A stretch of 64,000 nt of DNA, from the NCBI GenBank assembly GCA_963808235.1, contig CAWEEQ010000003.1:48629-112628 (forward strand). Direction: 5' to 3'. Made by a program: the position numbers and the translations under genes. This document shows positions 1 to 64,000 of the stretch, in pieces; positions within the stretch are counted from its first letter, which is position 1; each line of letters opens with the position of its first letter. The stretch comes from an uncultured delta proteobacterium (GTDB taxonomy: Bacteria > Desulfobacterota > Binatia > Binatales > Binataceae). Below the pieces are notes generated by a model, which did not search any database, was not told where the DNA came from, and worked only from the letters and a program-made list of their open reading frames with translations.

Positions 1-3000
1 CACGCCGACGAATTGGATGCGCCAATCACCCACGAGGTCAGGTGTCCATTGGCGCACTCGCCGCCCATCACGATGAAGTCGCCGCTGTTGGACCCCACGC
101 CGATGAAGCCCGCGCCCATCCCACCGCGCGACTGGTTCATCGCGGTAGTAGCGCTGAACGTGCCCTCCGCTCCGGTGCCCGGATCGTAGAGGTCGACGGA
201 AGTGGTCGTGGTCTGCTTCAGGAGAGGCAGCGTCGAGCAGGTGGATGGCATCGTACCCGCTTCGACATCGATACCGCCAAATGCCATCGCTTTGCCCGAC
301 AGGTTCCCCGTGGTCCACAGCACGGTGCCGTGACCGGCGCGCTTGGTCGCCATGTTGTTGGTGGTCGCGCTCCAGGTGCCGGTACTCGGATTGTATACTT
401 CCGCAGTATTCTGGGTCGTGCCGACTACATCGCCAGCGGTAGTGCATACGGCGGAATTCGCATTGATGCCGCCGGTGGCAAGCACTTGTCCCGCGAGAGG
501 CCCGCTCACTACCGCAGGATCGAGAGCCGTCAAGAAGAACAACTCTCGCTTACTGCCCATGCTGCCGGTCGCGGTAAAGGTGGCAGTAGTCGGGTCGAAG
601 ATGAACGCCTGTGCCGACGCCGCATACAGGAATTGGATGTTGTCGCCTCCGGCTACCAGCAATTTGCCGCCATCGTTGGGGATCAGCGCGGCTTGATGAT
701 CAACAAGGCCGCACTCGAACGTATCGGCCGCCGCAGTCCCACCTGATCCGGCGCCCAATCCCGACGCTGCAGTGTAGGTAAACGTGTTGCCGCTAATGCC
801 GGTTACGACGAAGGTACCGTTGTATCCCGCGACGCTGACGCCGGCGACTGTGACCTTGTCGCCAGAGATCAGTCCGGGCGTAGGCGACGAGGTGGTGATC
901 GTCACCGTTGTGCTGCTTTCAGACGCGGTCGTAATCGGAGTGGTCATCCCCGCGGTGCAAGTCGAAGGAAGACCGGTCGTGCAGGTCGTTCCCGCCGGGC
1001 ATCCCGGAATCGAATTGGTGGCGGTGAAGCTGTCGGCCACCGGGTCATAAATCTCCGCTGAGTTGAGCGCGGTCTGCCCCGGGGGCGACCCCGCGGGCGG
1101 AGTGGTCGCGGTGGAGATGAACGACGAACCCGAAGCTCCGCCCACGATCAGCACCTTGCCGTCCAGTGCGGTTCCCGATCCAGTGATCAAGTTCGCAGTG
1201 GGGAAGCTGCGCGTGGTGGTCATCAAGCCGCCGCTACCCGAGCCAGCCAGCGTAAACGACTTGGTGCTCTCGTTGTACAACTCTGCGGTTTGCATCGCAT
1301 CACACTGGAAACCGGCGGTGTTGCCGTAGGTCTTCGCCGCGCAGTGCTCGCCGCCTACGACCAGAACCAAACCGTTGGGCAGTACCACCGAGACCGCAGA
1401 TTCGCGATCCTGTTTGAGCTGTCCAGTGGTCGCCGCCATCGCGTTGAGGGTGCCGTCGTAATACTGCGCACCGTTGGTCGAATTGCCGAAGCTGGCCAAT
1501 GCGATCAATCCACCCAGGCTCCCGCCGCCGTCGCCACCGGCGATTAGAACGTCACCCGCTTGCGGTCCGGGCGTGGCCGTTGCCGTGGGCGTCCCGCCGG
1601 TCGAGGTCGAGGTCGCAGTCGCGGTTGTCGTGGTAGTGGCAGTTGCAGTTGGCGTCGCGACTGTAGTCGACGTTCCAGTTGCCGTGGCGGTGGCAGTCAG
1701 CGTGGCGGTCGTCGTCGCGGTTGCGGTCGCGCTCGATGAGGCCGTCGCAGTTGATGTGGCGGTCGCAGTCGCTGTGGCCGTCGCAGTGCGCGTCGCGGTT
1801 GCGGTCGCCGTGCGCGTCGCGGTCGTCGTCGCGGTTGCGGTCGCGGTCGGAGTTGGCGTGCCGCCGGTGGTCGAGGTCGCAGTCGGCGTGCCGGTCGGTC
1901 CGGCGGTGCCGAATGCTTCGCCCTTCAGGGCCAAGCTTTGGGATCCGGTCTTGCCGTTGTCGACGATCGTCAGCTTGCCGTATTCGGCCGTTCCCGAGGT
2001 GTTGCTGTCGGTCGTGGGGTTGAACGTCACCGATACCTGGCAGGTTCCTTCCTCAGGGATTGACGAGCCGCACGAGTTCGAGACCAGTTCAAAGGGGCCC
2101 GTCACGGTAATCGACGTGACATTCATCGCCAGTACGTTTGGATTCGATATGGTGTCGGTCTTAGGCGCCGAGGAGGTTCCTACCCGCACTTTGCCGAAGC
2201 CCAGCGAGGTCGGCGAAAACGTCGGGTTCCTGAGAATTCCGGTGCCGGTGAGCGCGACCGATTGAGGGCTGTTCGCGGCATCGTCGCTTATACTCAAGTT
2301 TCCGTTGATGGTGCCGGTCTCGGTGGGACTGAAGGTCGCGCTGATTGTGCAGGTAGCACTCGGCGCCAGATCCTTGCCGCTGCATGCATCGGCCGTGATC
2401 GCAAACTCTCCGGACACGGCCACGCTATCGATATGGAGAGCCACCGTATTTGGATTCTTCAGGGTCGTACTCTTGGCGGCGCTGGTATTACCAACGATCA
2501 CTTGCCCGTAGGTCAAAGTCAGCGGCGAGATAGTCAGTTTGCCCGCGACTCCGACGCCGCTCAAAGCAGATGAGCCGGCATCGGGGTTTTGGTCGTCGCT
2601 CACCGACAGCGACGCAGTGCGAGTGCCGAGCGCGCCGGGAGTGAATTTCAGCGTCACGGTGCAACTGCCCCCCGAGGCCACGTTTGCAGAGCATGGGTTG
2701 TTGGTGATCTTGAAGTCGCCAGCATCGGCGCCCGTGGTTTGAATGCGCAATCCTGTAACCGGCTGATGGGTAGAGGGATTGGTTATCTTGACGGTCTTGG
2801 CGGTGCTGGACGCAGACGTAACTCCGATGACCACATTGCCGAACGAGACGCTGGCCGGCGTTACCGTCAGACTGACAGTTGGCGTCGCCGTTGGCGTGCT
2901 GGTCGCAGTCGCCGTCGACGTGGCCGTGGAGGTTGCGGTGGCAGTTGACGTTGCGAACGTGGTTGCCGTTGCCGTCGCAGTTGCGGTCGGAGTCGCCGTG

Positions 3001-3977
3001 GCGGATGCGGTTGCAGTTGCGGTCGCCGTGTCAGTCGCGGTCGCCGTTGAGGTGCTGGTCGCGGTCGCAGTTGGCGTTGGAATTATCTGCAAGAAAGCAG
3101 CATTTTCGATCTCGGCGCTCTCGTCGATCAGGATCGAGTTCTTGCCCGAGGGCGAGGGTAGCCCGACCTTCAGATCGAGGGCCGCGTCGAGCGTCCCAAG
3201 AGGCCCGCATCCGCTTGCACCGGGGACAGCGAAGGTGTCGTCGGCCACCTCGACCTCGGTGACGACCAATGCGTTCCCGACGCTGTTGGCCTGCGGTGTG
3301 CTGCTCGGAGTCTCCAGCAGATTCAAGACGATCGGAGTAGCGTCGGTGCCGATGAAGCAGCTCGAACCAAGCACCGGGTTGTTGAGCTGGATCTTGACCG
3401 GTACCGTTAGCACACTCGATACACTCGGGGTTCCCGTGCAGGAATCGAGAGAGCCCGTCGCGCAGAAGTACGCAGTGGTGGCAGTCGGATCGACGACCGT
3501 TGCCGCCGTCACCGGGCCGGCCAGATCGATCGAGGCGGTGACGTCGTTGATGGCGTTGACTACGCCAGTGAGCCCGAGCAATCCGCCCGGCACATCCTGT
3601 GGCGGACCGCCGAAGAGCGCGCCGTTGGTAGGCGTAACTATTACTTCAGGCCCGAAAAATCCGAGGGCGGAGGGGCTGTAGGCGCCGAAGTCTGCGGTGT
3701 CAGGATTGTTGCTAATCATCGCGGTCGAGCTGCCGATCGTGAGCTCGCCGCCGGTCGTCTCGCTGTGTGCGCATAACAAAGCTGCGCCACCGGGCGGCGT
3801 GAAGCTTGTCGGGCAAAGGCTGAATTCCGAAGCAGCCCCGGTCACATCGGCCCAGGCGGCCGAGGACGAGGCGAACGACACCGACGCCGTCACGAGCGCC
3901 ACAAGCGCGGCCACTCGCATCGCTCTCCAAACGAACTGCATCAAAGAACCCAGCCCTACTCTTTCAAGCGTACGCAT
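1..3977 (-). CDS. Large secreted surface protein (>1300 aa, runs off the window): N-terminal Cys-containing domain, Thr/Ala linker, 3 ASH/choice-of-anchor-D Ig domains, second linker, Kelch/galactose-oxidase-type propeller
   Basis: Absent from the ORF track because it has no stop in the window. Manual minus-strand translation from ATG 3977 gives MRTLERVGLG...VAALVALVTASVSFASSSAAWA (signal peptide), Ig repeats (SFGNV...CTVTLKFTP; SPQSVALTGTG) and Kelch motifs (GKVLIVGG, AEIYDP, AEVYNPSTGTWS). The plus-strand Val/Ala ORFs are its in-register antisense shadow. Confidence 0.85.
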   Translation of the reverse strand, partial: MRTLERVGLGSLMQFVWRAMRVAALVALVTASVSFASSSAAWADVTGAASEFSLCPTSFTPPGGAALLCAHSETTGGELTIGSSTAMISNNPDTADFGAYSPSALGFFGPEVIVTPTNGALFGGPPQDVPGGLLGLTGVVNAINDVTASIDLAGPVTAATVVDPTATTAYFCATGSLDSCTGTPSVSSVLTVPVKIQLNNPVLGSSCFIGTDATPIVLNLLETPSSTPQANSVGNALVVTEVEVADDTFAVPGASGCGPLGTLDAALDLKVGLPSPSGKNSILIDESAEIENAAFLQIIPTPTATATSTSTATATDTATATATASATATPTATATATATTFATSTATATSTATSTATATSTPTATPTVSLTVTPASVSFGNVVIGVTSASSTAKTVKITNPSTHQPVTGLRIQTTGADAGDFKITNNPCSANVASGGSCTVTLKFTPGALGTRTASLSVSDDQNPDAGSSALSGVGVAGKLTISPLTLTYGQVIVGNTSAAKSTTLKNPNTVALHIDSVAVSGEFAITADACSGKDLAPSATCTISATFSPTETGTINGNLSISDDAANSPQSVALTGTGILRNPTFSPTSLGFGKVRVGTSSAPKTDTISNPNVLAMNVTSITVTGPFELVSNSCGSSIPEEGTCQVSVTFNPTTDSNTSGTAEYGKLTIVDNGKTGSQSLALKGEAFGTAGPTGTPTATSTTGGTPTPTATATATTTATRTATATATRTATATATATATSTATASSSATATATTTATLTATATATGTSTTVATPTATATTTTTATATSTSTGGTPTATATPGPQAGDVLIAGGDGGGSLGGLIALASFGNSTNGAQYYDGTLNAMAATTGQLKQDRESAVSVVLPNGLVLVVGGEHCAAKTYGNTAGFQCDAMQTAELYNESTKSFTLAGSGSGGLMTTTRSFPTANLITGSGTALDGKVLIVGGASGSSFISTATTPPAGSPPGQTALNSAEIYDPVADSFTATNSIPGCPAGTTCTTGLPSTCTAGMTTPITTASESSTTVTITTSSPTPGLISGDKVTVAGVSVAGYNGTFVVTGISGNTFTYTAASGLGAGSGGTAAADTFECGLVDHQAALIPNDGGKLLVAGGDNIQFLYAASAQAFIFDPTTATFTATGSMGSKRELFFLTALDPAVVSGPLAGQVLATGGINANSAVCTTAGDVVGTTQNTAEVYNPSTGTWSATTNNMATKRAGHGTVLWTTGNLSGKAMAFGGIDVEAGTMPSTCSTLPLLKQTTTTSVDLYDPGTGAEGTFSATTAMNQSRGGMGAGFIGVGSNSGDFIVMGGECANGHLTSWVIGASNSSA
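1566..1908 (-). repeat. Thr/Ala/Pro low-complexity linker (TATATAT...)
   Basis: Degenerate hexanucleotide repeats (gtcgcg/gttgcg on +) encoding TA dipeptides; boundaries approximate. Confidence 0.8.
2876..3080 (-). repeat. Thr/Ala/Ser low-complexity linker
   Basis: PTPTATATSTSTATATDTATATAT... in the large ORF; boundaries approximate. Confidence 0.8.
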
Positions 3978-4158
3978 GACTCAAACCCCCTGCTGTTGAG
4001 GTCTCCACGCTGGTCGCACTGGTGACGGCAAGTCCTTGTGCGACGGCGGGCGCCGCAGCAACTACAATCGTGAGGGACGGAATCACGATTGCCCGCGCGA
4101 GAAACTCTGGTGTGAATTGTCTAAGCGATAGTGTCTGGCGGTCACGAAACTCAGGCAT
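3964..4158 (-). CDS. Possible 64-aa ORF with signal-peptide-like segment, overlapping the start of the large surface protein
   Basis: GGAGGGG upstream of ATG 4158; MPEFRDRQ...AIVIPSLTIVVAAAPAVAQ; no recognisable domain. Confidence 0.3.
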   Translation of the reverse strand: MPEFRDRQTLSLRQFTPEFLARAIVIPSLTIVVAAAPAVAQGLAVTSATSVETSTAGGLSHAYA

Positions 4159-4345
4159 CAGGTCCCCTCCGAAGTTGCGCCAAGTTCCTGAAGGGTATTT
4201 ATTTTTTTTCGGGAATGTAGTCAAATCCAAATTAAAACAATGTTATGTATCGAGCCGATGAGAATATTTGGCTACTGAAGAGCACCCTGATTAGTCGAAG
4301 TGGTTCAGGATCATTTATGGGTTCGGAAGCGCGGACGCCGCATCT

Positions 4346-5473
4346 CTAGGGACAGTTGAGAGCGGCTCGGTAGCCGGCGCGTTCCGCGGCATCGCGAGTT
4401 GGAAATACGACTCGATTTTCGGGCGACATCCGGTCGTAGGATCTGCATCCCGGCCATGCGTAAATCTTGCTGCGCCGATTACCAATGATGGCGCCGGGCG
4501 CGGCTGATAAGTTGGACGCGGAAGTCATCACGCTCGCCGCCTCGTTTCCCGAATCGCCGGAACTAATTGGCTGCGGCCACATGTTGTTCAACAGGCTTGC
4601 CAACCTGAATCCTGCTTTGGCGAGCTGATGGCCGGCGACTTCGTCAGCACGATCGAGGTAGGCTGAGCTCAACTCGAAGGTTCCGCGCGGAGAGTTGGCG
4701 CAGGTATCGACCGTAGGCTCGCACGGCTCGACCGGGATTTGCAGAGGCGTATAGATGTCGGCCCGGGCGAGTTGGACCGATTCCCACGCGATGTCGTCGG
4801 CAACGATCCACGAATCGGACTCCTTCTCGGATGCATATATTTTTTCTAACTTGCGCGCGGTCGTATCAAACCGGCCGGAATCGATGTTGCGTTCAAGGCG
4901 GCGCACGACGGTGGTGTCCCAGACGGCGTGAAGATCCGTTGCTTGCGAATGCGAATCGACCTTCACGCAATTGCCTCCCTTGTCGGCGTCATTCGCGGCA
5001 TGGAGCGGTTGATGGATATCGCCGACAAAGTGGATGAGGAACGCGAGATCGCCGTCCGCACCGAAGCGGTCGAATTTCGCGTCTTTCAGGCGTTTTGAGT
5101 ATTCGTCGATTTTACCGGTGACGCAGTTGCCGCGGAGGCATCGCGCCGCAACGTCAGTTCGCCGGTCCTGCAGGCAGATGTTTATGAAATGCCACGGCGC
5201 CGTCGAAGGGTCTTTGTCACGGAATTCGAAGTCCGGACGGTTCGAAGCCGTTTCCATCGCGGATGCAATTGCACGTTGATCCGAGGACACGCCGAGGATG
5301 TTCGCGACGTGGCTTCGCGCCGCCGGGGTGAGATTGTCCGCCGCGATGAGCGCGACGATTTTGTGCCCGTCGGTTCCCCAGCACCACGCGGATTGAGGAG
5401 AGAGCAGAACAGCGAGCGCTGTGCTCGTGATGAGGATCACCGACGTCGCAATAAGTCTGTGTTGAGATTTCAA
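4346..5473 (-). CDS. Secreted S1/P1 nuclease with C-terminal Ada metal-binding-like domain
   Basis: Signal peptide then WGTDGH, PWHFIN, LIHFVGDIHQPLH, LHAVWD (S1/P1 zinc ligands); C-terminal GNRRSKIYAWPGC...NRVVF...AERAGYRAALNC. Confidence 0.9.
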   Translation of the reverse strand: MKSQHRLIATSVILITSTALAVLLSPQSAWCWGTDGHKIVALIAADNLTPAARSHVANILGVSSDQRAIASAMETASNRPDFEFRDKDPSTAPWHFINICLQDRRTDVAARCLRGNCVTGKIDEYSKRLKDAKFDRFGADGDLAFLIHFVGDIHQPLHAANDADKGGNCVKVDSHSQATDLHAVWDTTVVRRLERNIDSGRFDTTARKLEKIYASEKESDSWIVADDIAWESVQLARADIYTPLQIPVEPCEPTVDTCANSPRGTFELSSAYLDRADEVAGHQLAKAGFRLASLLNNMWPQPISSGDSGNEAASVMTSASNLSAAPGAIIGNRRSKIYAWPGCRSYDRMSPENRVVFPTRDAAERAGYRAALNCP

Positions 5474-5500
5474 GCACCTTCCCCCAAAACCGCGGATCGC

Positions 5501-5532
5501 TGTTCAACTGTTCAACTGGTCAACTGGTCAAC
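5501..5532. repeat. 4 x 8-bp tandem repeat TG(T/G)TCAAC in the nuclease/mltG divergent intergenic region
   Basis: tgttcaac tgttcaac tggtcaac tggtcaac read directly. Confidence 0.8.
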
Positions 5533-5596
5533 TCGAACGACATAATAGATAAAATAGAATCGTGCTCAGTCGATAGAGATCGACCGATCCAACGCG

Positions 5597-6661
5597 ATGC
5601 CTGATACTCCGCCGACAAGCCCGAAGAAATCGAAGTTCGCGGTGGCAATTGCTGTCATCGCGATCGTTGCGATTGCAGGCGCCTATGCTGGGCTCTCTTA
5701 TTATTGGCTCAATCCCACTGAGCGGTTTGTGCCGGCGCGGGAAGTTACGATTGAAAAGGGGGAGTCGTTTCGGCAAATCGCGCGCGCGCTCGAAGAGGCC
5801 GGCGTGGTGCGAAGTGCGCTCGCGCTGCGCTTCTACGGGCAGATGAATGAGACCGCGCGCGAAATCAAGCCGGGTGATTATGCGTTCAAAGGCGGGGAAC
5901 GGATTCCCGACGTGATGCGCCATCTGGTCAACGGCGATTTTATCGTGGTCACGATCACGATTCCCGAAGGCCTGACGGTGCATCAGATTGCTGAGCGGGT
6001 GAACGAATCGGGGCTCGCTTGCCAGGGTGAGTTCGAAGATGCGGCGCGCGACGGGCCGATCGTGCGAGCGCTCGGACTGACGCCGCTCGGCGCGGAAGGA
6101 TACCTGTTCCCGGCGACTTATCGATTTTCACCGCATGCGACCAGCACCGACGTGCTCGAGGCGATGCTCGCGCGCTTTTTTACGGTGCTGACGCCGGCGG
6201 TTGAGGAGCGGATGTTCGCGATGGGCCTCGACGCGCGGCGCCTGGTCACGATGGCCTCGATCGTCGAGAAGGAAGCGAAGGCGCCGAGCGAACGACCGCT
6301 GATCGCGGGGGTTTTCTACAACCGGCTGCGGCTCAACATGCCACTGCAATCGGATCCGACCGCGGAATACGAACTTGACGGGGCCGGCGGATCGGCCGCG
6401 GCGGCCGTTCACAGCACATCGGCGTTCAATACCTATGACTTCACCGGTCTGCCGCCCGGGCCGATAGCGAATCCCGGGCTCAAATCGATCGAGGCGGCGC
6501 TCTACCCTACGCAAACCGAGTATTTATATTTTGTCGCGCGCGAGGGCGGCACTCATGTATTTTCCAAGTCGTTCGATGAGCACAAGCGGGTGATCGCAAG
6601 CGAGCGAAAGGGAGTCACCGGCAGGACATCGGCAGATCCGAAGACCCTCGGGAAAAAATAG
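5597..6661 (+). CDS. mltG: Endolytic murein transglycosylase MltG (YceG)
   Basis: N-terminal TM; TIPEG, EGYLFPATY, ASIVEKE, VFYNRL...LQSDPT, GLPPGPIANPG, YLYFV. Confidence 0.95.
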   Translation: MPDTPPTSPKKSKFAVAIAVIAIVAIAGAYAGLSYYWLNPTERFVPAREVTIEKGESFRQIARALEEAGVVRSALALRFYGQMNETAREIKPGDYAFKGGERIPDVMRHLVNGDFIVVTITIPEGLTVHQIAERVNESGLACQGEFEDAARDGPIVRALGLTPLGAEGYLFPATYRFSPHATSTDVLEAMLARFFTVLTPAVEERMFAMGLDARRLVTMASIVEKEAKAPSERPLIAGVFYNRLRLNMPLQSDPTAEYELDGAGGSAAAAVHSTSAFNTYDFTGLPPGPIANPGLKSIEAALYPTQTEYLYFVAREGGTHVFSKSFDEHKRVIASERKGVTGRTSADPKTLGKK

Positions 6662-6706
6662 CTTAAGAAGGCCGCGGTTAGACGGTCGCATCTGGATTGA
6701 GTACGC

Positions 6707-6712
6707 TATAAT
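6707..6712 (+). promoter_or_regulatory. Putative -10 element TATAAT of a leaderless transcript for the MoxR operon
   Basis: Perfect TATAAT 8 nt upstream of GTG 6721; no Shine-Dalgarno sequence. Confidence 0.5.
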
Positions 6713-6720
6713 TTCATCCT

Positions 6721-8283
6721 GTGCCAAATCCCGTTGAGATCATCGGCAGCGCCGGCGCGCGTATCGCGCGGTTGGCGGCGATTCGCGTTTTTTTAGGCGC
6801 GGTCGGCCCGGCGTTGACCGCGATCGCACTCGGGCTGCTGCTCGGCCCGATCGGCGATCTCACGTGGACGAAATGGGGCTACGCGTTGTCGCCCAGCAGC
6901 GCCGAGGCGCTGCTGATTGCGCTGCTTGCGGTCGGGGTGCTCGCGCTCGCCGCTGGAGCGGCGATGGCGCTTCGGACCTATCGCAGGCGGAGCGATTTTA
7001 TCGGCGCTGCCGCTGAGCTGGATTATCTATTGGATAGTCAGGCGCAGATTCTCACGCTGGCGACGCTCGCGAATCCGGCCGGTCCCGACGGTATCCGCGC
7101 GCGGCGCACGCCGCTGTTTCCGGTCTTGTGGCGGCGCGCGATCGCGTGCTTCGAGGGCTTCGACGCCAAGCGCGAATTCAAGCTCGAAGTCGGAGAACCG
7201 CTCAAGCGCTCCTCGATCTTCGCGGGCATCGTCGCGCTTGCGATGATCCTCGCGACGCTTGGGCTGGTGCGGGTGCCTTCGCCGGAAGCGCTGGAGGCGG
7301 CAAGGTTGCGGGCGATCGCGGTCAGGATTGCGCGCTCGGCGGATGCGACTGACGAATCCGACCTGGTCGCGAAGATTCGCGAAGCGGCCGACGCGCTCGA
7401 TAATCCCAAGCTACCTCCCGAAGAAAAAAAGAAGCGCATCGAGGAAGCGATGCAGGAGGCGAAGAAGGCGGCCGAGAAACGCAGCAACAGTCAGTCGGGT
7501 AACGGCCAGGGAACCGGCAAGTCAAAGGCGCAGAGCGGAACCGGCAATAGCAAGGGAACCGGCCAGGGCAAATCGGAGAGCGCAGGCACGGGCGCTGGTC
7601 AGGGTAAAGCCGGCACCGGCGAGGGCAAGAGCGAGGCTGGCAACACGCCGGGCAAAAATCCGGGCGGCAAGGGCGGCAACGGATCGGCCAAAAACAACAA
7701 CGATAAGAACAACAACAATAAGAACAAGGGCGAGCCGTCGAGCGTCGATCTGCAAAACGAACTGGCCAAGGCCGAGGCACAAGTCGAAACTCCCGACGCG
7801 AAAAATCCCGGCACAGACAAGCAGCCCGGCGACGACAAGAACAAAGGCGGCGCCAACAAACCGGGTGAAGATCAATCCAAGACGGGCGGCGACAAGTTCA
7901 ATCCGAACATGCCTGGAAATATGCCGAAGCCGGGCAATGGTGATCGCAACGCGCCGGCGGCGGGCGGAAATAACAGCAACACAGATCGCGGATCGAACCT
8001 CGGCGATACGCATCTTGGCGAGATGCCTGCGCCCACGAAGGCCCAGCGGTATCTGAAGCCGGGCGAGAAAGGCGATGCGCTCGATATAAGGGATGCGCGA
8101 TATGTAATGTTCCGGATTCCGGGCGCGGCGGTTTCCGCCGGCGCCGGGAAGACGGTGCTCGACACTGATCGGCACAAGGCGACGACAGCATACGTGAACG
8201 CACCGCTCGCGCCGAGCAGCGACAATGCTCCGCCGGACGAGCGGCAACTGGTGCCGCCGCGCTATCGCGACATGATTCACTAG
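6721..8283 (+). CDS. Membrane protein with coiled coil and long G/K/N/S-rich disordered tail (MoxR-operon accessory)
   Basis: Three hydrophobic segments, helical region, low-complexity region, C-terminal VPPRYRDMI. Confidence 0.75.
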   Translation: MPNPVEIIGSAGARIARLAAIRVFLGAVGPALTAIALGLLLGPIGDLTWTKWGYALSPSSAEALLIALLAVGVLALAAGAAMALRTYRRRSDFIGAAAELDYLLDSQAQILTLATLANPAGPDGIRARRTPLFPVLWRRAIACFEGFDAKREFKLEVGEPLKRSSIFAGIVALAMILATLGLVRVPSPEALEAARLRAIAVRIARSADATDESDLVAKIREAADALDNPKLPPEEKKKRIEEAMQEAKKAAEKRSNSQSGNGQGTGKSKAQSGTGNSKGTGQGKSESAGTGAGQGKAGTGEGKSEAGNTPGKNPGGKGGNGSAKNNNDKNNNNKNKGEPSSVDLQNELAKAEAQVETPDAKNPGTDKQPGDDKNKGGANKPGEDQSKTGGDKFNPNMPGNMPKPGNGDRNAPAAGGNNSNTDRGSNLGDTHLGEMPAPTKAQRYLKPGEKGDALDIRDARYVMFRIPGAAVSAGAGKTVLDTDRHKATTAYVNAPLAPSSDNAPPDERQLVPPRYRDMIH

Positions 8284-8332
8284 ACGACGAATTCGAAAAG
8301 GCAGGATTCTTTCAGAAAAGGAAGGATAACGG

Positions 8333-9352
8333 ATGGGAGCGGCTCCGCAACAAATTTCGCCCGACCAGAGGGTTGCAGATTTTCGGAAAGTATTTTCGCG
8401 CGCCGAGAGCGAAGTCGCGCGCGTGATCGTGGGGCATCAGGATGTCATCCGAAAATTGCTGACCGCGCTATTCTGCGGCGGGCATATCCTGATCGAAGGC
8501 GTTCCGGGACTCGGCAAGACCCTGATGGTCAAGGCGGCGAGCGAGACGCTGGGTTTGAGCTTCAAGCGAATCCAGTTCACGCCGGACTTGATGCCCTCGG
8601 ACATAATCGGCACGCAGGTGCTGACTGAAGCCGAGGGGCATCGCGAGTTCCAGTTCAAGCAGGGGCCGATCTTCGCGCACATGGTGTTGGGCGACGAGAT
8701 CAATCGCGCGACGCCGAAGACGCAATCGGCGGTGCTCGAGGCAATGGAAGAGCATCAGGTGACCGTGTTCGGCAACACCTATGTGCTCGATCCTCCGTAC
8801 ATCGTGCTGGCGACGCAAAATCCGATCGAGTTGGAAGGAACTTATCCGCTGCCGGAAGCGCAGATGGACAGGTTCATCTTCAAAGTCGTGATGGGATCGC
8901 CCAAGCCCGACGAACTGCGCGAGATCCTGACCCGCACGACGGGCACCGCGCAGAACCCGATTCATCCGCTGTTCGAGCCGGCTCGCGCGCCGCAGGCGAT
9001 CGAGGATCTGAAGGCGCTGGTGCGCGAGGTGATGGTGGCGGAGCCGCTGGAAAGATACATCATCGGCGTGATCGGCGGATGCACGCCGGGCGGACCGGGC
9101 GCGATTCCAGAGGTCTCGCAGTACCTGCGTTTTGGGCCGAGCCCGCGCGGCGCGCAGGCGATGATACTGTGCGCGAAAGTCAACGCGCTGCTGGCCGGAC
9201 GGGTCAGCGTCAGCTACGACGATATCGACGATTCGATCGTTCCATGCCTGCGTCATCGGCTGCTGCTCAACTTCCAGGCGGAGGCGGAAAATGTTTCGTC
9301 CGAATCGATCCTCGAGCAGGTGATAAAGCGGCTGCGCAGGCCGCGCGCGTAA
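8333..9352 (+). CDS. moxR: MoxR-family AAA+ ATPase
   Basis: EGVPGLGKT, RIQFTPDLMPSDI, DEINRATPKTQSA, ATQNPIE.EGTYPLPEAQMDRF, GPSPRG. Confidence 0.95.
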   Translation: MGAAPQQISPDQRVADFRKVFSRAESEVARVIVGHQDVIRKLLTALFCGGHILIEGVPGLGKTLMVKAASETLGLSFKRIQFTPDLMPSDIIGTQVLTEAEGHREFQFKQGPIFAHMVLGDEINRATPKTQSAVLEAMEEHQVTVFGNTYVLDPPYIVLATQNPIELEGTYPLPEAQMDRFIFKVVMGSPKPDELREILTRTTGTAQNPIHPLFEPARAPQAIEDLKALVREVMVAEPLERYIIGVIGGCTPGGPGAIPEVSQYLRFGPSPRGAQAMILCAKVNALLAGRVSVSYDDIDDSIVPCLRHRLLLNFQAEAENVSSESILEQVIKRLRRPRA

Positions 9353-9355
9353 CCG

Positions 9356-10255
9356 ATGTTCGGACTGCCCGATGAGTTCACGCCGGGATTTCTGGCCCGG
9401 CTCGAAAGGCTCAGGATAAGGACGCGCCAACGCTATGCGGGGCTTGGTCGCGGGATGCATCTGTCGCCCAAGCGCGGGTCGTCGCTGGAGTTCAACGATT
9501 TTCGCCATTACTCGCCCGGCGACGACTTTCGCTACATCGATTGGGGCCTCTACGGGCGCAGCGACAAACTCTACATCAAGCTATTCCAGGAAGAGGAAGA
9601 TCTGCTCACCTATATCTTCGTCGACGCGAGCGCGTCGATGGGCTATCCGCCGGCCGATCACAAATTCGAAGCCGCGATGGTAACCGCGCTCGCGCTTGCG
9701 TACGTCGCGCTCGCAAGCGGCGACCGGGTGATGCTGCGGGTGCTGGGCGGCGCGGGCGCGAAGGCGAATCCGTCATTCGTGACGGGACGGCATCGAATCG
9801 TCGAGCTCGCGCGGCGACTGACCGGGCTTAGACCGGCGGGGCAATTCGATTTTGCAAATTCGCTCGCGCATGAACTGCTGACGATTCGGCGCGCGGGCAA
9901 AGTATTCGTGGTGTCGGACTTCCTGATGCTGCTGAACTCGGTCACCCGCGGCCTCGGGATGTTCACCGCCGCCTCGATGGATTTGACCGCGGTGCAAATT
10001 CTCGGCGGGCGCGAGCTCGACGGCCAGGGACTCGACGGCGACGTCGAAGTGGTCGACTCGGAATCGGGCGAGCGGCTCAGAGTGTCGATCGGCGAGCGCG
10101 AGCGCACCCAGTATCGGGAGACGATGCTGCGGCTGACGCGGGAAATCAAATCGTTCTGTCTGAAGCGCGGACTGCATTACGCGCTCTACGTCACCGATCA
10201 CGACTTCGAACAGTTCTTCGTGCGCGCGGTGCGCGACCTGGGCCTCGCGCATTAG
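9356..10255 (+). CDS. DUF58 VWA-like protein
   Basis: GSSLEFNDFRHYSPGDDFRYIDW, DASASM, VVSDFL; directly follows moxR. Confidence 0.9.
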   Translation: MFGLPDEFTPGFLARLERLRIRTRQRYAGLGRGMHLSPKRGSSLEFNDFRHYSPGDDFRYIDWGLYGRSDKLYIKLFQEEEDLLTYIFVDASASMGYPPADHKFEAAMVTALALAYVALASGDRVMLRVLGGAGAKANPSFVTGRHRIVELARRLTGLRPAGQFDFANSLAHELLTIRRAGKVFVVSDFLMLLNSVTRGLGMFTAASMDLTAVQILGGRELDGQGLDGDVEVVDSESGERLRVSIGERERTQYRETMLRLTREIKSFCLKRGLHYALYVTDHDFEQFFVRAVRDLGLAH

Positions 10256-10264
10256 AGTTTTGCG

Positions 10265-12067
10265 ATGGGACTGCTTTTTCCAGGCGCACTCGTATTCCTC
10301 GCTATCGTTCCGGCGCTGGTGCTTGCGTATTTGGCGCGGGAGCGGCCTTCGCAGGTTACGGTGTCGAGCGTGCTCGCGTTTCGCGCGCTGCGCGGTTTTC
10401 GGCGCGAGCGTTTCGGCGGATGGCCGCGCTTCGATTGGATGTTTTTTGCCGAGGCGCTGATCCTGATTCTCGCGGTGCTCGCGATGGCGGGGCCGTTTAT
10501 CTGGAAAAAAACTAATCCGCTCGCAGTGGTGCTCGATAACTCGGCCGCGATGCAGGCGCTAACGCCGTCGGGCAAGACTCGTTTCGAACTTGCGCGCGAA
10601 AAGATCGACGCCGCGTTGTCGGCTGAAGACGGCGGCGAAATTTCCATTTACGTGACCGCGCCGCAGCCGCGCCGGATCGCGCCGGCATTCAACACGCTGA
10701 CCGAGGCGCGGCTCGCGCTTGGGCGAATCAAGCCGACCGACGCGCCCAACGATCAGACGACGCTGGTGAATTTTCTGGGCAACCTGGCGGCTGAAGCGCG
10801 CGTCGCGAAGGTGATTTTCGCGGGGCTTAACACGCTCGCCGCGCCGGTGCCGCCGCGGATTCATCCGATAGCGGTCGGCGATCCGGTTGCCAACTTTGCG
10901 ATCGGATCGTTCTCGCTGCGGCGCGAAGTCCTTGGCGCGGAAGCACTTCACGCGAACCTGACGGTCGGAAACTTCAGCACCGAGACGCACACCCTGGAAA
11001 TCGTCGTGACCGGAGACGGCAAGCAAGTCGCCCACGCAAAAGAATCTCTGGGCGCTCGCGAGACTGGATCGTTCGAGTTTCCGGCGCTGCGCCCGGCGCA
11101 GGTTTACAAAGTACAACTCGGTCCGGCCGACGCGCTCGCGCTTGACAACGTCGCCTACGCAACCGCGGGCTCGGTCAAGGCAGTCACGATTGCGTTCATC
11201 AGCCCGACTCCGGCCGACGCAAGCGGGCTCAAATCTATTCCGGGGGTCGAAGTTATCGCGCGCACTCCCGACGCCTACCAGCCCGACGATCTGGCAAATG
11301 TCGATCTCGCAATTTTCGAGTACGCCATACCGAGGTCGATTCCGGCTGTAAACACGATGCTGGTGATGCCTCCGCCGGGGGATCGGGTCTTCGGCCTGCT
11401 CGTCACGCCGGCCGCGCAGATCCAAATCGCCGGATGGCGCCAGACCGATACGCTGACCGACTCCGTGAACTTCCGCCTGCTGACGCTGCGTGGCGGCGAA
11501 TATTTCGGGACTCATCCGTGGATGAGCGAAGTGGTCAGCGGCGACGGCGGCGCGCTGATTCTGAAGGGCGAGCGCGGAGGGCATCGTTTTGTCGCGACCG
11601 GATTCAATCCGTTCCCGTATCTTGGACGGCGCAATCTGCCGATGTCGGTGCTGACGCTCAACGCAATCAGCTACCTGGCCGGACTTGGATCGAGCGGCGC
11701 CGGTTATCGCACCGGAGAGCCGTGGCTGGTGCCGGCGGGCGTGAATAGCGTGGTGCTGCCATCGGGGAAAAAAATCGCAACGCAACCGGGCACGCTGTTC
11801 TCCGAAGTTTCGGAGCAGGGAGTCTATGAACTAATTGGTCCCGGCGGAGCGAAGACGCCGCGTGCAGTCAACCTCGCAGATTTGACCGAGTCGGATCTTT
11901 CCAACTCGCCGTCGCTCAAGGTCGAAGCAGTAGGCGCCGGCGCCGGGGCCGAGCCGGTGATGGAGAAATCTTCGCTGAGCGATTATGTGCTCGCCGCGAT
12001 AATCGCGCTGACGGCTCTGGAAGCGCTCATCGTGTATCGGCGGCGTCGCCGCTTTGCGGAGGCATGA
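10265..12067 (+). CDS. BatA N-terminal double-TM + VWA domain membrane protein
   Basis: MGLLFPGAL...VSSVLAF BatA-type N-terminus, VVLDNSAAM, C-terminal TM with E followed by RRRRR. Confidence 0.85.
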   Translation: MGLLFPGALVFLAIVPALVLAYLARERPSQVTVSSVLAFRALRGFRRERFGGWPRFDWMFFAEALILILAVLAMAGPFIWKKTNPLAVVLDNSAAMQALTPSGKTRFELAREKIDAALSAEDGGEISIYVTAPQPRRIAPAFNTLTEARLALGRIKPTDAPNDQTTLVNFLGNLAAEARVAKVIFAGLNTLAAPVPPRIHPIAVGDPVANFAIGSFSLRREVLGAEALHANLTVGNFSTETHTLEIVVTGDGKQVAHAKESLGARETGSFEFPALRPAQVYKVQLGPADALALDNVAYATAGSVKAVTIAFISPTPADASGLKSIPGVEVIARTPDAYQPDDLANVDLAIFEYAIPRSIPAVNTMLVMPPPGDRVFGLLVTPAAQIQIAGWRQTDTLTDSVNFRLLTLRGGEYFGTHPWMSEVVSGDGGALILKGERGGHRFVATGFNPFPYLGRRNLPMSVLTLNAISYLAGLGSSGAGYRTGEPWLVPAGVNSVVLPSGKKIATQPGTLFSEVSEQGVYELIGPGGAKTPRAVNLADLTESDLSNSPSLKVEAVGAGAGAEPVMEKSSLSDYVLAAIIALTALEALIVYRRRRRFAEA

Positions 12068-12070
12068 GCG

Positions 12071-14647
12071 ATGATTCCGCCCGGATTGCCGCACGACTTG
12101 AGCCTGGCGCATCCGCTAGCGCTCTACCTGCTCGCGATTCCCGCGCTCGTACTGCTGTGGGGAATAGTCAACACGCGAGAACTTCGCGGCGTGCCGGCTC
12201 CTCTAATGCGCGCGATCGTGCTTGCGCTCTTTGTGATCGCGCTGGCGAATCCGCAGCATGTGATGCACTCCGAGGGCGCGGCGCGGCCGGTGATCGTCGA
12301 CGCGAGCGCGAGTATCACGCCGCAGATGCGCGCGTGGACGGTTAAGTTGCTGCGTGACGAGCTCGGCCTTCGCGGCGGCGATCCGGCCTTCATGTTCGCG
12401 ACCGGCGCGATCCCGGAAACGATCGCCGCGATGGAATCCGCGTTCGATAACGGCACGGGTTGCGCCGACTGCGGAGCCGGCGCCACCAATCTCGAAGGCG
12501 CACTGTACCGTATCGCCGCCGATCCCGATGCGCATGGCGGCCCGGCGGTGCTGGTGACCGACGGATGGCAAAACCGTGGCGACGCGGAACGCGCGATAAG
12601 CGCGATCGTCTCCGCCGAGATTCGCCTCGATATCTTCACCCCGCCGGGTGCGCGGTCTATTCCAAATGTGGCGATGACCGAGCTCACGCTGCCGCACGCG
12701 CTCGAGAAGGCCGCACCATTCGCGCTCGGGGTCACGATGGAAAATCTCAACGACGCGCCGGTGAACGGCTCAATCACGATCGATCGCGATGGACTCGAAA
12801 TCGAGCAGCGCAAAGTCACACTCGCGCGGGGCTCCCAGCGCTTCGACTTTCCGGTCCATACCGAGAGCGTCGGGCTCGCTTCGTACGGCGCCGTCTTCAA
12901 ACCCTCCGATCCTGCGCAAGACGCGTACCTGGAGGACGATTCGCTCAAGGGATGGGTCGGAGTTGGCGCGCAGCGAAGAGTTTTGATCCTTACCGACAGC
13001 GCGAAGGACGCAAACTATCTCGGCACAGTCGTGCGGCGGATGGGACTCGATCCGGCGATCGTGACGGTGACCGACGAACAGTGGGACGGCAGTATTGCGG
13101 GCTACGACGCGATTCTGATCAACAACGTGCCGAGCGAGCGAATCGCGCCGGCGGCGCAGAGCGCGCTCGTGAGTTACGTCAATCGTGGCGGTTCGCTCGC
13201 GATGATTGGCGGCGATTCGAGCTTCGGACTCGGAGGTTACGCCGACAGCCCGCTCGCGCCGGTGATGCCGGTGACGATGAAACCCCCGCAGCATAAGGAA
13301 CGCAAACGCGCGCTGGTCATGGTGATCGACAAGTCGGGCTCGATGGGCCGCAACGACAAACTCACCTACGCAAAAGCCGCGGCCGGAACCGTTACCAAAA
13401 CGCTGAAGGACTCCGACCTGATCGGCGTGATCGGATTCGATTCGCAGCCGTTCGTCGTAATTCCGCTCCAGACGGTGGGACAGAGCCGCCCGTATTTCGA
13501 GGAAATGATCAACCGGCTCTCGGCGCATGGACAGACCTACCTGATTCCGGCGCTGAAGGAGGCTGAACGAACGCTCGGTGGGAGTGGCGCGCAGGTGAAG
13601 CATGTCGTGATCCTCACCGACGGCGAGACCGGCGGCACCGCCGAGATGTACTACGACCTGGTTTCGCGGATGCATCATGATTCCGGCGCGACGATTTCGA
13701 CGATCGCGGTCGGGCGCGAGGCCAACGTCGATCTGCTGCAGGCGATTGCGAAGTACGGCGGCGGATCGTACTTCCAGACCGACAGCGCGCAGAACCTGCC
13801 GCAGCTATTCGTCGAAGATTTCCGCAGTCATGGCGGCGAGACCACGATGGTCGAAAATGAGTTCTCGCCGCACAGCGCGAATCCCGATCCGATTCTGAAA
13901 GATCTTGCGAGCCGCCAGATGCCCGCGCTCAAGGGCTACGTCTCCACCGAAATAAAGCCGCGCGCCGATATGAGTATGTATGTCGACAGGAGCGGCACCG
14001 AGGAACCGGTAATCGCGAGCTGGAGATATGGCGCAGGAAAAGCGATGGCGGTTACCACCGATGCGAGCGGGCGATGGTCGGGAAAATGGGTGACCGGAAA
14101 TGTTTTCCAGCCGCTTTGGGACCGCCTGCTGGCGTGGATGACGCCCGAGTCGCCGGCCGAGCCCAAGATCGATGTTGCGCTCGGCTACAACGCAGGACGA
14201 ATCAATATCAAGCTTACCGACTACAGCGCCGAACCCGCCAACACGACCCATCTGGTGACGGTGCTGGTCACTCGTCCGGATGGGAGCAAAGTCGAAACGG
14301 CGCTCACCGAAGAAGTGGCCGGCGAACTGGCGGGATCGATCGAGGCGCCCGAGGCAGGGAACTACTATTTCGAAGTTCGCTCGCCCGCGGGCAAGGATAA
14401 AAAATTTCCGCCGCTCGCGTACACGGTGAGTCCTTCGGTCACCGCGGAGTTGCCGCGCCCCGAACCCAACTACGGCCTGCTCGAGCATCTTGCGTCGGCG
14501 ACCGGCGGGCGGCTCAATCCGACGCCGGCGGAAGTTGTGACCAGCCGCGCGACGATCGAGCGCCGGGTGTCGATGGATCCGTACCTGGTCGTTGCCGCGA
14601 TGATCATCCTGATCGGCGAGGCACTGGTACGACGCCTCACCGCATGA
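12071..14647 (+). CDS. Double-VWA / glutamine-amidotransferase-like membrane protein
   Basis: [21 protein letters not shown]...[30 protein letters not shown]-terminal TM GEALVRR. Confidence 0.85.
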
Positions 14648-14663
14648 GGCGCAGAGAAAATCG

Positions 14664-15218
14664 ATGAGCGTCGAGGCTAAGCATCCGGACCATCGCGTGC
14701 AGAACAAGTATCCGGCCAAGGTGCGCTTCTGCCCACTGTGCGGCGCGTCGATGGCCTCGCGGATGGTGCTGCCGGAAAACAGTTTGCGCAAAGTATGCAC
14801 GCAGTGCGGCTTCGTGCTTTTTCCGGGGCCGAAGCTGGTCGCGGGATGCCTGGTGATCGACGCGGGCAGAGTTCTGCTGATTCGACGAGGGATCGCGCCT
14901 GCGCTCGGCAAATGGACTTTTCCGGGTGGCTATGTCGATTTCGGCGAGAACGCGGCGGACGCGGCGATTCGCGAGACTCGCGAGGAAGTCGGGATGCGCG
15001 TCTCGCTGGGGCCGCTGCTCGGCGTCTTCACCGACCCGCAAAGCGTCGCGCTGACGGTGGTCGTCTATCTAGCCGCGCCTGGTCCGGACGCTCCCGGTCT
15101 CTCCGACGAGGCGAGCGAGGTTCGTTACTTCGGGCCCGACGAGATTCCATGGCATGATTTGGCTTTTCCGACGACGATCGATGCGGTCACGGCGTGGGTC
15201 GCCTCGACGCGGACCTGA
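14664..15218 (+). CDS. NUDIX hydrolase with N-terminal zinc ribbon
   Basis: FCPLCG...CTQCG; Nudix box [23 protein letters not shown]. Confidence 0.9.
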
Positions 15219-15226
15219 TCGCGAAA

Positions 15227-16918
15227 TTAATTATCGCGGGCCGGCTTCACCATTTGGTGCTCGAAAGCCGAGGACATCGTGGCGAGCGTATCGGCCTCGG
15301 CGGGCGTCTTGTCGTCGCGAATCCGCACGATTCGCGCGAATCGTAACGCGATGCCTCCTTCGTACTGCGGACTGCGCTGGAGATCGTTGTAGGCGACCTC
15401 GACGACAACGGCTGGACGCACGGTCACGATGCCGTGCGATTCATCTGTCTTGAGCGCGAGCAGCCGCTCGGTCATATCGCGGAACTGCGCATCGGTGAGG
15501 CCCTTGAAAGTCTTGCCGACCATGACGAATGCGCCGGTTTTGTCGTCGCGCGCCGCGAGATGATAGTTCGAAAGCCAGCCGTGGCGGCGTCCGTAGCCCC
15601 ACTCCGCCGCGATGATCGCCAGGTCAAGCGTGTGGGTGTGTTTTATCTTGAGCCATCCGCGGCCGCGCGCGCCCGGCATGTATTTGCTCGCCAGCGACTT
15701 CGCCATCACGCCTTCGTAACCGGCGGCGACCGCGTCGGCATAGAATTTCTCGGCCGCGGGCAGGTCGGGCTCGATGATCCGATCGACAAGATCCAGGCCG
15801 GCCGAGTCGGCAAGCGCAGCCAGCGCGCCGCTTCGCTCCACCAGGGGAAGATCGATCAGCAAGTCGCCGTCGAGCGCGAGGAGATCAAACACGAATAGCT
15901 GCACCGGCTGTTCGGCGCGCATCTTTTCGACATCGCGCGTGCGCCCAAACCGGCGCATCACTTCCTGGAACGCGGCCGGGCGCCCGCTTGAGTCCACGGC
16001 GATCACCTCGCCGTCGAGGATCGCGTGACGCTCTCCAAGGCGGCGCGCAATTTCGACGACCTCCGGCAGGCTCTGTGTAATCTCGTTCATCCGGCGCGAG
16101 AAAATTCGCACCTCGCCGGCGTCCAGATGATGCACCTGCACGCGCGCGCCGTCGATCTTGTGCTCGAAAGAGATTTCCGGACCGAGCATCGCGAATGCCT
16201 CCGCGACGTCGGCGGCCGGCTGCGCGAGCATCGGCTTCAGTGGCTTCACGATTCGATCACTATGCGTGGGCGCACCGGTCGAAGACTTGTCCGCGGCGGA
16301 TTGTTCGGGAGAGCGCAGCAGCCGCACCACGCGGCCGAGGTCCGCCTCGAGCATGTGGATGCGGCGAACTTCGGCGACCGGCCGCGAAGCCATCCTGGCA
16401 ATCGCTTCGAGCATCAAACCTTCACTCATCCCGTGACGCATCTCACGGATCAGAATTTTGGCGATGTACTTGGCTTCCAGAGCGGATGCGCGCTCGAACA
16501 GCTCGCGCAGAGCATCGAGCTTGCGGTTGCGCGCGTGGCGGCCCTCGATAGCGGCTATCGCGGCGAATTTTTCGTTGATCTTACGAATCGTGAGGGTCGG
16601 CTCGGGGTCGTGCGGCCGGTGCTTGAGCATCATCTCGACCGCCTCCCCAAAGTCTTCGGCGGCGGTGAAGATTTCTTCGCCCTGCTCTTCGGTGCCGGTC
16701 AGGCCCGCGACGATCTTCCAAATCGCGCGGCCGCTGATTTGTAGGCGCTTCTCCTCGCCCTGCTCTACTGCGCGTCCGACGATAAACCGCGCCGCGATCT
16801 CGGCTTCGTCGATGTCGAGCGCGGCCAGGAACGTGCCGACCGTCTCGGCCATCTGAAGGCGGCTCTGAGTCTGGCTGAGCGACTGGCAGACCAGGGCGAA
16901 GTCGTAGAATGAGGGCAC
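15227..16918 (-). CDS. ATP-dependent DNA ligase (LigB/archaeal-like)
   Basis: PMLA, motif I EHKIDGAR, LDGE, FDLL, EGVMAK, WLKIK, LRFAR...RDDK. Confidence 0.93.
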   Translation of the reverse strand: MPSFYDFALVCQSLSQTQSRLQMAETVGTFLAALDIDEAEIAARFIVGRAVEQGEEKRLQISGRAIWKIVAGLTGTEEQGEEIFTAAEDFGEAVEMMLKHRPHDPEPTLTIRKINEKFAAIAAIEGRHARNRKLDALRELFERASALEAKYIAKILIREMRHGMSEGLMLEAIARMASRPVAEVRRIHMLEADLGRVVRLLRSPEQSAADKSSTGAPTHSDRIVKPLKPMLAQPAADVAEAFAMLGPEISFEHKIDGARVQVHHLDAGEVRIFSRRMNEITQSLPEVVEIARRLGERHAILDGEVIAVDSSGRPAAFQEVMRRFGRTRDVEKMRAEQPVQLFVFDLLALDGDLLIDLPLVERSGALAALADSAGLDLVDRIIEPDLPAAEKFYADAVAAGYEGVMAKSLASKYMPGARGRGWLKIKHTHTLDLAIIAAEWGYGRRHGWLSNYHLAARDDKTGAFVMVGKTFKGLTDAQFRDMTERLLALKTDESHGIVTVRPAVVVEVAYNDLQRSPQYEGGIALRFARIVRIRDDKTPAEADTLATMSSAFEHQMVKPARDN

Positions 16919-16973
16919 GTATCGAGATTAACCCGGCGCGCGGCAAATCGCACAAGCCGCCAAACGACCCCGC

Positions 16974-17789
16974 CTATTGCGGCATCGGATGCGACTTCAC
17001 GAAAGGCACGAACACTTTCAGAAATTCATCGCGACCCTCGGACATAAAGGCGTGGCCTGCACCCGCGATGAGGTGCAATTTCGCGCCGGGGATTTGCGCG
17101 GCGAGAATCTCCGAGTTTTTTGCCGGGATGAGAACGTCTTCGGCGCCCGTGATCACCAGTGTCGGCGCCTTGATTTGCGGCAAGCGCTCGAAGGTCTTGA
17201 GCGTGTAGGTGGCTTCAAGCTGGCGCTGGAACGCAAACGGCGGAGTTGGAAATTTGAGCAGGCGCGACATCGCGGCCTCGAGCTTGGCGCGATTCTCCTT
17301 GATGTACTTCGGCGTGTACCCAAGCGGCCATCCGCGGCGAATCACCTCCTCGGGTGAGACGCCTTCGCGCGGCGCGGTCAAGATTTTCAGCGATTCGGGC
17401 GGTGGCGGCACTGAACGCGTGCCACCGGCGGTGGTGCATCCGAGCGTGAGCGTCGCGGTCTGCGTGGGATGGCGCAGCGCGAACTCCTGCGCGATCATCC
17501 CGCCCATCGAGACGCCGAAAATGTGTGCGCGCGGTGCTTCGAGCCTCTTGAGCAGCCCGGCGGCGTCGTCGGCGAACATCTCGATCGAGTACGGCGCGTC
17601 GGGTTTGTCGCTCTGCCCGGTGCCGCGATTGTCAAACGTGATCACGGACCAGGTGCGCGCGAGGTCCTCGACCAACTCGGGATCCCATGCCGCGGAACTC
17701 GCGCCCAGGCCCATTATCATCAGGAGCGGTTCGCCTTTTCCGTACCGATCGTAGTTGAGATTCACATCGCCGACTTGAACTTTGGGCAT
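16974..17789 (-). CDS. Alpha/beta-fold hydrolase
   Basis: DNRGTGQS, GVSMGG nucleophile elbow, GAED, GAGH. Confidence 0.9.
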   Translation of the reverse strand: MPKVQVGDVNLNYDRYGKGEPLLMIMGLGASSAAWDPELVEDLARTWSVITFDNRGTGQSDKPDAPYSIEMFADDAAGLLKRLEAPRAHIFGVSMGGMIAQEFALRHPTQTATLTLGCTTAGGTRSVPPPPESLKILTAPREGVSPEEVIRRGWPLGYTPKYIKENRAKLEAAMSRLLKFPTPPFAFQRQLEATYTLKTFERLPQIKAPTLVITGAEDVLIPAKNSEILAAQIPGAKLHLIAGAGHAFMSEGRDEFLKVFVPFVKSHPMPQ

Positions 17790-17826
17790 TTTTGACTTCC
17801 TTCGCGACGGCCAGCGGCCAGACGCT

Positions 17827-18255
17827 CTATTTGTTACTACAAAATCCGTGCTTCTTCATGTAATCGACCGAGTTGCCGGTAAGCGCGTCCTCGGGCGTCG
17901 CATCGGCTCGATAGATCGATGTGTGCTGCGGATCGAAGTAGCACATGAGCTTGATAGCCTGCCCCGCGGGGATTTGGAATTCGACCGAGTCGGGCATATT
18001 GGGCGGTCCGTACGAACTCGCGCTCGGCGCGGCGGCCTGTTGCGCCACCTTGGCAGATCCGCCGTCCGTAACCTGGCACATCTTTACCGCGTCAATCTGG
18101 CAATTGCCGGCTGGAGCGGGTGAAATCTGCGTGCTCGCGAGGTTCGGCGTCTGCGCTGTTTTGCTCGAGCAGGCAGCGGACCAAATCGCGATCGCCGCGA
18201 GCATTCCATGCAACGAAATTCTAAGCGTGAGTTTACGAGTTCCGATCGTCATCAT
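17827..18255 (-). CDS. Hypothetical lipoprotein
   Basis: Hydrophobic N-terminus with lipobox-like SAAC; four further Cys. Confidence 0.65.
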   Translation of the reverse strand: MMTIGTRKLTLRISLHGMLAAIAIWSAACSSKTAQTPNLASTQISPAPAGNCQIDAVKMCQVTDGGSAKVAQQAAAPSASSYGPPNMPDSVEFQIPAGQAIKLMCYFDPQHTSIYRADATPEDALTGNSVDYMKKHGFCSNK

Positions 18256-18481
18256 AATTGCCCCAGTTTTTCAGGCTGCGCTCGACGCACATGGGAAGCT
18301 GCGCGGATCCAGCGCGCGCCGGTTGGCCGCTTCATTTGCGACCGGCAAGATTACGGAACCGATTACGGAATCGTCCATGCAGAGTCAGTTTCCTTTTATG
18401 CCGGATCGAAAGAAAAGAGAACCTGCAAAATGAGGGCCGATCGCACTCGAGGAGCATTTGTCGTGACACCTATCGGCCGAT

Positions 18482-18721
18482 TCAGCCGCTCGGGCCGCGC
18501 ACCGCCTTAACGGTATCGAGCAGATATTCCACCGCACCCTGCAGTTCTTCGAACGACGCATCGTCGCCGCGTTCGACCAGAGTCTGCACTCTGTCATAGG
18601 CCTCTGCGATCGATTCGAGAATGCGCGGTACAAATATACTTCTGGCGTTCATTGGACGTTCTCTCATGATAGGGGATCGATTGTTTCTATCGATCTGTTC
18701 GTGGTGCGAACTCTTCTTCAT
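18482..18721 (-). CDS. Small hypothetical helical protein (start uncertain)
   Basis: Amphipathic ILESIAEAYDRVQTLV...FEELQGAVEYLLDTVK; no known motif. Confidence 0.4.
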   Translation of the reverse strand: MKKSSHHEQIDRNNRSPIMRERPMNARSIFVPRILESIAEAYDRVQTLVERGDDASFEELQGAVEYLLDTVKAVRGPSG

Positions 18722-18789
18722 AGCTCATCGTCGTGTAGCTGCACGGGTCGTGGATCAACTCAATTGCTTTCTGACCAGATCATTGTTCA

Positions 18790-18903
18790 TCACCCGTGTT
18801 TCTTGAAGAAGTGGATTGCGACATATGCGACACCACCCCACGCGGCGAGGCTGACTAAGACTGTAAACGAGAAGACGACAATGCGTGATTTCAAGTCTTT
18901 CAT
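18790..18903 (-). CDS. Possible 37-aa single-pass membrane peptide
   Basis: MKDLKSRIVVFSFTVLVSLAAWGGVAYVAIHFFKKHG (3' part of ORF 18790..19056). Confidence 0.4.
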   Translation of the reverse strand: MKDLKSRIVVFSFTVLVSLAAWGGVAYVAIHFFKKHG

Positions 18904-19090
18904 CGGAATACTTCCGTAGTTGCCTAGAGTGCGACGAGTTAAGGGAGCGTCCATTCGCGCTGACGTAGACCCGGCCCGCGCCTGCGTCCTCTCTATAAAC
19001 CCATGTGTTTGGTCTTTGATTTTTTCGTCCACCGAAGACTCTCCACGTCTGCTCATTTTCTGAACGGTTCGACGGTGCGTGCGGACCTTG

Positions 19091-21775
19091 CTAGTACCGA
19101 TTGCCCTTGCCGCTCAGACTGACCACCTGCGGACTGTTGGTGGCGTTATCGTGGAGCGGCAAGTTGCCGGATCGCTTCCCCATGGCAGTCGGACGGAAGG
19201 TAATGCTGATTGTGCACGTCTGGTGCGCAGCCAGATCGACGCCGCAGGTATTGGTTTGCGTAAAGTCGCCAGTAACTGGCATTGCACTGAATTTCACCGA
19301 TGCGCCGCTGTCGTTGATCACCTTCAAGAGCCTGGGCGGACTTATGGTGCCAACTTTCTGAGCGCGGAATTTCAAGTTGGCGGGAGAGACTAACAGGGCA
19401 CCGGGTGTGGCCGTGGCAGTGGGCGTCGCAGAGGCGGTCGCCGTTGCGGTCGTGGTGGGGGTCGCGGTGGGAGTTGGAGTCCTGGTCTTAGTCGCCGTAG
19501 CTGTCCGAGTCGCCGTAGCTGTCCGAGTCGCTGTGGCTGTCCGAGTCGCTGTAGCCGTCCGAGTCGCTGTAGCCGTCCGACTGGCAGTCGCCGTTGCAGT
19601 TGCGGTTGTCGACGGCGTACCGGTGGGAGACGTGGTGGGTGACGGCGTGGGCGTCGCGGCTGGCGTAGGCGTCGGGGGCGGAGCGGAACTGCTGATGAGC
19701 AGGATGTGCGCCTGGTAGGGCTGGAATGTCGAGGAGAAGGTCGTGCTGGTATCGGTCGCACTGCTGATACCGGTGTCGTAGTCGATAACGCTGGCCGCCG
19801 GCTGCGCGAGGGTGAACTGGGCGGTGACCGGAGAGGCGCTGTGGTTGTACGCGAACAGATAGCGGGTTCCGTCGGCGCCGACCTTGGTCTTGGTGAACAC
19901 GGTGCCGGTTTCGGAGTTCGCGCTGATCACAGTGGCGTCGGGGCTCACCAACACCGGCTCGAGCGATTTGATCTCGGTGGTTACGTTGATCAACTCCTGG
20001 TACAGCGCTGCCTTCTCGACCGGATCTTTCACCCACTGCAGCGCGCGCTCGCCATAGGACCAGTAGAAGAGGCCAGTGGCACCCTCGACGATCGCAATCC
20101 AGCTCATGTCGTGCAGTTGCTGCTGGGTGGGCCATGGCGAGGTCGAATACATCTGGAAGAACTGGATGACGGTCCACACCGGGCGCGCGCCGTGACCCGC
20201 CTGGTAGGCCGCGCGAGTCCAGTCCGCAACCAGGCCAAGATCGTTTCCGCTGGGGCGCGAGATCGGATACGGATCGACGCCCAGGATATCCACCGAGTCC
20301 TTCCAGAACGGGAGGTCGTTGGGATGGTCGATCACCGCCAGGTTGAAGCCGGAGGGATCGGCGGCCTTGATCAGCGAATATTGGTGGAAGGTTTCCGGCT
20401 GCACCGCCAGCGCGGGCTCGTCCTGAGCGTAATAGCCCACCACTCCGGGGTCGGACGACAAGGTGGAGGCATAGTCGGTAATCAGCTGATCCTGATCATC
20501 GGTGCCGAACTCCTTGGCGACTCCGGTCGGAAAATTCTTGTTGTTGGTATAGTAGCTGCCCACGTCGGGGAGAAAGGTCATCCCGAATGGGCGCATCGCC
20601 GTGGTGTAGGCGGTGATCGCCTGGGTCGGCGCATTGGTGATGTAGTAGTTGATAATCATGTTGATCGGCGCCTGGGCGATCGCGGCCAGCTCCGCCTGGT
20701 AGTAAGCGGCGCTGTCCGAATAGTTGGTGGTGTCGTAGATTCCGAGCACGAAGTGCGGATTGCCATCGATGAAATGGGCCATGTTGGCCGGGTCGATCCA
20801 CGCCTTCATGCCCGAGCGCGCCGCCGCGTCGAGCTTGACGATCGCGTAGGGGCTCTGCGCGATGAGCACATTGCCGCTGCCATCCTCGAGCTTCCCCGCC
20901 AGCTGATAGGTCCCCGGCGGCAATGCTCCCATGTCGAGGGTGCCGGTAAACTCGGCCGACGCGGGAGTGAAGGTCTGGCTGGCTACGGTATCGCCGCCGG
21001 CGTCGACCGCGTCGATTTCAACCCGAAGGCTCTCAAGCGAGGTTCCCGCCGGCGGGGTGACGGTCAGGTCCAGGCTCGCGACCTGGCTCTGATCTGAAAA
21101 CATCAGACCGCGGTAGTTCGGGTAGAGCAGAAACATCCGCAGTCCCGGCGGTATCTCCTGCTGCAGCGACAAATTTGCGAACCATGCGCTCCCGCTCATT
21201 GGATAGCCGTAGGCCCACAGGCGCACCGATGAGGTCTCGCCCGCGGGGACGACCAGATGCGGCATGGTGATGGTGGACCAGTCGGTGGTGCCGTTTACGG
21301 CCGGGGTGCGCCCGGACTGCATCAGCGCGAAAACCGCGCCGTCGCCCGCATTGCCGTTGGTCAGGCCTTCGGTTTTGATCTGGCCGCTGAGCGTATAGAT
21401 CTGTCCGCCCGCCACCGTAACTGAATTCTTTGCCACCGGCGGGTAGGGCCCGCAGGTTGACGGTGGAGTAAGCTCGAGACTGACCGCTCCATTCGGAGCC
21501 GGCGTGGTCGAATCAAGGCCGAAGCAGGAACTGGGTACTATCCAGCCGCTAGTTCCTTGTGAGAAGTCGCCGTTCGCCAGCAGATTGGAACTCAACGTCC
21601 AGCCCACTTCCGGCGCGGTCAAGCCGCCGTCAACTACCGCCTGCGCATTGGCACTAGCTACACATCCCAGTGACAGCGCGCAAAGTGTTAGTAGTAAGAC
21701 AAAACATTTTGTTAACGCCGCGGTAGCTAATGACTGAATACCCAGGTGTTTGCCTTGCCTGCACTCGCGATTCAT
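19091..21775 (-). CDS. Secreted glycoside-hydrolase-like protein: CBM-like domain, Ig, TIM barrel, Thr-rich linker, C-terminal ASH/choice-of-anchor-D domain
   Basis: Signal peptide; NLLANGDF...GW; GYYAQDEP, GVDPYP, PVWTVIQ, GATGLFYWSY; TATATR linker; SPQVVSLSGKG. Confidence 0.8.
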   Translation of the reverse strand: MNRECRQGKHLGIQSLATAALTKCFVLLLTLCALSLGCVASANAQAVVDGGLTAPEVGWTLSSNLLANGDFSQGTSGWIVPSSCFGLDSTTPAPNGAVSLELTPPSTCGPYPPVAKNSVTVAGGQIYTLSGQIKTEGLTNGNAGDGAVFALMQSGRTPAVNGTTDWSTITMPHLVVPAGETSSVRLWAYGYPMSGSAWFANLSLQQEIPPGLRMFLLYPNYRGLMFSDQSQVASLDLTVTPPAGTSLESLRVEIDAVDAGGDTVASQTFTPASAEFTGTLDMGALPPGTYQLAGKLEDGSGNVLIAQSPYAIVKLDAAARSGMKAWIDPANMAHFIDGNPHFVLGIYDTTNYSDSAAYYQAELAAIAQAPINMIINYYITNAPTQAITAYTTAMRPFGMTFLPDVGSYYTNNKNFPTGVAKEFGTDDQDQLITDYASTLSSDPGVVGYYAQDEPALAVQPETFHQYSLIKAADPSGFNLAVIDHPNDLPFWKDSVDILGVDPYPISRPSGNDLGLVADWTRAAYQAGHGARPVWTVIQFFQMYSTSPWPTQQQLHDMSWIAIVEGATGLFYWSYGERALQWVKDPVEKAALYQELINVTTEIKSLEPVLVSPDATVISANSETGTVFTKTKVGADGTRYLFAYNHSASPVTAQFTLAQPAASVIDYDTGISSATDTSTTFSSTFQPYQAHILLISSSAPPPTPTPAATPTPSPTTSPTGTPSTTATATATASRTATATRTATATRTATATRTATATRTATATKTRTPTPTATPTTTATATASATPTATATPGALLVSPANLKFRAQKVGTISPPRLLKVINDSGASVKFSAMPVTGDFTQTNTCGVDLAAHQTCTISITFRPTAMGKRSGNLPLHDNATNSPQVVSLSGKGNRY
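19491..19580 (-). repeat. 5 x 18-bp tandem repeat encoding (R)TATAT units
   Basis: gtcgccgtagctgtccga-type unit repeated five times on +. Confidence 0.85.
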
Positions 21776-22183
21776 AAGTCCCCTCCCTGTCGGCGATCGT
21801 CGCCGAGCCGTTTGCGAGACTCGGCGTGCGCGACAACGCGCGTCGAATCAGCCCCCGGAAATTTCACTGGGTATGCGTTCAGTTGGCGCCGAAAGTGTTC
21901 ATTCCAACTGAACCAGAGATATGGAGAGATTGTGACTCGGAGTTTCGCTTCAGGCTCGAAATATTCTCGGAGCAGAGCCTTCGTCTCGGTGCGAGGTCAA
22001 ACCTGCGAGACGTTGTGACCAGGATTCCTAACGACTCAGGCAACTGCTGGCCCTCAAGCACCGCAAACCCCGAGGTTGCGTGTTCCGAACTTGTGACTCA
22101 CCGTCAATCGGGAAGGAGGAAGGTTCAATGCCTCATTGGCAGCATGCAGATGTTCGACGCGTAAGATCGTCGATTCGCTGGCT

Positions 22184-22216
22184 AGCGCGCCGCCGCAGCA
22201 CATACGGCGGCGCGCT
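22184..22216. other. Perfect 12-bp inverted repeat with 9-nt loop in the long intergenic region
   Basis: AGCGCGCCGCCG-cagcacata-CGGCGGCGCGCT. Confidence 0.6.
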
Positions 22217-22529
22217 CCAGTTCGCGATGAACTCCGTTTCCTCGTGCCTCCTTGGTGTTCGGTCACAAACGAGGCGTGCAGCCAGAGTGAACCGAATGTT
22301 CAGTCCGCCTGCATCTCTAGGTTCAGCGCCCGAGCAAACGCTAATGATCCAGCCCGGTTGTGGACGCCCACGCCAAGTGTCGTAGCCGTAGGTAACGCGA
22401 TGCCGATCTTAAGGCGGCGGCCTGAAGATCAAGCACCACTCGGTGTCAAAAAGACTTGACGTGAGTTGAGCGCTGTTGGATCGTTCTCAAGTTCGACACA
22501 CCAGACTTGGGGGAGGTCGTCGGAACGAG

Positions 22530-24707
22530 TTGTCGGCACAGAGGCCAGTCAAGGTTGCAATCATCGGCGGTGGATGCGGCGCGATTGCCGCAGCTTTCGA
22601 GCTAAGCCGTCCCGCGCACCAGGGCAAATATGAGATAACCGTCTACCAACTCGGCTGGCGTCTCGGCGGCAAGGGAGCGTCGGGGCGGGGACCTGCTGGT
22701 CGAATTGAAGAGCACGGTTTCCACGTTTGGTTTGGCTTCTACGAAAACGCATTTCGCCTCATGCGCGAATGCTACGCCGAACTAGGTAGAGATCCGCGGA
22801 CATGCAGGATCTCGGATTGGCGAGATGCCTTTTTTCCGGCGCCATTCATCGGAATCGCCGCGCAATCGGAAGCTGGTCCCTCCCAAACATGGTTGTCCTA
22901 CTTTCCCGCGGCTGAAGGCCTGCCGGGTGATCCGCCGACCAACACTCAACCGTTCAGCATATCGTCCTACCTGGCACATACCGCTTCCGCGTTGCGATCG
23001 ATGCTAATGGCAGGAGAGTCGCTGGCCACAAAACAGCGGGAAGATGCGCGGACCGAAAACCAGCCGACGGACTCCCTGAATGCGTTTCTCAATATCGGAA
23101 GCGGGCAACCCGAAGACCTCACAATGCGGATCGCGCGCCTTCTCAAATATGGCCTGCTAGCGACGACCGCAGGCATAGTTGAAGGACTCGGACTCCTTCG
23201 CGTGATGTTCGAACGACTCGCAGTTTATCCTCAGATCGTTCTACCCTTTTTGGAAGCGATCTCGTCCGCGGCCCGACAACAAATCGAACCTCTCTTCAGT
23301 CGCGATCCTGAACTGGCTCTGGTCTGGCAGGCTATCGATCTTGGGATGACTGCGATGCTTGGAATAATCAGGTTTGGGCTGGTTTCCGATCCGAAAGGGT
23401 TCGACGCCATAAATGACTACGACTTTCGGGAGTGGATGCGTATCAATGGTGCATCTGAAACCACCATCAACTCCCCTCTGGTTCGCTCGTCGTACGATCT
23501 TGCAATGGCCTACGAGGACGGCGATTACAGCCGGGCTCGTCACGCGGCCGGCGTCGCTCTGCGGGGCTCCCTTCGATTTCTGTTTACCTACCGTGGCTCT
23601 CTCGTATGGAAAATGCGCGCTGGCATGGGAGACGTAGTGTTCGCACCATTCTACGAAGTGCTCAAGCGGCGCGGTGTCTCCTTCAGATTTTTTCATCGGC
23701 TCCAGAACGTGAAGCTGGCTCAAGCGGAAGATCCACGTTCGGGTAAACACGGTCATGTAAAGGAACTCCGGTTCGGCGTCCAGGCTGAAGTGCGTAGCGG
23801 CGATTACAATCCCCTGATTGATGTCGACGGTCTTCCTTGCTGGCCATCGACGCCCGACTATTCGCAGCTGGTAGACGGTAGCGAGCTGAGGGGCCAGAAA
23901 TTCGAATCACACTGGGATATGCGCACGGTCGGGACCAAGGTCTTGCGCGTGGGCGAGGATTTCGACTTCGTCGTTCTGGGTATTGGCCTTGGTGCGATTC
24001 CTTTCGTTTGTCAGGACCTTATCGAAAGGGACGAGAAATGGCGCAATATGGTTACTCGAATCAAAACCGTTGAGACCCAGGCCTTCCAGCTCTGGCTGAA
24101 TGAAGGTATGGAATCACTCGGCTGGAATGGACCGCCGATCTCGATGTGTGGCCTGCCCCGACCTTTCGACACCTGGGGCGACATGAGACATCTCATTTCC
24201 GAAGAGAAATGGCCGGTGGCGCCCAAGGCGATCGCGTACTTTTGCAGCGCGCTTACTGACCCACCTGATGCAGGGCTCAAGTCAAGCGATGCTGACTACG
24301 AATCAGGGCGCAGAGAGCAGGTCCGCAAGAGTGCGATTGGATTTCTCAACAATGAGATTGGTCAGCTCTGGCCGCACGCCATCAGGCATCCTGGCAAATT
24401 CAGGTGGGAGCTGTTGACCTCGATGAACGGTTCGGACGTCCGAGAAGAAGCTCGTTTTGACACACAATTCTGGACCGCGAACGTCAATCCCTCTGACCGC
24501 TATGTGCTCTCTCTTCCGGGTACGCAGAAGTATCGAATTTCTCCTTTGGATAATACCTACGACAATTTGACAATCGCTGGTGACTGGACCGCTTGCGGGT
24601 TGGACACCGGGTGCGTGGAGTCTGCCGTCATCTCGGGCCGGCTGGCCGCTCATGCGATTTCCAAGTATCCTGCGTTGACCGAGATTGTCGGCTATGACCA
24701 TCCCTGA
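22530..24707 (+). CDS. FAD-dependent oxidoreductase, amine-oxidase superfamily (phytoene desaturase/HpnE/CrtU-like motifs)
   Basis: VAIIGGGCGA, RLGGKGAS, EEHGFHVWFGFYENAF, NLTIAGDWT...VESAVISG. TTG 22530 chosen for its upstream GGAGG; the ORF is open from 22476. Confidence 0.85.
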   Translation: MSAQRPVKVAIIGGGCGAIAAAFELSRPAHQGKYEITVYQLGWRLGGKGASGRGPAGRIEEHGFHVWFGFYENAFRLMRECYAELGRDPRTCRISDWRDAFFPAPFIGIAAQSEAGPSQTWLSYFPAAEGLPGDPPTNTQPFSISSYLAHTASALRSMLMAGESLATKQREDARTENQPTDSLNAFLNIGSGQPEDLTMRIARLLKYGLLATTAGIVEGLGLLRVMFERLAVYPQIVLPFLEAISSAARQQIEPLFSRDPELALVWQAIDLGMTAMLGIIRFGLVSDPKGFDAINDYDFREWMRINGASETTINSPLVRSSYDLAMAYEDGDYSRARHAAGVALRGSLRFLFTYRGSLVWKMRAGMGDVVFAPFYEVLKRRGVSFRFFHRLQNVKLAQAEDPRSGKHGHVKELRFGVQAEVRSGDYNPLIDVDGLPCWPSTPDYSQLVDGSELRGQKFESHWDMRTVGTKVLRVGEDFDFVVLGIGLGAIPFVCQDLIERDEKWRNMVTRIKTVETQAFQLWLNEGMESLGWNGPPISMCGLPRPFDTWGDMRHLISEEKWPVAPKAIAYFCSALTDPPDAGLKSSDADYESGRREQVRKSAIGFLNNEIGQLWPHAIRHPGKFRWELLTSMNGSDVREEARFDTQFWTANVNPSDRYVLSLPGTQKYRISPLDNTYDNLTIAGDWTACGLDTGCVESAVISGRLAAHAISKYPALTEIVGYDHP

Positions 24708-24722
24708 AACGGCGAGAACGGC

Positions 24723-25436
24723 ATGAGCGACCGCGAGCGCCTGCGTCGAGAAGAACCGGAGAGAACCGGTCCCATACGCAATTTCTCCGGTCTATACCAA
24801 TGGTCCGGTTCTGAAACCCGCTCTGCCAAGCCATCCTCTCCGAGTAGCGGTTCCGACGAAGGGCCGGAAGATTCGCGTGAAGAAAGTGTAGGTCTTGCTT
24901 ATCGCGTGATTGAGAAACATATAAGCGACGGCAAAAAGAGCGCCGGACAATTCAACAACAAGTCGTACAATATGAGCGCGCTGACAGATGGATTACAGGA
25001 CGTTCTGGAACGCACGATCCGCAGCCAGATCGAGTTGATTCCAGGATGGATCGACGCGCTTGGTTCTGCCTTCCGGGTCGACCCGGCGCGAATGCCCTAC
25101 CCGCCGGCATCACCCGCTAACTCCCAATTCAACGGCGCTGCCAAACAAGCCTCGAAGCCGATATCGATTGAGGTCGCCTCGGTCCGGCCGGTGCGCGTTT
25201 CAATCAATTTCAGTGAAAACGGCGAGCCGCTTCCCGTGGTCTCTCTCCGCGATGGTCTTGACGAAACCAAGCCCCAACTGAGCGGGGTCAGCTTTGCATT
25301 TGACGCCGCGTCGGGGGAAATGAAGGTAAGGATTTCGGTGCCCGACAACCAGCCTCCAGGCGTTTATTCCGGGGTGATTGTAAGCCGGGAAACGGGCGAG
25401 CCTCTGGGAACTCTGAGCGTGCAAATTGCGGGTTAG
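24723..25436 (+). CDS. Hypothetical protein with C-terminal beta-sandwich-like region
   Basis: 15-bp and 25-bp gaps to neighbours; C-terminal VPDNQPPGVYSGVIV...GTLSVQI. Confidence 0.7.
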   Translation: MSDRERLRREEPERTGPIRNFSGLYQWSGSETRSAKPSSPSSGSDEGPEDSREESVGLAYRVIEKHISDGKKSAGQFNNKSYNMSALTDGLQDVLERTIRSQIELIPGWIDALGSAFRVDPARMPYPPASPANSQFNGAAKQASKPISIEVASVRPVRVSINFSENGEPLPVVSLRDGLDETKPQLSGVSFAFDAASGEMKVRISVPDNQPPGVYSGVIVSRETGEPLGTLSVQIAG

Positions 25437-25461
25437 TTAAGATCTCAAAGCAGGCGATGCG

Positions 25462-26496
25462 ATGACCTCCGGCAACGGTTCAGGTCTGGTTTCCACGATC
25501 TTGCGCGAGTACGGCAGCCTGACGCGTGCCGCACTAAAGGAATACCTGCCCGAGCGGGAACCGCGTCGCTATCTATACGATCTCCTCAACGACTATCCGC
25601 AACGCGGCGGCAAGATGATGCGACCCAGCTTGTGCATCGCTACCGCTCGTCTGTTCGGTGCGCCGATCGAACAAGCGATCCGTACCGCGGTTGCGATTGA
25701 ACTGCTGCACAACGCATTGCTTATTCACGACGATATTGAGGACGGCAGTGAAAGGCGAAGAGGAGCCCCTACTCTTCATCTGCTGCACGGAGTGCCACTC
25801 GCCCTCAATGCCGGTGACATGCTGTCGCTGATGGCTCTCCGCCCACTACTCGACAATCGCGGCTTCCTCGGCGACCAGCTCGCACTTCGAATTCTCGAAG
25901 AGACCGAGCGAATGGCGCGCGAGTGTGCTGAGGGTCAGTCGATGGAACTCGGCTGGCGTCACTACAACGCGACTGAAATCGGTGACGGCGAATACCTGGA
26001 GATGGTGCTGAAGAAGACTTGCTGGCTGGCAACCATTTTCCCGATTCGGGTTGGCGCGTTAATAGGCAGCCGCGGGACCGCCGATCTGGAAGCCTTTTTG
26101 CGCTTCGGATTCTTCCTCGGCGCCGCCTTCCAGATTCAGGACGACCTGCTCAATCTGGTTGCAGATGAGAGCTACGGCAAAGAGCGCGACGGCGATCTCT
26201 GGGAAGGCAAACGGACGCTGATACTAATCCATGCCCTTCGTGAGTCGACTTCTGAGGAACGGGAGCGGCTCTGTGCCGCGTTATGCGGTTCTCGGGAAAA
26301 ACGACTGGCAGGAGAAGTGCAATGGATGCGCTCGTTGATCGATAAGTACGAGGGCGCTCGCTATGCGCGCCGAATCGCCCAGGAACTGGCCGGCGCTGCG
26401 CTTCATGAGTTCGAGCTGCTAGCCGGCGGACTGCCCGATTCGCGAGACAAGGTGTTCCTTGGACGGATGGCAACCTGGGTGATCGAAAGAAACTGA
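25462..26496 (+). CDS. trans-Polyprenyl diphosphate synthase
   Basis: GGKMMRP, FARM HDDIED...RRG, GQSME, KKT, SARM FQIQDDLLN, DLWEGKRT. Confidence 0.93.
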   Translation: MTSGNGSGLVSTILREYGSLTRAALKEYLPEREPRRYLYDLLNDYPQRGGKMMRPSLCIATARLFGAPIEQAIRTAVAIELLHNALLIHDDIEDGSERRRGAPTLHLLHGVPLALNAGDMLSLMALRPLLDNRGFLGDQLALRILEETERMARECAEGQSMELGWRHYNATEIGDGEYLEMVLKKTCWLATIFPIRVGALIGSRGTADLEAFLRFGFFLGAAFQIQDDLLNLVADESYGKERDGDLWEGKRTLILIHALRESTSEERERLCAALCGSREKRLAGEVQWMRSLIDKYEGARYARRIAQELAGAALHEFELLAGGLPDSRDKVFLGRMATWVIERN

Positions 26497-26501
26497 AGGA
26501 A

Positions 26502-28106
26502 ATGCATATGGCAAATGCAAATCAACAAACCGGAAGAACGTTGCCCAAATACAACGATGCACTCGGCGACTTTCTGAGACTTCCCGCGCAGATACCCCAA
26601 ACATACACCGATGTTCTGACGCAGGTGTATCCATTGCCGGCCGATATTAGCGCGCTCAAGACGTTCTGCGGAAATTTTCTCAATCAGCAAGAGCCTTGCG
26701 CATGGATATTCGAACCAGCGGCGCCATGGGTCGTTATGCAGGTGTGCAACTACGGCAAGATAGCTATGACCTCGCAGAACGTTGGTTGGGTTTCCCAACA
26801 CGAATTCGCTTTCGGATTTCCTGTGGCATGGTACGAGAAGGGGAAAAACGGAGAGCGGAAGTTCATGGATTGGGCAATGGTCTATCCATATATCTGGGTG
26901 GACGACCCGCTGTCGATGTCCCTGGGTCGCCAAGTCTATGGATGGGCCAAGGCTGGGATCGTACTCAATTGGCCCCGGCCCAACCTTGAACCGAACACGC
27001 GGAGCCTGGTGAGCATCGACCTTAAGGGTGGGCCTGGGGGCTCCGGCGTGGACGACCAAACACGCCCGAGATTTCTCGAGATCCTTCAGCATCAGCCCGT
27101 GCTGTCCGGCAGATCGGGATTTGCAACGCTTAGCTCGCTGCCGGCCCGGATAATGGGCACCTATTTGTCGGCCGCGTCCGGCATGCTGGGCACATTCAAC
27201 AGCATGATCAGTGGCTATCAGGAGCGCCTATCCGGTTACGCAAACACGCAACAGCCGCTGCAGGGTCTTATCAGGGAGTCCGCGAATCTAACTGGTCAAA
27301 CTCTGCGATGGAACAACTACCTCGAAGAATTTTTGTCTGGCGCCCGCGATCTGACCCTCGCGCAGGAGCGGGTTTTGGGGATGCCGGTCGGGTCGGACGG
27401 CATCGAAGCTATACTGAGAAGCACCGCTGGTAAAGTCAGAATCATCACGCAGAAGCAAGTTCGAGACGCCGCGTGCCCCGACGATGCCGGCTTCAGCGCG
27501 CTTGTCGGCTCGACGATCAAGTACAGCCAGCCCATCGATGGCGGGCTCCTGCTTTCCGATCCCTTATCCCCGGATTCGAGCGGCGGCATTCAGATCTGTC
27601 TCCGCGATGATTTCGGCATCGTTGGCAGCCTTGGCCTCAAGCATCTGGACAGTGTGGATAACAACGCCCGCTGGTCAGTGCGCAGGCTACGGCCGGTGAT
27701 GCCGTTCTGGGTGAAACTCAACATGTCCTACGATTCGGCGGACTGTCAGACTTGGCGCACGAGAGGTACGGACTGGGCGATTGATTATCGAAGCCCCGAG
27801 CCTGATCCGCCGTCGGGTGGGGGTGCGTCACTCGGACAACCGCAACCAGAGACCAGGCGATCGAGTTCCCGAATTGAAGATGCCGACAAACTTCCTCGCC
27901 TCGAGTATATTCCGTGGGGCAGTGGTGCTTCGCAGGAAATCGCGGGTCCCATGAAGGCTGCGAACTTCGGCTTGTGGGTCTATGGTCTGGAGGCAGACGG
28001 GGAGACGCTTAAAGCATTGTGCAATGAGTACCTGAATCAAGCGGAAGGTGGTCAGTCGTTCCATCAATTCGAGGTCAGTCCGCCATCAAAAGGGATGGCT
28101 TCCTGA
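26502..28106 (+). CDS. Acetoacetate-decarboxylase-like protein, N-terminal part
   Basis: YPYIWVDDPLSMSLGRQVYGWAK (ADC-like Lys motif), KQVRDA; a second similar domain starts near the end of the ORF. Confidence 0.7.
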   Translation: MHMANANQQTGRTLPKYNDALGDFLRLPAQIPQTYTDVLTQVYPLPADISALKTFCGNFLNQQEPCAWIFEPAAPWVVMQVCNYGKIAMTSQNVGWVSQHEFAFGFPVAWYEKGKNGERKFMDWAMVYPYIWVDDPLSMSLGRQVYGWAKAGIVLNWPRPNLEPNTRSLVSIDLKGGPGGSGVDDQTRPRFLEILQHQPVLSGRSGFATLSSLPARIMGTYLSAASGMLGTFNSMISGYQERLSGYANTQQPLQGLIRESANLTGQTLRWNNYLEEFLSGARDLTLAQERVLGMPVGSDGIEAILRSTAGKVRIITQKQVRDAACPDDAGFSALVGSTIKYSQPIDGGLLLSDPLSPDSSGGIQICLRDDFGIVGSLGLKHLDSVDNNARWSVRRLRPVMPFWVKLNMSYDSADCQTWRTRGTDWAIDYRSPEPDPPSGGGASLGQPQPETRRSSSRIEDADKLPRLEYIPWGSGASQEIAGPMKAANFGLWVYGLEADGETLKALCNEYLNQAEGGQSFHQFEVSPPSKGMAS

Positions 28107-29039
28107 ATCAGAAGCAAGGAGTCTTATACGTCCTGATGATAGTGAGTAGTTTCGACGCCCTGTGCGGGACAGGTAAAGCGCCCGAATTTAATGATCTGAG
28201 CGATCGCGTCTTGACGTTTGCGATACCCGCCACCCACACCTACGGCGGCCGGACACACAAGTGCTCATTCCCCTGTATACCTTCGTCGAACAGGACTGGG
28301 ATTTTCTGACCGAGAACGAGGTCTATGGAAGGTTCGCCTTCAAGTCGCTCTTGCAAAGCCCGCCGAACAGGTGGGTTGAACAATCGAAGGAGAAACAGGA
28401 GCTCCTTACTGTGCACACGACTGTCTTTCCCGCGGCAAATCAGAGCCTCAGCGCGCGCGATTCAGACCGCTCATCCAGATCTGGGCGCCCTCAAAAGCCG
28501 AGCAGTCGAACGCCTTAGAGTCGCTGAGGGTCGCAGGTAACATCGCGGACGAGCAGATCTTGAACACTTACCTTAAATGGTTGGGACTGGAAGAGGCCAG
28601 CGTGCGAGGCGACGACACCGGCATTCGCAGCGTTGCCTTAAAGCAAGTCCGAGATGCAATCGAAACAGATCGCGCATGTTATCAGGCAATCGTGGGCGTG
28701 ACCCGAAAGATTGAAGGGGGATGGAGTAAGGTCCGTGCTTCTTCCGACAGCCTGGAGGTGCGCTTCTACACGTATCCCGGTGTTACGAATCCCGACGTGA
28801 CGAATCCCGGTGTGAGGTATTCCGGTGTGAAGTATTCCGGTGTGACGATCTACGAGACGATGGGCATTAACGGAGCACTAACTGAAGATGCTTATCACAA
28901 GTATTACAGTGCCAATACTCTCCCTGGGGCGAGGATATATGGCAAGATGTCCGACCAGTTGGGCCAGAATCTGTGCTGGACAATCGAGCAGGGCAAGTGG
29001 CAGGACGATCGGAGCGCTGCGGAGAAGTTTTTTTCGTAA
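28091..29039 (+). pseudogene. Frameshifted continuation (second ADC-like domain) of the 26502 gene; pseudogene or assembly errors
   Basis: Three successive -1 shifts (~28090, ~28255, ~28455) join YVLMIVSSF...LTFAIP / PLYTFVEQDW...EVYG / RPLIQIW...ALKQVRDA...CYQAIV and return to the original frame. Confidence 0.65.
28770..28844 (+). repeat. 5 x 15-bp in-frame tandem repeat (TYPGV TNPDV TNPGV RYSGV KYSGV)
   Basis: acgtatcccggtgtt/acgaatcccgacgtg/acgaatcccggtgtg/aggtattccggtgtg/aagtattccggtgtg. Confidence 0.85.
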
Positions 29040-29057
29040 GTCTCCGCTAGATGAAAA

Positions 29058-30041
29058 TCAACAGTAGCCGATTTCGCGGTACCAGCGTATGGCGTCCATT
29101 ATAGTCTCGGAAAGAGGCCGCGCGGTGATGCCCAGTTCCTGGAGTGTGTCGGTTCGATCCAGGTAATCGAACGCCGTGGCCATCATCATCCCGGCGGAGA
29201 TTATAGGCGTTTGCTGGCCGAACATACTGAACACAACCTCCGTCCAGTATGAGCCGAACGCCGCGAGGCTGGTCGCGGTCGCGAACCTCGGCATCGGCAC
29301 ACCTCCCATCGCGCAGATCAAAGCATACAAATCGCGAGTCGAGATGTCGTGGCCGGCCATCAAGAGCGGCTTGCCGTATCTCTCGCCATCGATTGCTGCC
29401 ATGAGGCCGGCCGACACGTCTCGAATGTCGATCACGTTCAACATTTGCGAGATCGACCCGGGTATTTCGCCGCAAAGAAGGAGCGGAATAGTGCAGACGC
29501 GGCGATCGTGCAAGTCCCATGGGCCAAGACAGTAAGTGGGATTGATGATGATGGCGCGAAGGCCGCGCCGCCCAGCGTCGAGAATCTGATCTTCGATCAG
29601 TTCTTTCACTTCGGAGTACGGAAGCGTTAGACGTATCGCCCGTTCGCGGAGACGCTGCGCTTCTGTTCGCGGACTGACCAGAGTGACGAACGAACCCACG
29701 TATGCGAGCCGGGCATCATGCCGCGAGACCGCATCAACAAGTCGGCGCGTTCGCGCTTCTGCAGCCACGAAAGGATCTTGCTCAGGTTCGCGCCCCGGAA
29801 ATACCAAAGACATCGGATAAGGTGCCGCGCCATCGACAACAAGGTCGTGTCCGGGAATCCATTTGTCCAACTGGCCCGGCGCGTCGGCGTCACCCCGCAG
29901 GTAAGTCACGGGCAAGCCTGAAAGATTGAGCGGCGGCGCGGGCCGCCGTCCGCACGCCGTTACCTCCCATTTCCGATCAAGGAGTGCACGAGTGATCGCA
30001 TTGCCGACATGACCGCTCGCGCCGATTACAAGAGCCTTCAT
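29058..30041 (-). CDS. NAD-dependent epimerase/dehydratase (extended SDR, HpnA/dihydroflavonol-reductase-like)
   Basis: MKALVIGASGHVG, YSEVK, NPTYCLGPWD, NVIDIRDV. Confidence 0.85.
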   Translation of the reverse strand: MKALVIGASGHVGNAITRALLDRKWEVTACGRRPAPPLNLSGLPVTYLRGDADAPGQLDKWIPGHDLVVDGAAPYPMSLVFPGREPEQDPFVAAEARTRRLVDAVSRHDARLAYVGSFVTLVSPRTEAQRLRERAIRLTLPYSEVKELIEDQILDAGRRGLRAIIINPTYCLGPWDLHDRRVCTIPLLLCGEIPGSISQMLNVIDIRDVSAGLMAAIDGERYGKPLLMAGHDISTRDLYALICAMGGVPMPRFATATSLAAFGSYWTEVVFSMFGQQTPIISAGMMMATAFDYLDRTDTLQELGITARPLSETIMDAIRWYREIGYC

Positions 30042-30123
30042 AGGTAACGATGCATTTTCTGTTCGAGCCCAAAAGGGCGTATTATTCGGTATCTCGTTGT
30101 ACCGCAACCGCTGGAGTGCTGCG

Positions 30124-30990
30124 ATGTCCGATGAGCATCGTTTCCGTTCGTCATTCTCATTCAATCCGGAAGTTGACCTACCCGCCGCGGTATACGTGAG
30201 CCAGCTTTGGTTGTATTCGCTTGCGGTCTTATACCCGACGCAGGCTTTGAAACGAATGGCTCTGTTCGTGAAAACCTCGGTGGGCAGATATCCGACGGTC
30301 TCGCGGATACGAGGCGAAGGACAGTACTACTGCCACGAATATCCAGAGCCAGTACTGCTCGATCGCACCTCTGAGCATGCCGACTCCGTCAGCGAATTCG
30401 ACCGTGGCGCGGACTTGTACGAAAGAATTGTGTCGCCGTTTACCCGGCCCGTCCATGAGGAAGCTTTCACGCTCGTCCGCCGGCTTCTACCACCGGCGGC
30501 CAGAATCCTGGACCTCTCTTGCGGGCCTGGAACAGAATTGTTTCGTCTGGCTGAGTTAGTTCCCGAGGGTGAAGTCATAGGAATTGATCTCTCGGCCGAG
30601 ATGGTGGCCGCGGCGCACGCAGGTGCCAAACAGCGCGGATTGCGAAATACGGCTTTCTTTCAGGCCGACGTGACCAGCTTACCGGACTATTTCGGCGGAC
30701 GTTTCGATGCCGTCCACTGCTCCTTTGCTTTCCATCATTATCAGGATCCGGTCGCAGCATTGAATGAGGCGCATCGCGTCCTCAATCGCGACGGGAAGGC
30801 ATTTGTCATCGACGGAGGTACGCGGTGGGCCAATATGCTCAGCGCTCCGTTTGCGAAGTGGGCCGATCCCGGCTGGGTCGCATTTCACACCGGACAGCAA
30901 TTTGAGCGACTGTTTCTGAACTCAGGATTCTCTGCCTTCTACTGGGAAGAGGTGCTGCCGGGTATAGGTATGTGTATAGGCAGCAAATGA
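30124..30990 (+). CDS. Class I SAM-dependent methyltransferase (UbiE/MenG-like core) with N-terminal extension
   Basis: ILDLSCGPG, GIDLSAEMV, FFQADV, FDAV, RVLNRDG; start uncertain. Confidence 0.85.
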   Translation: MSDEHRFRSSFSFNPEVDLPAAVYVSQLWLYSLAVLYPTQALKRMALFVKTSVGRYPTVSRIRGEGQYYCHEYPEPVLLDRTSEHADSVSEFDRGADLYERIVSPFTRPVHEEAFTLVRRLLPPAARILDLSCGPGTELFRLAELVPEGEVIGIDLSAEMVAAAHAGAKQRGLRNTAFFQADVTSLPDYFGGRFDAVHCSFAFHHYQDPVAALNEAHRVLNRDGKAFVIDGGTRWANMLSAPFAKWADPGWVAFHTGQQFERLFLNSGFSAFYWEEVLPGIGMCIGSK

Positions 30991-31022
30991 TTTGTGTAAC
31001 TGACTTCGCTCAAGTTCTCATC

Positions 31023-34000
31023 TTACGGAGAGCCAAGCTCGTCGAGCAGCGCCTTGGCAGCTTTGAGCTCAGGCATGTCGAATCCCTCGATGAAGAGCGC
31101 GTAGGTCTCGCTTAGTACCTGTTGCGCTTCAGCTTGCCGATTGTCTCGCTTGAGCAGGCGGCTCAAGCTCACCGACGCCCGTAATTCAAACGATTTCGCG
31201 CTTTGCAGACGCGCGACTCTTATCGCGGTGCGGAAGTTCTGCTCGGCGGATGATTCCATCGACTTGATTTCAGCTGGAGAGATGCCGCCCCCGGAGGCTT
31301 GCTTGAGAGTCACTTCGCCCTTGATCCGGTGAATCTCGGCTTCGACGTATCGCTCTTCATTGCGTTCCATCAACGCTTCAGCTTGCGCGATCAAGGCAAG
31401 TGCCGTATCGATCCGGCCATGCTTGCCCAAACCTTCTGCAAGATACGAGCGCGCCCATGTCTGGGCTAGTTCATATCCCACCTCAGAGAGCTTTCTGTGA
31501 CGGCGCGAGACGACCTTTAGTTCGTCGATCCTTCCCAGAGCCGCTAGTCCGATCGTCTGATATGCAATCAGACCCTCCTTGTAAAAGCCGAATTCGCGCT
31601 CATTTGCCAGCGCCAACCCTTCCTCTATAAATGCGGCTGCGCGAAGAAAGTCCCATCTCATCGAGGCGTACTTGGCCATCATGCAGAGGCATACCACAAG
31701 GGTGAATGGTGATCGAAGTTCGCGTGCAAGCAGTAGTGACTCTTGCGCCTTTTTTTCGGCTTGATCCGCGTACCCGAGTATCCAGAGAGTCATGGCATCG
31801 TAAATGAGAGACAAAACACCCGGTTCGTTACCAGATTGAAAAGCGAGCGTGTGGTGCTTTTGCGGATCATAGTGCTGAAAGCTCAATTCGAAATTGCCGT
31901 GAGCACCTATAAAATCGGCCATAAAGAACTGCGAATATCCCCAGACCCAATACGCCTGCACGAGCATTTCGTCGTTACGGGCGGTTCGCGCCAGTTGCAT
32001 CATTTCGTTGCCGTATGAGCGCGCCGCCTGAAGTTTAGGTATGTATACGTGGAAGTTCGCCAGTCCAGACAATACCGAGAAGAGCCGAGGATCGTCTCCG
32101 CCAAGCCCCCGACAGAGTTCACGAGCTCGCTTGTAGGCGTCTCCATACTCGGAGGCGGACCAGCCTTTCATAGCCAGCATCGCCAGGCCGTAGTCGATTT
32201 GAATACCTAGCTCAGTACGGGCTCGCTCCTGAGAATCAGGTAGTTTCGGAATCAATTCAAGAGCATTGTTCAAGTAGAAAAGAGCGCTCTTATAGGCGCT
32301 TTGCTCGATCGCGAGCCTTCCTGCGATGGCAAGGAATCGTAGCGTTCTGTTGGCGTCGGCAGCCGTACCTGCCTGCCAGAGATGATGGGCGAGATCGCTG
32401 GCGTGGTTGTCAAGTGCAGCACTATGAATGCTCTCAATCGCATTCGCGATGCCAAGATGAAGCCGTTGACGGCGTGGCGGCGATAAGTCGGCGATCACCG
32501 CCTGGCGGACTAGTTCGTGAGAAAACTGGAATCGTGCCTCCGGATAGTCTAGCGCCGATAAAATCAAGCCGGCCTTCTCCGCCTCCTCAACCTGGTCCAG
32601 GAGGGAGTCCGGATCCAAACCCGTTGCTGCCTCGAGCAGCCCGAAATTAAACGAGCGTCCTATTAGCGCCGCCGTCCCAAGAGCCCTTTGGGTGCTATCG
32701 CTCAGTTTCGCCAGCCTCCTCCCAATTGCCAGTCGGACATTTGGCGGCACGTCGATATCTGAAAGGGACCGGTCTCGGCGGAACTCAGCGCCGGATTCTA
32801 TAAGCTCGCCGCGTTCGATCAGGTGACGAAAAACCTCCTCGACAAAGAAAGGGTTCCCCTCCGTACTCGAGTAGATGAATTCGACCACGGTCGGAGATGG
32901 ATCGCTCCCGCTCAAGTCGCGCAGCATGGAGGCGACCGCATCTATCGAAAGTCCGGAAAGACTTAGGCGATCCACAAGATGAAGACGATTGAGTTCGTCC
33001 ACAGCTTGCGCGAGCGGGCTGGCCTCGTCGAATTCGTTGTCGCGATAGGTTCCCACCACCAGCAAGGGAACCTGCGAGAGCGATCTCGCCAAGTGGGTCA
33101 GCGCCGAAAGCGTACTCTCATCCGCCCAATGCAGATCTTCGAGCAGAACAACCACCGGGATATTCTGCGCCGCGCGCGTAATTACATTGGTGATGGCTGT
33201 CAACAAAATCCGACGCGATTGCTCCGGCGCGACCTCGGACAAAGGCGGGATCTCGGGGAACATCCGCCTGAGCTGCGGTAGCAAGCGTGAGATCTCAGGA
33301 GCGTCCGAGCCTAGAGAATTGAGAAATGCCTTGGGGCTGGTTGCGTGAGCGAGCGAAGTCTCCAGAATCTCAACAAACGGCAGGAAGGGTTCCGGCTCCT
33401 CTCTATCATAGCAGTTGCCGGAGATCGCAATCAGACCGTTGCGAACAACCTTCGCGCAGAACTCGGTCGCGATCCGAGTCTTGCCAACGCCCGGAGGGCC
33501 GCTGATCATCACCACCCTTCCCTTGCCGCTCCGCGCGTAGTCAAGAACCCGATCGAGGACCGCACTTTCCGCTTCTCTGCCGACGAAAGTCGTTCGTCCG
33601 ATCACTGCTTGGGCAAATGCGAATTCGTTGCTCGGAAGAACAGGAGCGGTGGAATCGCTCGCGGCCGCGGGCTCGAGCGAGTTTGTTGAAAATTGCCAGA
33701 CAGTCGGTGCCTGCAAATCCGCGACATACGAGCAAAACGAGCCAGTCCGGACCGATCGATCCAGCATCCCGCCAAGCCCGCTGTCGTGCTCCGAGATCTT
33801 ATGCAGCGCGGCCGTGATCGCGCGACTTACGTTGAGTCTCGCACGCTCCGCGACTGAACCCGCCCGCCTGTCGCGACCACTCAAGCCAATCGCGCGAGAT
33901 ATCTCTCGCGCCAGGAAATCGATCTCCGACTCAATCTCCGCTGCCCGTTCGCTGTTTCCGAGCGCTTGCGAGTCTTCCAGTTGTTCGCGCAGTTCAACCA

Positions 34001-34340
34001 GCCGGCGTTTGTAGTCCTGCTTCGCTTTCCCGTCGAGCATCTCCCCGGCATCTCCAAGTCGTCCAACACTCAAGTTGGAGTCGGTTGAAGCTGTCTCGAG
34101 GTATGAGCCTTCAGGAGCGATGGCGGTGTCGGGACCGCTCACGAGATCGAGAGCGTGAAACTCCTCGCCCGGATGCTGAAGCAAGCGATATATATACGCC
34201 AGGCCTTTCGAGGCTCTGATCGAAAAGGTCGCGCCAGGTTCGCCAATCGTCCAGTAGTCGCCGGTAGTTGCGAAGACCACCGTCTTCGTAGGGCTTTCAA
34301 CGCGCTGAGAATTCGCCGAGCGATTCTCGTGCCGGTTCAC
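31023..34340 (-). CDS. STAND (AAA_16-type) ATPase with TPR-like C-terminus and N-terminal putative DNA-binding domain
   Basis: FVGRE, GPPGVGKT, LEDLHWAD, TEGNPFF, FSHELVR; N-terminal KGLAYI..LL..P..E.HALDL...AERARLNVSRAI. Confidence 0.88.
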   Translation of the reverse strand: MNRHENRSANSQRVESPTKTVVFATTGDYWTIGEPGATFSIRASKGLAYIYRLLQHPGEEFHALDLVSGPDTAIAPEGSYLETASTDSNLSVGRLGDAGEMLDGKAKQDYKRRLVELREQLEDSQALGNSERAAEIESEIDFLAREISRAIGLSGRDRRAGSVAERARLNVSRAITAALHKISEHDSGLGGMLDRSVRTGSFCSYVADLQAPTVWQFSTNSLEPAAASDSTAPVLPSNEFAFAQAVIGRTTFVGREAESAVLDRVLDYARSGKGRVVMISGPPGVGKTRIATEFCAKVVRNGLIAISGNCYDREEPEPFLPFVEILETSLAHATSPKAFLNSLGSDAPEISRLLPQLRRMFPEIPPLSEVAPEQSRRILLTAITNVITRAAQNIPVVVLLEDLHWADESTLSALTHLARSLSQVPLLVVGTYRDNEFDEASPLAQAVDELNRLHLVDRLSLSGLSIDAVASMLRDLSGSDPSPTVVEFIYSSTEGNPFFVEEVFRHLIERGELIESGAEFRRDRSLSDIDVPPNVRLAIGRRLAKLSDSTQRALGTAALIGRSFNFGLLEAATGLDPDSLLDQVEEAEKAGLILSALDYPEARFQFSHELVRQAVIADLSPPRRQRLHLGIANAIESIHSAALDNHASDLAHHLWQAGTAADANRTLRFLAIAGRLAIEQSAYKSALFYLNNALELIPKLPDSQERARTELGIQIDYGLAMLAMKGWSASEYGDAYKRARELCRGLGGDDPRLFSVLSGLANFHVYIPKLQAARSYGNEMMQLARTARNDEMLVQAYWVWGYSQFFMADFIGAHGNFELSFQHYDPQKHHTLAFQSGNEPGVLSLIYDAMTLWILGYADQAEKKAQESLLLARELRSPFTLVVCLCMMAKYASMRWDFLRAAAFIEEGLALANEREFGFYKEGLIAYQTIGLAALGRIDELKVVSRRHRKLSEVGYELAQTWARSYLAEGLGKHGRIDTALALIAQAEALMERNEERYVEAEIHRIKGEVTLKQASGGGISPAEIKSMESSAEQNFRTAIRVARLQSAKSFELRASVSLSRLLKRDNRQAEAQQVLSETYALFIEGFDMPELKAAKALLDELGSP

Positions 34341-34607
34341 AAAATCCCCCTAGGCGCGTCCTGACTACCTGAGCGCCAAAATCAACCTAACCATTAAGAA
34401 TCTCATCATTACTGCACAAACACAACGTAGACGCCAGCCAAATCCGCTGAGCAAAACTCCGGGCCCTCAGCCGAGTCGAGGGACGGCACCGACGAGAATT
34501 CGGCACAGCTGATCCGGACGCGTGAACTCTTGAATGCTGTTGGACGCCGTTATATTCGAGACGGCTTGCCCGCGAGCGCTGCGCGCCGTAGCTTCTCATG
34601 TAATCTC

Positions 34608-35867
34608 ATGATGCGGATGGCGGGCGTGCGGGAAAAATCATTGTCGAAGATAGTCGCGGTTATTTCGATCGCGATCTGGATTGCTGCGTCCTCTGTTCCA
34701 GCCGCGGCGGCGGCCAAGGCGCGGCGGCGGATGCCGGCGAGCGAAGAGCCTCCCGCCATGGCGCTGAGCCAGATCCATGTGTTCGGAGATCGCCCCGCCC
34801 CGTTCGCACTCGACGCCAAGGCCGCGATAATGATCGACGCGGATACGGGCGCGGTGCTCTATGCGTACAACGAGCACGAAAAAATGCAGCCCGCGAGCCT
34901 TGCGAAGATCATGACCTTCTACCTGACGCTCGACGCGCTCAAGTTGCGCAAGGTCGCGCCGACCACCGACGTAACGATCAGCGAGAAGGCGTGGCGGCTT
35001 TCGATGGACGACAGCGTATCGCGAATGTTTCTTGGCGTTGGGCAAAAGGTTCCGGTCAACGATCTGCTGTACGGCCTGATGGTGTCGTCGGGAAATGACG
35101 CCGCGGTGGCGCTCGCGGAATACCTCGGCGGCAGCACCGATGCGTTCACCACGATGATGAACGACAAGGCGCACGAAATCGGATTGACCGAAACGCATTT
35201 CGACAACCCCGACGGTCTGCCGGCGGAAGGAGAGTTCACGACCGCGGCCGACATGGTGGCGCTCGCGCACTCGCTCCTGCGTCATCATCCGGAAGCGCTC
35301 GGCTACACCTCGGCCAAGGAGTTCGCGTTCGACAAGATCAAGCAGCCGAACTTCAACACACTGCTTTTCTACGACAAGCGCGTAAACGGGATTAAAACCG
35401 GCCACGTCGAAGAGGCGGGCTACCATCTGGTCGCATCGGCCGGATCGAACGGGATGAATCTCATTTCCGCGGTGATGGGCGCGCCGAACTCGGAGAAACG
35501 CCGCACCGAGACCGAAAAACTTATCGACTGGGCGTTTCGCACCTTCGTCAGTTACAAGCCCGATCTGAAAAAGAACATGCCCGCCGCGATGCCGGTTCGC
35601 GATGGCGTTGCGGATACGGTCGCGATCGGCCCTAATGGCGAGGCGGTGTTCACGCTCGGGCGCGGCGAAGAGAACAAGGTCTCGGTAGAATTCACCCCGC
35701 TGGTGAAATACCTGGAAGCGCCGGTCCGTCCCGGCGATCACGTGGGAGATCTTGCGGTGATGCTGGACGGCAAACCGCAATCAACGATTCCGATCCTTAC
35801 GCGGGCGGGCGTCGCGGAGGCGGGGTTCTTCGGCCGGCTACGCCAGCGTATCGGGCGCTGGCTCTGA
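34608..35867 (+). CDS. dacA: D-alanyl-D-alanine carboxypeptidase (PBP5/6, peptidase S11)
   Basis: PASLAK (SxxK), SGND (SxN), KTG, C-terminal amphipathic helix; start approximate. Confidence 0.92.
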   Translation: MMRMAGVREKSLSKIVAVISIAIWIAASSVPAAAAAKARRRMPASEEPPAMALSQIHVFGDRPAPFALDAKAAIMIDADTGAVLYAYNEHEKMQPASLAKIMTFYLTLDALKLRKVAPTTDVTISEKAWRLSMDDSVSRMFLGVGQKVPVNDLLYGLMVSSGNDAAVALAEYLGGSTDAFTTMMNDKAHEIGLTETHFDNPDGLPAEGEFTTAADMVALAHSLLRHHPEALGYTSAKEFAFDKIKQPNFNTLLFYDKRVNGIKTGHVEEAGYHLVASAGSNGMNLISAVMGAPNSEKRRTETEKLIDWAFRTFVSYKPDLKKNMPAAMPVRDGVADTVAIGPNGEAVFTLGRGEENKVSVEFTPLVKYLEAPVRPGDHVGDLAVMLDGKPQSTIPILTRAGVAEAGFFGRLRQRIGRWL

Positions 35868-35901
35868 TCGAGCGCCGATCGAAACTGTTAACTGTTAACC
35901 G

Positions 35902-38900
35902 TTACGAGCCGAGATCATCCAAAATCGTTTTTGCCTGGATCAAATCGTAAGTCTGGAATCCTTCGGTAAATTTCTCGAGTGCCGAGCTGAGCGTCCGGCG
36001 CGCCTCGTCCTGCTTGCCGACGCCCGCGAGCATGCGCGCGAGGCTGGTGGCCGCGCGCAGTTCCCACGATAGCGCCCCGCTCTTGCGCGCGACCTCGATC
36101 GCGTGCCGGAAGCATCGCTCAGCTTCGGCATCATGGTCCGAGCGGAGCAGCATCCCCACGCCGCGAAGCCTGTGAATTTCGACCTCCAGCAGGCGAATGT
36201 CCGATTGCTCGCACCGCTGCGCGGCCTTATCGAGTACAATGAAACCGTCCTCAAGACGTTTCATCATCAGGTACACTTCCGCGAGCAGGACGAATGAGAA
36301 TGAGTAGATGAGATCAGCGCCGCTGGCGGCCAGGCCGTCAACGGCCTCTTTGAGCATCGCGAGCCCGGAGTCTATTGCGGCTTGATCGCCGCTGGATATA
36401 GCTTCGCCGGCGATCGTGCGTCCCAGGCACATCTTCCCCGCGGCCAGCCAGTACGGAAGTCCGTGTTCGCTGGCCAGTTCGATCAGCGCTTCCGAGCGCG
36501 GCCGCACTTCGGCGTACTCGCGCCGGAAATGCATCAACACGATCGAGTACAGGTTGGAAAACGCAAGACTGAAAGGACGGCGAAGCTGGCGGGCCAAATC
36601 GTCCGACTGGGTCATCCGCTGTCTCGCCTGCTCCGGAAATCCCGCGGCGTGAAGCGCCCACGCAAGGTTGCATAGCGACGGTGTGACGGGCGCGTTCATC
36701 ATCGGCAGATAGCGCGGAATATCGCGCTCGAGGATATCGTGGCAAATTTTCAAGTGGTCGCACGCGGCGGGAAATTCGCCCATCCAGAGCAGCGTCGCTC
36801 CCATCGCGTTGTGCGCTCCCGCGGTTGCGAGATCGCTCCTCTCGTCTCCGTGGGTTCGCTCGGCCATGGTCAGTAATTTCTCCGCAATGACGCGGCTCTC
36901 GCGCAGGCGCCCGCTGGCGTGATCGAGGCTCCAGAGCGAGAACAACACGCCGAAGACCTCGGGCGTCTCGCCGGCACGGCGGCAGAGTTCCTGCGCGCGC
37001 GCGACGTTGCCGGCCATTTCCGGCGCGGAGAATCCCTGGGTCGCGACGATCAACGGCCCGAGCATCATGCGGACCCGCAGCTCATTCTGATCGCGCTCGC
37101 GCGATTCCGGCATCATGGCTATCCAGCGCAGCGCCTCTCGCGCACATGCGATAGCGTCATTGTACGCGGAGCGGACTGCGGCCTGCTCCGCCGCGCGGCG
37201 CAAATACTCGATTGCCTTGGCCGCGTTGCCGCTGCGGTTGTAATGATGCGCCAGGTCGGCGAGGTGATCTTCGAGCTTCGCGGAAAATATTTCCTCGAGC
37301 GCGGTCGCGGTGCGCTCATGGATTGTCTTGCGCCGCTCCGACAGGATCGAGTCGTACGCGACCTCCTGGGTGAGCGCGTGCTTGAAGGTGTAGTCGCTCT
37401 CGGGAAACGCAGGCTGCTCGTAGATGAACTCGCCGAGCTGCAGATTCGATAGCATCGCGGCCAGCTCGTCGTCGGGTTTTTTGGCCACCCGCCGCATCAG
37501 GCCCATCGGAAATTCCTTGCCGATAACCGAAAGCGTCTGGAGCAAATCCTTGTCGCCGGCGGAGAGCTTGTCGATTCGCGCAGCCAGGATTCCTTTAACG
37601 GTCGGCGGAATTTGAATCGACGCGAGCGGTTTCGCGATCGACACTTTGCCGTTGCGCGCCAACACGCCCTGGTCGAACAGCACCTGCACCATCTCTTCCA
37701 TGAAGAACGGATTGCCTTCGGTGCGCTCGATGATCGTCGTGCGAAGCGGGCCGAGCTCGCCGCTTTCACCCAGAAGTTCCGACAGAAGTTCGGTGGCATT
37801 ACTCTGTCCGAGAGGATCGAGACGCAACTGCGTGTAGTAAGTTTTGTTGCCCCAGTTGTGACGATACTCGGGCCGATAATTCACCATCATCAGGATTCGC
37901 GCGGTTCCGATCGAGTCGGCCATCAGATTCAGCAGCGCTTCAGATTCCGCATCCACCCAGTGCAAATCTTCGAAGATGAGCAGCAGCGGCTGATCGAGGC
38001 TCTCACGCATGATCAGGCTCCTGACCGCTTCGCGCGTGCGCCGGCGCCGAATCGAGGGATCCATTTCCTCGAGCGCGGCGTCACCGGTTGAGATTCCGAG
38101 CAACGCGAAAAGATGCGGCAGCGTGCCCTCGAGCGCGCGGTCCAGCGCGAGCGCCTTGCCGGTGACTTTCTCGCGCCGGGTGCGCTCGTCGTCCTGATCC
38201 GCGACACGAAAATAGTCCTTGAGCAGCTCGACGACCGGCAGATATGCGGACGCCTTGCCGTGCGAGACCGAAAACGCCTCGAGCACAAGGCATCCGCTCT
38301 GCGAGCGCAACTTGAACTCGTGGAAGAGGCGCGACTTGCCAACTCCAGCCTCTGCTATCGCGGCGACAATCTGCCCGTGTCCTTCGCGGGCCAGCTCCAG
38401 CGCGCGCGCGAGCTGTTCCATCTCGGCGACTCGGCCGACAAACTTGGTGAGCCCGCGCGACTGCGAAACTTGCAGCCGCGTCCTGAGCGGGCCGGTCCCG
38501 ATCACCTCGTAAACATTGATTGGATCGCTGACGCCCTTGATGCGCGCCGGGCCAAGCGCTCTCGATTCGAAGTATCCGGCGGTCAGCTTCTGCGTATGTT
38601 CCGTGATGACGATCGATCCGGTCGGCGCCAGCGTTTGCATCCGCGCCGCCAGGCTCGTCGAGTGGCCGATGGGCGTGTATTCGGTATGCGCGTCGTCGGT
38701 GCGAATCGAGCGCACCACCACCTCGCCGGTGTTCAGTCCCACCCGGACTTCGACCGGCGGATTGCCCGCCGCGCGCAGCTCCGCCGAGTAACGGCGCATC
38801 TCCTCCTGCACGCGGAGCGCCGCGTAGAGTGCGCGCTGGGGATGATCCTCGTGCGCTACCGGCGCGCCGAACAGCGCGAAGACTCCGTCGCCGGTGGACT

Positions 38901-39319
38901 GCACGATGTAACCGTCGTAGCGATGCACCGCGTCGATCATCAGCTTCAACGCCGGATCGATGATCGCGCGCGCTTCTTCGGGATCGAGATCCTCCATCAG
39001 GTCCATCGATCCCTTGATATCCGCAAACAGCGCCGTGACGGTCTTGCGCTCGCCGCCCAACACTTCCGACTCCGGCAGCTCCGGCGCGATGCGGACCGAA
39101 GGCGTTTGCTCCGAAGATCTGTGTGCCAGATGGAGCCGGCTTTGCGGCGACCGTCCCCTCAGAGGCCGGCGTCAGCGATACGCCGCATTCGCCGCAGAAT
39201 TTGAAGTGTGGCGGATTCTCGAATCCGCAAGCAGTGCATTTGTTCTGCAGCGGAGCCGCGCAATTGCCGCAGAACTTCATTCCGGCAGGATTTTCAGTGC
39301 CGCAACTCGAGCATCGCAT
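35902..39319 (-). CDS. Double zinc ribbon + class III nucleotide cyclase + STAND ATPase + TPR protein (one frameshift near 39125)
   Basis: CSSC/CGNC/CTAC/CGEC at 39319 in one frame; ERKTVTALFADIKGS, GDG, AGVGKS, EDLHW, TEGNPFF, FKHALTQE in ORF 35902..39063. Confidence 0.88.
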
Positions 39320-39358
39320 GATGATGAATCTATCTCGGCGCGCGCACTTGGCCTAGCG

Positions 39359-40048
39359 TCACCACTTGAAGCCAAGTGCATCGGTGAGAAACTTCATGAA
39401 CGGCGTCGCCGCTGCGCATGCGCCGGTGAATTGATCCAGGAACCGATCCGAGCAGACTTCCTTGCGCGTGAATTGCATCCCCGCGATGAAGTCTTTGCGT
39501 TTCAAGTCTTCGATCAACGGATGCGCTGGATCGTAACCCTTCGGTGGACGCGACAGCACGTCGCCGGCCATTTCGAATCGCGCCACAAATTTACGATCGT
39601 TAGTTGCCTTTTCCCAATTTTGCGGACGGGCCACGATCGCGTCGCGCACCTTGCGAACCGCTTCCGGCTGCGGATGAAATACTCCGACACCCGCAAAACC
39701 TTGCGCGGGCGATAGCGAAAGATAGAACGAGGGCGCATCGAAGCGCGCCGCGTCGCGATGGCCGAACGCGGCGGCTGCGTTGGTTTTGTACGGCGTCTTG
39801 TCGCGCGAAAAACGGAGATTGCGATAGATACGCATCATCGATCCGCCGGTCGGCCGCGGGTCCGCGACGAAGCTGGCACTGATTTTCCGCAGCCGCGGTG
39901 CGAAATCCGCGATGAACGAGAGCATCGGCTCGCGCACCTCATTCTCGTAGCGGGATTTATTCCTCAGAAACCAATCGCGATTGTTGTTGCGGCTGAGTTC
40001 CTCGAAAAATTCGAAGAACTTGGGCGAGAAGTAGCGGTGCGCCATCAC
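39359..40048 (-). CDS. DUF2461 (TIGR02453) family protein
   Basis: NNNRDWF, RIYRNLRFSRDKTPYK, PKGY...HPLIEDLKRK. Confidence 0.9.
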   Translation of the reverse strand: MMAHRYFSPKFFEFFEELSRNNNRDWFLRNKSRYENEVREPMLSFIADFAPRLRKISASFVADPRPTGGSMMRIYRNLRFSRDKTPYKTNAAAAFGHRDAARFDAPSFYLSLSPAQGFAGVGVFHPQPEAVRKVRDAIVARPQNWEKATNDRKFVARFEMAGDVLSRPPKGYDPAHPLIEDLKRKDFIAGMQFTRKEVCSDRFLDQFTGACAAATPFMKFLTDALGFKW

Positions 40049-40051
40049 ACC

Positions 40052-40894
40052 TTATCCGAGGATGAATTCGTTCAGTATCTTGAAAAATCGCTCGGGTTCG
40101 TCGCGATGCACCCCGTGACCGGCGTTGTCGAAAACCTCAAGACGCGCTAGTCCAGGCGCGATCGCAGCCGCGATGTCCTCCGAATCGGCGAGCGGTGTGA
40201 TCGGATCCAGTTTGCCGGCAGTGATCAGAGTCGGGCATTTGATTCGGCCGAGACTCGGCAGAAAGTTGTAGCTGCGCGATTCGTGGCGGAAGAACTCGAA
40301 GATCAATTCAAAGTTCATGATGGTGCGCTTGGCGACCTCGGGTCCCTGCGGAGTTCGGTTGTACATCGGCATGCACTTCTTCTGAAACTCGGGACCCGTC
40401 TCGGGGCTGGGATTTTCGAAAAATCTGCGCGCCGCCTCACGCACCTCCGCGCCGCCAAGCTGCTCGAACATTGCAAGCGCCCGGTCGTCTCTGGTCCGCG
40501 CTGCCGTGCTGCTGAGCACGAGCTTGGCTGGATGCTCCGGATGGCGGGTCGCGTACGACATCGCCACCATCCCGCCGAATGAAAGACCGAGCACGATCGG
40601 GCGCACTATCTCGAGCGCCTCGCAAAACGCGCGCACATCGTCGCCCCACTGCGGGAGATTCCAGCTTGCCGGGTCACCGCGATCGCTGCGGCCGTTGCCG
40701 CGATGATCGAGGTAAACTACTTGCGCGATATTGGCGAGGCGCGAGAAGTCGGGCTTGAAGCTCGAATGGTCGAAGCCGGGGCCGCCGTGCAGCAGGACGA
40801 CGGTCGGCACTTCGCGCATCGTCGCGCCGTCGGGCCGCAGTTTCGCGCCATCTACGTCGAAGAACAGCCAGGCATCGTTGACTCGTACGCGCAT
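40052..40894 (-). CDS. Alpha/beta hydrolase (proline-iminopeptidase-like)
   Basis: LHGGPG, DHRGNGRS, GLSFGG, GH. Confidence 0.88.
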   Translation of the reverse strand: MRVRVNDAWLFFDVDGAKLRPDGATMREVPTVVLLHGGPGFDHSSFKPDFSRLANIAQVVYLDHRGNGRSDRGDPASWNLPQWGDDVRAFCEALEIVRPIVLGLSFGGMVAMSYATRHPEHPAKLVLSSTAARTRDDRALAMFEQLGGAEVREAARRFFENPSPETGPEFQKKCMPMYNRTPQGPEVAKRTIMNFELIFEFFRHESRSYNFLPSLGRIKCPTLITAGKLDPITPLADSEDIAAAIAPGLARLEVFDNAGHGVHRDEPERFFKILNEFILG

Positions 40895-40943
40895 CGGCGG
40901 ATCTCTAACGCGAATGGAAGCGTGCCGCAAATCGCGCGCACAA

Positions 40944-41177
40944 TTATTTTTCGATGCGTAGCCGGAAAAGGCCCCTGAGCTCAGTTGATTCGAGCATGAC
41001 GTACCCTTCGGCTTCCACGGCGTGCGGGATGTCGCGGGCGCCGCGCGGATCGTCGAGCGTGAGTTCCAGGATGTCGCCGCGAGCCATCTGCTCCAGGCGC
41101 ACTTTCGCGTGCGCCCAGTTGAGCGGGCATTTGATCCCTCGCAGATCGAGACGAACGATTTCGCGGCGCGACTCCAT
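40944..41177 (-). CDS. TusA/SirA-family sulfur carrier
   Basis: LDLRGIKCPLN...L..M..GDILE...DDP. Confidence 0.85.
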   Translation of the reverse strand: MESRREIVRLDLRGIKCPLNWAHAKVRLEQMARGDILELTLDDPRGARDIPHAVEAEGYVMLESTELRGLFRLRIEK

Positions 41178-41244
41178 CTTGAAGATTCTTACCACACGGC
41201 GCGCAGCCGTGAATCCTATCCCGGAAATCGGTAGGCTTAAACGG

Positions 41245-41943
41245 ATGTTCCTCGAAAGTGCCGAACTCTACGACGCGATTTATCACTTCAAGAATTACGG
41301 ACGCGAATGCGAGCTTCTCCGCGCGATCATCCAGGTTGCCGCGCCGGGAACACGCACGATTCTCGACGTCGGTTGCGGAACCGGAGAGCACGCAAAATTT
41401 TTGAAAGAGAAGTACGCGACCGACGGCGTCGATCTCAATGAGCAATACCTCGATGCAGCGCGAATCAAGAATCCCGCCGGCAAATACGCTCGCGCCGACA
41501 TGACCGATTTCGATTTGGGCGCCACTTACGACGTCGTCACCTGCCTGTTCAGTGCGATCGGCTATGTCCGCACAGTAGATCGAATGACTCGCGCAATCGC
41601 CTGCATGGCGAAGCACGTGAAGCCGGGCGGCGTCCTTATCGTCGAGCCGTGGTTTACGCCCGAAACCTGGAAACCCGGCGGCACATTCATTCACGCCGGA
41701 GAGATTGGGACCGACAAGGTCTGCCGCATGAGTCTCAGCCGTCAGCAAGGGAATTTATCGGTCGTGCTGATGCACTATCTGAGAACTACGACGGACAGCA
41801 TCGAGCACTACAGCGAGCTGCTCGAACTCGGACTCTTCAGCCGCGACGAGATGACGCGGGCATTCGAATTGGCGCGCATGGAAGCGCGTTACGACTCGGA
41901 GGGCCTGATGGGGCGCGGACTCTACATAGGGCGATCAAAATGA
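41245..41943 (+). CDS. Class I SAM methyltransferase (TylM1/DesVI-like)
   Basis: AELYDAIY, LDVGCGTGEH, VTCLFSAIGY, PGGVLIVEPW, GRGLYIG. Confidence 0.88.
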   Translation: MFLESAELYDAIYHFKNYGRECELLRAIIQVAAPGTRTILDVGCGTGEHAKFLKEKYATDGVDLNEQYLDAARIKNPAGKYARADMTDFDLGATYDVVTCLFSAIGYVRTVDRMTRAIACMAKHVKPGGVLIVEPWFTPETWKPGGTFIHAGEIGTDKVCRMSLSRQQGNLSVVLMHYLRTTTDSIEHYSELLELGLFSRDEMTRAFELARMEARYDSEGLMGRGLYIGRSK

Positions 41944-42269
41944 ACACAAAGATCACGTTGATAGTATCGCTCTTCATCGAGCCGGATCGGCACGCCGAGT
42001 TCGTCAGCTTCGAGACTCGCGCGGCGGAGATCATGCGTGCCGTCGGCGGCAGGATCGAGCGCCGAATCGAGTGCTCCACTAACGACGACCCGTCAGCGCC
42101 AAACGAGATTCACATCGTTACTTTTCCGGATCTGCATTCGTACAAGCGATACCGCGAGTCGCCAGAGCTTCAGGCTCTCGCGAGTCTTCGCGCGAGTGCG
42201 ATTCGCAAAACGATCGTGTGGCGTGGAGTCGATTTGCCGTCGTTCGACAAGTCGACGAGTACTGACTAG
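41940..42269 (+). CDS. DUF1330-like dimeric alpha/beta barrel protein
   Basis: ATGA overlap with the upstream gene; IM..VGGRI...EIHIVTFPD...YRESP. Confidence 0.7.
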   Translation: MNTKITLIVSLFIEPDRHAEFVSFETRAAEIMRAVGGRIERRIECSTNDDPSAPNEIHIVTFPDLHSYKRYRESPELQALASLRASAIRKTIVWRGVDLPSFDKSTSTD

Positions 42270-42823
42270 AGCACTCTTCGAAAGAGATCCGGATAGGTCA
42301 CGACCAGCCCGTGGTCATCCACTTCGATGTCGCGCTTGAAGTCGCTGTCGAGCGACTCGAATCGGTAGCGTCTGCCCGGCTCGAGACATGTATAGCGCTG
42401 CCGGTCGGTCGCAAGACTAAGTCCCGGCATCTGAACATAGATGACGAGGATTTCCGCCGATTGACCACGCGCGAGGCGCAGCCTCCGAATCGGAATTGTG
42501 TTGGTGAAAGGCGTAACGGATATGTCGATGTCTAGCGCGCCTTTCAGCTCTGGGAGCGGATTTGCCGACGCATCGAGCCAGTTGCCGGCGCCATCGCTGC
42601 TGAGTTCGATCCAGTGATCGTCGCCGATCTGGCTAACCTCGAGCTCCGTTACCCGCCATGACCCATCACAGAGGATCCGATACCGCGCTGCGAAGTTTTC
42701 GTCGTCGATCGATCCGAGAATGGCGGCCTCCGCAACGATCTCGTCGGCGTCTTCCTCGAGGACAAGGTGCTCGATCCCCTTGCCGGACCAGTCTTGCCAT
42801 CGCGCTACAATTTTCTCGCTCAT
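42266..42823 (-). CDS. Putative glycolipid-binding domain protein
   Basis: DIDISVTPFTNTIPIRRL, QRYTCL, VDDHGLVVTYP. Confidence 0.85.
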   Translation of the reverse strand: MSEKIVARWQDWSGKGIEHLVLEEDADEIVAEAAILGSIDDENFAARYRILCDGSWRVTELEVSQIGDDHWIELSSDGAGNWLDASANPLPELKGALDIDISVTPFTNTIPIRRLRLARGQSAEILVIYVQMPGLSLATDRQRYTCLEPGRRYRFESLDSDFKRDIEVDDHGLVVTYPDLFRRVL

Positions 42824-42824
42824 G

Positions 42825-44375
42825 CTACTCGGCGATTCGCTTCGAGTGTCCTACCCAGTAACGATCCTTGATTAACCGCTTGTATAGCTTGCCGGTCGGA
42901 TGGCGCGGCAGCGCCGCATCGAAATCAATTGTTCGCGGACATTTGACCGCGGACAGATGCGCGCGGCAGAAAGCGATTAGCTCGGCTTCCAGAGCCGGCC
43001 CGGCCTGTTTCATATCGACCGGCTGCACCACGGCTTTGACTTCCTCGCCAAAATCCTCGTTGGGCACCCCGAATACCGCAACGTCCTCGACCTTCGGATG
43101 AGTCGCCAGCAGGTTCTCCGCCTCCTGCGGATAAATGTTCACGCCACCGCTGATGATCATGTTGGCCTTGCGATCGGTCAGATAGAGGTAGCCGTCCTGA
43201 TCCAGGTAGCCGATATCGCCGAGCGTCGACCATCCCTTGTCGTTGCGCGAGCTTTTCGTTTTCTCGGGATCGTTGTGATACTCGAACGTGGCGCCACCCT
43301 CGAAGAAGATCGTCCCTGCTTCGCCGGTCGGAAGCTCAGCTCCGTCATCGCTGACGATGTGCAACTTTCCGACCAGGGGCCGGCCGACCGAGCCCTTATG
43401 CTGCAGCCACTCCGCGCTGTCGATCGAGCAGAACCCGTTGCCCTCGGTCCCCGCGTAGTACTCGAAAATCTTCGGGCCCCACCATGCGATCATCTGCTCT
43501 TTGATCGCGATTGGACACGGCGCGGACGCGTGGATCACCACCTTCAAGCTCGAATGATCGTACTTGCGGCGAGTCGGTTCGGGCAGCTTGAGCATCCGGA
43601 TGAACATGGTCGGCACCATCTGCGTATGCGTCACCCGGTACTTCTCGATGAGCGCCAGCGACTGTTCCGCGTCGAAGTGCTCCATCACGACGACAGTGCC
43701 GCCAATCCGATGTATCGCCATCGTGAATTGCAGTGGCGCCGAATGATACATCGGCGCGGGCGACAGATAGATCATCGCGGGAGTCGCCTGGTACAGCCCC
43801 GCCAGCAGCATGCCGATCGGATTTGGCGCGCCCAGCGGTTGTCCGCTCAGCCGATGTTTCACACCTTTGGGCTTGCCGGTGGTGCCCGACGAATAGAGCA
43901 TCGCGGCGCCTTCGGTCTCGTCGGCAATTGGAGTCGACGGTTGCGCGGCGACGGCATCCTCCCACGATTCATAGTTCGCGATCGTGCCGTCGATCATGTA
44001 GCGCTTGACGCCGCGCGGAATCATTTTGGCCGCATCAAGCTGGCCCGCGACGTCGGCCATCGCACGAGTAGTGATGAAAACTTTCGCGCCGCAGTCGTTT
44101 ACGATGTAAGCGAGTTCCTCCGCCGTCAGGCGCGAGCTGATCGCCGTGTAGTAGAGCCCGGAGCGCTGCGCGGCCCAGAGCACCTGATGGTAGCGGGGAT
44201 GATTCTCCGCGAACAATGCGATTACGTCGCCAACCTTGAGTCCCAACGAGCGAAATAAATTCGCGGCGCGGTTCGATTCCTCGTCGAGCTCGCGATAAGT
44301 GACTGCACGCCCCGTCGCCGCCATGATATACGCGGGCTTCTCAGGATCGCTCTTGGCGTGAATTCCGGGATGCAT
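42825..44375 (-). CDS. Acyl-CoA synthetase (AMP-binding)
   Basis: YSSGTTGKPKG, EYYAGTE, GDIGYLD, ISGGVNIYPQE, PTGKL. Confidence 0.93.
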   Translation of the reverse strand: MHPGIHAKSDPEKPAYIMAATGRAVTYRELDEESNRAANLFRSLGLKVGDVIALFAENHPRYHQVLWAAQRSGLYYTAISSRLTAEELAYIVNDCGAKVFITTRAMADVAGQLDAAKMIPRGVKRYMIDGTIANYESWEDAVAAQPSTPIADETEGAAMLYSSGTTGKPKGVKHRLSGQPLGAPNPIGMLLAGLYQATPAMIYLSPAPMYHSAPLQFTMAIHRIGGTVVVMEHFDAEQSLALIEKYRVTHTQMVPTMFIRMLKLPEPTRRKYDHSSLKVVIHASAPCPIAIKEQMIAWWGPKIFEYYAGTEGNGFCSIDSAEWLQHKGSVGRPLVGKLHIVSDDGAELPTGEAGTIFFEGGATFEYHNDPEKTKSSRNDKGWSTLGDIGYLDQDGYLYLTDRKANMIISGGVNIYPQEAENLLATHPKVEDVAVFGVPNEDFGEEVKAVVQPVDMKQAGPALEAELIAFCRAHLSAVKCPRTIDFDAALPRHPTGKLYKRLIKDRYWVGHSKRIAE

Positions 44376-44992
44376 CAGTTGTCGAATCTTTGCGCCGCGC
44401 GTTTCAGAATCGAGCGCATCGCGTCGGGACTCTGCGCACCGACCAGCGGATATTCTCCGATGAAAAAAGTCGGCACGCCGTTGACTCCGCGCTGATTCGC
44501 CGCGAGCGCGTTGTTTTTGAGCCGCAGCTCGTACTTCGGCGATTTGATCGCATCGGCAACCTCGGCTGAGTCGAGTCCCGCTTCCGAACCGAGCCGCGCG
44601 ACGATCGCAGGATCGCCGATATTCAGGCCCTCGCCGAAATACGCGCGGTAAATTCGCTCTTCGAGCGCCTCGTCGCGGCCCGATTCGCGCGCAAACTCGG
44701 TCGCGGCAAGCGCGGCGCGCGAGTTGGTCAGGACGGCCGGCGGACGCATCGAAAATCCTACCGCGTCGGCCATCGCGCTGATCCGCTCCCAGAGCGCGCG
44801 CCGCGAATCAGGGTCCGAGGTCTCGCGCGCATGATCGGCCGCAATCCCCTCGGCCGGCCAGTCGGGATGAATTTGAAACCCGCGCCATTCGAGCTGGAAA
44901 TTGAACTCAGGCTTGAGCCTGCGCATGGTTTCAAAGCCGACGTAACAGAACGGACAGATGTAGTCCGAGAACATCACAATCTTGAGCGCCAT
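44375..44992 (-). CDS. DsbA/FrnE-family thiol oxidoreductase
   Basis: SDYICPFCY, GVNGVPTF, GAQ; GGAGG upstream of ATG 44992. Confidence 0.9.
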   Translation of the reverse strand: MALKIVMFSDYICPFCYVGFETMRRLKPEFNFQLEWRGFQIHPDWPAEGIAADHARETSDPDSRRALWERISAMADAVGFSMRPPAVLTNSRAALAATEFARESGRDEALEERIYRAYFGEGLNIGDPAIVARLGSEAGLDSAEVADAIKSPKYELRLKNNALAANQRGVNGVPTFFIGEYPLVGAQSPDAMRSILKRAAQRFDN

Positions 44993-45130
44993 CGGTTCTT
45001 GCTCTCCTCCCATCAATAATAGAGTCGCCAAACGAAAGGGGCCAGCCCCTGCCCGCATTGTTGTAGCTATGTTATTGGGTTAAGAGTTCCGCGTACTCCG
45101 CTTAGGCGCGTGGTTGCGTGAGGTGATCCG

Positions 45131-45928
45131 ATGATTCTCGATTCGCTCAAGCTCGACGATAAAGTGGCCATCGTCACCGGCGCGGGCCGCGGTCTAGGCC
45201 GCGCGATGGCGGTGAAATTCGCGCTCGCGGGCGCCGATATCGTCGCCGCGTCGCGAACCAAAGCGCAGCTCGACGAAACCGCCGAAGAAGTTAAAAAGAC
45301 CGGACGCAAATGCATGATCGTCCCGACCGACGTGACCATTTCCGCGCAGGTGAACGCGCTCGCCGAGGCTGCCATCAAGGAGTTCGGCAAGATCGACATC
45401 CTGGTGAACAACGCGGGCGGCGGCGACGATTCGCTCGGCAAGCCGCTGGAGAAAATCACCGACGAGGAATGGCGGCGCGGACTCGACACCAACCTGACCA
45501 GCCAGTTCTACGGATGCCGCGCGGTGATCGCGCAGATGGTGAAGCAAAATCGCGGCAAGATAATCAACATCGCATCGGGCTACGGACTCCGGGGCGGCAA
45601 GCACAATTACATGTACGCGTGTGCGAAGGGCGGCACGATTCAGTTGACTCGCTCGATGGCGCTGACCTACGCGCAGTTCAACATCCAGACCAACTGCATC
45701 GTGCCCGGAATTTTTCCGCACAACGAGCAGATGATGCAGTTCTTCAAGGGCGGAAAATTTATTCCGATCGGAAGGGTCGGCGAAGACAGCGAACTCGGAC
45801 CGCTGGCGGTATTCCTCGCGTCGGATGCTGCCAACCACATTAACGGCGAGCTGATCGCGATCGATGGCGGCGGACTGGCTGGCGGAATCGCGCCGACCGG
45901 CGTTACGCCCGAGAGTTCATCAAGCTAG
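45131..45928 (+). CDS. SDR oxidoreductase
   Basis: TGAGRGLG, NNAG, YACAK. Confidence 0.92.
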   Translation: MILDSLKLDDKVAIVTGAGRGLGRAMAVKFALAGADIVAASRTKAQLDETAEEVKKTGRKCMIVPTDVTISAQVNALAEAAIKEFGKIDILVNNAGGGDDSLGKPLEKITDEEWRRGLDTNLTSQFYGCRAVIAQMVKQNRGKIINIASGYGLRGGKHNYMYACAKGGTIQLTRSMALTYAQFNIQTNCIVPGIFPHNEQMMQFFKGGKFIPIGRVGEDSELGPLAVFLASDAANHINGELIAIDGGGLAGGIAPTGVTPESSSS

Positions 45929-45955
45929 GCGCGCTCGAATAATCGCGGAGACAAG

Positions 45956-46738
45956 ATGGCCTCGTCGAGCTTATCGGCTGATTTTTCACTCGAAGGCAAA
46001 GGTGCGCTGGTCGTTGGCGCCGAGCATTCAGTGGGCCGCGCGGCGGCGGTAACGCTGGCCGAAGCGGGCGCGAAGATAGTCCTCGCCTCGCAGGAGCCGG
46101 GCACCGAAAAGCAGCTTAAGGAAGCCGCCAAGCTCGTGCAGGCTGCGGGAGCCAAGCCGGTGATTCGCGTGCAGAACGCCGCGATTCGCGCGGACCTGTC
46201 GGCGACCGCGGATTTCGCGGCGAAACAGCCCGGCGGACTCCACATCCTGGTCAACGCGCTCGATACGCCTGCGTATGGGCCTGCGGAATCCAGCGACGAC
46301 ACTGCGTTCGACAAAATTTTCGAAAACAATCTCAAGACGGTCTGGATGTCGTGCCAGGAAGCGGCGCGCGTGATGCGCCAGGGCGGCGGCGCGATCGTTA
46401 ATATTACCTCGGTGCTGGCGGAACGCGGGATGCCGAATGCGGCGCTCTACTGCGCGGCCAAAGCGGCGGTGCTCAATCTGACCAGGGCGCTGGCGCTCGA
46501 ATGGGCCCGCAAGAACATCCGCGTCAATGCTATCCAGGCCGGATGGCTCGACGACGAATCCAGTCCCGCCAACAAGGACGACGAGTTCAGCAAGATGCTG
46601 CTCAAGTACCTGCCCAATAACCGCCTGGTGAAACCCGAAGAACTCGGTGGCGCGCTGCTCTACCTGGTCTCGCCTGCGGCGGGCTTCGTCACGGGCGAAT
46701 CGATCGCAGTGGACGGCGGCCTCCGCGCGCGAGTTTGA
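45956..46738 (+). CDS. SDR oxidoreductase with degenerate cofactor motif
   Basis: VGAEHSVG and VNALD in place of TGxxxGxG/NNAG; YCAAK, IRVNAI and VDGG retained. Confidence 0.85.
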   Translation: MASSSLSADFSLEGKGALVVGAEHSVGRAAAVTLAEAGAKIVLASQEPGTEKQLKEAAKLVQAAGAKPVIRVQNAAIRADLSATADFAAKQPGGLHILVNALDTPAYGPAESSDDTAFDKIFENNLKTVWMSCQEAARVMRQGGGAIVNITSVLAERGMPNAALYCAAKAAVLNLTRALALEWARKNIRVNAIQAGWLDDESSPANKDDEFSKMLLKYLPNNRLVKPEELGGALLYLVSPAAGFVTGESIAVDGGLRARV

Positions 46739-46744
46739 CCAGAT

Positions 46745-47521
46745 CTATTTGCTCGCGACGGTGAACATGTAGTCGCCGCCGTCATGCGCGTAGGATCGAA
46801 TCACGCGGTTGATTCGTCCCGATTCGATATCGTCGGCAAGCCGCTTCACGCCGCGATCGATTTCCTCGCGATCGGGCGCGTCGGCAAAGGTCGAAATTCC
46901 ACTCATGATGCGCGGATCCAGATACCGCTCGGGCCGATTTTTCCCGCAGTAAAGAAAAAAATCCTTCAAGTCGGGTTTGATATCGTACTTTTCTTCGCAT
47001 TCGATCCGGAATCCGGCGCCGTTCAGCACCTCGACGGTCACGAATCGGGCGTAGGGCGCAGTCGCCTTCTCCATCGCGCGCGGAAAATATTCGATTAGCC
47101 AGTAGCGCCTCATTTGCTCGACCGTGCCGTTCAACACCACGAAGCGCGCGCCCGGCTTCAGCACGCGATGGACTTCCCTGAAACTCGAGAGCGGATTGCC
47201 CAGGTGATGATGCACGAACGTGCACGAGGCGCCGTCGAAACTCTGCGCCTTGAACGGAATCGCTTCCGCGTGAGCGTTCACCCACGCGACGCCTTGGCCC
47301 TTGCGTTTTGCCCGCTCGAGCATGATCGGCGAAAGTTCTAACCCGCTTATATCCATGCCCGCCCGATGCATCGCGATTGTATAGTTCCCAGTCCCGCAAC
47401 CGAGGTCGAGGTAGTGGCCGGTATGGCTCGGACGCAGATGATGCATCAAGCGCGAAAGCAGGTAGGGATCGGCCTGGCGAGTGGTGTCGTAGCCGACTCC
47501 GATACGATCGTAGAGCGCCAT
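46745..47521 (-). CDS. Class I SAM methyltransferase
   Basis: YDTTRQAD, LDLGCGTGNY, RVLKPG. Confidence 0.88.
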   Translation of the reverse strand: MALYDRIGVGYDTTRQADPYLLSRLMHHLRPSHTGHYLDLGCGTGNYTIAMHRAGMDISGLELSPIMLERAKRKGQGVAWVNAHAEAIPFKAQSFDGASCTFVHHHLGNPLSSFREVHRVLKPGARFVVLNGTVEQMRRYWLIEYFPRAMEKATAPYARFVTVEVLNGAGFRIECEEKYDIKPDLKDFFLYCGKNRPERYLDPRIMSGISTFADAPDREEIDRGVKRLADDIESGRINRVIRSYAHDGGDYMFTVASK

Positions 47522-47524
47522 CGA

Positions 47525-47977
47525 TCAGATCTGCTCGCCACCCACGGTCAGGACGAGCGCGCTTTCTTCCAGCGCCTCTATCGAGTGAGCGATCGCGCGA
47601 TCGAGCGCCAGCAACATCCCGGGGGTCAGAAGATGCGGCTTGTCGCCCGCGATTAAGTTGATCCGGCCTTCGAGAAGGTGCACCGTGATCGGCGCGCGGG
47701 TGTGATGCTCCTGGAGCCTGGCGCCCTTCTTCAGCAGCATCAGCGCGACATTGATTCCGTCGCCCTTGACCAGCGAAACTCCATGCCGATCGCCGCTGGC
47801 CCACGCGGGCTCGCCCTTGAGACGAGTTATCTCACTCCGAACATCGACGGTGATCGGAGCGGCAGGCGCTAAAAAATTACCGTGCTCGGCGTGGCTCGCT
47901 TGATGCTTCGCCTGGTCGGCCTGTCTCGCGCGATCGGACTCTTTTGTTTTATCCGGATGCTTGTTTTGTGGCGCCAT
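47525..47977 (-). CDS. Cupin-domain protein
   Basis: GARLQEHH...VHLLEG...HSIEALEES. Confidence 0.8.
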   Translation of the reverse strand: MAPQNKHPDKTKESDRARQADQAKHQASHAEHGNFLAPAAPITVDVRSEITRLKGEPAWASGDRHGVSLVKGDGINVALMLLKKGARLQEHHTRAPITVHLLEGRINLIAGDKPHLLTPGMLLALDRAIAHSIEALEESALVLTVGGEQI

Positions 47978-48156
47978 CGATCGATCTCCGCGGCTCTTGT
48001 TCAATTTTGCCCACCACCGCTTATTCTTTCCCGAGGCGCGAAGCTCGCGCAATCGAATCCGTCTTGCGTGAGCGCGCCCACCGTGATTTTTTTGGAACGG
48101 CGCAACTCGCTAACCCAAGCTTCATCTCAGCGAAGACTTCAGGATCGTCGATTAAA

Positions 48157-48930
48157 ATGAGCAAGCCCGCAGCCACGCCCGCCAATCAGATTATCGAATA
48201 CTCGAACTTCGCGTCCGCGGTCACCGGCGAAGGCGACTGGATGCCGGCCGGATTCCCGCTGCCCGACGGCGGATTCTGGCAGTATCGCGAGCCCGACGCA
48301 GTGGTGATCGTGCAGGACGGCTTTCTGCGCGTGGCGGCCGTTCCCTACACGCGCGGGCATGACACAATCCAGTTCCTCGACAACGCAAAACACATGTACT
48401 TCAGCACCCGGACGTTCGAGTGCCCGCCTGGCGGAACAATCACTTTTTCGATCGATCTCGCCGCCACGATCGTCAAAGGCAAGCCGGGCGATTTGTACGA
48501 CGGCTTCGTATCCTTTAACGTGCTGGACTTCTCGACTGGCGCGGCGCTGGATTTTTTCGTCGGCAACGACACTATCGCAACCGTTTACGGCAAGCTGCCC
48601 TTTCCGGGAGTTCCGATCGTCGATCCCGCGCGCGGACCGCGCCATTTCTGTTTGTTCGAAGAGATTCGCGACGCGAGTGCGCCCGGAAAGCTCCATCACT
48701 TTGAGATCGCCTACGATTCAGCCGGCGACCGAGTGACCTTCTCAGCCGACGGCAAGCAATTGCGTGAGTACTCGAACGTGCCGTTCAAGCTTGGGCCGTG
48801 CACGCTCGCGCTCGGGCTGATGAGCGAAAAGGACATTTCGCCGGGCAAGGGCAGCGTGTCGTGCCACGGCCAGGGCGCGATCGGCAAGTGGGGCAACATC
48901 AGAATCGCGACTTCATCCTCGACGCGCTGA
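48157..48930 (+). CDS. Hypothetical beta-sandwich protein (DUF6081-like)
   Basis: Host-like codon usage; WQYREP, LDNAKHMYFST, HHFEIAYD, HGQG; family name from memory. Confidence 0.65.
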   Translation: MSKPAATPANQIIEYSNFASAVTGEGDWMPAGFPLPDGGFWQYREPDAVVIVQDGFLRVAAVPYTRGHDTIQFLDNAKHMYFSTRTFECPPGGTITFSIDLAATIVKGKPGDLYDGFVSFNVLDFSTGAALDFFVGNDTIATVYGKLPFPGVPIVDPARGPRHFCLFEEIRDASAPGKLHHFEIAYDSAGDRVTFSADGKQLREYSNVPFKLGPCTLALGLMSEKDISPGKGSVSCHGQGAIGKWGNIRIATSSSTR

Positions 48931-49093
48931 GCGAACAAGCGCATTCCCGAAGAAGGATGGGCGGCAGTTGCCACCGCCGCCGATGCGCTTGCGCGTGGCG
49001 AATCCGGTCGCGGAAGTTGACACGCGCAAACGGGCGCGAATCGCCGCTAATTTTCGGAAAAGCACTCTTACTTGCTCGAAGTTTCGACGAAAA

Positions 49094-49109
49094 TGTTTCA
49101 CGTGAAACA
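49094..49109. promoter_or_regulatory. parS: parS centromere-like site (ParB binding)
   Basis: TGTTTCACGTGAAACA, an exact match to the widespread parS consensus, intergenic between convergent genes; palindrome extends 49092-49111. Confidence 0.85.
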
Positions 49110-49164
49110 TTCGTCATATCGGTCAGGCAGTGGAAGAAAAAACGAAAGAGTGCAAGACGCCGGT

Positions 49165-50037
49165 TCAAATGCGGCCGTAGGCGCGCAGGCGCAGCAGCGC
49201 CTCGAGAGTCATGCGTCCACGCCATTCGATCGCCGCGCCGGGTCCGGGGGCTTCCCAGGTGATCGGCCAGCCGCCGTCGGGTTGCTGGCGCGAGGCCAGG
49301 TCGTCGAGGTGCGCGGCGATCAGATCGTCTGAAAAAGCTGCACGCCCGATTGCGGTGGGAGTCGGGCAGAGCCCGAGCGGCGTCACTCCGTACTCCGAGC
49401 TTCCGGCCCGCTCGAGAAACCACTTGCTGCGCGGCGCCTTTTTGGCCAGACGAATCGCCAACTCGTTCGCGCGGGCGCGCTCCGGCGCGTACTGCAGGAA
49501 TCGCAGCGCGGTTACGATCTCGTGTGCGTCGCCAAGCGGACGCTCCAGCCGTTTCCAACACCATCGGCTCGCCCGCTTCAGCCATTGATGATCCACGCTC
49601 TGGTAGTGAAGCAGTCCGGCGATGCCCGCGGTCGGATTGGGCGAGTCTGATCCAAACGACGGTGAATTCCAGTGGGCGGCACGCGGATAGTCGAGAATGT
49701 GCGGCAGTGCAATCTCGACTCGGCCGTCCGGTTCCGCGACCGAGGCCAGAAACTCGCAGATGCCTATGGCTATCGCGGGCTCACGAATATCCGCCTCGCG
49801 AAGGGCGATCAGCGCATTTTCGCATGCGAGCGGCGTGCTTCCGGGTGCGCGGATATCCGCTTCGAGCGCATTGCCGAAGCCACCGTCCGGGTTGCGGTAG
49901 GCAGTCAGCGCATCGATCACAGCTTGCGACGACCCATCGAGAAACACGCGCGCGAAGATCGTCCGCTCCAGCAACCGCGCGTTGCGCCAGATGAAGTCCG
50001 TCGCGCGCTCGATTGAGGCCGTACCGCTTTTGCTCAT
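49165..50037 (-). CDS. Hypothetical protein with prenyltransferase/squalene-oxidase-like repeats
   Basis: ARLLE, YRNPDGGFGNALEAD, QQPDGGW. Confidence 0.75.
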   Translation of the reverse strand: MSKSGTASIERATDFIWRNARLLERTIFARVFLDGSSQAVIDALTAYRNPDGGFGNALEADIRAPGSTPLACENALIALREADIREPAIAIGICEFLASVAEPDGRVEIALPHILDYPRAAHWNSPSFGSDSPNPTAGIAGLLHYQSVDHQWLKRASRWCWKRLERPLGDAHEIVTALRFLQYAPERARANELAIRLAKKAPRSKWFLERAGSSEYGVTPLGLCPTPTAIGRAAFSDDLIAAHLDDLASRQQPDGGWPITWEAPGPGAAIEWRGRMTLEALLRLRAYGRI

Positions 50038-50813
50038 GCGGATATTTTTCCGGCTTCCGATGGGTGCGTCTTGAACGAATCGGACATCGCGCGCATTGCT
50101 GCGCGTGGCGAATTCCCCGACAGCTTTGCGCATTCTCGGCTCAGATGTGCCTGGTCAGCATAGCCCGCGTCGGCGGCGAGCGATGCGAGCCCGCGGCCCG
50201 GGGCGAGACTCGCGAGCCGGCGAAAGTGCTGAAATCGCGTGACGCGCTCGAACATCTTGGGGCCGTAGCCGATCGCATCGACGAAGCGGCGCCGCAACTG
50301 GCGCTCGCTGATTCCGGCCCGGCGGGCGAGATCGAGTACCGAGCGTGGTTTGGCGGGAACGCTTCGCACAATCTCTGCGACCGCAGCTGCGACGATCCGA
50401 TCCGGCTTTGGCGCATCGGCCATCCGCTCCAGAATCAGATCTTCAAGCGCAAATATTGCCTCAGCGAGGCTGTTCGATCGATCAAGACGCTCCCGTAGCT
50501 GCATTACCAATCTGTGCGGCCAGAATTCGGCCAGTGACACTCGTTGATCCAGCAGTTCGGAGAGCGGAACCCCGAGCAGCGGCGACGCGGTTCCCGGAAG
50601 AAACCGGATTCCACCCAGCAGACTGCCCTTTGGTACTGTCGCCGAACAGGCAGTGCGATCTGGCCCGGCAACCCAAGGCTCGCGACCGAGGGCCCATACG
50701 ATATCGACCATTCCGTCGGGAACAACACCGCGGGGATCACCCGAGGCGCGTGCGATCCACACACAGGCGACAACATCCCGAAGTCCCGGTCTAGGCGCCT
50801 GGTGACGATACAT
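50034..50813 (-). CDS. AraC-family regulator (DUF6597-type N-terminus)
   Basis: VVPDGMVDIVW, GIRFLPG, SERQLRRRF...GYGPK, GYADQAHLSRE. Confidence 0.88.
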   Translation of the reverse strand: MYRHQAPRPGLRDVVACVWIARASGDPRGVVPDGMVDIVWALGREPWVAGPDRTACSATVPKGSLLGGIRFLPGTASPLLGVPLSELLDQRVSLAEFWPHRLVMQLRERLDRSNSLAEAIFALEDLILERMADAPKPDRIVAAAVAEIVRSVPAKPRSVLDLARRAGISERQLRRRFVDAIGYGPKMFERVTRFQHFRRLASLAPGRGLASLAADAGYADQAHLSRECAKLSGNSPRAAMRAMSDSFKTHPSEAGKISA

Positions 50814-50818
50814 ATGAA

Positions 50819-51597
50819 TCACTTGACGCCGGGGAAGCTTAGGGTGAAGCCGCCGTCCACCATTATTGTTTGCGCGGTCAGGTAGCTTGCGGCGGGCATG
50901 CAGATTAGACAGGCGACTGCGGCGATTTCGTCGAGAGTGGGGAGGCGTTTCAGGGCGGAGCGCTCCGCGCATCGGCGCTGAAAGTCTTCGTAGGAGTCGC
51001 CGAGATAGTTCGAGTAGAAGCGCGCCGAGTCGGTGTCGATGTAGCCGACGTTGAGGCCGTTGACCGTGATGCCGCGCGGGCCGAGCTCGAAGGCGAAGTC
51101 GCGGACCAAACTTTCGAGCGCGGCCTTTGCGGCGCCGAGCACGCCGTGACCGGGCAGATTACGGATCGAATCGATTCCGGAAACCATCAGGATGCGGCCG
51201 CCCTCGCCCATCATCTTGCTCGCTTCCTGGACTGCAGCGACGAATCCGTTGACGCTGAGCGCGAAGGTGCGCGCGAGGTTGTGCGGTTTGGTCTCGAGCA
51301 GCGGCCTGAAGGCGGTTGCGGCCGCGTTGGCGATTAGGATGTCGAGGCGGCCGAGCTCTGCGGCGGCGTCGGAGACCATCGCGCGGACTTGGGCGTCGTT
51401 CTCGAGATCTGCTTTGACGAGAAAGATCTCGGCGCGATTGCGCGAACTTCGGCGAGGGTGCGCTCGGCGCTCGCGTCATCGCGGCGGTAGTTCATCGCGA
51501 CGGTTGCTCCCAGTCGCGCGAGTGACAGCGAGATTGCGCGGCCTAGTCCGCGGGTGCCTCCGGTGACGAGAGCAGTTTTGTTTTTTAGATCGTGCAT
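50819..51597 (-). CDS. SDR, FabL-like enoyl reductase (single frameshift near 51422)
   Basis: TGGTRGLG in ORF 51334..51597; one added base gives ...RSFLVKADLENDAQVRAMV, joining ORF 50819..51379 (ANAA, AAKAALE, VDGG). Confidence 0.8.
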
Positions 51598-51604
51598 CGG
51601 CTGG

Positions 51605-53521
51605 CTATACGAGATTGGCGTAGAGGATTCGGCGCAGGTCGATGCCGATCGATTCGCCGCTGCCGCGGAGTGCGCGGGGGTTGAAGCCCGAATGCTCGAC
51701 GCGCACGGTTAGCTCCGCGTCGGCTGTGTCCGCGGGGGTGGCGAATGCTACGCGGCCGCTCTCCGGGGTTTTGCTTTCGGCGAGGACGGCGTTGCCGCGG
51801 CCGTAGAGGGTGACGCGCGCGCCGGCAATCGGCGGATGCTCGCCGTCGGGCAGACAGTCGTTGTCGAGCACGGTTACGCGCAGGCTGCGCATGTCGCGGG
51901 TGCGCTCGGTCTCGACCCTCAGATCGCGCAGGTAGATCATCGGTTCGGCGAAGACGCCCTGGATGCCGGCGCGCTTGGGCTCGCCCGCGGGATTGGCTTT
52001 GAGCTCGACGCGCTGCGACGCCATCCCATGGTCGGACGTGACCACGAACAGTGTCGATTCGAGCAGGGCGCGCGCACGGAGCATCTCGATCAGCGCGCCG
52101 ATTCGCTTGTCGGTGCGATAGAGCGCCTCGCGGAGAGCCTCGTGATGCGGGCCGTAGTCGTGGCCGGCGCCGTCGGTAAGCGTGAACTCGTGCGCGACGA
52201 AGACCGGCGGCGCGTCGCCACAATGCTCGAACAGCTCGAGCACCTGCGCCATCCCGCGGATGTCCACGATCTCTTCGCGATTCAAATCGTTCTTCTGATC
52301 GGTGGACCAGCGCGGACTAACGTCCGAAGACATTTCCAGGGTGCGCGCCTTGAGGCGATCCTTGTTGCCGACGATTCGGCGCTCGAGCACGGCGTGATCC
52401 GCGCCGCGTCCCTGCGGCTCATAGAGCGACGCGGTGATAGCGCCCGAGCCGCACTCGCGCTTGAAAACTTCGTACAGCGTCTCGACGTCGAGGTTAAGCC
52501 AACGCTCGGTCTCAAAGGCATTGCCCTGAATCGGCACCGTCTCGCGATCCTCGCGCACGTGGAAAGTCGGATTGACGATGTCGTGATGCCCGCACCATGC
52601 GCCGGTGAGAATCGTCGAATGGCTTGGCCACGTGATGCTCGGGAAATTGACGATTGATCCGTGAGTAAGAAACGCGCCGCGCTCGACCAGCCCGGAAAGG
52701 TTCGGAATTGCGCCGCGATTTTTTTCGAGATGATAGTGAAGCTCGGAGTGCGAGAGGCCGTCGAGCAGGATCATGTAGACGCGCGCGGGTGGCGGCGCGT
52801 TGTCGTCGATTATCTCGTCGAGTGGAGTTCCGTCCTGGCGCTTCAAATAGACGTTGGCGCGGGAGCCGGACGCGTCGACGCCGGCGATTTTAGGGAATCG
52901 CATCATGCGCGCGATGGTTGGGGCCACGTCGACGTGCCGCGCACTCAACTGAAAACGGCCGGTGCGAACTCCGGGGCCGCTGAACACCAGCGGCGCGCGC
53001 GATTGCACGACGTTGAGCGCGCCATGCTGTCCGGCCTGGATTCCGTAGGCGTACGCCTTGGGGCTGACGACCAGGTCGGGCGCGCGTGGGCTGTCGAAGA
53101 GTTGTGCGATTCGTTCGTACGCATAGGGATGGCTGAGCACGTGCGGCTCGAAGAAGGCGCGGTTGGCGTCGCCGGTTGTGTTGCCGCTGCGCGCGGCGGC
53201 GTCCAATTCCTCATCGATGGTTGAAACGATAAACGGGTCCTGATTTGCGATCGGGTTCTCGCCGATTTGTTCGACCACCTTAAACGACAGTGCGCCGGAT
53301 TCGTCGGCGAAGCGCTTGAACCGAAGCATCCCGCGCCGCGCCCATACCTCGTACGAATCGTCGCGCCAGGTCGCGACCAGATCGACGTGCTCGGCTGCGG
53401 GAGTTTCCGCGAGCAGCGCAAGGATCGTTCGGTCGCCGGATTCGTACTGATGGACGTCGAGTCCCTGGCCGGCAAGCCGCTCGGGTCCGAATTCGCGCTT
53501 CGTTTCAGATTTACGAACCAT
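51605..53521 (-). CDS. Alkaline-phosphatase-superfamily (NPP-like) protein with permuted motif order
   Basis: LLDG, PSITWPSHSTILTG, DGAGH..GP, TSDHG; GQHG and DVAPT lie N-terminal to these. Confidence 0.85.
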   Translation of the reverse strand: MVRKSETKREFGPERLAGQGLDVHQYESGDRTILALLAETPAAEHVDLVATWRDDSYEVWARRGMLRFKRFADESGALSFKVVEQIGENPIANQDPFIVSTIDEELDAAARSGNTTGDANRAFFEPHVLSHPYAYERIAQLFDSPRAPDLVVSPKAYAYGIQAGQHGALNVVQSRAPLVFSGPGVRTGRFQLSARHVDVAPTIARMMRFPKIAGVDASGSRANVYLKRQDGTPLDEIIDDNAPPPARVYMILLDGLSHSELHYHLEKNRGAIPNLSGLVERGAFLTHGSIVNFPSITWPSHSTILTGAWCGHHDIVNPTFHVREDRETVPIQGNAFETERWLNLDVETLYEVFKRECGSGAITASLYEPQGRGADHAVLERRIVGNKDRLKARTLEMSSDVSPRWSTDQKNDLNREEIVDIRGMAQVLELFEHCGDAPPVFVAHEFTLTDGAGHDYGPHHEALREALYRTDKRIGALIEMLRARALLESTLFVVTSDHGMASQRVELKANPAGEPKRAGIQGVFAEPMIYLRDLRVETERTRDMRSLRVTVLDNDCLPDGEHPPIAGARVTLYGRGNAVLAESKTPESGRVAFATPADTADAELTVRVEHSGFNPRALRGSGESIGIDLRRILYANLV

Positions 53522-53720
53522 GTGATGACGCGCTCCTCAAGAAATCAATTGATCACGCTGTTTGTCAAAAATTCATTGTGACGCGATGCATGACGTGCGC
53601 AAAGCTCTCACGTGGCATTCAATTGCGTTCAATTCACATCGATCGGAAGCGCGATTCGATTGCGTGTGCGCGCGCATTCCAGCAATAGTGAGTCCGCAAA
53701 ACAGGAAAGGCAATCACCAT

Positions 53721-54068
53721 ATGGCGCTCAACGAAGACTCCACGTTCGAATCACGCATCGGAAAAGGCACCAAGGCTTCGGGCAAACTGATTTTTCGCGG
53801 CCCAGTGAAAATAGAGGGCGAGGCGGAAGGCGAGATAACCGGCGACGACGTCGTGATCGCGACCGGCGCGGTGGTCAGCGCGCGTATCTCCGCGGGGAAG
53901 ATCACGATCGCAGGCGCGTTCACCGGCGAGGTCACCGCGCGCGAGCGGGTCGAGCTGATGCCCACCGCCCGCGTGCAGTGCACGATCAGCACGCCGAGCC
54001 TGGTGCTGAATGAGGGCGCGCAGTTCGACGGCGACTGCAAGATGCCGACGAAGAAGATCGCGGCGTAG
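53721..54068 (+). CDS. Bactofilin (polymer-forming cytoskeletal protein)
   Basis: IGKGT..SGKL.F...VKIEG..EGEI...L.LNEGAQFDGDCKM; AGGAAAGG upstream. Confidence 0.9.
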   Translation: MALNEDSTFESRIGKGTKASGKLIFRGPVKIEGEAEGEITGDDVVIATGAVVSARISAGKITIAGAFTGEVTARERVELMPTARVQCTISTPSLVLNEGAQFDGDCKMPTKKIAA

Positions 54069-54109
54069 CGGGAAGATCGCTCGCGCAGCCATCAATTCAC
54101 TTGATTGAA

Positions 54110-54196
54110 TGTGAAACCTGCGGCGGGTTTCACACTTCCTTCGGCAGGGGTGACCCCTGCACCCAGTGTTAGGAGAAGATGCGGGACTTCGTCCCG
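54110..54196. terminator. Cluster of three hairpins between convergent genes (terminator or REP-like)
   Basis: TGTGAAACCTG-cgg-CGGGTTTCACA; GCAGGGG-tga-CCCCTGC; CGGGAC-ttc-GTCCCG. Confidence 0.5.
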
Positions 54197-54197
54197 G

Positions 54198-54797
54198 TTA
54201 GAACTTTGGGGGAGGAGGCGAGACTAGTACGGTTTCGATGCCGCGCGAATCGCGACGGCGCAGGACGAGTCCCGCGTCGTTAATTTCAATTTCCTCCGAG
54301 TCACCCATACGCGGTTCGTAAATCCATACATGAGGATCACTGCTGCGTCGGCGGCAGGTCTGCTTGCTGGTCGCAGCAACCAGAGTATTGGGATCGATCG
54401 CGGCGACTCGACCGGTCCATCGCGACTGCCCGCGCGCACGGATATGCGCAATCGAGAGCGCGCGGAAGATGACGAGGTCCGCGTCGACTTCGCGGTAGCG
54501 GCCGAGCTTGGTAGTGAGATTGTTGCGACTACCCATCGCGCTAACGTTGCCCCGGAGAAAATCGTCGGCCGACTCGTAGGTCGCGTTGCGTACGAACGGG
54601 CCGCGGCTGTAGCGAACGACAATGAGGCGAATTATGCCGGCGGGGTCGAGCTCGGCTTCGACCTCGTAGACATTCGATCCGCTTGCCGGACGCCGTACGC
54701 CGCGAATTTTGCCCGCGGCGAGCGATTCCTCCTCGATTGCGACGAGTTCGCCGGCGCGGCGTATCTCGTAGCGGAATTCGCCGTCGGGAAGCATCAT
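54198..54797 (-). CDS. Hypothetical protein (beta-rich, distantly glycolipid-binding-like)
   Basis: Host-like codon usage; TAGGTT 6 nt before ATG; C-terminal IEINDAGLV resembles the 42266 protein. Confidence 0.65.
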   Translation of the reverse strand: MMLPDGEFRYEIRRAGELVAIEEESLAAGKIRGVRRPASGSNVYEVEAELDPAGIIRLIVVRYSRGPFVRNATYESADDFLRGNVSAMGSRNNLTTKLGRYREVDADLVIFRALSIAHIRARGQSRWTGRVAAIDPNTLVAATSKQTCRRRSSDPHVWIYEPRMGDSEEIEINDAGLVLRRRDSRGIETVLVSPPPPKF

Positions 54798-54879
54798 GGT
54801 GAAAACCTATCGGCTGCGGTAGACACGAACAAGTTTGACGGCTGTTAGAACTTGCAGGCGAGAGAAGAGGAGACTGCTG

Positions 54880-56340
54880 ATGAACTGGCAGGAGCATTAT
54901 AAGTCGCGCACGGTTTCGGCCGAGGAAGCGGCGGCGATGGTGAAGCCCGGGATGCGGGTGGATTTTCCGCTCGCGGCGGGAACCGTGATGCAACGCGCGT
55001 TGGCGGCGCGCGGCAAATCGATCGGCGGAGTCGTCGATCTGAGGATGTCGTCGCCGCTTACCGATCCGGGATGGTTCGGCGGCGATGCGGCGCCCTACTT
55101 CAGGGTGGAGTTCGAGCTGTTTATCGGCAACCTCGGGCGTCCGTCGCACGATCGGAGAACGGCGACGTACCTGCCGAATTTATTTTCGACCGAGTTCAAG
55201 GCGCACGACGAACGGCCGGCTGAAGACAAACCGATAGACTTCGCCTTCGTCAACGTGACCCGGCCCAACGCGAAGGGATTCGTGAGCTTCGGGCCTCATC
55301 AGTGGAACAAGCGGACGTACGTGCGGCGCGCACGCCATGCGATCGCGGAGGTAGACGCGAACCTGACGCGCACCCATGGCGACGTTTATATGCATGTGTC
55401 CGAGTTCGATTACTTCGTCGATGGCACTCCGCCGGCGCCGGACATGGCGGTGATCGAGCGCGAGCTTGCGGCGATGGACGCGGAGAAGCGCGACGGTATT
55501 CGCGCGATCATCGCGTCGGAGGGCGCCGAACGAATCTGGCCGATCGTTCAATACCTGCAACGCTCGACGCTCAAAGATCTGCGCGTGCTGCTCGGGCTCG
55601 CGCCGCCGCCCGAGGAGTTCAAGGCGGTTGCGGGTTATCTTGGCGAGCTGATCGAAGACGGCGTGACGATTCAGATTGGGGTGGGAGATCCGAGCTCGCA
55701 GATGCCGCGCCTGGGCGCGTTCGATCGAAAGCACGATCTCGGGCTGCATACGGAGATGGTGGCGCCGGGAATCGCGCGGCTGGTCGATGCTGGAGTGATC
55801 ACGGGGCGGCGCAAGACGATTCACAAGGGCAAGGCGGTCGCGGTCGCGTGGTCGGGATCCGATCCGGACGATCTGAAGATTGTCGACGACAATCCCGCGT
55901 TCGAACTTTACGACCCTGAGTACGTGCTCAAACTCTCGACGGTGGCGGCGAACTATCGGCAGACCTCGATCAACAATGCGATCAGCATCGACCTGACCGG
56001 GCAAATAAATTCCGAGACCGTGATGGGCGCGCGCATGATGAACGGGACCGGCGGGCAGCCGGAAACTCATATCGGCGCGTTCCTGAGTCCCGGCGGACGC
56101 GCGATAACGCTGCTCTCGTCGACGGCAGTCGGAGGGGCGATTTCGCGAATCGTGCCGCAACTCGAGGCGGGCGCGCTGGTGACGATTCCGCGCTATTTCG
56201 CCGATACGGTGGTCACCGAATTTGGAATCGCGCGGCTCTTGGGCAAGAACCATCGCGAGCGCGCCGCGGAATTGATCGCGATTGCTCATCCGGACTTTCG
56301 CGCCGAACTGCGGGAGGCGGCGATGCGGCTGTTTGGTTAG
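54880..56340 (+). CDS. Acetyl-CoA hydrolase/CoA-transferase (4-hydroxybutyrate CoA-transferase-like)
   Basis: YKSRTVSAEEA, IQIGVG, LGLHTEM, IDLTGQINSE, GTGGQ, VVTEFG, IAHPDFR. Confidence 0.92.
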   Translation: MNWQEHYKSRTVSAEEAAAMVKPGMRVDFPLAAGTVMQRALAARGKSIGGVVDLRMSSPLTDPGWFGGDAAPYFRVEFELFIGNLGRPSHDRRTATYLPNLFSTEFKAHDERPAEDKPIDFAFVNVTRPNAKGFVSFGPHQWNKRTYVRRARHAIAEVDANLTRTHGDVYMHVSEFDYFVDGTPPAPDMAVIERELAAMDAEKRDGIRAIIASEGAERIWPIVQYLQRSTLKDLRVLLGLAPPPEEFKAVAGYLGELIEDGVTIQIGVGDPSSQMPRLGAFDRKHDLGLHTEMVAPGIARLVDAGVITGRRKTIHKGKAVAVAWSGSDPDDLKIVDDNPAFELYDPEYVLKLSTVAANYRQTSINNAISIDLTGQINSETVMGARMMNGTGGQPETHIGAFLSPGGRAITLLSSTAVGGAISRIVPQLEAGALVTIPRYFADTVVTEFGIARLLGKNHRERAAELIAIAHPDFRAELREAAMRLFG

Positions 56341-56518
56341 AAAAGCCTACGCTAGCCGTTTGAGTGCTGAATGGCACAATCAGACGCTCTTTGGTCTATA
56401 GGTGTCTTGACTCGCTGGTGAAAATAATCCAAATAGGGGGTCTATAGCATAGTTCAACTTTTGTGATAGCTTATTCGCCAGCCTAGGATTAGATAGGCTT
56501 GTTAAAGAAGGGTAACGG

Positions 56519-56722
56519 ATGCCATCCTCGACAAAAGTTCTGACCGTCAATGAGCTCGCCGAATATTTGCGGGTGCATCGGTCGACGATCTATCGCCTGC
56601 TCAAGAAAGGCCAACTGCCCGGTTTTAAGATCGGAAGCGACTGGCGTTTCAACGTCGAGGTGATAGACGAGTGGCGGTTGCGGCAGGGCCCGGGCGTTCT
56701 TTCCGAAGAGAGCACCGAGTAG
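56519..56722 (+). CDS. Excisionase-like HTH_17 DNA-binding protein
   Basis: LTVNELAEYLRVHRSTIYRLLKKGQLPGFKIGSDWRF. Confidence 0.9.
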   Translation: MPSSTKVLTVNELAEYLRVHRSTIYRLLKKGQLPGFKIGSDWRFNVEVIDEWRLRQGPGVLSEESTE

Positions 56723-56863
56723 CGGGCCGTCGCGTCTGACCGAACGCCCGAAGTCAGTCCCGAAGTGACTTCGTCGCTCGAAGTTCCATCTCAAATTTTG
56801 TTTTAGCTGTTTACTGCGGCGAGTTGGCGCGCGGTCGCGTCGGCAGTTAGAGTTGAGCGGCCG

Positions 56864-58048
56864 ATGCCGACCGACGTATCCAGCAAGACCCGATTATTCA
56901 CCGAGTCCGTGATCCGCGAGATGACGCGGCGCGCGCTCAAGTGCGGAGCGGTAAACCTGGCGCAGGGATTTCCCGACTTTGCGGCGCCCACCGAGCTCAA
57001 GGAAGCGGCCAAGCGCGCGATCGACGAGGACTATAATCAGTACGCGATCACGCATGGGTCGCCGAATTTCCGGCGCGCGATCGCGGACAAGGTAACCGAG
57101 TACAACGGCATCGCGTGCGATCCGGAGCGCAACATCACCGTGACCTGCGGCGCGACCGAAGCGATGATCGCGACGATGCTCGCGGTGATCAATCCGGGCG
57201 ACGAGGTAATAATCTTCGAGCCGTTTTACGAGAACTACGGTCCGGACGTGATCCTGGCCGGTGCGACGCCGCGTTACGTGGCGCTGCGCGATCCAAATTT
57301 TTCGATCGATCGAGCGGAGCTGGAGGCGGCGTTCGGACCGCGGACCAAGGCGATCGTCGTGAACACGCCGCACAATCCGAGCGGCAAGGTTTTCACCCGC
57401 GCGGAGCTCGAAGCGATCGCGGCGCTATGCCGGCATTACGACACGCTGGCGATCACGGACGAAATTTACGAGCACATAATCTTTGACGGCGCGCGCCACG
57501 TCTCGATTGCGAGCTTGCCCGGGATGGCGGAGCGCACGATCACGATCAGCGGTCTTTCGAAGACCTATTCGATCACGGGATGGCGGCTGGCCTACGCGAT
57601 TGCGAGCGAGCGGCTGACCTCGGCAATACGCAAGGTGCATGATTTTTTGACGGTTGGCGCGCCGCATCCGCTGCAGGAAGCCGGGGCAGCCGCGCTCAGA
57701 CTGCCGGAATCCTTCTACTCAAGCCTGACCGCGATGTACACGCGAAAGCGCGCCGCGCTTTATTCGGCGCTGACCGCAGCCGGCCTGGAATGCAGCAAAC
57801 CCGACGGCGCGTACTATATCGTGGCGGAAATTGGCGAGCTTGGATTCAAGGACGACTTCGCGGCGGCGGATTTCATGCTCGAAGATGTGGGCATCGCGGC
57901 GGTTCCGGGCTCGAGCTTTTACCATCGCGCCGAACTGGGGCATCGGAAGATTAGATTCACGTTTTCGAAAAGCGACGCGACTCTCGCGGCAGCGGCCGAG
58001 CGCCTGAGCCATCTTACGGAAAAGCTCGAAGCGGCGCGGCGCGGTTAG
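56864..58048 (+). CDS. PLP-dependent class I/II aminotransferase (YbdL-like)
   Basis: NLAQGFPDF, GATEA, NTPHNPSG, DEIY, SKTYSITGWR. Confidence 0.93.
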   Translation: MPTDVSSKTRLFTESVIREMTRRALKCGAVNLAQGFPDFAAPTELKEAAKRAIDEDYNQYAITHGSPNFRRAIADKVTEYNGIACDPERNITVTCGATEAMIATMLAVINPGDEVIIFEPFYENYGPDVILAGATPRYVALRDPNFSIDRAELEAAFGPRTKAIVVNTPHNPSGKVFTRAELEAIAALCRHYDTLAITDEIYEHIIFDGARHVSIASLPGMAERTITISGLSKTYSITGWRLAYAIASERLTSAIRKVHDFLTVGAPHPLQEAGAAALRLPESFYSSLTAMYTRKRAALYSALTAAGLECSKPDGAYYIVAEIGELGFKDDFAAADFMLEDVGIAAVPGSSFYHRAELGHRKIRFTFSKSDATLAAAAERLSHLTEKLEAARRG

Positions 58049-58049
58049 C

Positions 58050-58448
58050 TCAGGAAGCTTTCTTGCGCCCGGGAATTGCGCGCAGTTGCGGGCGCTCGAT
58101 GCCGCCGGAGAGATAGACCAGCACTGTCCATGCGCTGCGCGTCAGCGGGTAGCATACGAGCACACTGCCGGCGGCGACCGTACAGAGAATGAAAATCTGC
58201 ATGACGTCGGAAACGTGGGTTGCGAACGCGAGGAAAGCCCAGCACGCCAGGAATGAGAAGGACGCGACCGCGTAGTCGAGGTACATCGCGCCCAGCGACT
58301 CGCCCGGATCTTTCCAGAACACGGCGTGGCATCGCGGACATTCGCGATTCATTTTGAAGTGCGAGCGGAAGACTGCGCCTCGTCCGCATACGGGGCACTG
58401 GCAATTCAGCGCCCGCTTGATCAACACCGATGCGGATTCCGTCGCCAT
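58050..58448 (-). CDS. DUF983 family membrane protein
   Basis: CPVCG.G..F...CPRC followed by two TM segments. Confidence 0.8.
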   Translation of the reverse strand: MATESASVLIKRALNCQCPVCGRGAVFRSHFKMNRECPRCHAVFWKDPGESLGAMYLDYAVASFSFLACWAFLAFATHVSDVMQIFILCTVAAGSVLVCYPLTRSAWTVLVYLSGGIERPQLRAIPGRKKAS

Positions 58449-58504
58449 ACTTTTAATCTAACCACGCGCCACGGTTGAGGCGAGCCGCAATCGATCGGCG
58501 TCGG

Positions 58505-59095
58505 CTACTTTGGATTCGCCTCGAGCGCGGGTGCTCGGGTGCCGGGCTCAGACTGAAAGTTGGGCAAATCGCGCGTCGGTGTGATTCGTATCACGACTAT
58601 TGTTCCGGAATCGATCTTGTCGCGAGTGGGGCGGTGAAGGCCCACGCGCGCGAGCAGATATCTTTTCGGATACTGATCGATCACCTGATCCTGGAGACTC
58701 TTGTCCTGCACGATTTCCGCCTTGCCGATAAACGCGGGGCCGGTACGCTCGCCGATCCAGATCAGCGCCGGGCTGCCGCGCTTGATTCGCCTGGCCTTCC
58801 AAGTGTCCGGCCCGGTCTGGATCAGCACCTGGTTGTCGCTGGTGGTGATGAACCAGACGGGAACGGCGGTGCTCTGGTTGCCGTCCTTGCGGACGGTGGC
58901 GATGTAGATGAGGTTCGCTTTCGAGAGAGCGTCGACGTCGCGAGCTGAGGTCGCGGAGGTTCCGATGCCGGCCGACGCGGCGAGCGTGGCCAGAATCGAT
59001 GTGGCGCCGACGAGGTATCCCAGGGCGCGGAGTAGAATCGCGGCAGGCGGCTTCATGGAATTCACTTGTTCACTTCCTTGACGAACTTGACTCAA
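58505..59095 (-). CDS. Pyridoxamine-5'-phosphate-oxidase-like split-barrel protein with N-terminal signal/TM (start uncertain)
   Basis: IYIATVRKDG...VPVWF, TWKARRI, KRY. Confidence 0.75.
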   Translation of the reverse strand: MSQVRQGSEQVNSMKPPAAILLRALGYLVGATSILATLAASAGIGTSATSARDVDALSKANLIYIATVRKDGNQSTAVPVWFITTSDNQVLIQTGPDTWKARRIKRGSPALIWIGERTGPAFIGKAEIVQDKSLQDQVIDQYPKRYLLARVGLHRPTRDKIDSGTIVVIRITPTRDLPNFQSEPGTRAPALEANPK

Positions 59096-61678
59096 TCGCC
59101 GAGATAGCGCCGGCGTACGAAGACTTCACCCAGGAACATCGCGAATACAAGCGGAATCAAAAAGCGGATCGGCGCTGCGCCGGTAGGCAACGGTCTGGCC
59201 GGTATGGCGAGCGACTTCCGCGACGGGCGCATCGAAAGCACCGTGGGTCACGCTCGAGAGGCGGCGCAAGAGATCGAGATTGGCGGGCTTGATGCGCAGC
59301 TCCGCGCTCTCGGCGGGTATCGATCCGGCGGCGGCGAATTCGCGCTGCTCGAGGACTTTTTCGGAATCCCTCGCCTTGATCATCAGCGTCGCGACGTACT
59401 TGCCGCGCGGCAGCGGACCGACCTCGCCACGATAAAGAGAAGCGTCGGTCTCGGTCATCGCGACGTCGATCGCGCGGCCGGGGCCGGTAATCCGGCAGAC
59501 CAGGTTGCCGACCGGATTGGGGTCGGCTTTTTCCGCCTCGACGGTGATCGATCCATCTGGGGAGGCGTGAAGACGGGTCGTAAAAACTCCGGAGTCGCCC
59601 TGGCGCATCGTCCAGGTAACGAGCTGCGACCAGAATTCCGCATAGCGATTCCACCTGATCCAGCTGAGTGTCGCGAGCGAGTCGGGATCGGCGGCAAATA
59701 TCGCGGTGCGACCCAGACCGTATTGCCAGCTCGCGAGCAGCGGCTCCGATTTGTCGGCGCGAACTATCTTGAGCGCGACCTGCGCGCCGTCTTTGGGGTC
59801 AGTCGCGGCGAAGAAGTCGATCGGCGGAATCTCGCTCAGGCCGATGCCGGAGAGCATCGCTGTCGCCTCGCCGGTTTCGACGGTAGCACGGCCCTGCTTG
59901 CGCCGGTTCATCGCCTCGCGAGTGAGTCCGACCAGCAGCAGCGGCAGCTTCTCGATATCCTGCACGCGATAGAAGACGCCGCCGGTCGCCTGCGCGAAGT
60001 CCTGCAACAGGCGCAGGTTGGCCAGGTCGGGTCCGATGCGGATAGTCGAGACGGGGATATGCTGGCGGGAGAATTCCGCGATGAGATCGTCATGGTCGTG
60101 ATACTGGCGGTTGGTGTCGCCGTCGGTGAGCAGGATGACCTGGCGGACCGGAACGCCGCTTTGCAGAATTTCGCGCTCGGCAATTTCAAGCGCGTCCTTG
60201 AAGTCGGTGCCACCGCCGGGCTGCAGGCGGTCGATGCGATTTTCGAGTTCGCTGCGATCGTCACCGAGCGGCTGCATATGGGCGAGCACGTAGGGTTGCG
60301 AGTCGAACGCGATAACTCCGGCGAAATCGGTATCGTCAAGCTGGCGGAGCAGCGCAATGGCGGCTTCCTTGGCATAGCGGATACGCTCGCCGTCACGAAC
60401 GGCCGGGTAGCGCGAGTCGTAGCTCATCGAGTTCGAGCGATCGATGCATAGATAGACCGCAATCGGCTCGCGCGAGGGCGGCGGCGGCTGCGGCAGGAAC
60501 TTTACCGGCAGCGCCTTTTCCAATTCGCCGCCCGCGAGCTTTTCCTCGCGCAGGGTATCGCCAGTGGCTACCAGTCCGCCGCCGTATTCGGCCACGTAGC
60601 GATTGAGGGCGTGCTGCGCCGCAGGAGTCAGCGAACCTTCGGGCACATCATCGAGGATCACCAGCTGATACGGCAGGTAGTCCGCCGGATGCTCGCTGAG
60701 ACTGCGCGGGGAGACGAAATCGATCTGATATTTGCGCATCTTGAGCGCGGTCACGAGGCTTGACGGCATGGTGGCCGACACGATCAGGACCCGCGGCGCG
60801 CCGGTGACGGTGATCGCAGCCTCGACGCGCGGATTCAGCGCGACGCGTGGCGGAGCGACCGCGACCTCGGCGCTCATCAGGTATGCGCCGGCGCGATCGA
60901 TTCGGTACGGAAGCTCGAAGCGGTTGAGGCCGGGTTTAAGCGTGATCGATTCTTCGCCGACGGCGGTGTCGTCGCGGTAAAGCTTGAGCATCGCGGCGAC
61001 TGGCGACTGCGACTCGCTATCGACGTCGATTCTGAACGCGAAGCGCTGATCGGAACGCGCGGTGTCGGGCGACTCGAAATTGGTGACGGCGATTCGCTCG
61101 GTTGCCGACGGCGGAGGCGCGGCGGCATAAATACGCACGCCATCTTCGAGCATGGTGGAGACTTCGGCCAGCGCGGAATCCTCGGTTTCATTTCCGTCCG
61201 ACAGCAACACGATCCGCTTGTCAGCGTCGGATGGAAAAAGGCTCTCGGCCGCTGTCAGCGCGCCCGCAATATTGGTCGCGCCGCCATCCACGCCATCGGC
61301 GACATGGCCGACCAGGCGCGGATCGGCGAGCGGTGCGAGCAGCCGAGCGTCGCGGCCGAAGCCTACCACGCCGAGTTGGTCGGTAGGCGCCATCGCGGCC
61401 TTCAACTCATCGACTCGCCGGCGCATCCAATCCTGCTGATCGGGCGACATCGAGCGCGACTGGTCGAGCACCGCGACCACGGCAACACTCTTCGCGGCGA
61501 TACGGCCGGGAACGCGCAGGCCCGCGAGCATCGCAACCAGCGCCGCGACGCAGAGCATCCGCAACACCGCCGAAGCCGCGCCGGCGAGCCGCATTCCATT
61601 GCGCATCGCGACAATTCCCGGAATCGCAGCGACCGGCGCCAGAGCGAGCAGCCAGAGAAGCGTGGGCCGATCAAACAT
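59092..61678 (-). CDS. Double-VWA / GATase-like membrane protein (paralog of 12071..14647; +1 frameshift near the C-terminus)
   Basis: LDQSRSM, LLSDG, IDRSNSM, LLTDG, WQYGLGR; removing one base of the A5 run at 59159-59163 restores PLLIPLVFAMFLGEVFVRRRYLGD*. Confidence 0.85.
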
Positions 61679-63563
61679 GCCGCATCCCCCAGCGCGCCGC
61701 ATGGCGAATCAACATCGCCGATTCGACCATCAACGCGAGCAACGCCAACGCGACCAGCAGGAAAACCAGCGGATGAACTTCTTTGGCGGGCTCATTCGCG
61801 GCGGCCGAGGATTTTTCAGCGGGTGCGCTCGATGCAGTGACTGGCTTTGCGCCGAGATCAGACTCCGTGGCGTCGTAGTAATTCGCGAGCACCTCTATCG
61901 TCTGAGATCCCGATTCGATCGAGTAACGGCCCGCATTCAGCGGGCGAATTCGCACGCGCCCAAATCGATCGGCACTAACGACGCGCACGTTTCGTTCAGG
62001 CTCGGTCACGCGCGCGCTCGCAGTGGCCGGAACGCTCACGTAGGCGCCGGTCGAGACAATCTGAACGTCACGCGGCGCGGTGAGGTGCTTGAGCAGATCG
62101 ACGGTGAGGATCAGTGCGTCGAGGTGATCCGGAGCAAGCAGCAGATGGTTGCGGACATCGAACGCGATGAGAGCGACGGGGCCGCCCGACGCGTCGCCAA
62201 AGGCGGCAACGGGAATCGAACGATGTCCCGGTCCCGCGGCAGTCGCGATCGGATCCATCCATTCGGGGAGCTCCACGATTCGAGTCGCGCCCAGGGTCAC
62301 CGATTCGCCACCACCCAACGCGCCGATCGAGGCTGCATTGAGATCGACATTTGCGAGCGCTCCGTCTACCGAAATGCCATCGGGACGCGGTGCGCCACTT
62401 TTGTTTTGCGGCGGATATACGAACAGCGTGGAGCCGGCTGCGATCGCGGGCACATAGCAATCATGCATCACGACCAACTCGAACGGCTTCACGGTCGCGC
62501 CAACGACGTTCGCTTCTGGACGATAGCGCGCGGGATCCGCGGTCTCGATCTGGAAATTGGAGTTGAGCGCAAGCAGAACGCGGGCGAGATCGTCACGCAC
62601 CGCGGCATCGGGTGAGAGCACCAGCACGCGCGCCGGCGTATCGGACGCTGCGTAAGCATAGCGGCTGTTGTCGGCCTCGATCGCATCGGCAGTAAGGATT
62701 CGCGCATGCAGGACGCCACCGCCCAGAAGCGGGCCGAACGGCACCGCCGCTTGTTCGCGCGGCGAAAGAATCAGAGTCTGATGAAACACTTCGTTACTGC
62801 CGAGATCGATCGCAAGCTCGCACGGATGCGGGTGCGCAGAGAAGTTGCGAATGACGGCGCGTCCTTTCGTCGAGCCGGGGACACCCGGATCGAGCGAGAC
62901 GATCGCGAGGTTTGCGTCGCCGGCGCCGACCTGGTGGAAATTCACATGCGCGCTCGGTGCGACATCGGCAAGCACGGTGCCGGGAGCCGGCCGATCGGCA
63001 AACAGATCTATTTCTCCACTGCCTCGCGCACGCATCAAAGCTGCTCTGAGAGCGGTCGCGCGCGCCGGCACGTCAATCGCCGCCAAACTTTCAATGGCTT
63101 TGCGCAGCACGGCTGAATTCGCGGTCTGCGGCTGGCGGAGCTCGGCTTCGAGCGCATATCCGATGACGCTGAACTCGTCACCGACCGGTGCGTGGCGGAT
63201 CATTTCCAGCGCTTCTTGACGAGCGTCATCGAGTCGCGTGGCCGGCCCCGCGCCGTCGCGCGCGCTCATCGCGGCGCCGAGATCAAAGACCAGCGCGTGA
63301 ACTCTGCCGTGCGCGATCGACGGCGGACGCATCACGTACATGCCGGCAATCGCAAGAGTCAGCGCCGCGAGCGTCGCAATCTCGAGCCAGAAGAGCGGAT
63401 CGAGCCGCACATGGCGGACACTCGCGACCGGCGCAGGCGCTTCGTCGAACAGCATCAGGCTGGACACGTCGAGGGTCGGACGCGAGCGCGAGCGCAGATA
63501 GATCAGCACCAGCAACGCGAGGCTGAGTGCATAGAGGAAATTTTGCGGACTTAGAAAACCCAC
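61671..63563 (-). CDS. BatA N-terminal + VWA membrane protein (paralog of 10265..12067)
   Basis: MGFLSP...VSSLMLF, LVFDLGAAM, C-terminal TM with E. Confidence 0.85.
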   Translation of the reverse strand: MGFLSPQNFLYALSLALLVLIYLRSRSRPTLDVSSLMLFDEAPAPVASVRHVRLDPLFWLEIATLAALTLAIAGMYVMRPPSIAHGRVHALVFDLGAAMSARDGAGPATRLDDARQEALEMIRHAPVGDEFSVIGYALEAELRQPQTANSAVLRKAIESLAAIDVPARATALRAALMRARGSGEIDLFADRPAPGTVLADVAPSAHVNFHQVGAGDANLAIVSLDPGVPGSTKGRAVIRNFSAHPHPCELAIDLGSNEVFHQTLILSPREQAAVPFGPLLGGGVLHARILTADAIEADNSRYAYAASDTPARVLVLSPDAAVRDDLARVLLALNSNFQIETADPARYRPEANVVGATVKPFELVVMHDCYVPAIAAGSTLFVYPPQNKSGAPRPDGISVDGALANVDLNAASIGALGGGESVTLGATRIVELPEWMDPIATAAGPGHRSIPVAAFGDASGGPVALIAFDVRNHLLLAPDHLDALILTVDLLKHLTAPRDVQIVSTGAYVSVPATASARVTEPERNVRVVSADRFGRVRIRPLNAGRYSIESGSQTIEVLANYYDATESDLGAKPVTASSAPAEKSSAAANEPAKEVHPLVFLLVALALLALMVESAMLIRHAARWGMRHV

Positions 63564-63578
63564 GTTTATCCCGGCTGG

Positions 63579-64000
63579 CTACCTTACAATCCCGAGCAGT
63601 GGGAGTTCGCGTTCCATGAAGTCTTCAAAACTGCCCGCGCCGAATGCCTGCGCATAAGTAATTGCGTGGTTGGTGCAGATATCGCGAACCCGGCTCGCTA
63701 TCTGTTCGACTTTGCCGCGCAGCGCAGCCATCGCCGCCGGGCCAAAGATCGTCTCGCGGATTTCGCCGGTCTCGGCATCGCGCACTCGGAACAATCCCGG
63801 TGGATACGAGGCGGTGGACTCCTGCTCGCCCATCACGTGGATGACTTTCACCTCGTGGCGCGCGGCGACCAATCGTGTGAGAGCGTCTTCGGCGTCACCC
63901 GCGCTGACCAGGAAATCCGATATGACGATCACCGTGCCCGCTGGCCGGCGCTGGAGCAACAACTGATCGACGGCTGCTCCGAGACGGGTCTCGCCGCCCG
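63579..64000 (-). CDS. DUF58 protein, C-terminal part (5' end outside the window)
   Basis: GGETRLG...VIVISDFL...RDAETGE. Confidence 0.8.
   Translation of the reverse strand, partial: GGETRLGAAVDQLLLQRRPAGTVIVISDFLVSAGDAEDALTRLVAARHEVKVIHVMGEQESTASYPPGLFRVRDAETGEIRETIFGPAAMAALRGKVEQIASRVRDICTNHAITYAQAFGAGSFEDFMERELPLLGIVR

Follow-up and report, generated by a model that had tools for sequence, protein, structure and literature searches.

Isoprenoid gene clusters are usually spotted by the presence of a terpene cyclase or a squalene/phytoene synthase. A gene block in the genome of an uncultured delta proteobacterium of the Binataceae (GenBank assembly GCA_963808235.1, contig CAWEEQ010000003.1) includes neither, and encodes a prenyl diphosphate synthase together with a flavoprotein and a protein related to the acetoacetate decarboxylase (ADC) superfamily. 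The questions raised by this locus are whether the block is a functional unit, whether it belongs to a known pathway, and what it might make.

Organisation and composition of the block

The stretch of DNA analysed, 64,000 nt in length and referred to here as the window, carries four core ORFs on the forward strand (coordinates 22476-24707, 24723-25436, 25462-26496 and 26502-28106) that are separated by gaps of 15, 25 and 5 nt. Downstream are ORFs at 29058-30164 (reverse strand), 30097-30990 (forward strand) and 31023-34340 (reverse strand). The first-pass annotation had described four closely spaced, co-oriented genes followed by reductase, methyltransferase and STAND genes, and both the coordinates and the order of these genes were confirmed. 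Its family labels held at the superfamily level when profile scores were examined, but the tandem ADC-like gene was not intact in the window.

The GC3 of the eight cassette ORFs is 0.61-0.66 (mean 0.631), compared with a mean of 0.731 for the 38 other ORFs in the window (Mann-Whitney p = 2.5e-5), and the borders are abrupt, with GC3 values of 0.766 and 0.767 in the genes adjoining the block. The block is thus richer in A/T-ending codons than its flanks, as had been noted. However, the offset in GC was repeated at 15 of 16 Binatia-type loci and is not peculiar to the source genome, so a composition that is indeed distinct provides no evidence of a recent island.

Distribution of the gene module

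A set of 80 genomic loci was retrieved through the ADC-like protein, and 54 of these had full flanks. The flavoprotein (P1), a small protein (P2), the prenyl synthase and the ADC-like protein (P4) were encoded together at 64 of the 80 loci and at 49 of the 54 with full flanks, a strongly positive outcome for the co-occurrence of the core four across phyla that the first-pass annotation had proposed as a check. Among the full-flank loci, 44 carry the core four with the STAND gene, and 36 carry the core with both the reductase and STAND genes. Over all 80 loci, the SDR reductase was found at 47 and the STAND protein at 60.

Carriers were found in the Binatia, Rhodobacteraceae (Alphaproteobacteria), Rhodopila, Thiohalocapsa, Methylococcaceae, Rubrivivax, Gammaproteobacteria, Nitrospirota, Myxococcota and Holophagales, and partial gene sets in Planctomycetota and Cyanobium. 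Part of the core is missing in 5 of the 54 full-flank loci; the ADC-like protein is encoded without P1, P2 or the synthase nearby in three loci with full flanks (L023, L027 and L068), and its gene stands alone at several short-contig loci. The surrounding genes vary among six diverse loci, and beyond the six families and the ORFs overlapping on the opposite strand, the most widely shared family is a classical SDR, present at 20 loci. The block represents one copy of an uncharacterised module with a wide distribution, which is maintained whole in Binatia, roseobacters, myxobacteria and Nitrospirota alike. The four core genes would be a co-transcribed unit in the model proposed below.

The flavoprotein P1 and its predicted partner P2

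P1 (coordinates 22476-24707, forward strand) was assigned to the amine-oxidase superfamily, as a PDS/HpnE-type flavoprotein, using Pfam, NCBIfam and PDB profiles. The listed ORF begins at 22476, but the likely start is a TTG at 22530 with GGAGG upstream, giving a product of 725 aa. Matches to the Pfam families NAD_binding_8 (PF13450; 36.4 bits, cut-off 21.9) and Amino_oxidase (PF01593; 41.7 bits, cut-off 19.8) are confined to the N- and C-terminal ends. The GxGxxG and C-terminal FAD motifs of the superfamily are present, with G31, G33 and G702-D703-W704 invariant in 51 orthologues, which have a mean column identity of 56% across phyla and also share an invariant C-terminal D-H-P.

P1 fell below the cut-offs for HpnE (TIGR03467; 59.3 bits versus 283.05, with good alignment only over residues 27-102), 15-cis-phytoene desaturase (TIGR02731; 32.4 versus 569.4) and zeta-carotene desaturase (TIGR02732; 32.4 versus 622.15), and its only match in a PDB profile search was to plant PDS (5mog; E = 1.2e-4). 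It therefore has two features in common with HpnE, PDS and ZDS, a dinucleotide-binding region at the N-terminus and an FAD motif at the C-terminus, but differs in its length of ~725 aa, in ~550 central residues without any match, and in scores far under the cut-offs. As in the HpnC/HpnD/HpnE route, the gene lies beside one for a prenyl diphosphate synthase; however, P1 has no HpnC/D or phytoene synthase partner, and has its own small protein, P2.

P2 (coordinates 24723-25436, forward strand) is 237 aa long and belongs to no family in Pfam, NCBIfam or PADLOC. An AF2 model (pLDDT 69.9) has a disordered Arg-rich N-terminus, a helical hairpin (residues 50-116) and a beta-sandwich (residues 147-235), and gave no Foldseek match at E <= 0.001. 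The P2 family has 1832 representatives at E <= 1e-3, and ~1400 distinct 50%-identity clusters in public data at E <= 1e-10. Prediction of a P1-P2 complex gave ipSAE values of 0.76, 0.01 and 0.75 (median 0.75), and the best of 3 controls scored 0.00. Of 157 solved complexes, 116 attain the score mark used for this pair, as do 2 of 215 mismatched pairs; contact agreement in the runs is at least 3% and partner pLDDT at least 45. The predicted interface comprises residues 6-22 of P2, including the nearly invariant R6, R9, R14, P17 and R19, and includes the invariant residues 741-743 on P1. P2 is thus predicted to dock on P1, with one of three runs at 0.01 and an uncertain fold for P2, and if this is true P2 would be a new partner subunit for a PDS/HpnE-type flavoprotein.

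The prenyl diphosphate synthase

The third core gene (coordinates 25462-26496, forward strand) encodes a GGPPS-like trans-isoprenyl diphosphate synthase that matches polyprenyl_synt (PF00348) at 185.5 bits, against a cut-off of 27. Both Asp-rich motifs, DDxxD and DDxxN, are conserved without exception across 70 sequences. Scores were nevertheless under all equivalog cut-offs, including those of the GGPPS equivalogs NF041003 (GGPP_syn; 178 versus 500), NF040698 (IdsA; 201.7 versus 468) and NF045685 (89.5 versus 460). The nearest solved structure is the Thermus thermophilus GGPPS (1wmw; E = 2.3e-58), which shares both motifs but differs five positions ahead of the first of them, with Trp in place of the Ala of the window protein. 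As this position is Ala in 68 of the 70 synthases, the product length may differ from that of 1wmw.

The tandem ADC-superfamily protein P4

When the window was searched using tblastn with the relatives P0002, P0003 and P0005, P4 was found to extend over coordinates 26502-29039 (forward strand) and to be broken. The first ORF encodes 534 aa and ends at a stop at 28106, but full-length relatives are 740-906 aa, and those of 815-906 aa align onward through frames 3, 2 and 1 past this point. The pieces lie at 26502-28106 (frame 1), ~28106-28243 (frame 3), ~28261-28443 (frame 2) and ~28431-29039 (frame 1), and the three frame changes fall inside ~350 bp. In the part encoding domain 2, a 15-bp tandem repeat of 5.3 copies (coordinates 28770-28848, forward strand; TRF score 88) adds 20 aa that are missing from nine relatives in the alignment.

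The window ORF matches the Pfam ADC family (PF06314) at only 15.8 bits (E = 0.01), below the cut-off of 29.8, and four orthologues scored 34.4 (L024, which passes), 27.8, 26.4 and 19.8. The assignment is supported by predicted structure, on which it rests. An AF2 model of the relative P0002, used in place of the broken window gene (pLDDT 82.5, pTM 0.85), gave ADC-family proteins as all of its top 24 Foldseek matches (E 5e-10 to 2e-7, probability 1.00). These include ADC (3bh2/3cmb), MppR (4jm3), an aldolase-dehydratase from S. bingchenggensis (4zbt/6eej) and Swit_4259 (5upb), with target-normalised TM scores of 0.50-0.66. The N- and C-terminal halves of P4 align to each other (hhalign probability 100, E = 1e-48), which supports a true internal tandem duplication. 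P4 differs from the ADC superfamily in that two domains are fused, in a ~100-aa helical insertion in domain 1, and in 300-480 extra C-terminal residues in many lineages.

The N-terminal domain of P4 has a Glu and a Lys that do not vary among 69 sequences; domain 2 is without both. A weak match (E = 0.12) pairs the invariant Lys with K122 of the S. bingchenggensis aldolase-dehydratase (6eej/4zbo). We take K122 to be the Schiff-base residue, and the titles of related ADC-family PDB entries speak of Schiff-base or covalent complexes. The Schiff-base chemistry foreseen in the first-pass annotation is hence plausible from the fold and the invariant Lys, but the alignment to K122 is weak; likewise its tandem ADC-like protein stands as to fold and duplication, but not as an intact window gene passing the Pfam threshold. 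The gene context argues for a P4 substrate other than acetoacetate. Literature searches turned up no description of an isoprenoid gene context for the ADC superfamily, and if this interpretation is right, we would have here the first connection found between these Schiff-base enzymes and isoprenoid metabolism.

As P4 is interrupted, the source copy may be inactive or mis-assembled. That the cassette in this genome is a decaying remnant, with real breaks in P4 and a product no longer made, is a serious possibility that we do not favour. It would account for the clustered frame changes and the repeat insertion, and the public database holds the same truncated P4 (532 aa) from the same 112,628-bp contig. 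However, the other seven cassette ORFs are full length with intact motifs, a second window gene, for an SDR near 50.8-51.6 kb, likewise shifts frame, and genes are fragmented in the related MAG loci L017, L050, L067 and L079, making assembly indels a live alternative.

The reductase, methyltransferase and STAND protein

The reductase (coordinates 29058-30164, reverse strand) is an extended SDR resembling HpnA and 3beta-HSD, with a score of 42.6 bits against Epimerase (PF01370; cut-off 20.9). An alignment of starts places its likely start at ATG 30044, giving 328 aa, and the GxxGxxG and YxxxK motifs are kept in 40 of 40 sequences. It is below the cut-offs for HpnA (TIGR03466; 132.9 versus 367.65) and SdmB (81.8 versus 600), and its nearest PDB entry is 3wj7 (E = 2.7e-19). 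A saccharopine-dehydrogenase-like gene adjoins P4 in 13 loci, all of which are without the HpnA-like SDR, suggesting that there is one reductase slot that can be filled by either type.

The class I SAM methyltransferase (coordinates 30097-30990, forward strand; Methyltransf_25, 82.4 bits) has its likely start at ATG 30124, also from aligned starts. It scored below UbiE/MenG (TIGR01934; 67.3 versus 158.35), with only generic class I SAM domains passing, and orthologues of at least 100 bits were found at only 3 of the 80 loci (L018, L020 and L025). It is a lineage-specific accessory, and methylation, previously proposed as a step, drops out of the conserved route.

The STAND-type protein (coordinates 31023-34340, reverse strand) is 1105 aa long and consists of AAA_16 (102.7 bits) and TPR regions preceded by a 250-aa N-terminal domain without a family match. 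A domain profile scan found no kinase or cyclase domain in it, but orthologues elsewhere have SAM and Guanylate_cyc, or Pkinase, at the N-terminus. The AAA_16 and TPR body is that of TOMM-like cyclase-AAA_16-TPR proteins, and orthologues keep the cyclase, but in the window protein the unmatched domain takes its place, and the match to TIGR03903 (TOMM kinase/cyclase fusion) covers model positions 480-1267 only and is below the cut-off (276.4 versus 705.75). In Rhodobacteraceae, the STAND gene is flanked by those for the synthase and the reductase, all on one strand, indicating more than a nearby regulator. The STAND gene noted earlier is therefore present, but as a co-inherited component and not merely a neighbour. 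A neighbouring cyclase-AAA-TPR gene (coordinates 35902-39063) encodes a protein with 29% identity to the STAND protein over 886 aa.

Relation to known pathways and proposed role

No cassette protein scores high enough to pass a curated equivalog cut-off for enzymes of carotenoid, hopanoid, sterol or quinone pathways, and no description of the cassette, or study of any of its members, was found in the literature, in agreement with the earlier view that no known pathway can be assigned. The earlier statement that a phytoene/squalene synthase and a terpene cyclase are absent was also borne out, as neither was found in the flanks of the six diverse loci, and the scanned window ORFs include no HpnC/HpnD-type squalene/phytoene synthase. 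Cluster-finding rules keyed on these enzymes would probably miss the module. It is unlikely that the cassette is an accessory of a carotenoid, hopanoid or sterol route, using a C30/C40 skeleton made by genes elsewhere, in which P1 would be a desaturase or an HpnE-type reductase and the SDR would resemble HpnA/SdmB in function. The only recognisable relatives of P1 (HpnE, PDS, ZDS and 5mog) and the best families of the SDR (HpnA and SdmB) are of this kind, certain carriers are phototrophs or methanotrophs by their record titles, and a CrtC-like gene lies ~6 kb away in L018. However, the HpnE, PDS, HpnA and SdmB scores given above are far short of their cut-offs, SQS/PSY and cyclase genes are absent from the widely shared families as well as from those flanks, and the cassette encodes a prenyl synthase of its own as well as an ADC-type protein; we know of no carotenoid, hopanoid or sterol route that uses the latter.

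The reading that we prefer, and judge on balance to be probable, is that this uncharacterised module tailors an isoprenoid through carbonyl (Schiff-base) chemistry. The data give the gene content, the linkage, the folds, the catalytic motifs and a predicted P1-P2 interface; the chemistry that follows, from the substrate through each reaction and its place in the sequence to the product, is our inference. The synthase would provide an all-trans prenyl diphosphate of C20 or longer, and P1, complexed with P2 through the conserved N-terminal peptide of P2, would oxidise or desaturate the chain or a derivative. Domain 1 of P4 might then process a carbonyl intermediate by way of a Schiff base, using its invariant Lys and Glu, in an aldol, retro-aldol, hydration or decarboxylation reaction, with domain 2 presumably structural. 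The reductase could act on a keto or enal group, the methyltransferase would add one extra step in the source lineage, and the STAND protein may control the pathway or respond to it. The cassette includes no phosphatase, terpene synthase or other enzyme to convert a prenyl diphosphate to a carbonyl compound. Given that these unstudied genes are kept together in many phyla, their product is probably a lipid or signal not previously described.

The linkage of the STAND gene allows a different emphasis, in which the module is mainly for signalling and the enzymes make an isoprenoid ligand that the STAND protein senses, leading to a cyclic nucleotide or other output. Beyond its frequency among the 80 loci and its position inside the Rhodobacteraceae cassette, adenylate/guanylate cyclase domains are present in the STAND orthologues of L056, L033, L018 and L025, and L033 has two cyclase-bearing STAND proteins followed by a cNMP-binding Crp-like regulator. 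However, the N-terminal output domain varies between cyclase, kinase and the unmatched 250 aa of the window protein, and ordinary pathway regulation accounts for the linkage equally well; we regard this emphasis as improbable. Quite improbable too is a self-contained isoprenoid signalling or chromophore system, with a polyprenyl aldehyde or ketone held covalently on the P4 Lys or sensed by the STAND protein, which in many lineages would turn the signal into a cyclic-nucleotide output. If true, bacteria of many phyla would have a lipid signal of a class not recognised before, together with a receptor dedicated to it. STAND NTPases are common in defence systems and the composition of the block is unlike that of its flanks, but a system for defence against phage or stress, centred on the STAND NTPase, is very improbable. 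Searches of PADLOC-DB 2.0 assigned no family to P1, P2, the synthase, the SDR or P4 (searched as P0002); the STAND protein had only marginal matches (E 7e-4 to 6e-3), and the methyltransferase match was generic. No mobile-element genes lie beside the block, and the P1 tree mostly tracks taxonomy.

The module is also carried by the cultured isolates Sulfitobacter mediterraneus DSM 12244, Minicystis rosea DSM 24000, Rhodopila globiformis DSM 161, Methylotetracoccus oryzae C50C1 and Polyangium fumosum DSM 14668, and its product is therefore directly testable.

Gene content of the cassette

The ORF listing places four genes on the forward strand of the window, encoding a PDS/HpnE-type flavoprotein (P1; 22476–24707), a 237-aa predicted partner protein (P2; 24723–25436), a trans-prenyl diphosphate synthase (25462–26496) and the first piece of a tandem protein resembling the acetoacetate decarboxylase (ADC) superfamily (P4; 26502–28106). 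The gaps are 15, 25 and 5 nt, in agreement with the first-pass annotation of four co-oriented, closely spaced genes. They are followed by genes for an SDR reductase (29058–30164, reverse strand), a methyltransferase (30097–30990, forward strand) and a STAND protein (31023–34340, reverse strand). Probable starts lie later than the listed ORF starts for P1 (TTG at 22530, with GGAGG upstream), the SDR (30044) and the methyltransferase (30124).

Pfam and NCBIfam assigned the cassette proteins at superfamily level only. Pfam places NAD_binding_8 at the N-terminal and Amino_oxidase at the C-terminal end of P1, which has weak matches to HpnE (59.3 against a cut-off of 283), PDS (32.4 against 569) and ZDS (32.4 against 622), and P2 matched no family in either database. 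The synthase is a polyprenyl synthetase (185.5 bits) that falls under all equivalog cut-offs, the SDR does not reach the cut-off for HpnA (132.9; cut-off 368), nor the methyltransferase that for UbiE/MenG (67.3; cut-off 158), and the STAND protein comprises AAA_16 and TPR domains. No integral membrane segment was evident from hydropathy in any cassette protein.

The eight cassette ORFs have a GC3 of 0.61–0.66, against a mean of 0.731 in 38 other ORFs (p = 2.5e-5), and the borders of this low-GC3 block are sharp, bearing out the earlier description of a compositionally distinct block. As the same offset was found in 15 of 16 Binatia-type loci, where cassette GC is 0.012–0.042 under that of the flanks, it is a trait of this lineage's cassette and no sign that the block is a recent island here. 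The cassettes of other phyla follow host GC. The flanks in the window consist of ordinary chromosomal genes, and no mobile-element genes were found in them.

Conservation of the cassette

Genomes, one for each species, were scanned with an alignment of 27 full-length relatives of P4. The scan matched 208 stretches, 125 of which encode a relative. From the best 80 loci, taken together with flanks of up to 10 kb on either side, all stop-to-stop ORFs were compared with the window proteins (phmmer, E ≤ 1e-5). P4 was detected at 80/80 of these loci, the synthase at 70/80, P1 at 69/80, P2 at 66/80, STAND at 60/80 and the SDR at 47/80; the methyltransferase was found at 6/80 with any score and at 3/80 with at least 100 bits. 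The full core of P1, P2, synthase and P4 is present at 64 of the 80 loci. Its co-occurrence across phyla had been set beforehand as the test, and among the 54 loci that span 21 kb or more (full flanks) it was found at 49; the refuting outcome, a lack of conserved synteny, clearly did not occur. The core is joined by STAND at 44 of these 54 loci and by STAND and SDR at 36. Among full-flank loci, L023, L027 and L068 carry P4 without P1, P2 or synthase, two of them being second copies in genomes that have the full cassette as well; the other exceptions are L060 and L032, with P2 undetected in the latter.

In the usual arrangement, the series P1-P2-synthase-P4 precedes SDR and STAND, which lie on the opposite strand. 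Rhodobacteraceae have P1-P2-synthase-STAND-SDR on a single strand, with P4 convergent to them. A saccharopine-dehydrogenase-like reductase (Pfam checked for three of the 13 genes) adjoins P4 in 13 loci, and the HpnA-like SDR was found in 0 of these 13. Beyond the six families and opposite-strand overlapping ORFs, the widest family is a classical SDR present in 20 loci, mostly Binatia; a single-linkage cluster spanning 76 loci (502 members) was taken to be shadow ORFs from its listed members. At six diverse loci the flanking genes are unrelated, and no squalene/phytoene synthase or terpene cyclase was found in these flanks.

In a P1 tree built by a quick method (LG+G4, 51 rows), the window groups with L018, L020 and L025 (SH-aLRT 100), within a clade (support 97 and 95) of loci whose titles read Binatia/Binatus or 'uncultured delta proteobacterium'. 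The tree shows clustering by phylum: the labels change 7 times, versus 15.2 when shuffled, and none of 200 shuffles gave so few changes.

Searches of the openly accessible literature turned up no account of such a set of genes, and the cassette is provisionally regarded as undescribed. In a passage of PMC4558948, COG3349 simply labels the cyanobacterial phytoene desaturase. The cassette belongs with isoprenoid gene clusters as a widespread, so far uncharacterised variant whose enzymology is unusual. The observation itself proved real; its one major correction concerns P4, which is broken in the window copy.

The flavoprotein and its predicted partner

P1 orthologues (n = 51) have a mean column identity of 56% and an invariant C-terminal D-H-P. 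Relatives appear in source records as 'FAD-dependent oxidoreductase' or 'uncharacterized protein with NAD-binding domain and iron-sulfur cluster'. A sequence search of solved structures gave no match to P1, and a P1 profile matched plant PDS only (E = 1.2e-4), at both termini.

The model of P2 (pLDDT 69.9) shows a helical hairpin and a beta-sandwich behind an N-terminus that is rich in Arg and disordered. Foldseek found no significant structural neighbour (best E = 0.048) and an Atlas search with P2 returned unnamed clusters only. At E ≤ 1e-3 the P2 profile matched 1832 representatives, of which 1400 remained at E ≤ 1e-10; the best 150 matches are all 177–324 aa. Prediction of a P1–P2 complex scored 0.76, 0.01 and 0.75 (median 0.75; best of three controls 0.00), a mark that 116 of 157 solved complexes and 2 of 215 mismatched pairs also attained. 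Contacts agree between runs to at least 3%; with a partner pLDDT of at least 45, P2's own fold is uncertain. The confident predicted contacts involve P2 residues 6–22, home of its nearly invariant residues, and on the P1 side include 689–699 and 740–743. The modelling lends support to a putative binding of P2 to P1.

P4 as a probable tandem ADC-type protein

A sequence search of solved structures gave no match to the P4 ORF, and the whole-P4 profile gave chance helical matches only. An Atlas search with P4 led to ADC-bearing clusters, which are a lead only as recognition was low (1540). An AF2 model of the full-length relative P0002 (58 sequences; pLDDT 82.5, pTM 0.85) was compared with the PDB using Foldseek, and all leading matches were ADC, MppR, the S. 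bingchenggensis aldolase-dehydratase and Swit_4259 (E 5e-10 to 2e-7, probability 1.00, target-normalised TM 0.50–0.66). Since these are all ADC-family proteins, a placement of P4 in the AttH/CrtC carotenoid-hydratase branch was rejected; no entry so described was among the Foldseek matches listed. Pfam ADC was reached above cut-off by the L024 orthologue (34.4 bits), the other P4 proteins tested scoring below it.

The two halves of P4 are homologous (hhalign probability 100, E = 1e-48), and E101, R143 and K150 (window numbering) are invariant across 69 N-terminal domains; in the hhalign alignment, the Glu and Lys of the first half have no counterpart in the second. A profile of these 69 domains matched only 6eej/4zbo in the PDB, weakly (E = 0.12), and in that alignment the invariant lysine pairs with chain residue K122, which we take to be the Schiff-base lysine. 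Titles of PDB entries among the Foldseek matches mention Schiff-base and covalent complexes.

Many non-Binatia P4 proteins (L023–L080 orthologues) are 1030–1320 aa long because of a C-terminal extension of 300–480 residues that is poorly conserved, charged and probably helical; it matched no Pfam family, and Binatia loci have no separate counterpart of it. L018 and L020, among the window's closest cassette relatives, carry a second tandem ADC-like gene, in divergent orientation upstream of P1 (L018, 3497–5818, reverse strand; L020, 9935–11395, forward strand). In the window this position is occupied by a gene for an unrelated 894-aa choice-of-anchor-D protein.

The window copy of P4 is broken

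The 534-aa P4 ORF found only 32 relatives in a word-indexed search, nearly all of 740–906 aa, and the closest (P0002–P0010) share 57–66% identity. Mapping of three relatives by tblastn placed their residues ~2–520 at 26517–28097 (frame 1), 523–568 at 28106–28243 (frame 3), 578–638 at 28261–28443 (frame 2) and 639–815 at 28431–29036 (frame 1), all on the forward strand. In addition, a 15-bp unit is repeated 5.3 times in frame at 28770–28848 (forward strand) within the second domain, adding 20 residues at a conserved strand that are present in 0 of 9 relatives.

Taken with the repeat, three breaks in ~350 bp tip the balance slightly in favour of a real lesion or of an assembly that is poor at this spot. 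A further apparent frameshift, which bears on assembly quality, lies close to the 5' end of a classical SDR gene at 50819–51600 (reverse strand), where the TGxxxGxG part of the N-terminus and a 186-aa ORF are in different frames. As this gene changes frame, and fragmented genes are seen in several related MAG loci, decay of P4 is indistinguishable from assembly error, and it is conceivable, though the less probable case, that the copy in this genome is a decayed one.

Synthase, SDR and STAND protein

Among solved structures, the synthase is closest to T. thermophilus GGPPS (E = 2.3e-58). The motifs DDxxD and DDxxN occur without exception in 70/70 sequences, and the cassette synthases have Ala (68/70) at the position of the GGPPS Trp; from work on chain-length determination, this would presumably permit a product of C20 or longer. 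The SDR motifs GxxGxxG and YxxxK are present in 40/40 sequences.

STAND orthologues differ at the N-terminus, with SAM and cyclase domains in L056, a cyclase in L033, L018 and L025, and kinase, GAF and histidine kinase domains in L074. The first 250 residues of the window STAND protein gave no family match and no similarity to the cyclase domain of the adjacent gene. One gene from the cassette STAND, a paralogous adenylate/guanylate cyclase-AAA_16-TPR protein (29% identity over 886 aa) is encoded at 35902–39063 (reverse strand), outside the low-GC block (GC3 0.78, normally high). Behind the cassette of Methylotetracoccus oryzae (L033, 13668–21178) come two cyclase-AAA_16-TPR genes and a Crp-like regulator of the cNMP-binding type, an arrangement that hints at a cyclic-nucleotide output.

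Possible role of the cassette

Their linkage, the purifying selection seen on every catalytic motif and the predicted P1–P2 contact argue that the cassette genes function together. That they include a prenyl synthase of their own speaks for a biosynthetic role and against a degradative one. In the proposed route, a prenyl chain would be made and then oxidised or desaturated by P1–P2, the chain, now a carbonyl compound, would pass by way of the domain 1 lysine of P4, and reduction would fall to the SDR or to the reductase that replaces it; methylation would be an add-on in the window's sub-clade. The conversion of diphosphate to carbonyl is the weakest link, as the cassette contains no phosphatase or synthase for this step.

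The cassette might instead be accessory to a known C30/C40 route, but every membership test made came out against this and it is improbable. A signalling system centred on STAND, likewise of low probability, would be compatible with the biosynthetic reading. A defence system was also considered and rejected, having no PADLOC support.

Other genes in the window

Two paralogous pairs of BatA-N-terminal and VWA/GATase1-like genes, resembling an aerotolerance operon, lie at opposite ends of the window (10265–14647, forward strand; 59126–63563, reverse strand), with a DUF58 gene at 63579–63962. A 340-aa ORF at 46782–47804 (reverse strand) has a GC3 of 0.42, compared with 0.72–0.79 in its neighbours, and matched no Pfam family; a call on the wrong strand or a gene of foreign origin may explain this. 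The gene at 4346–5473 (reverse strand) fuses an S1/P1 nuclease domain with an Ada-type zinc-binding domain, an unusual pairing.
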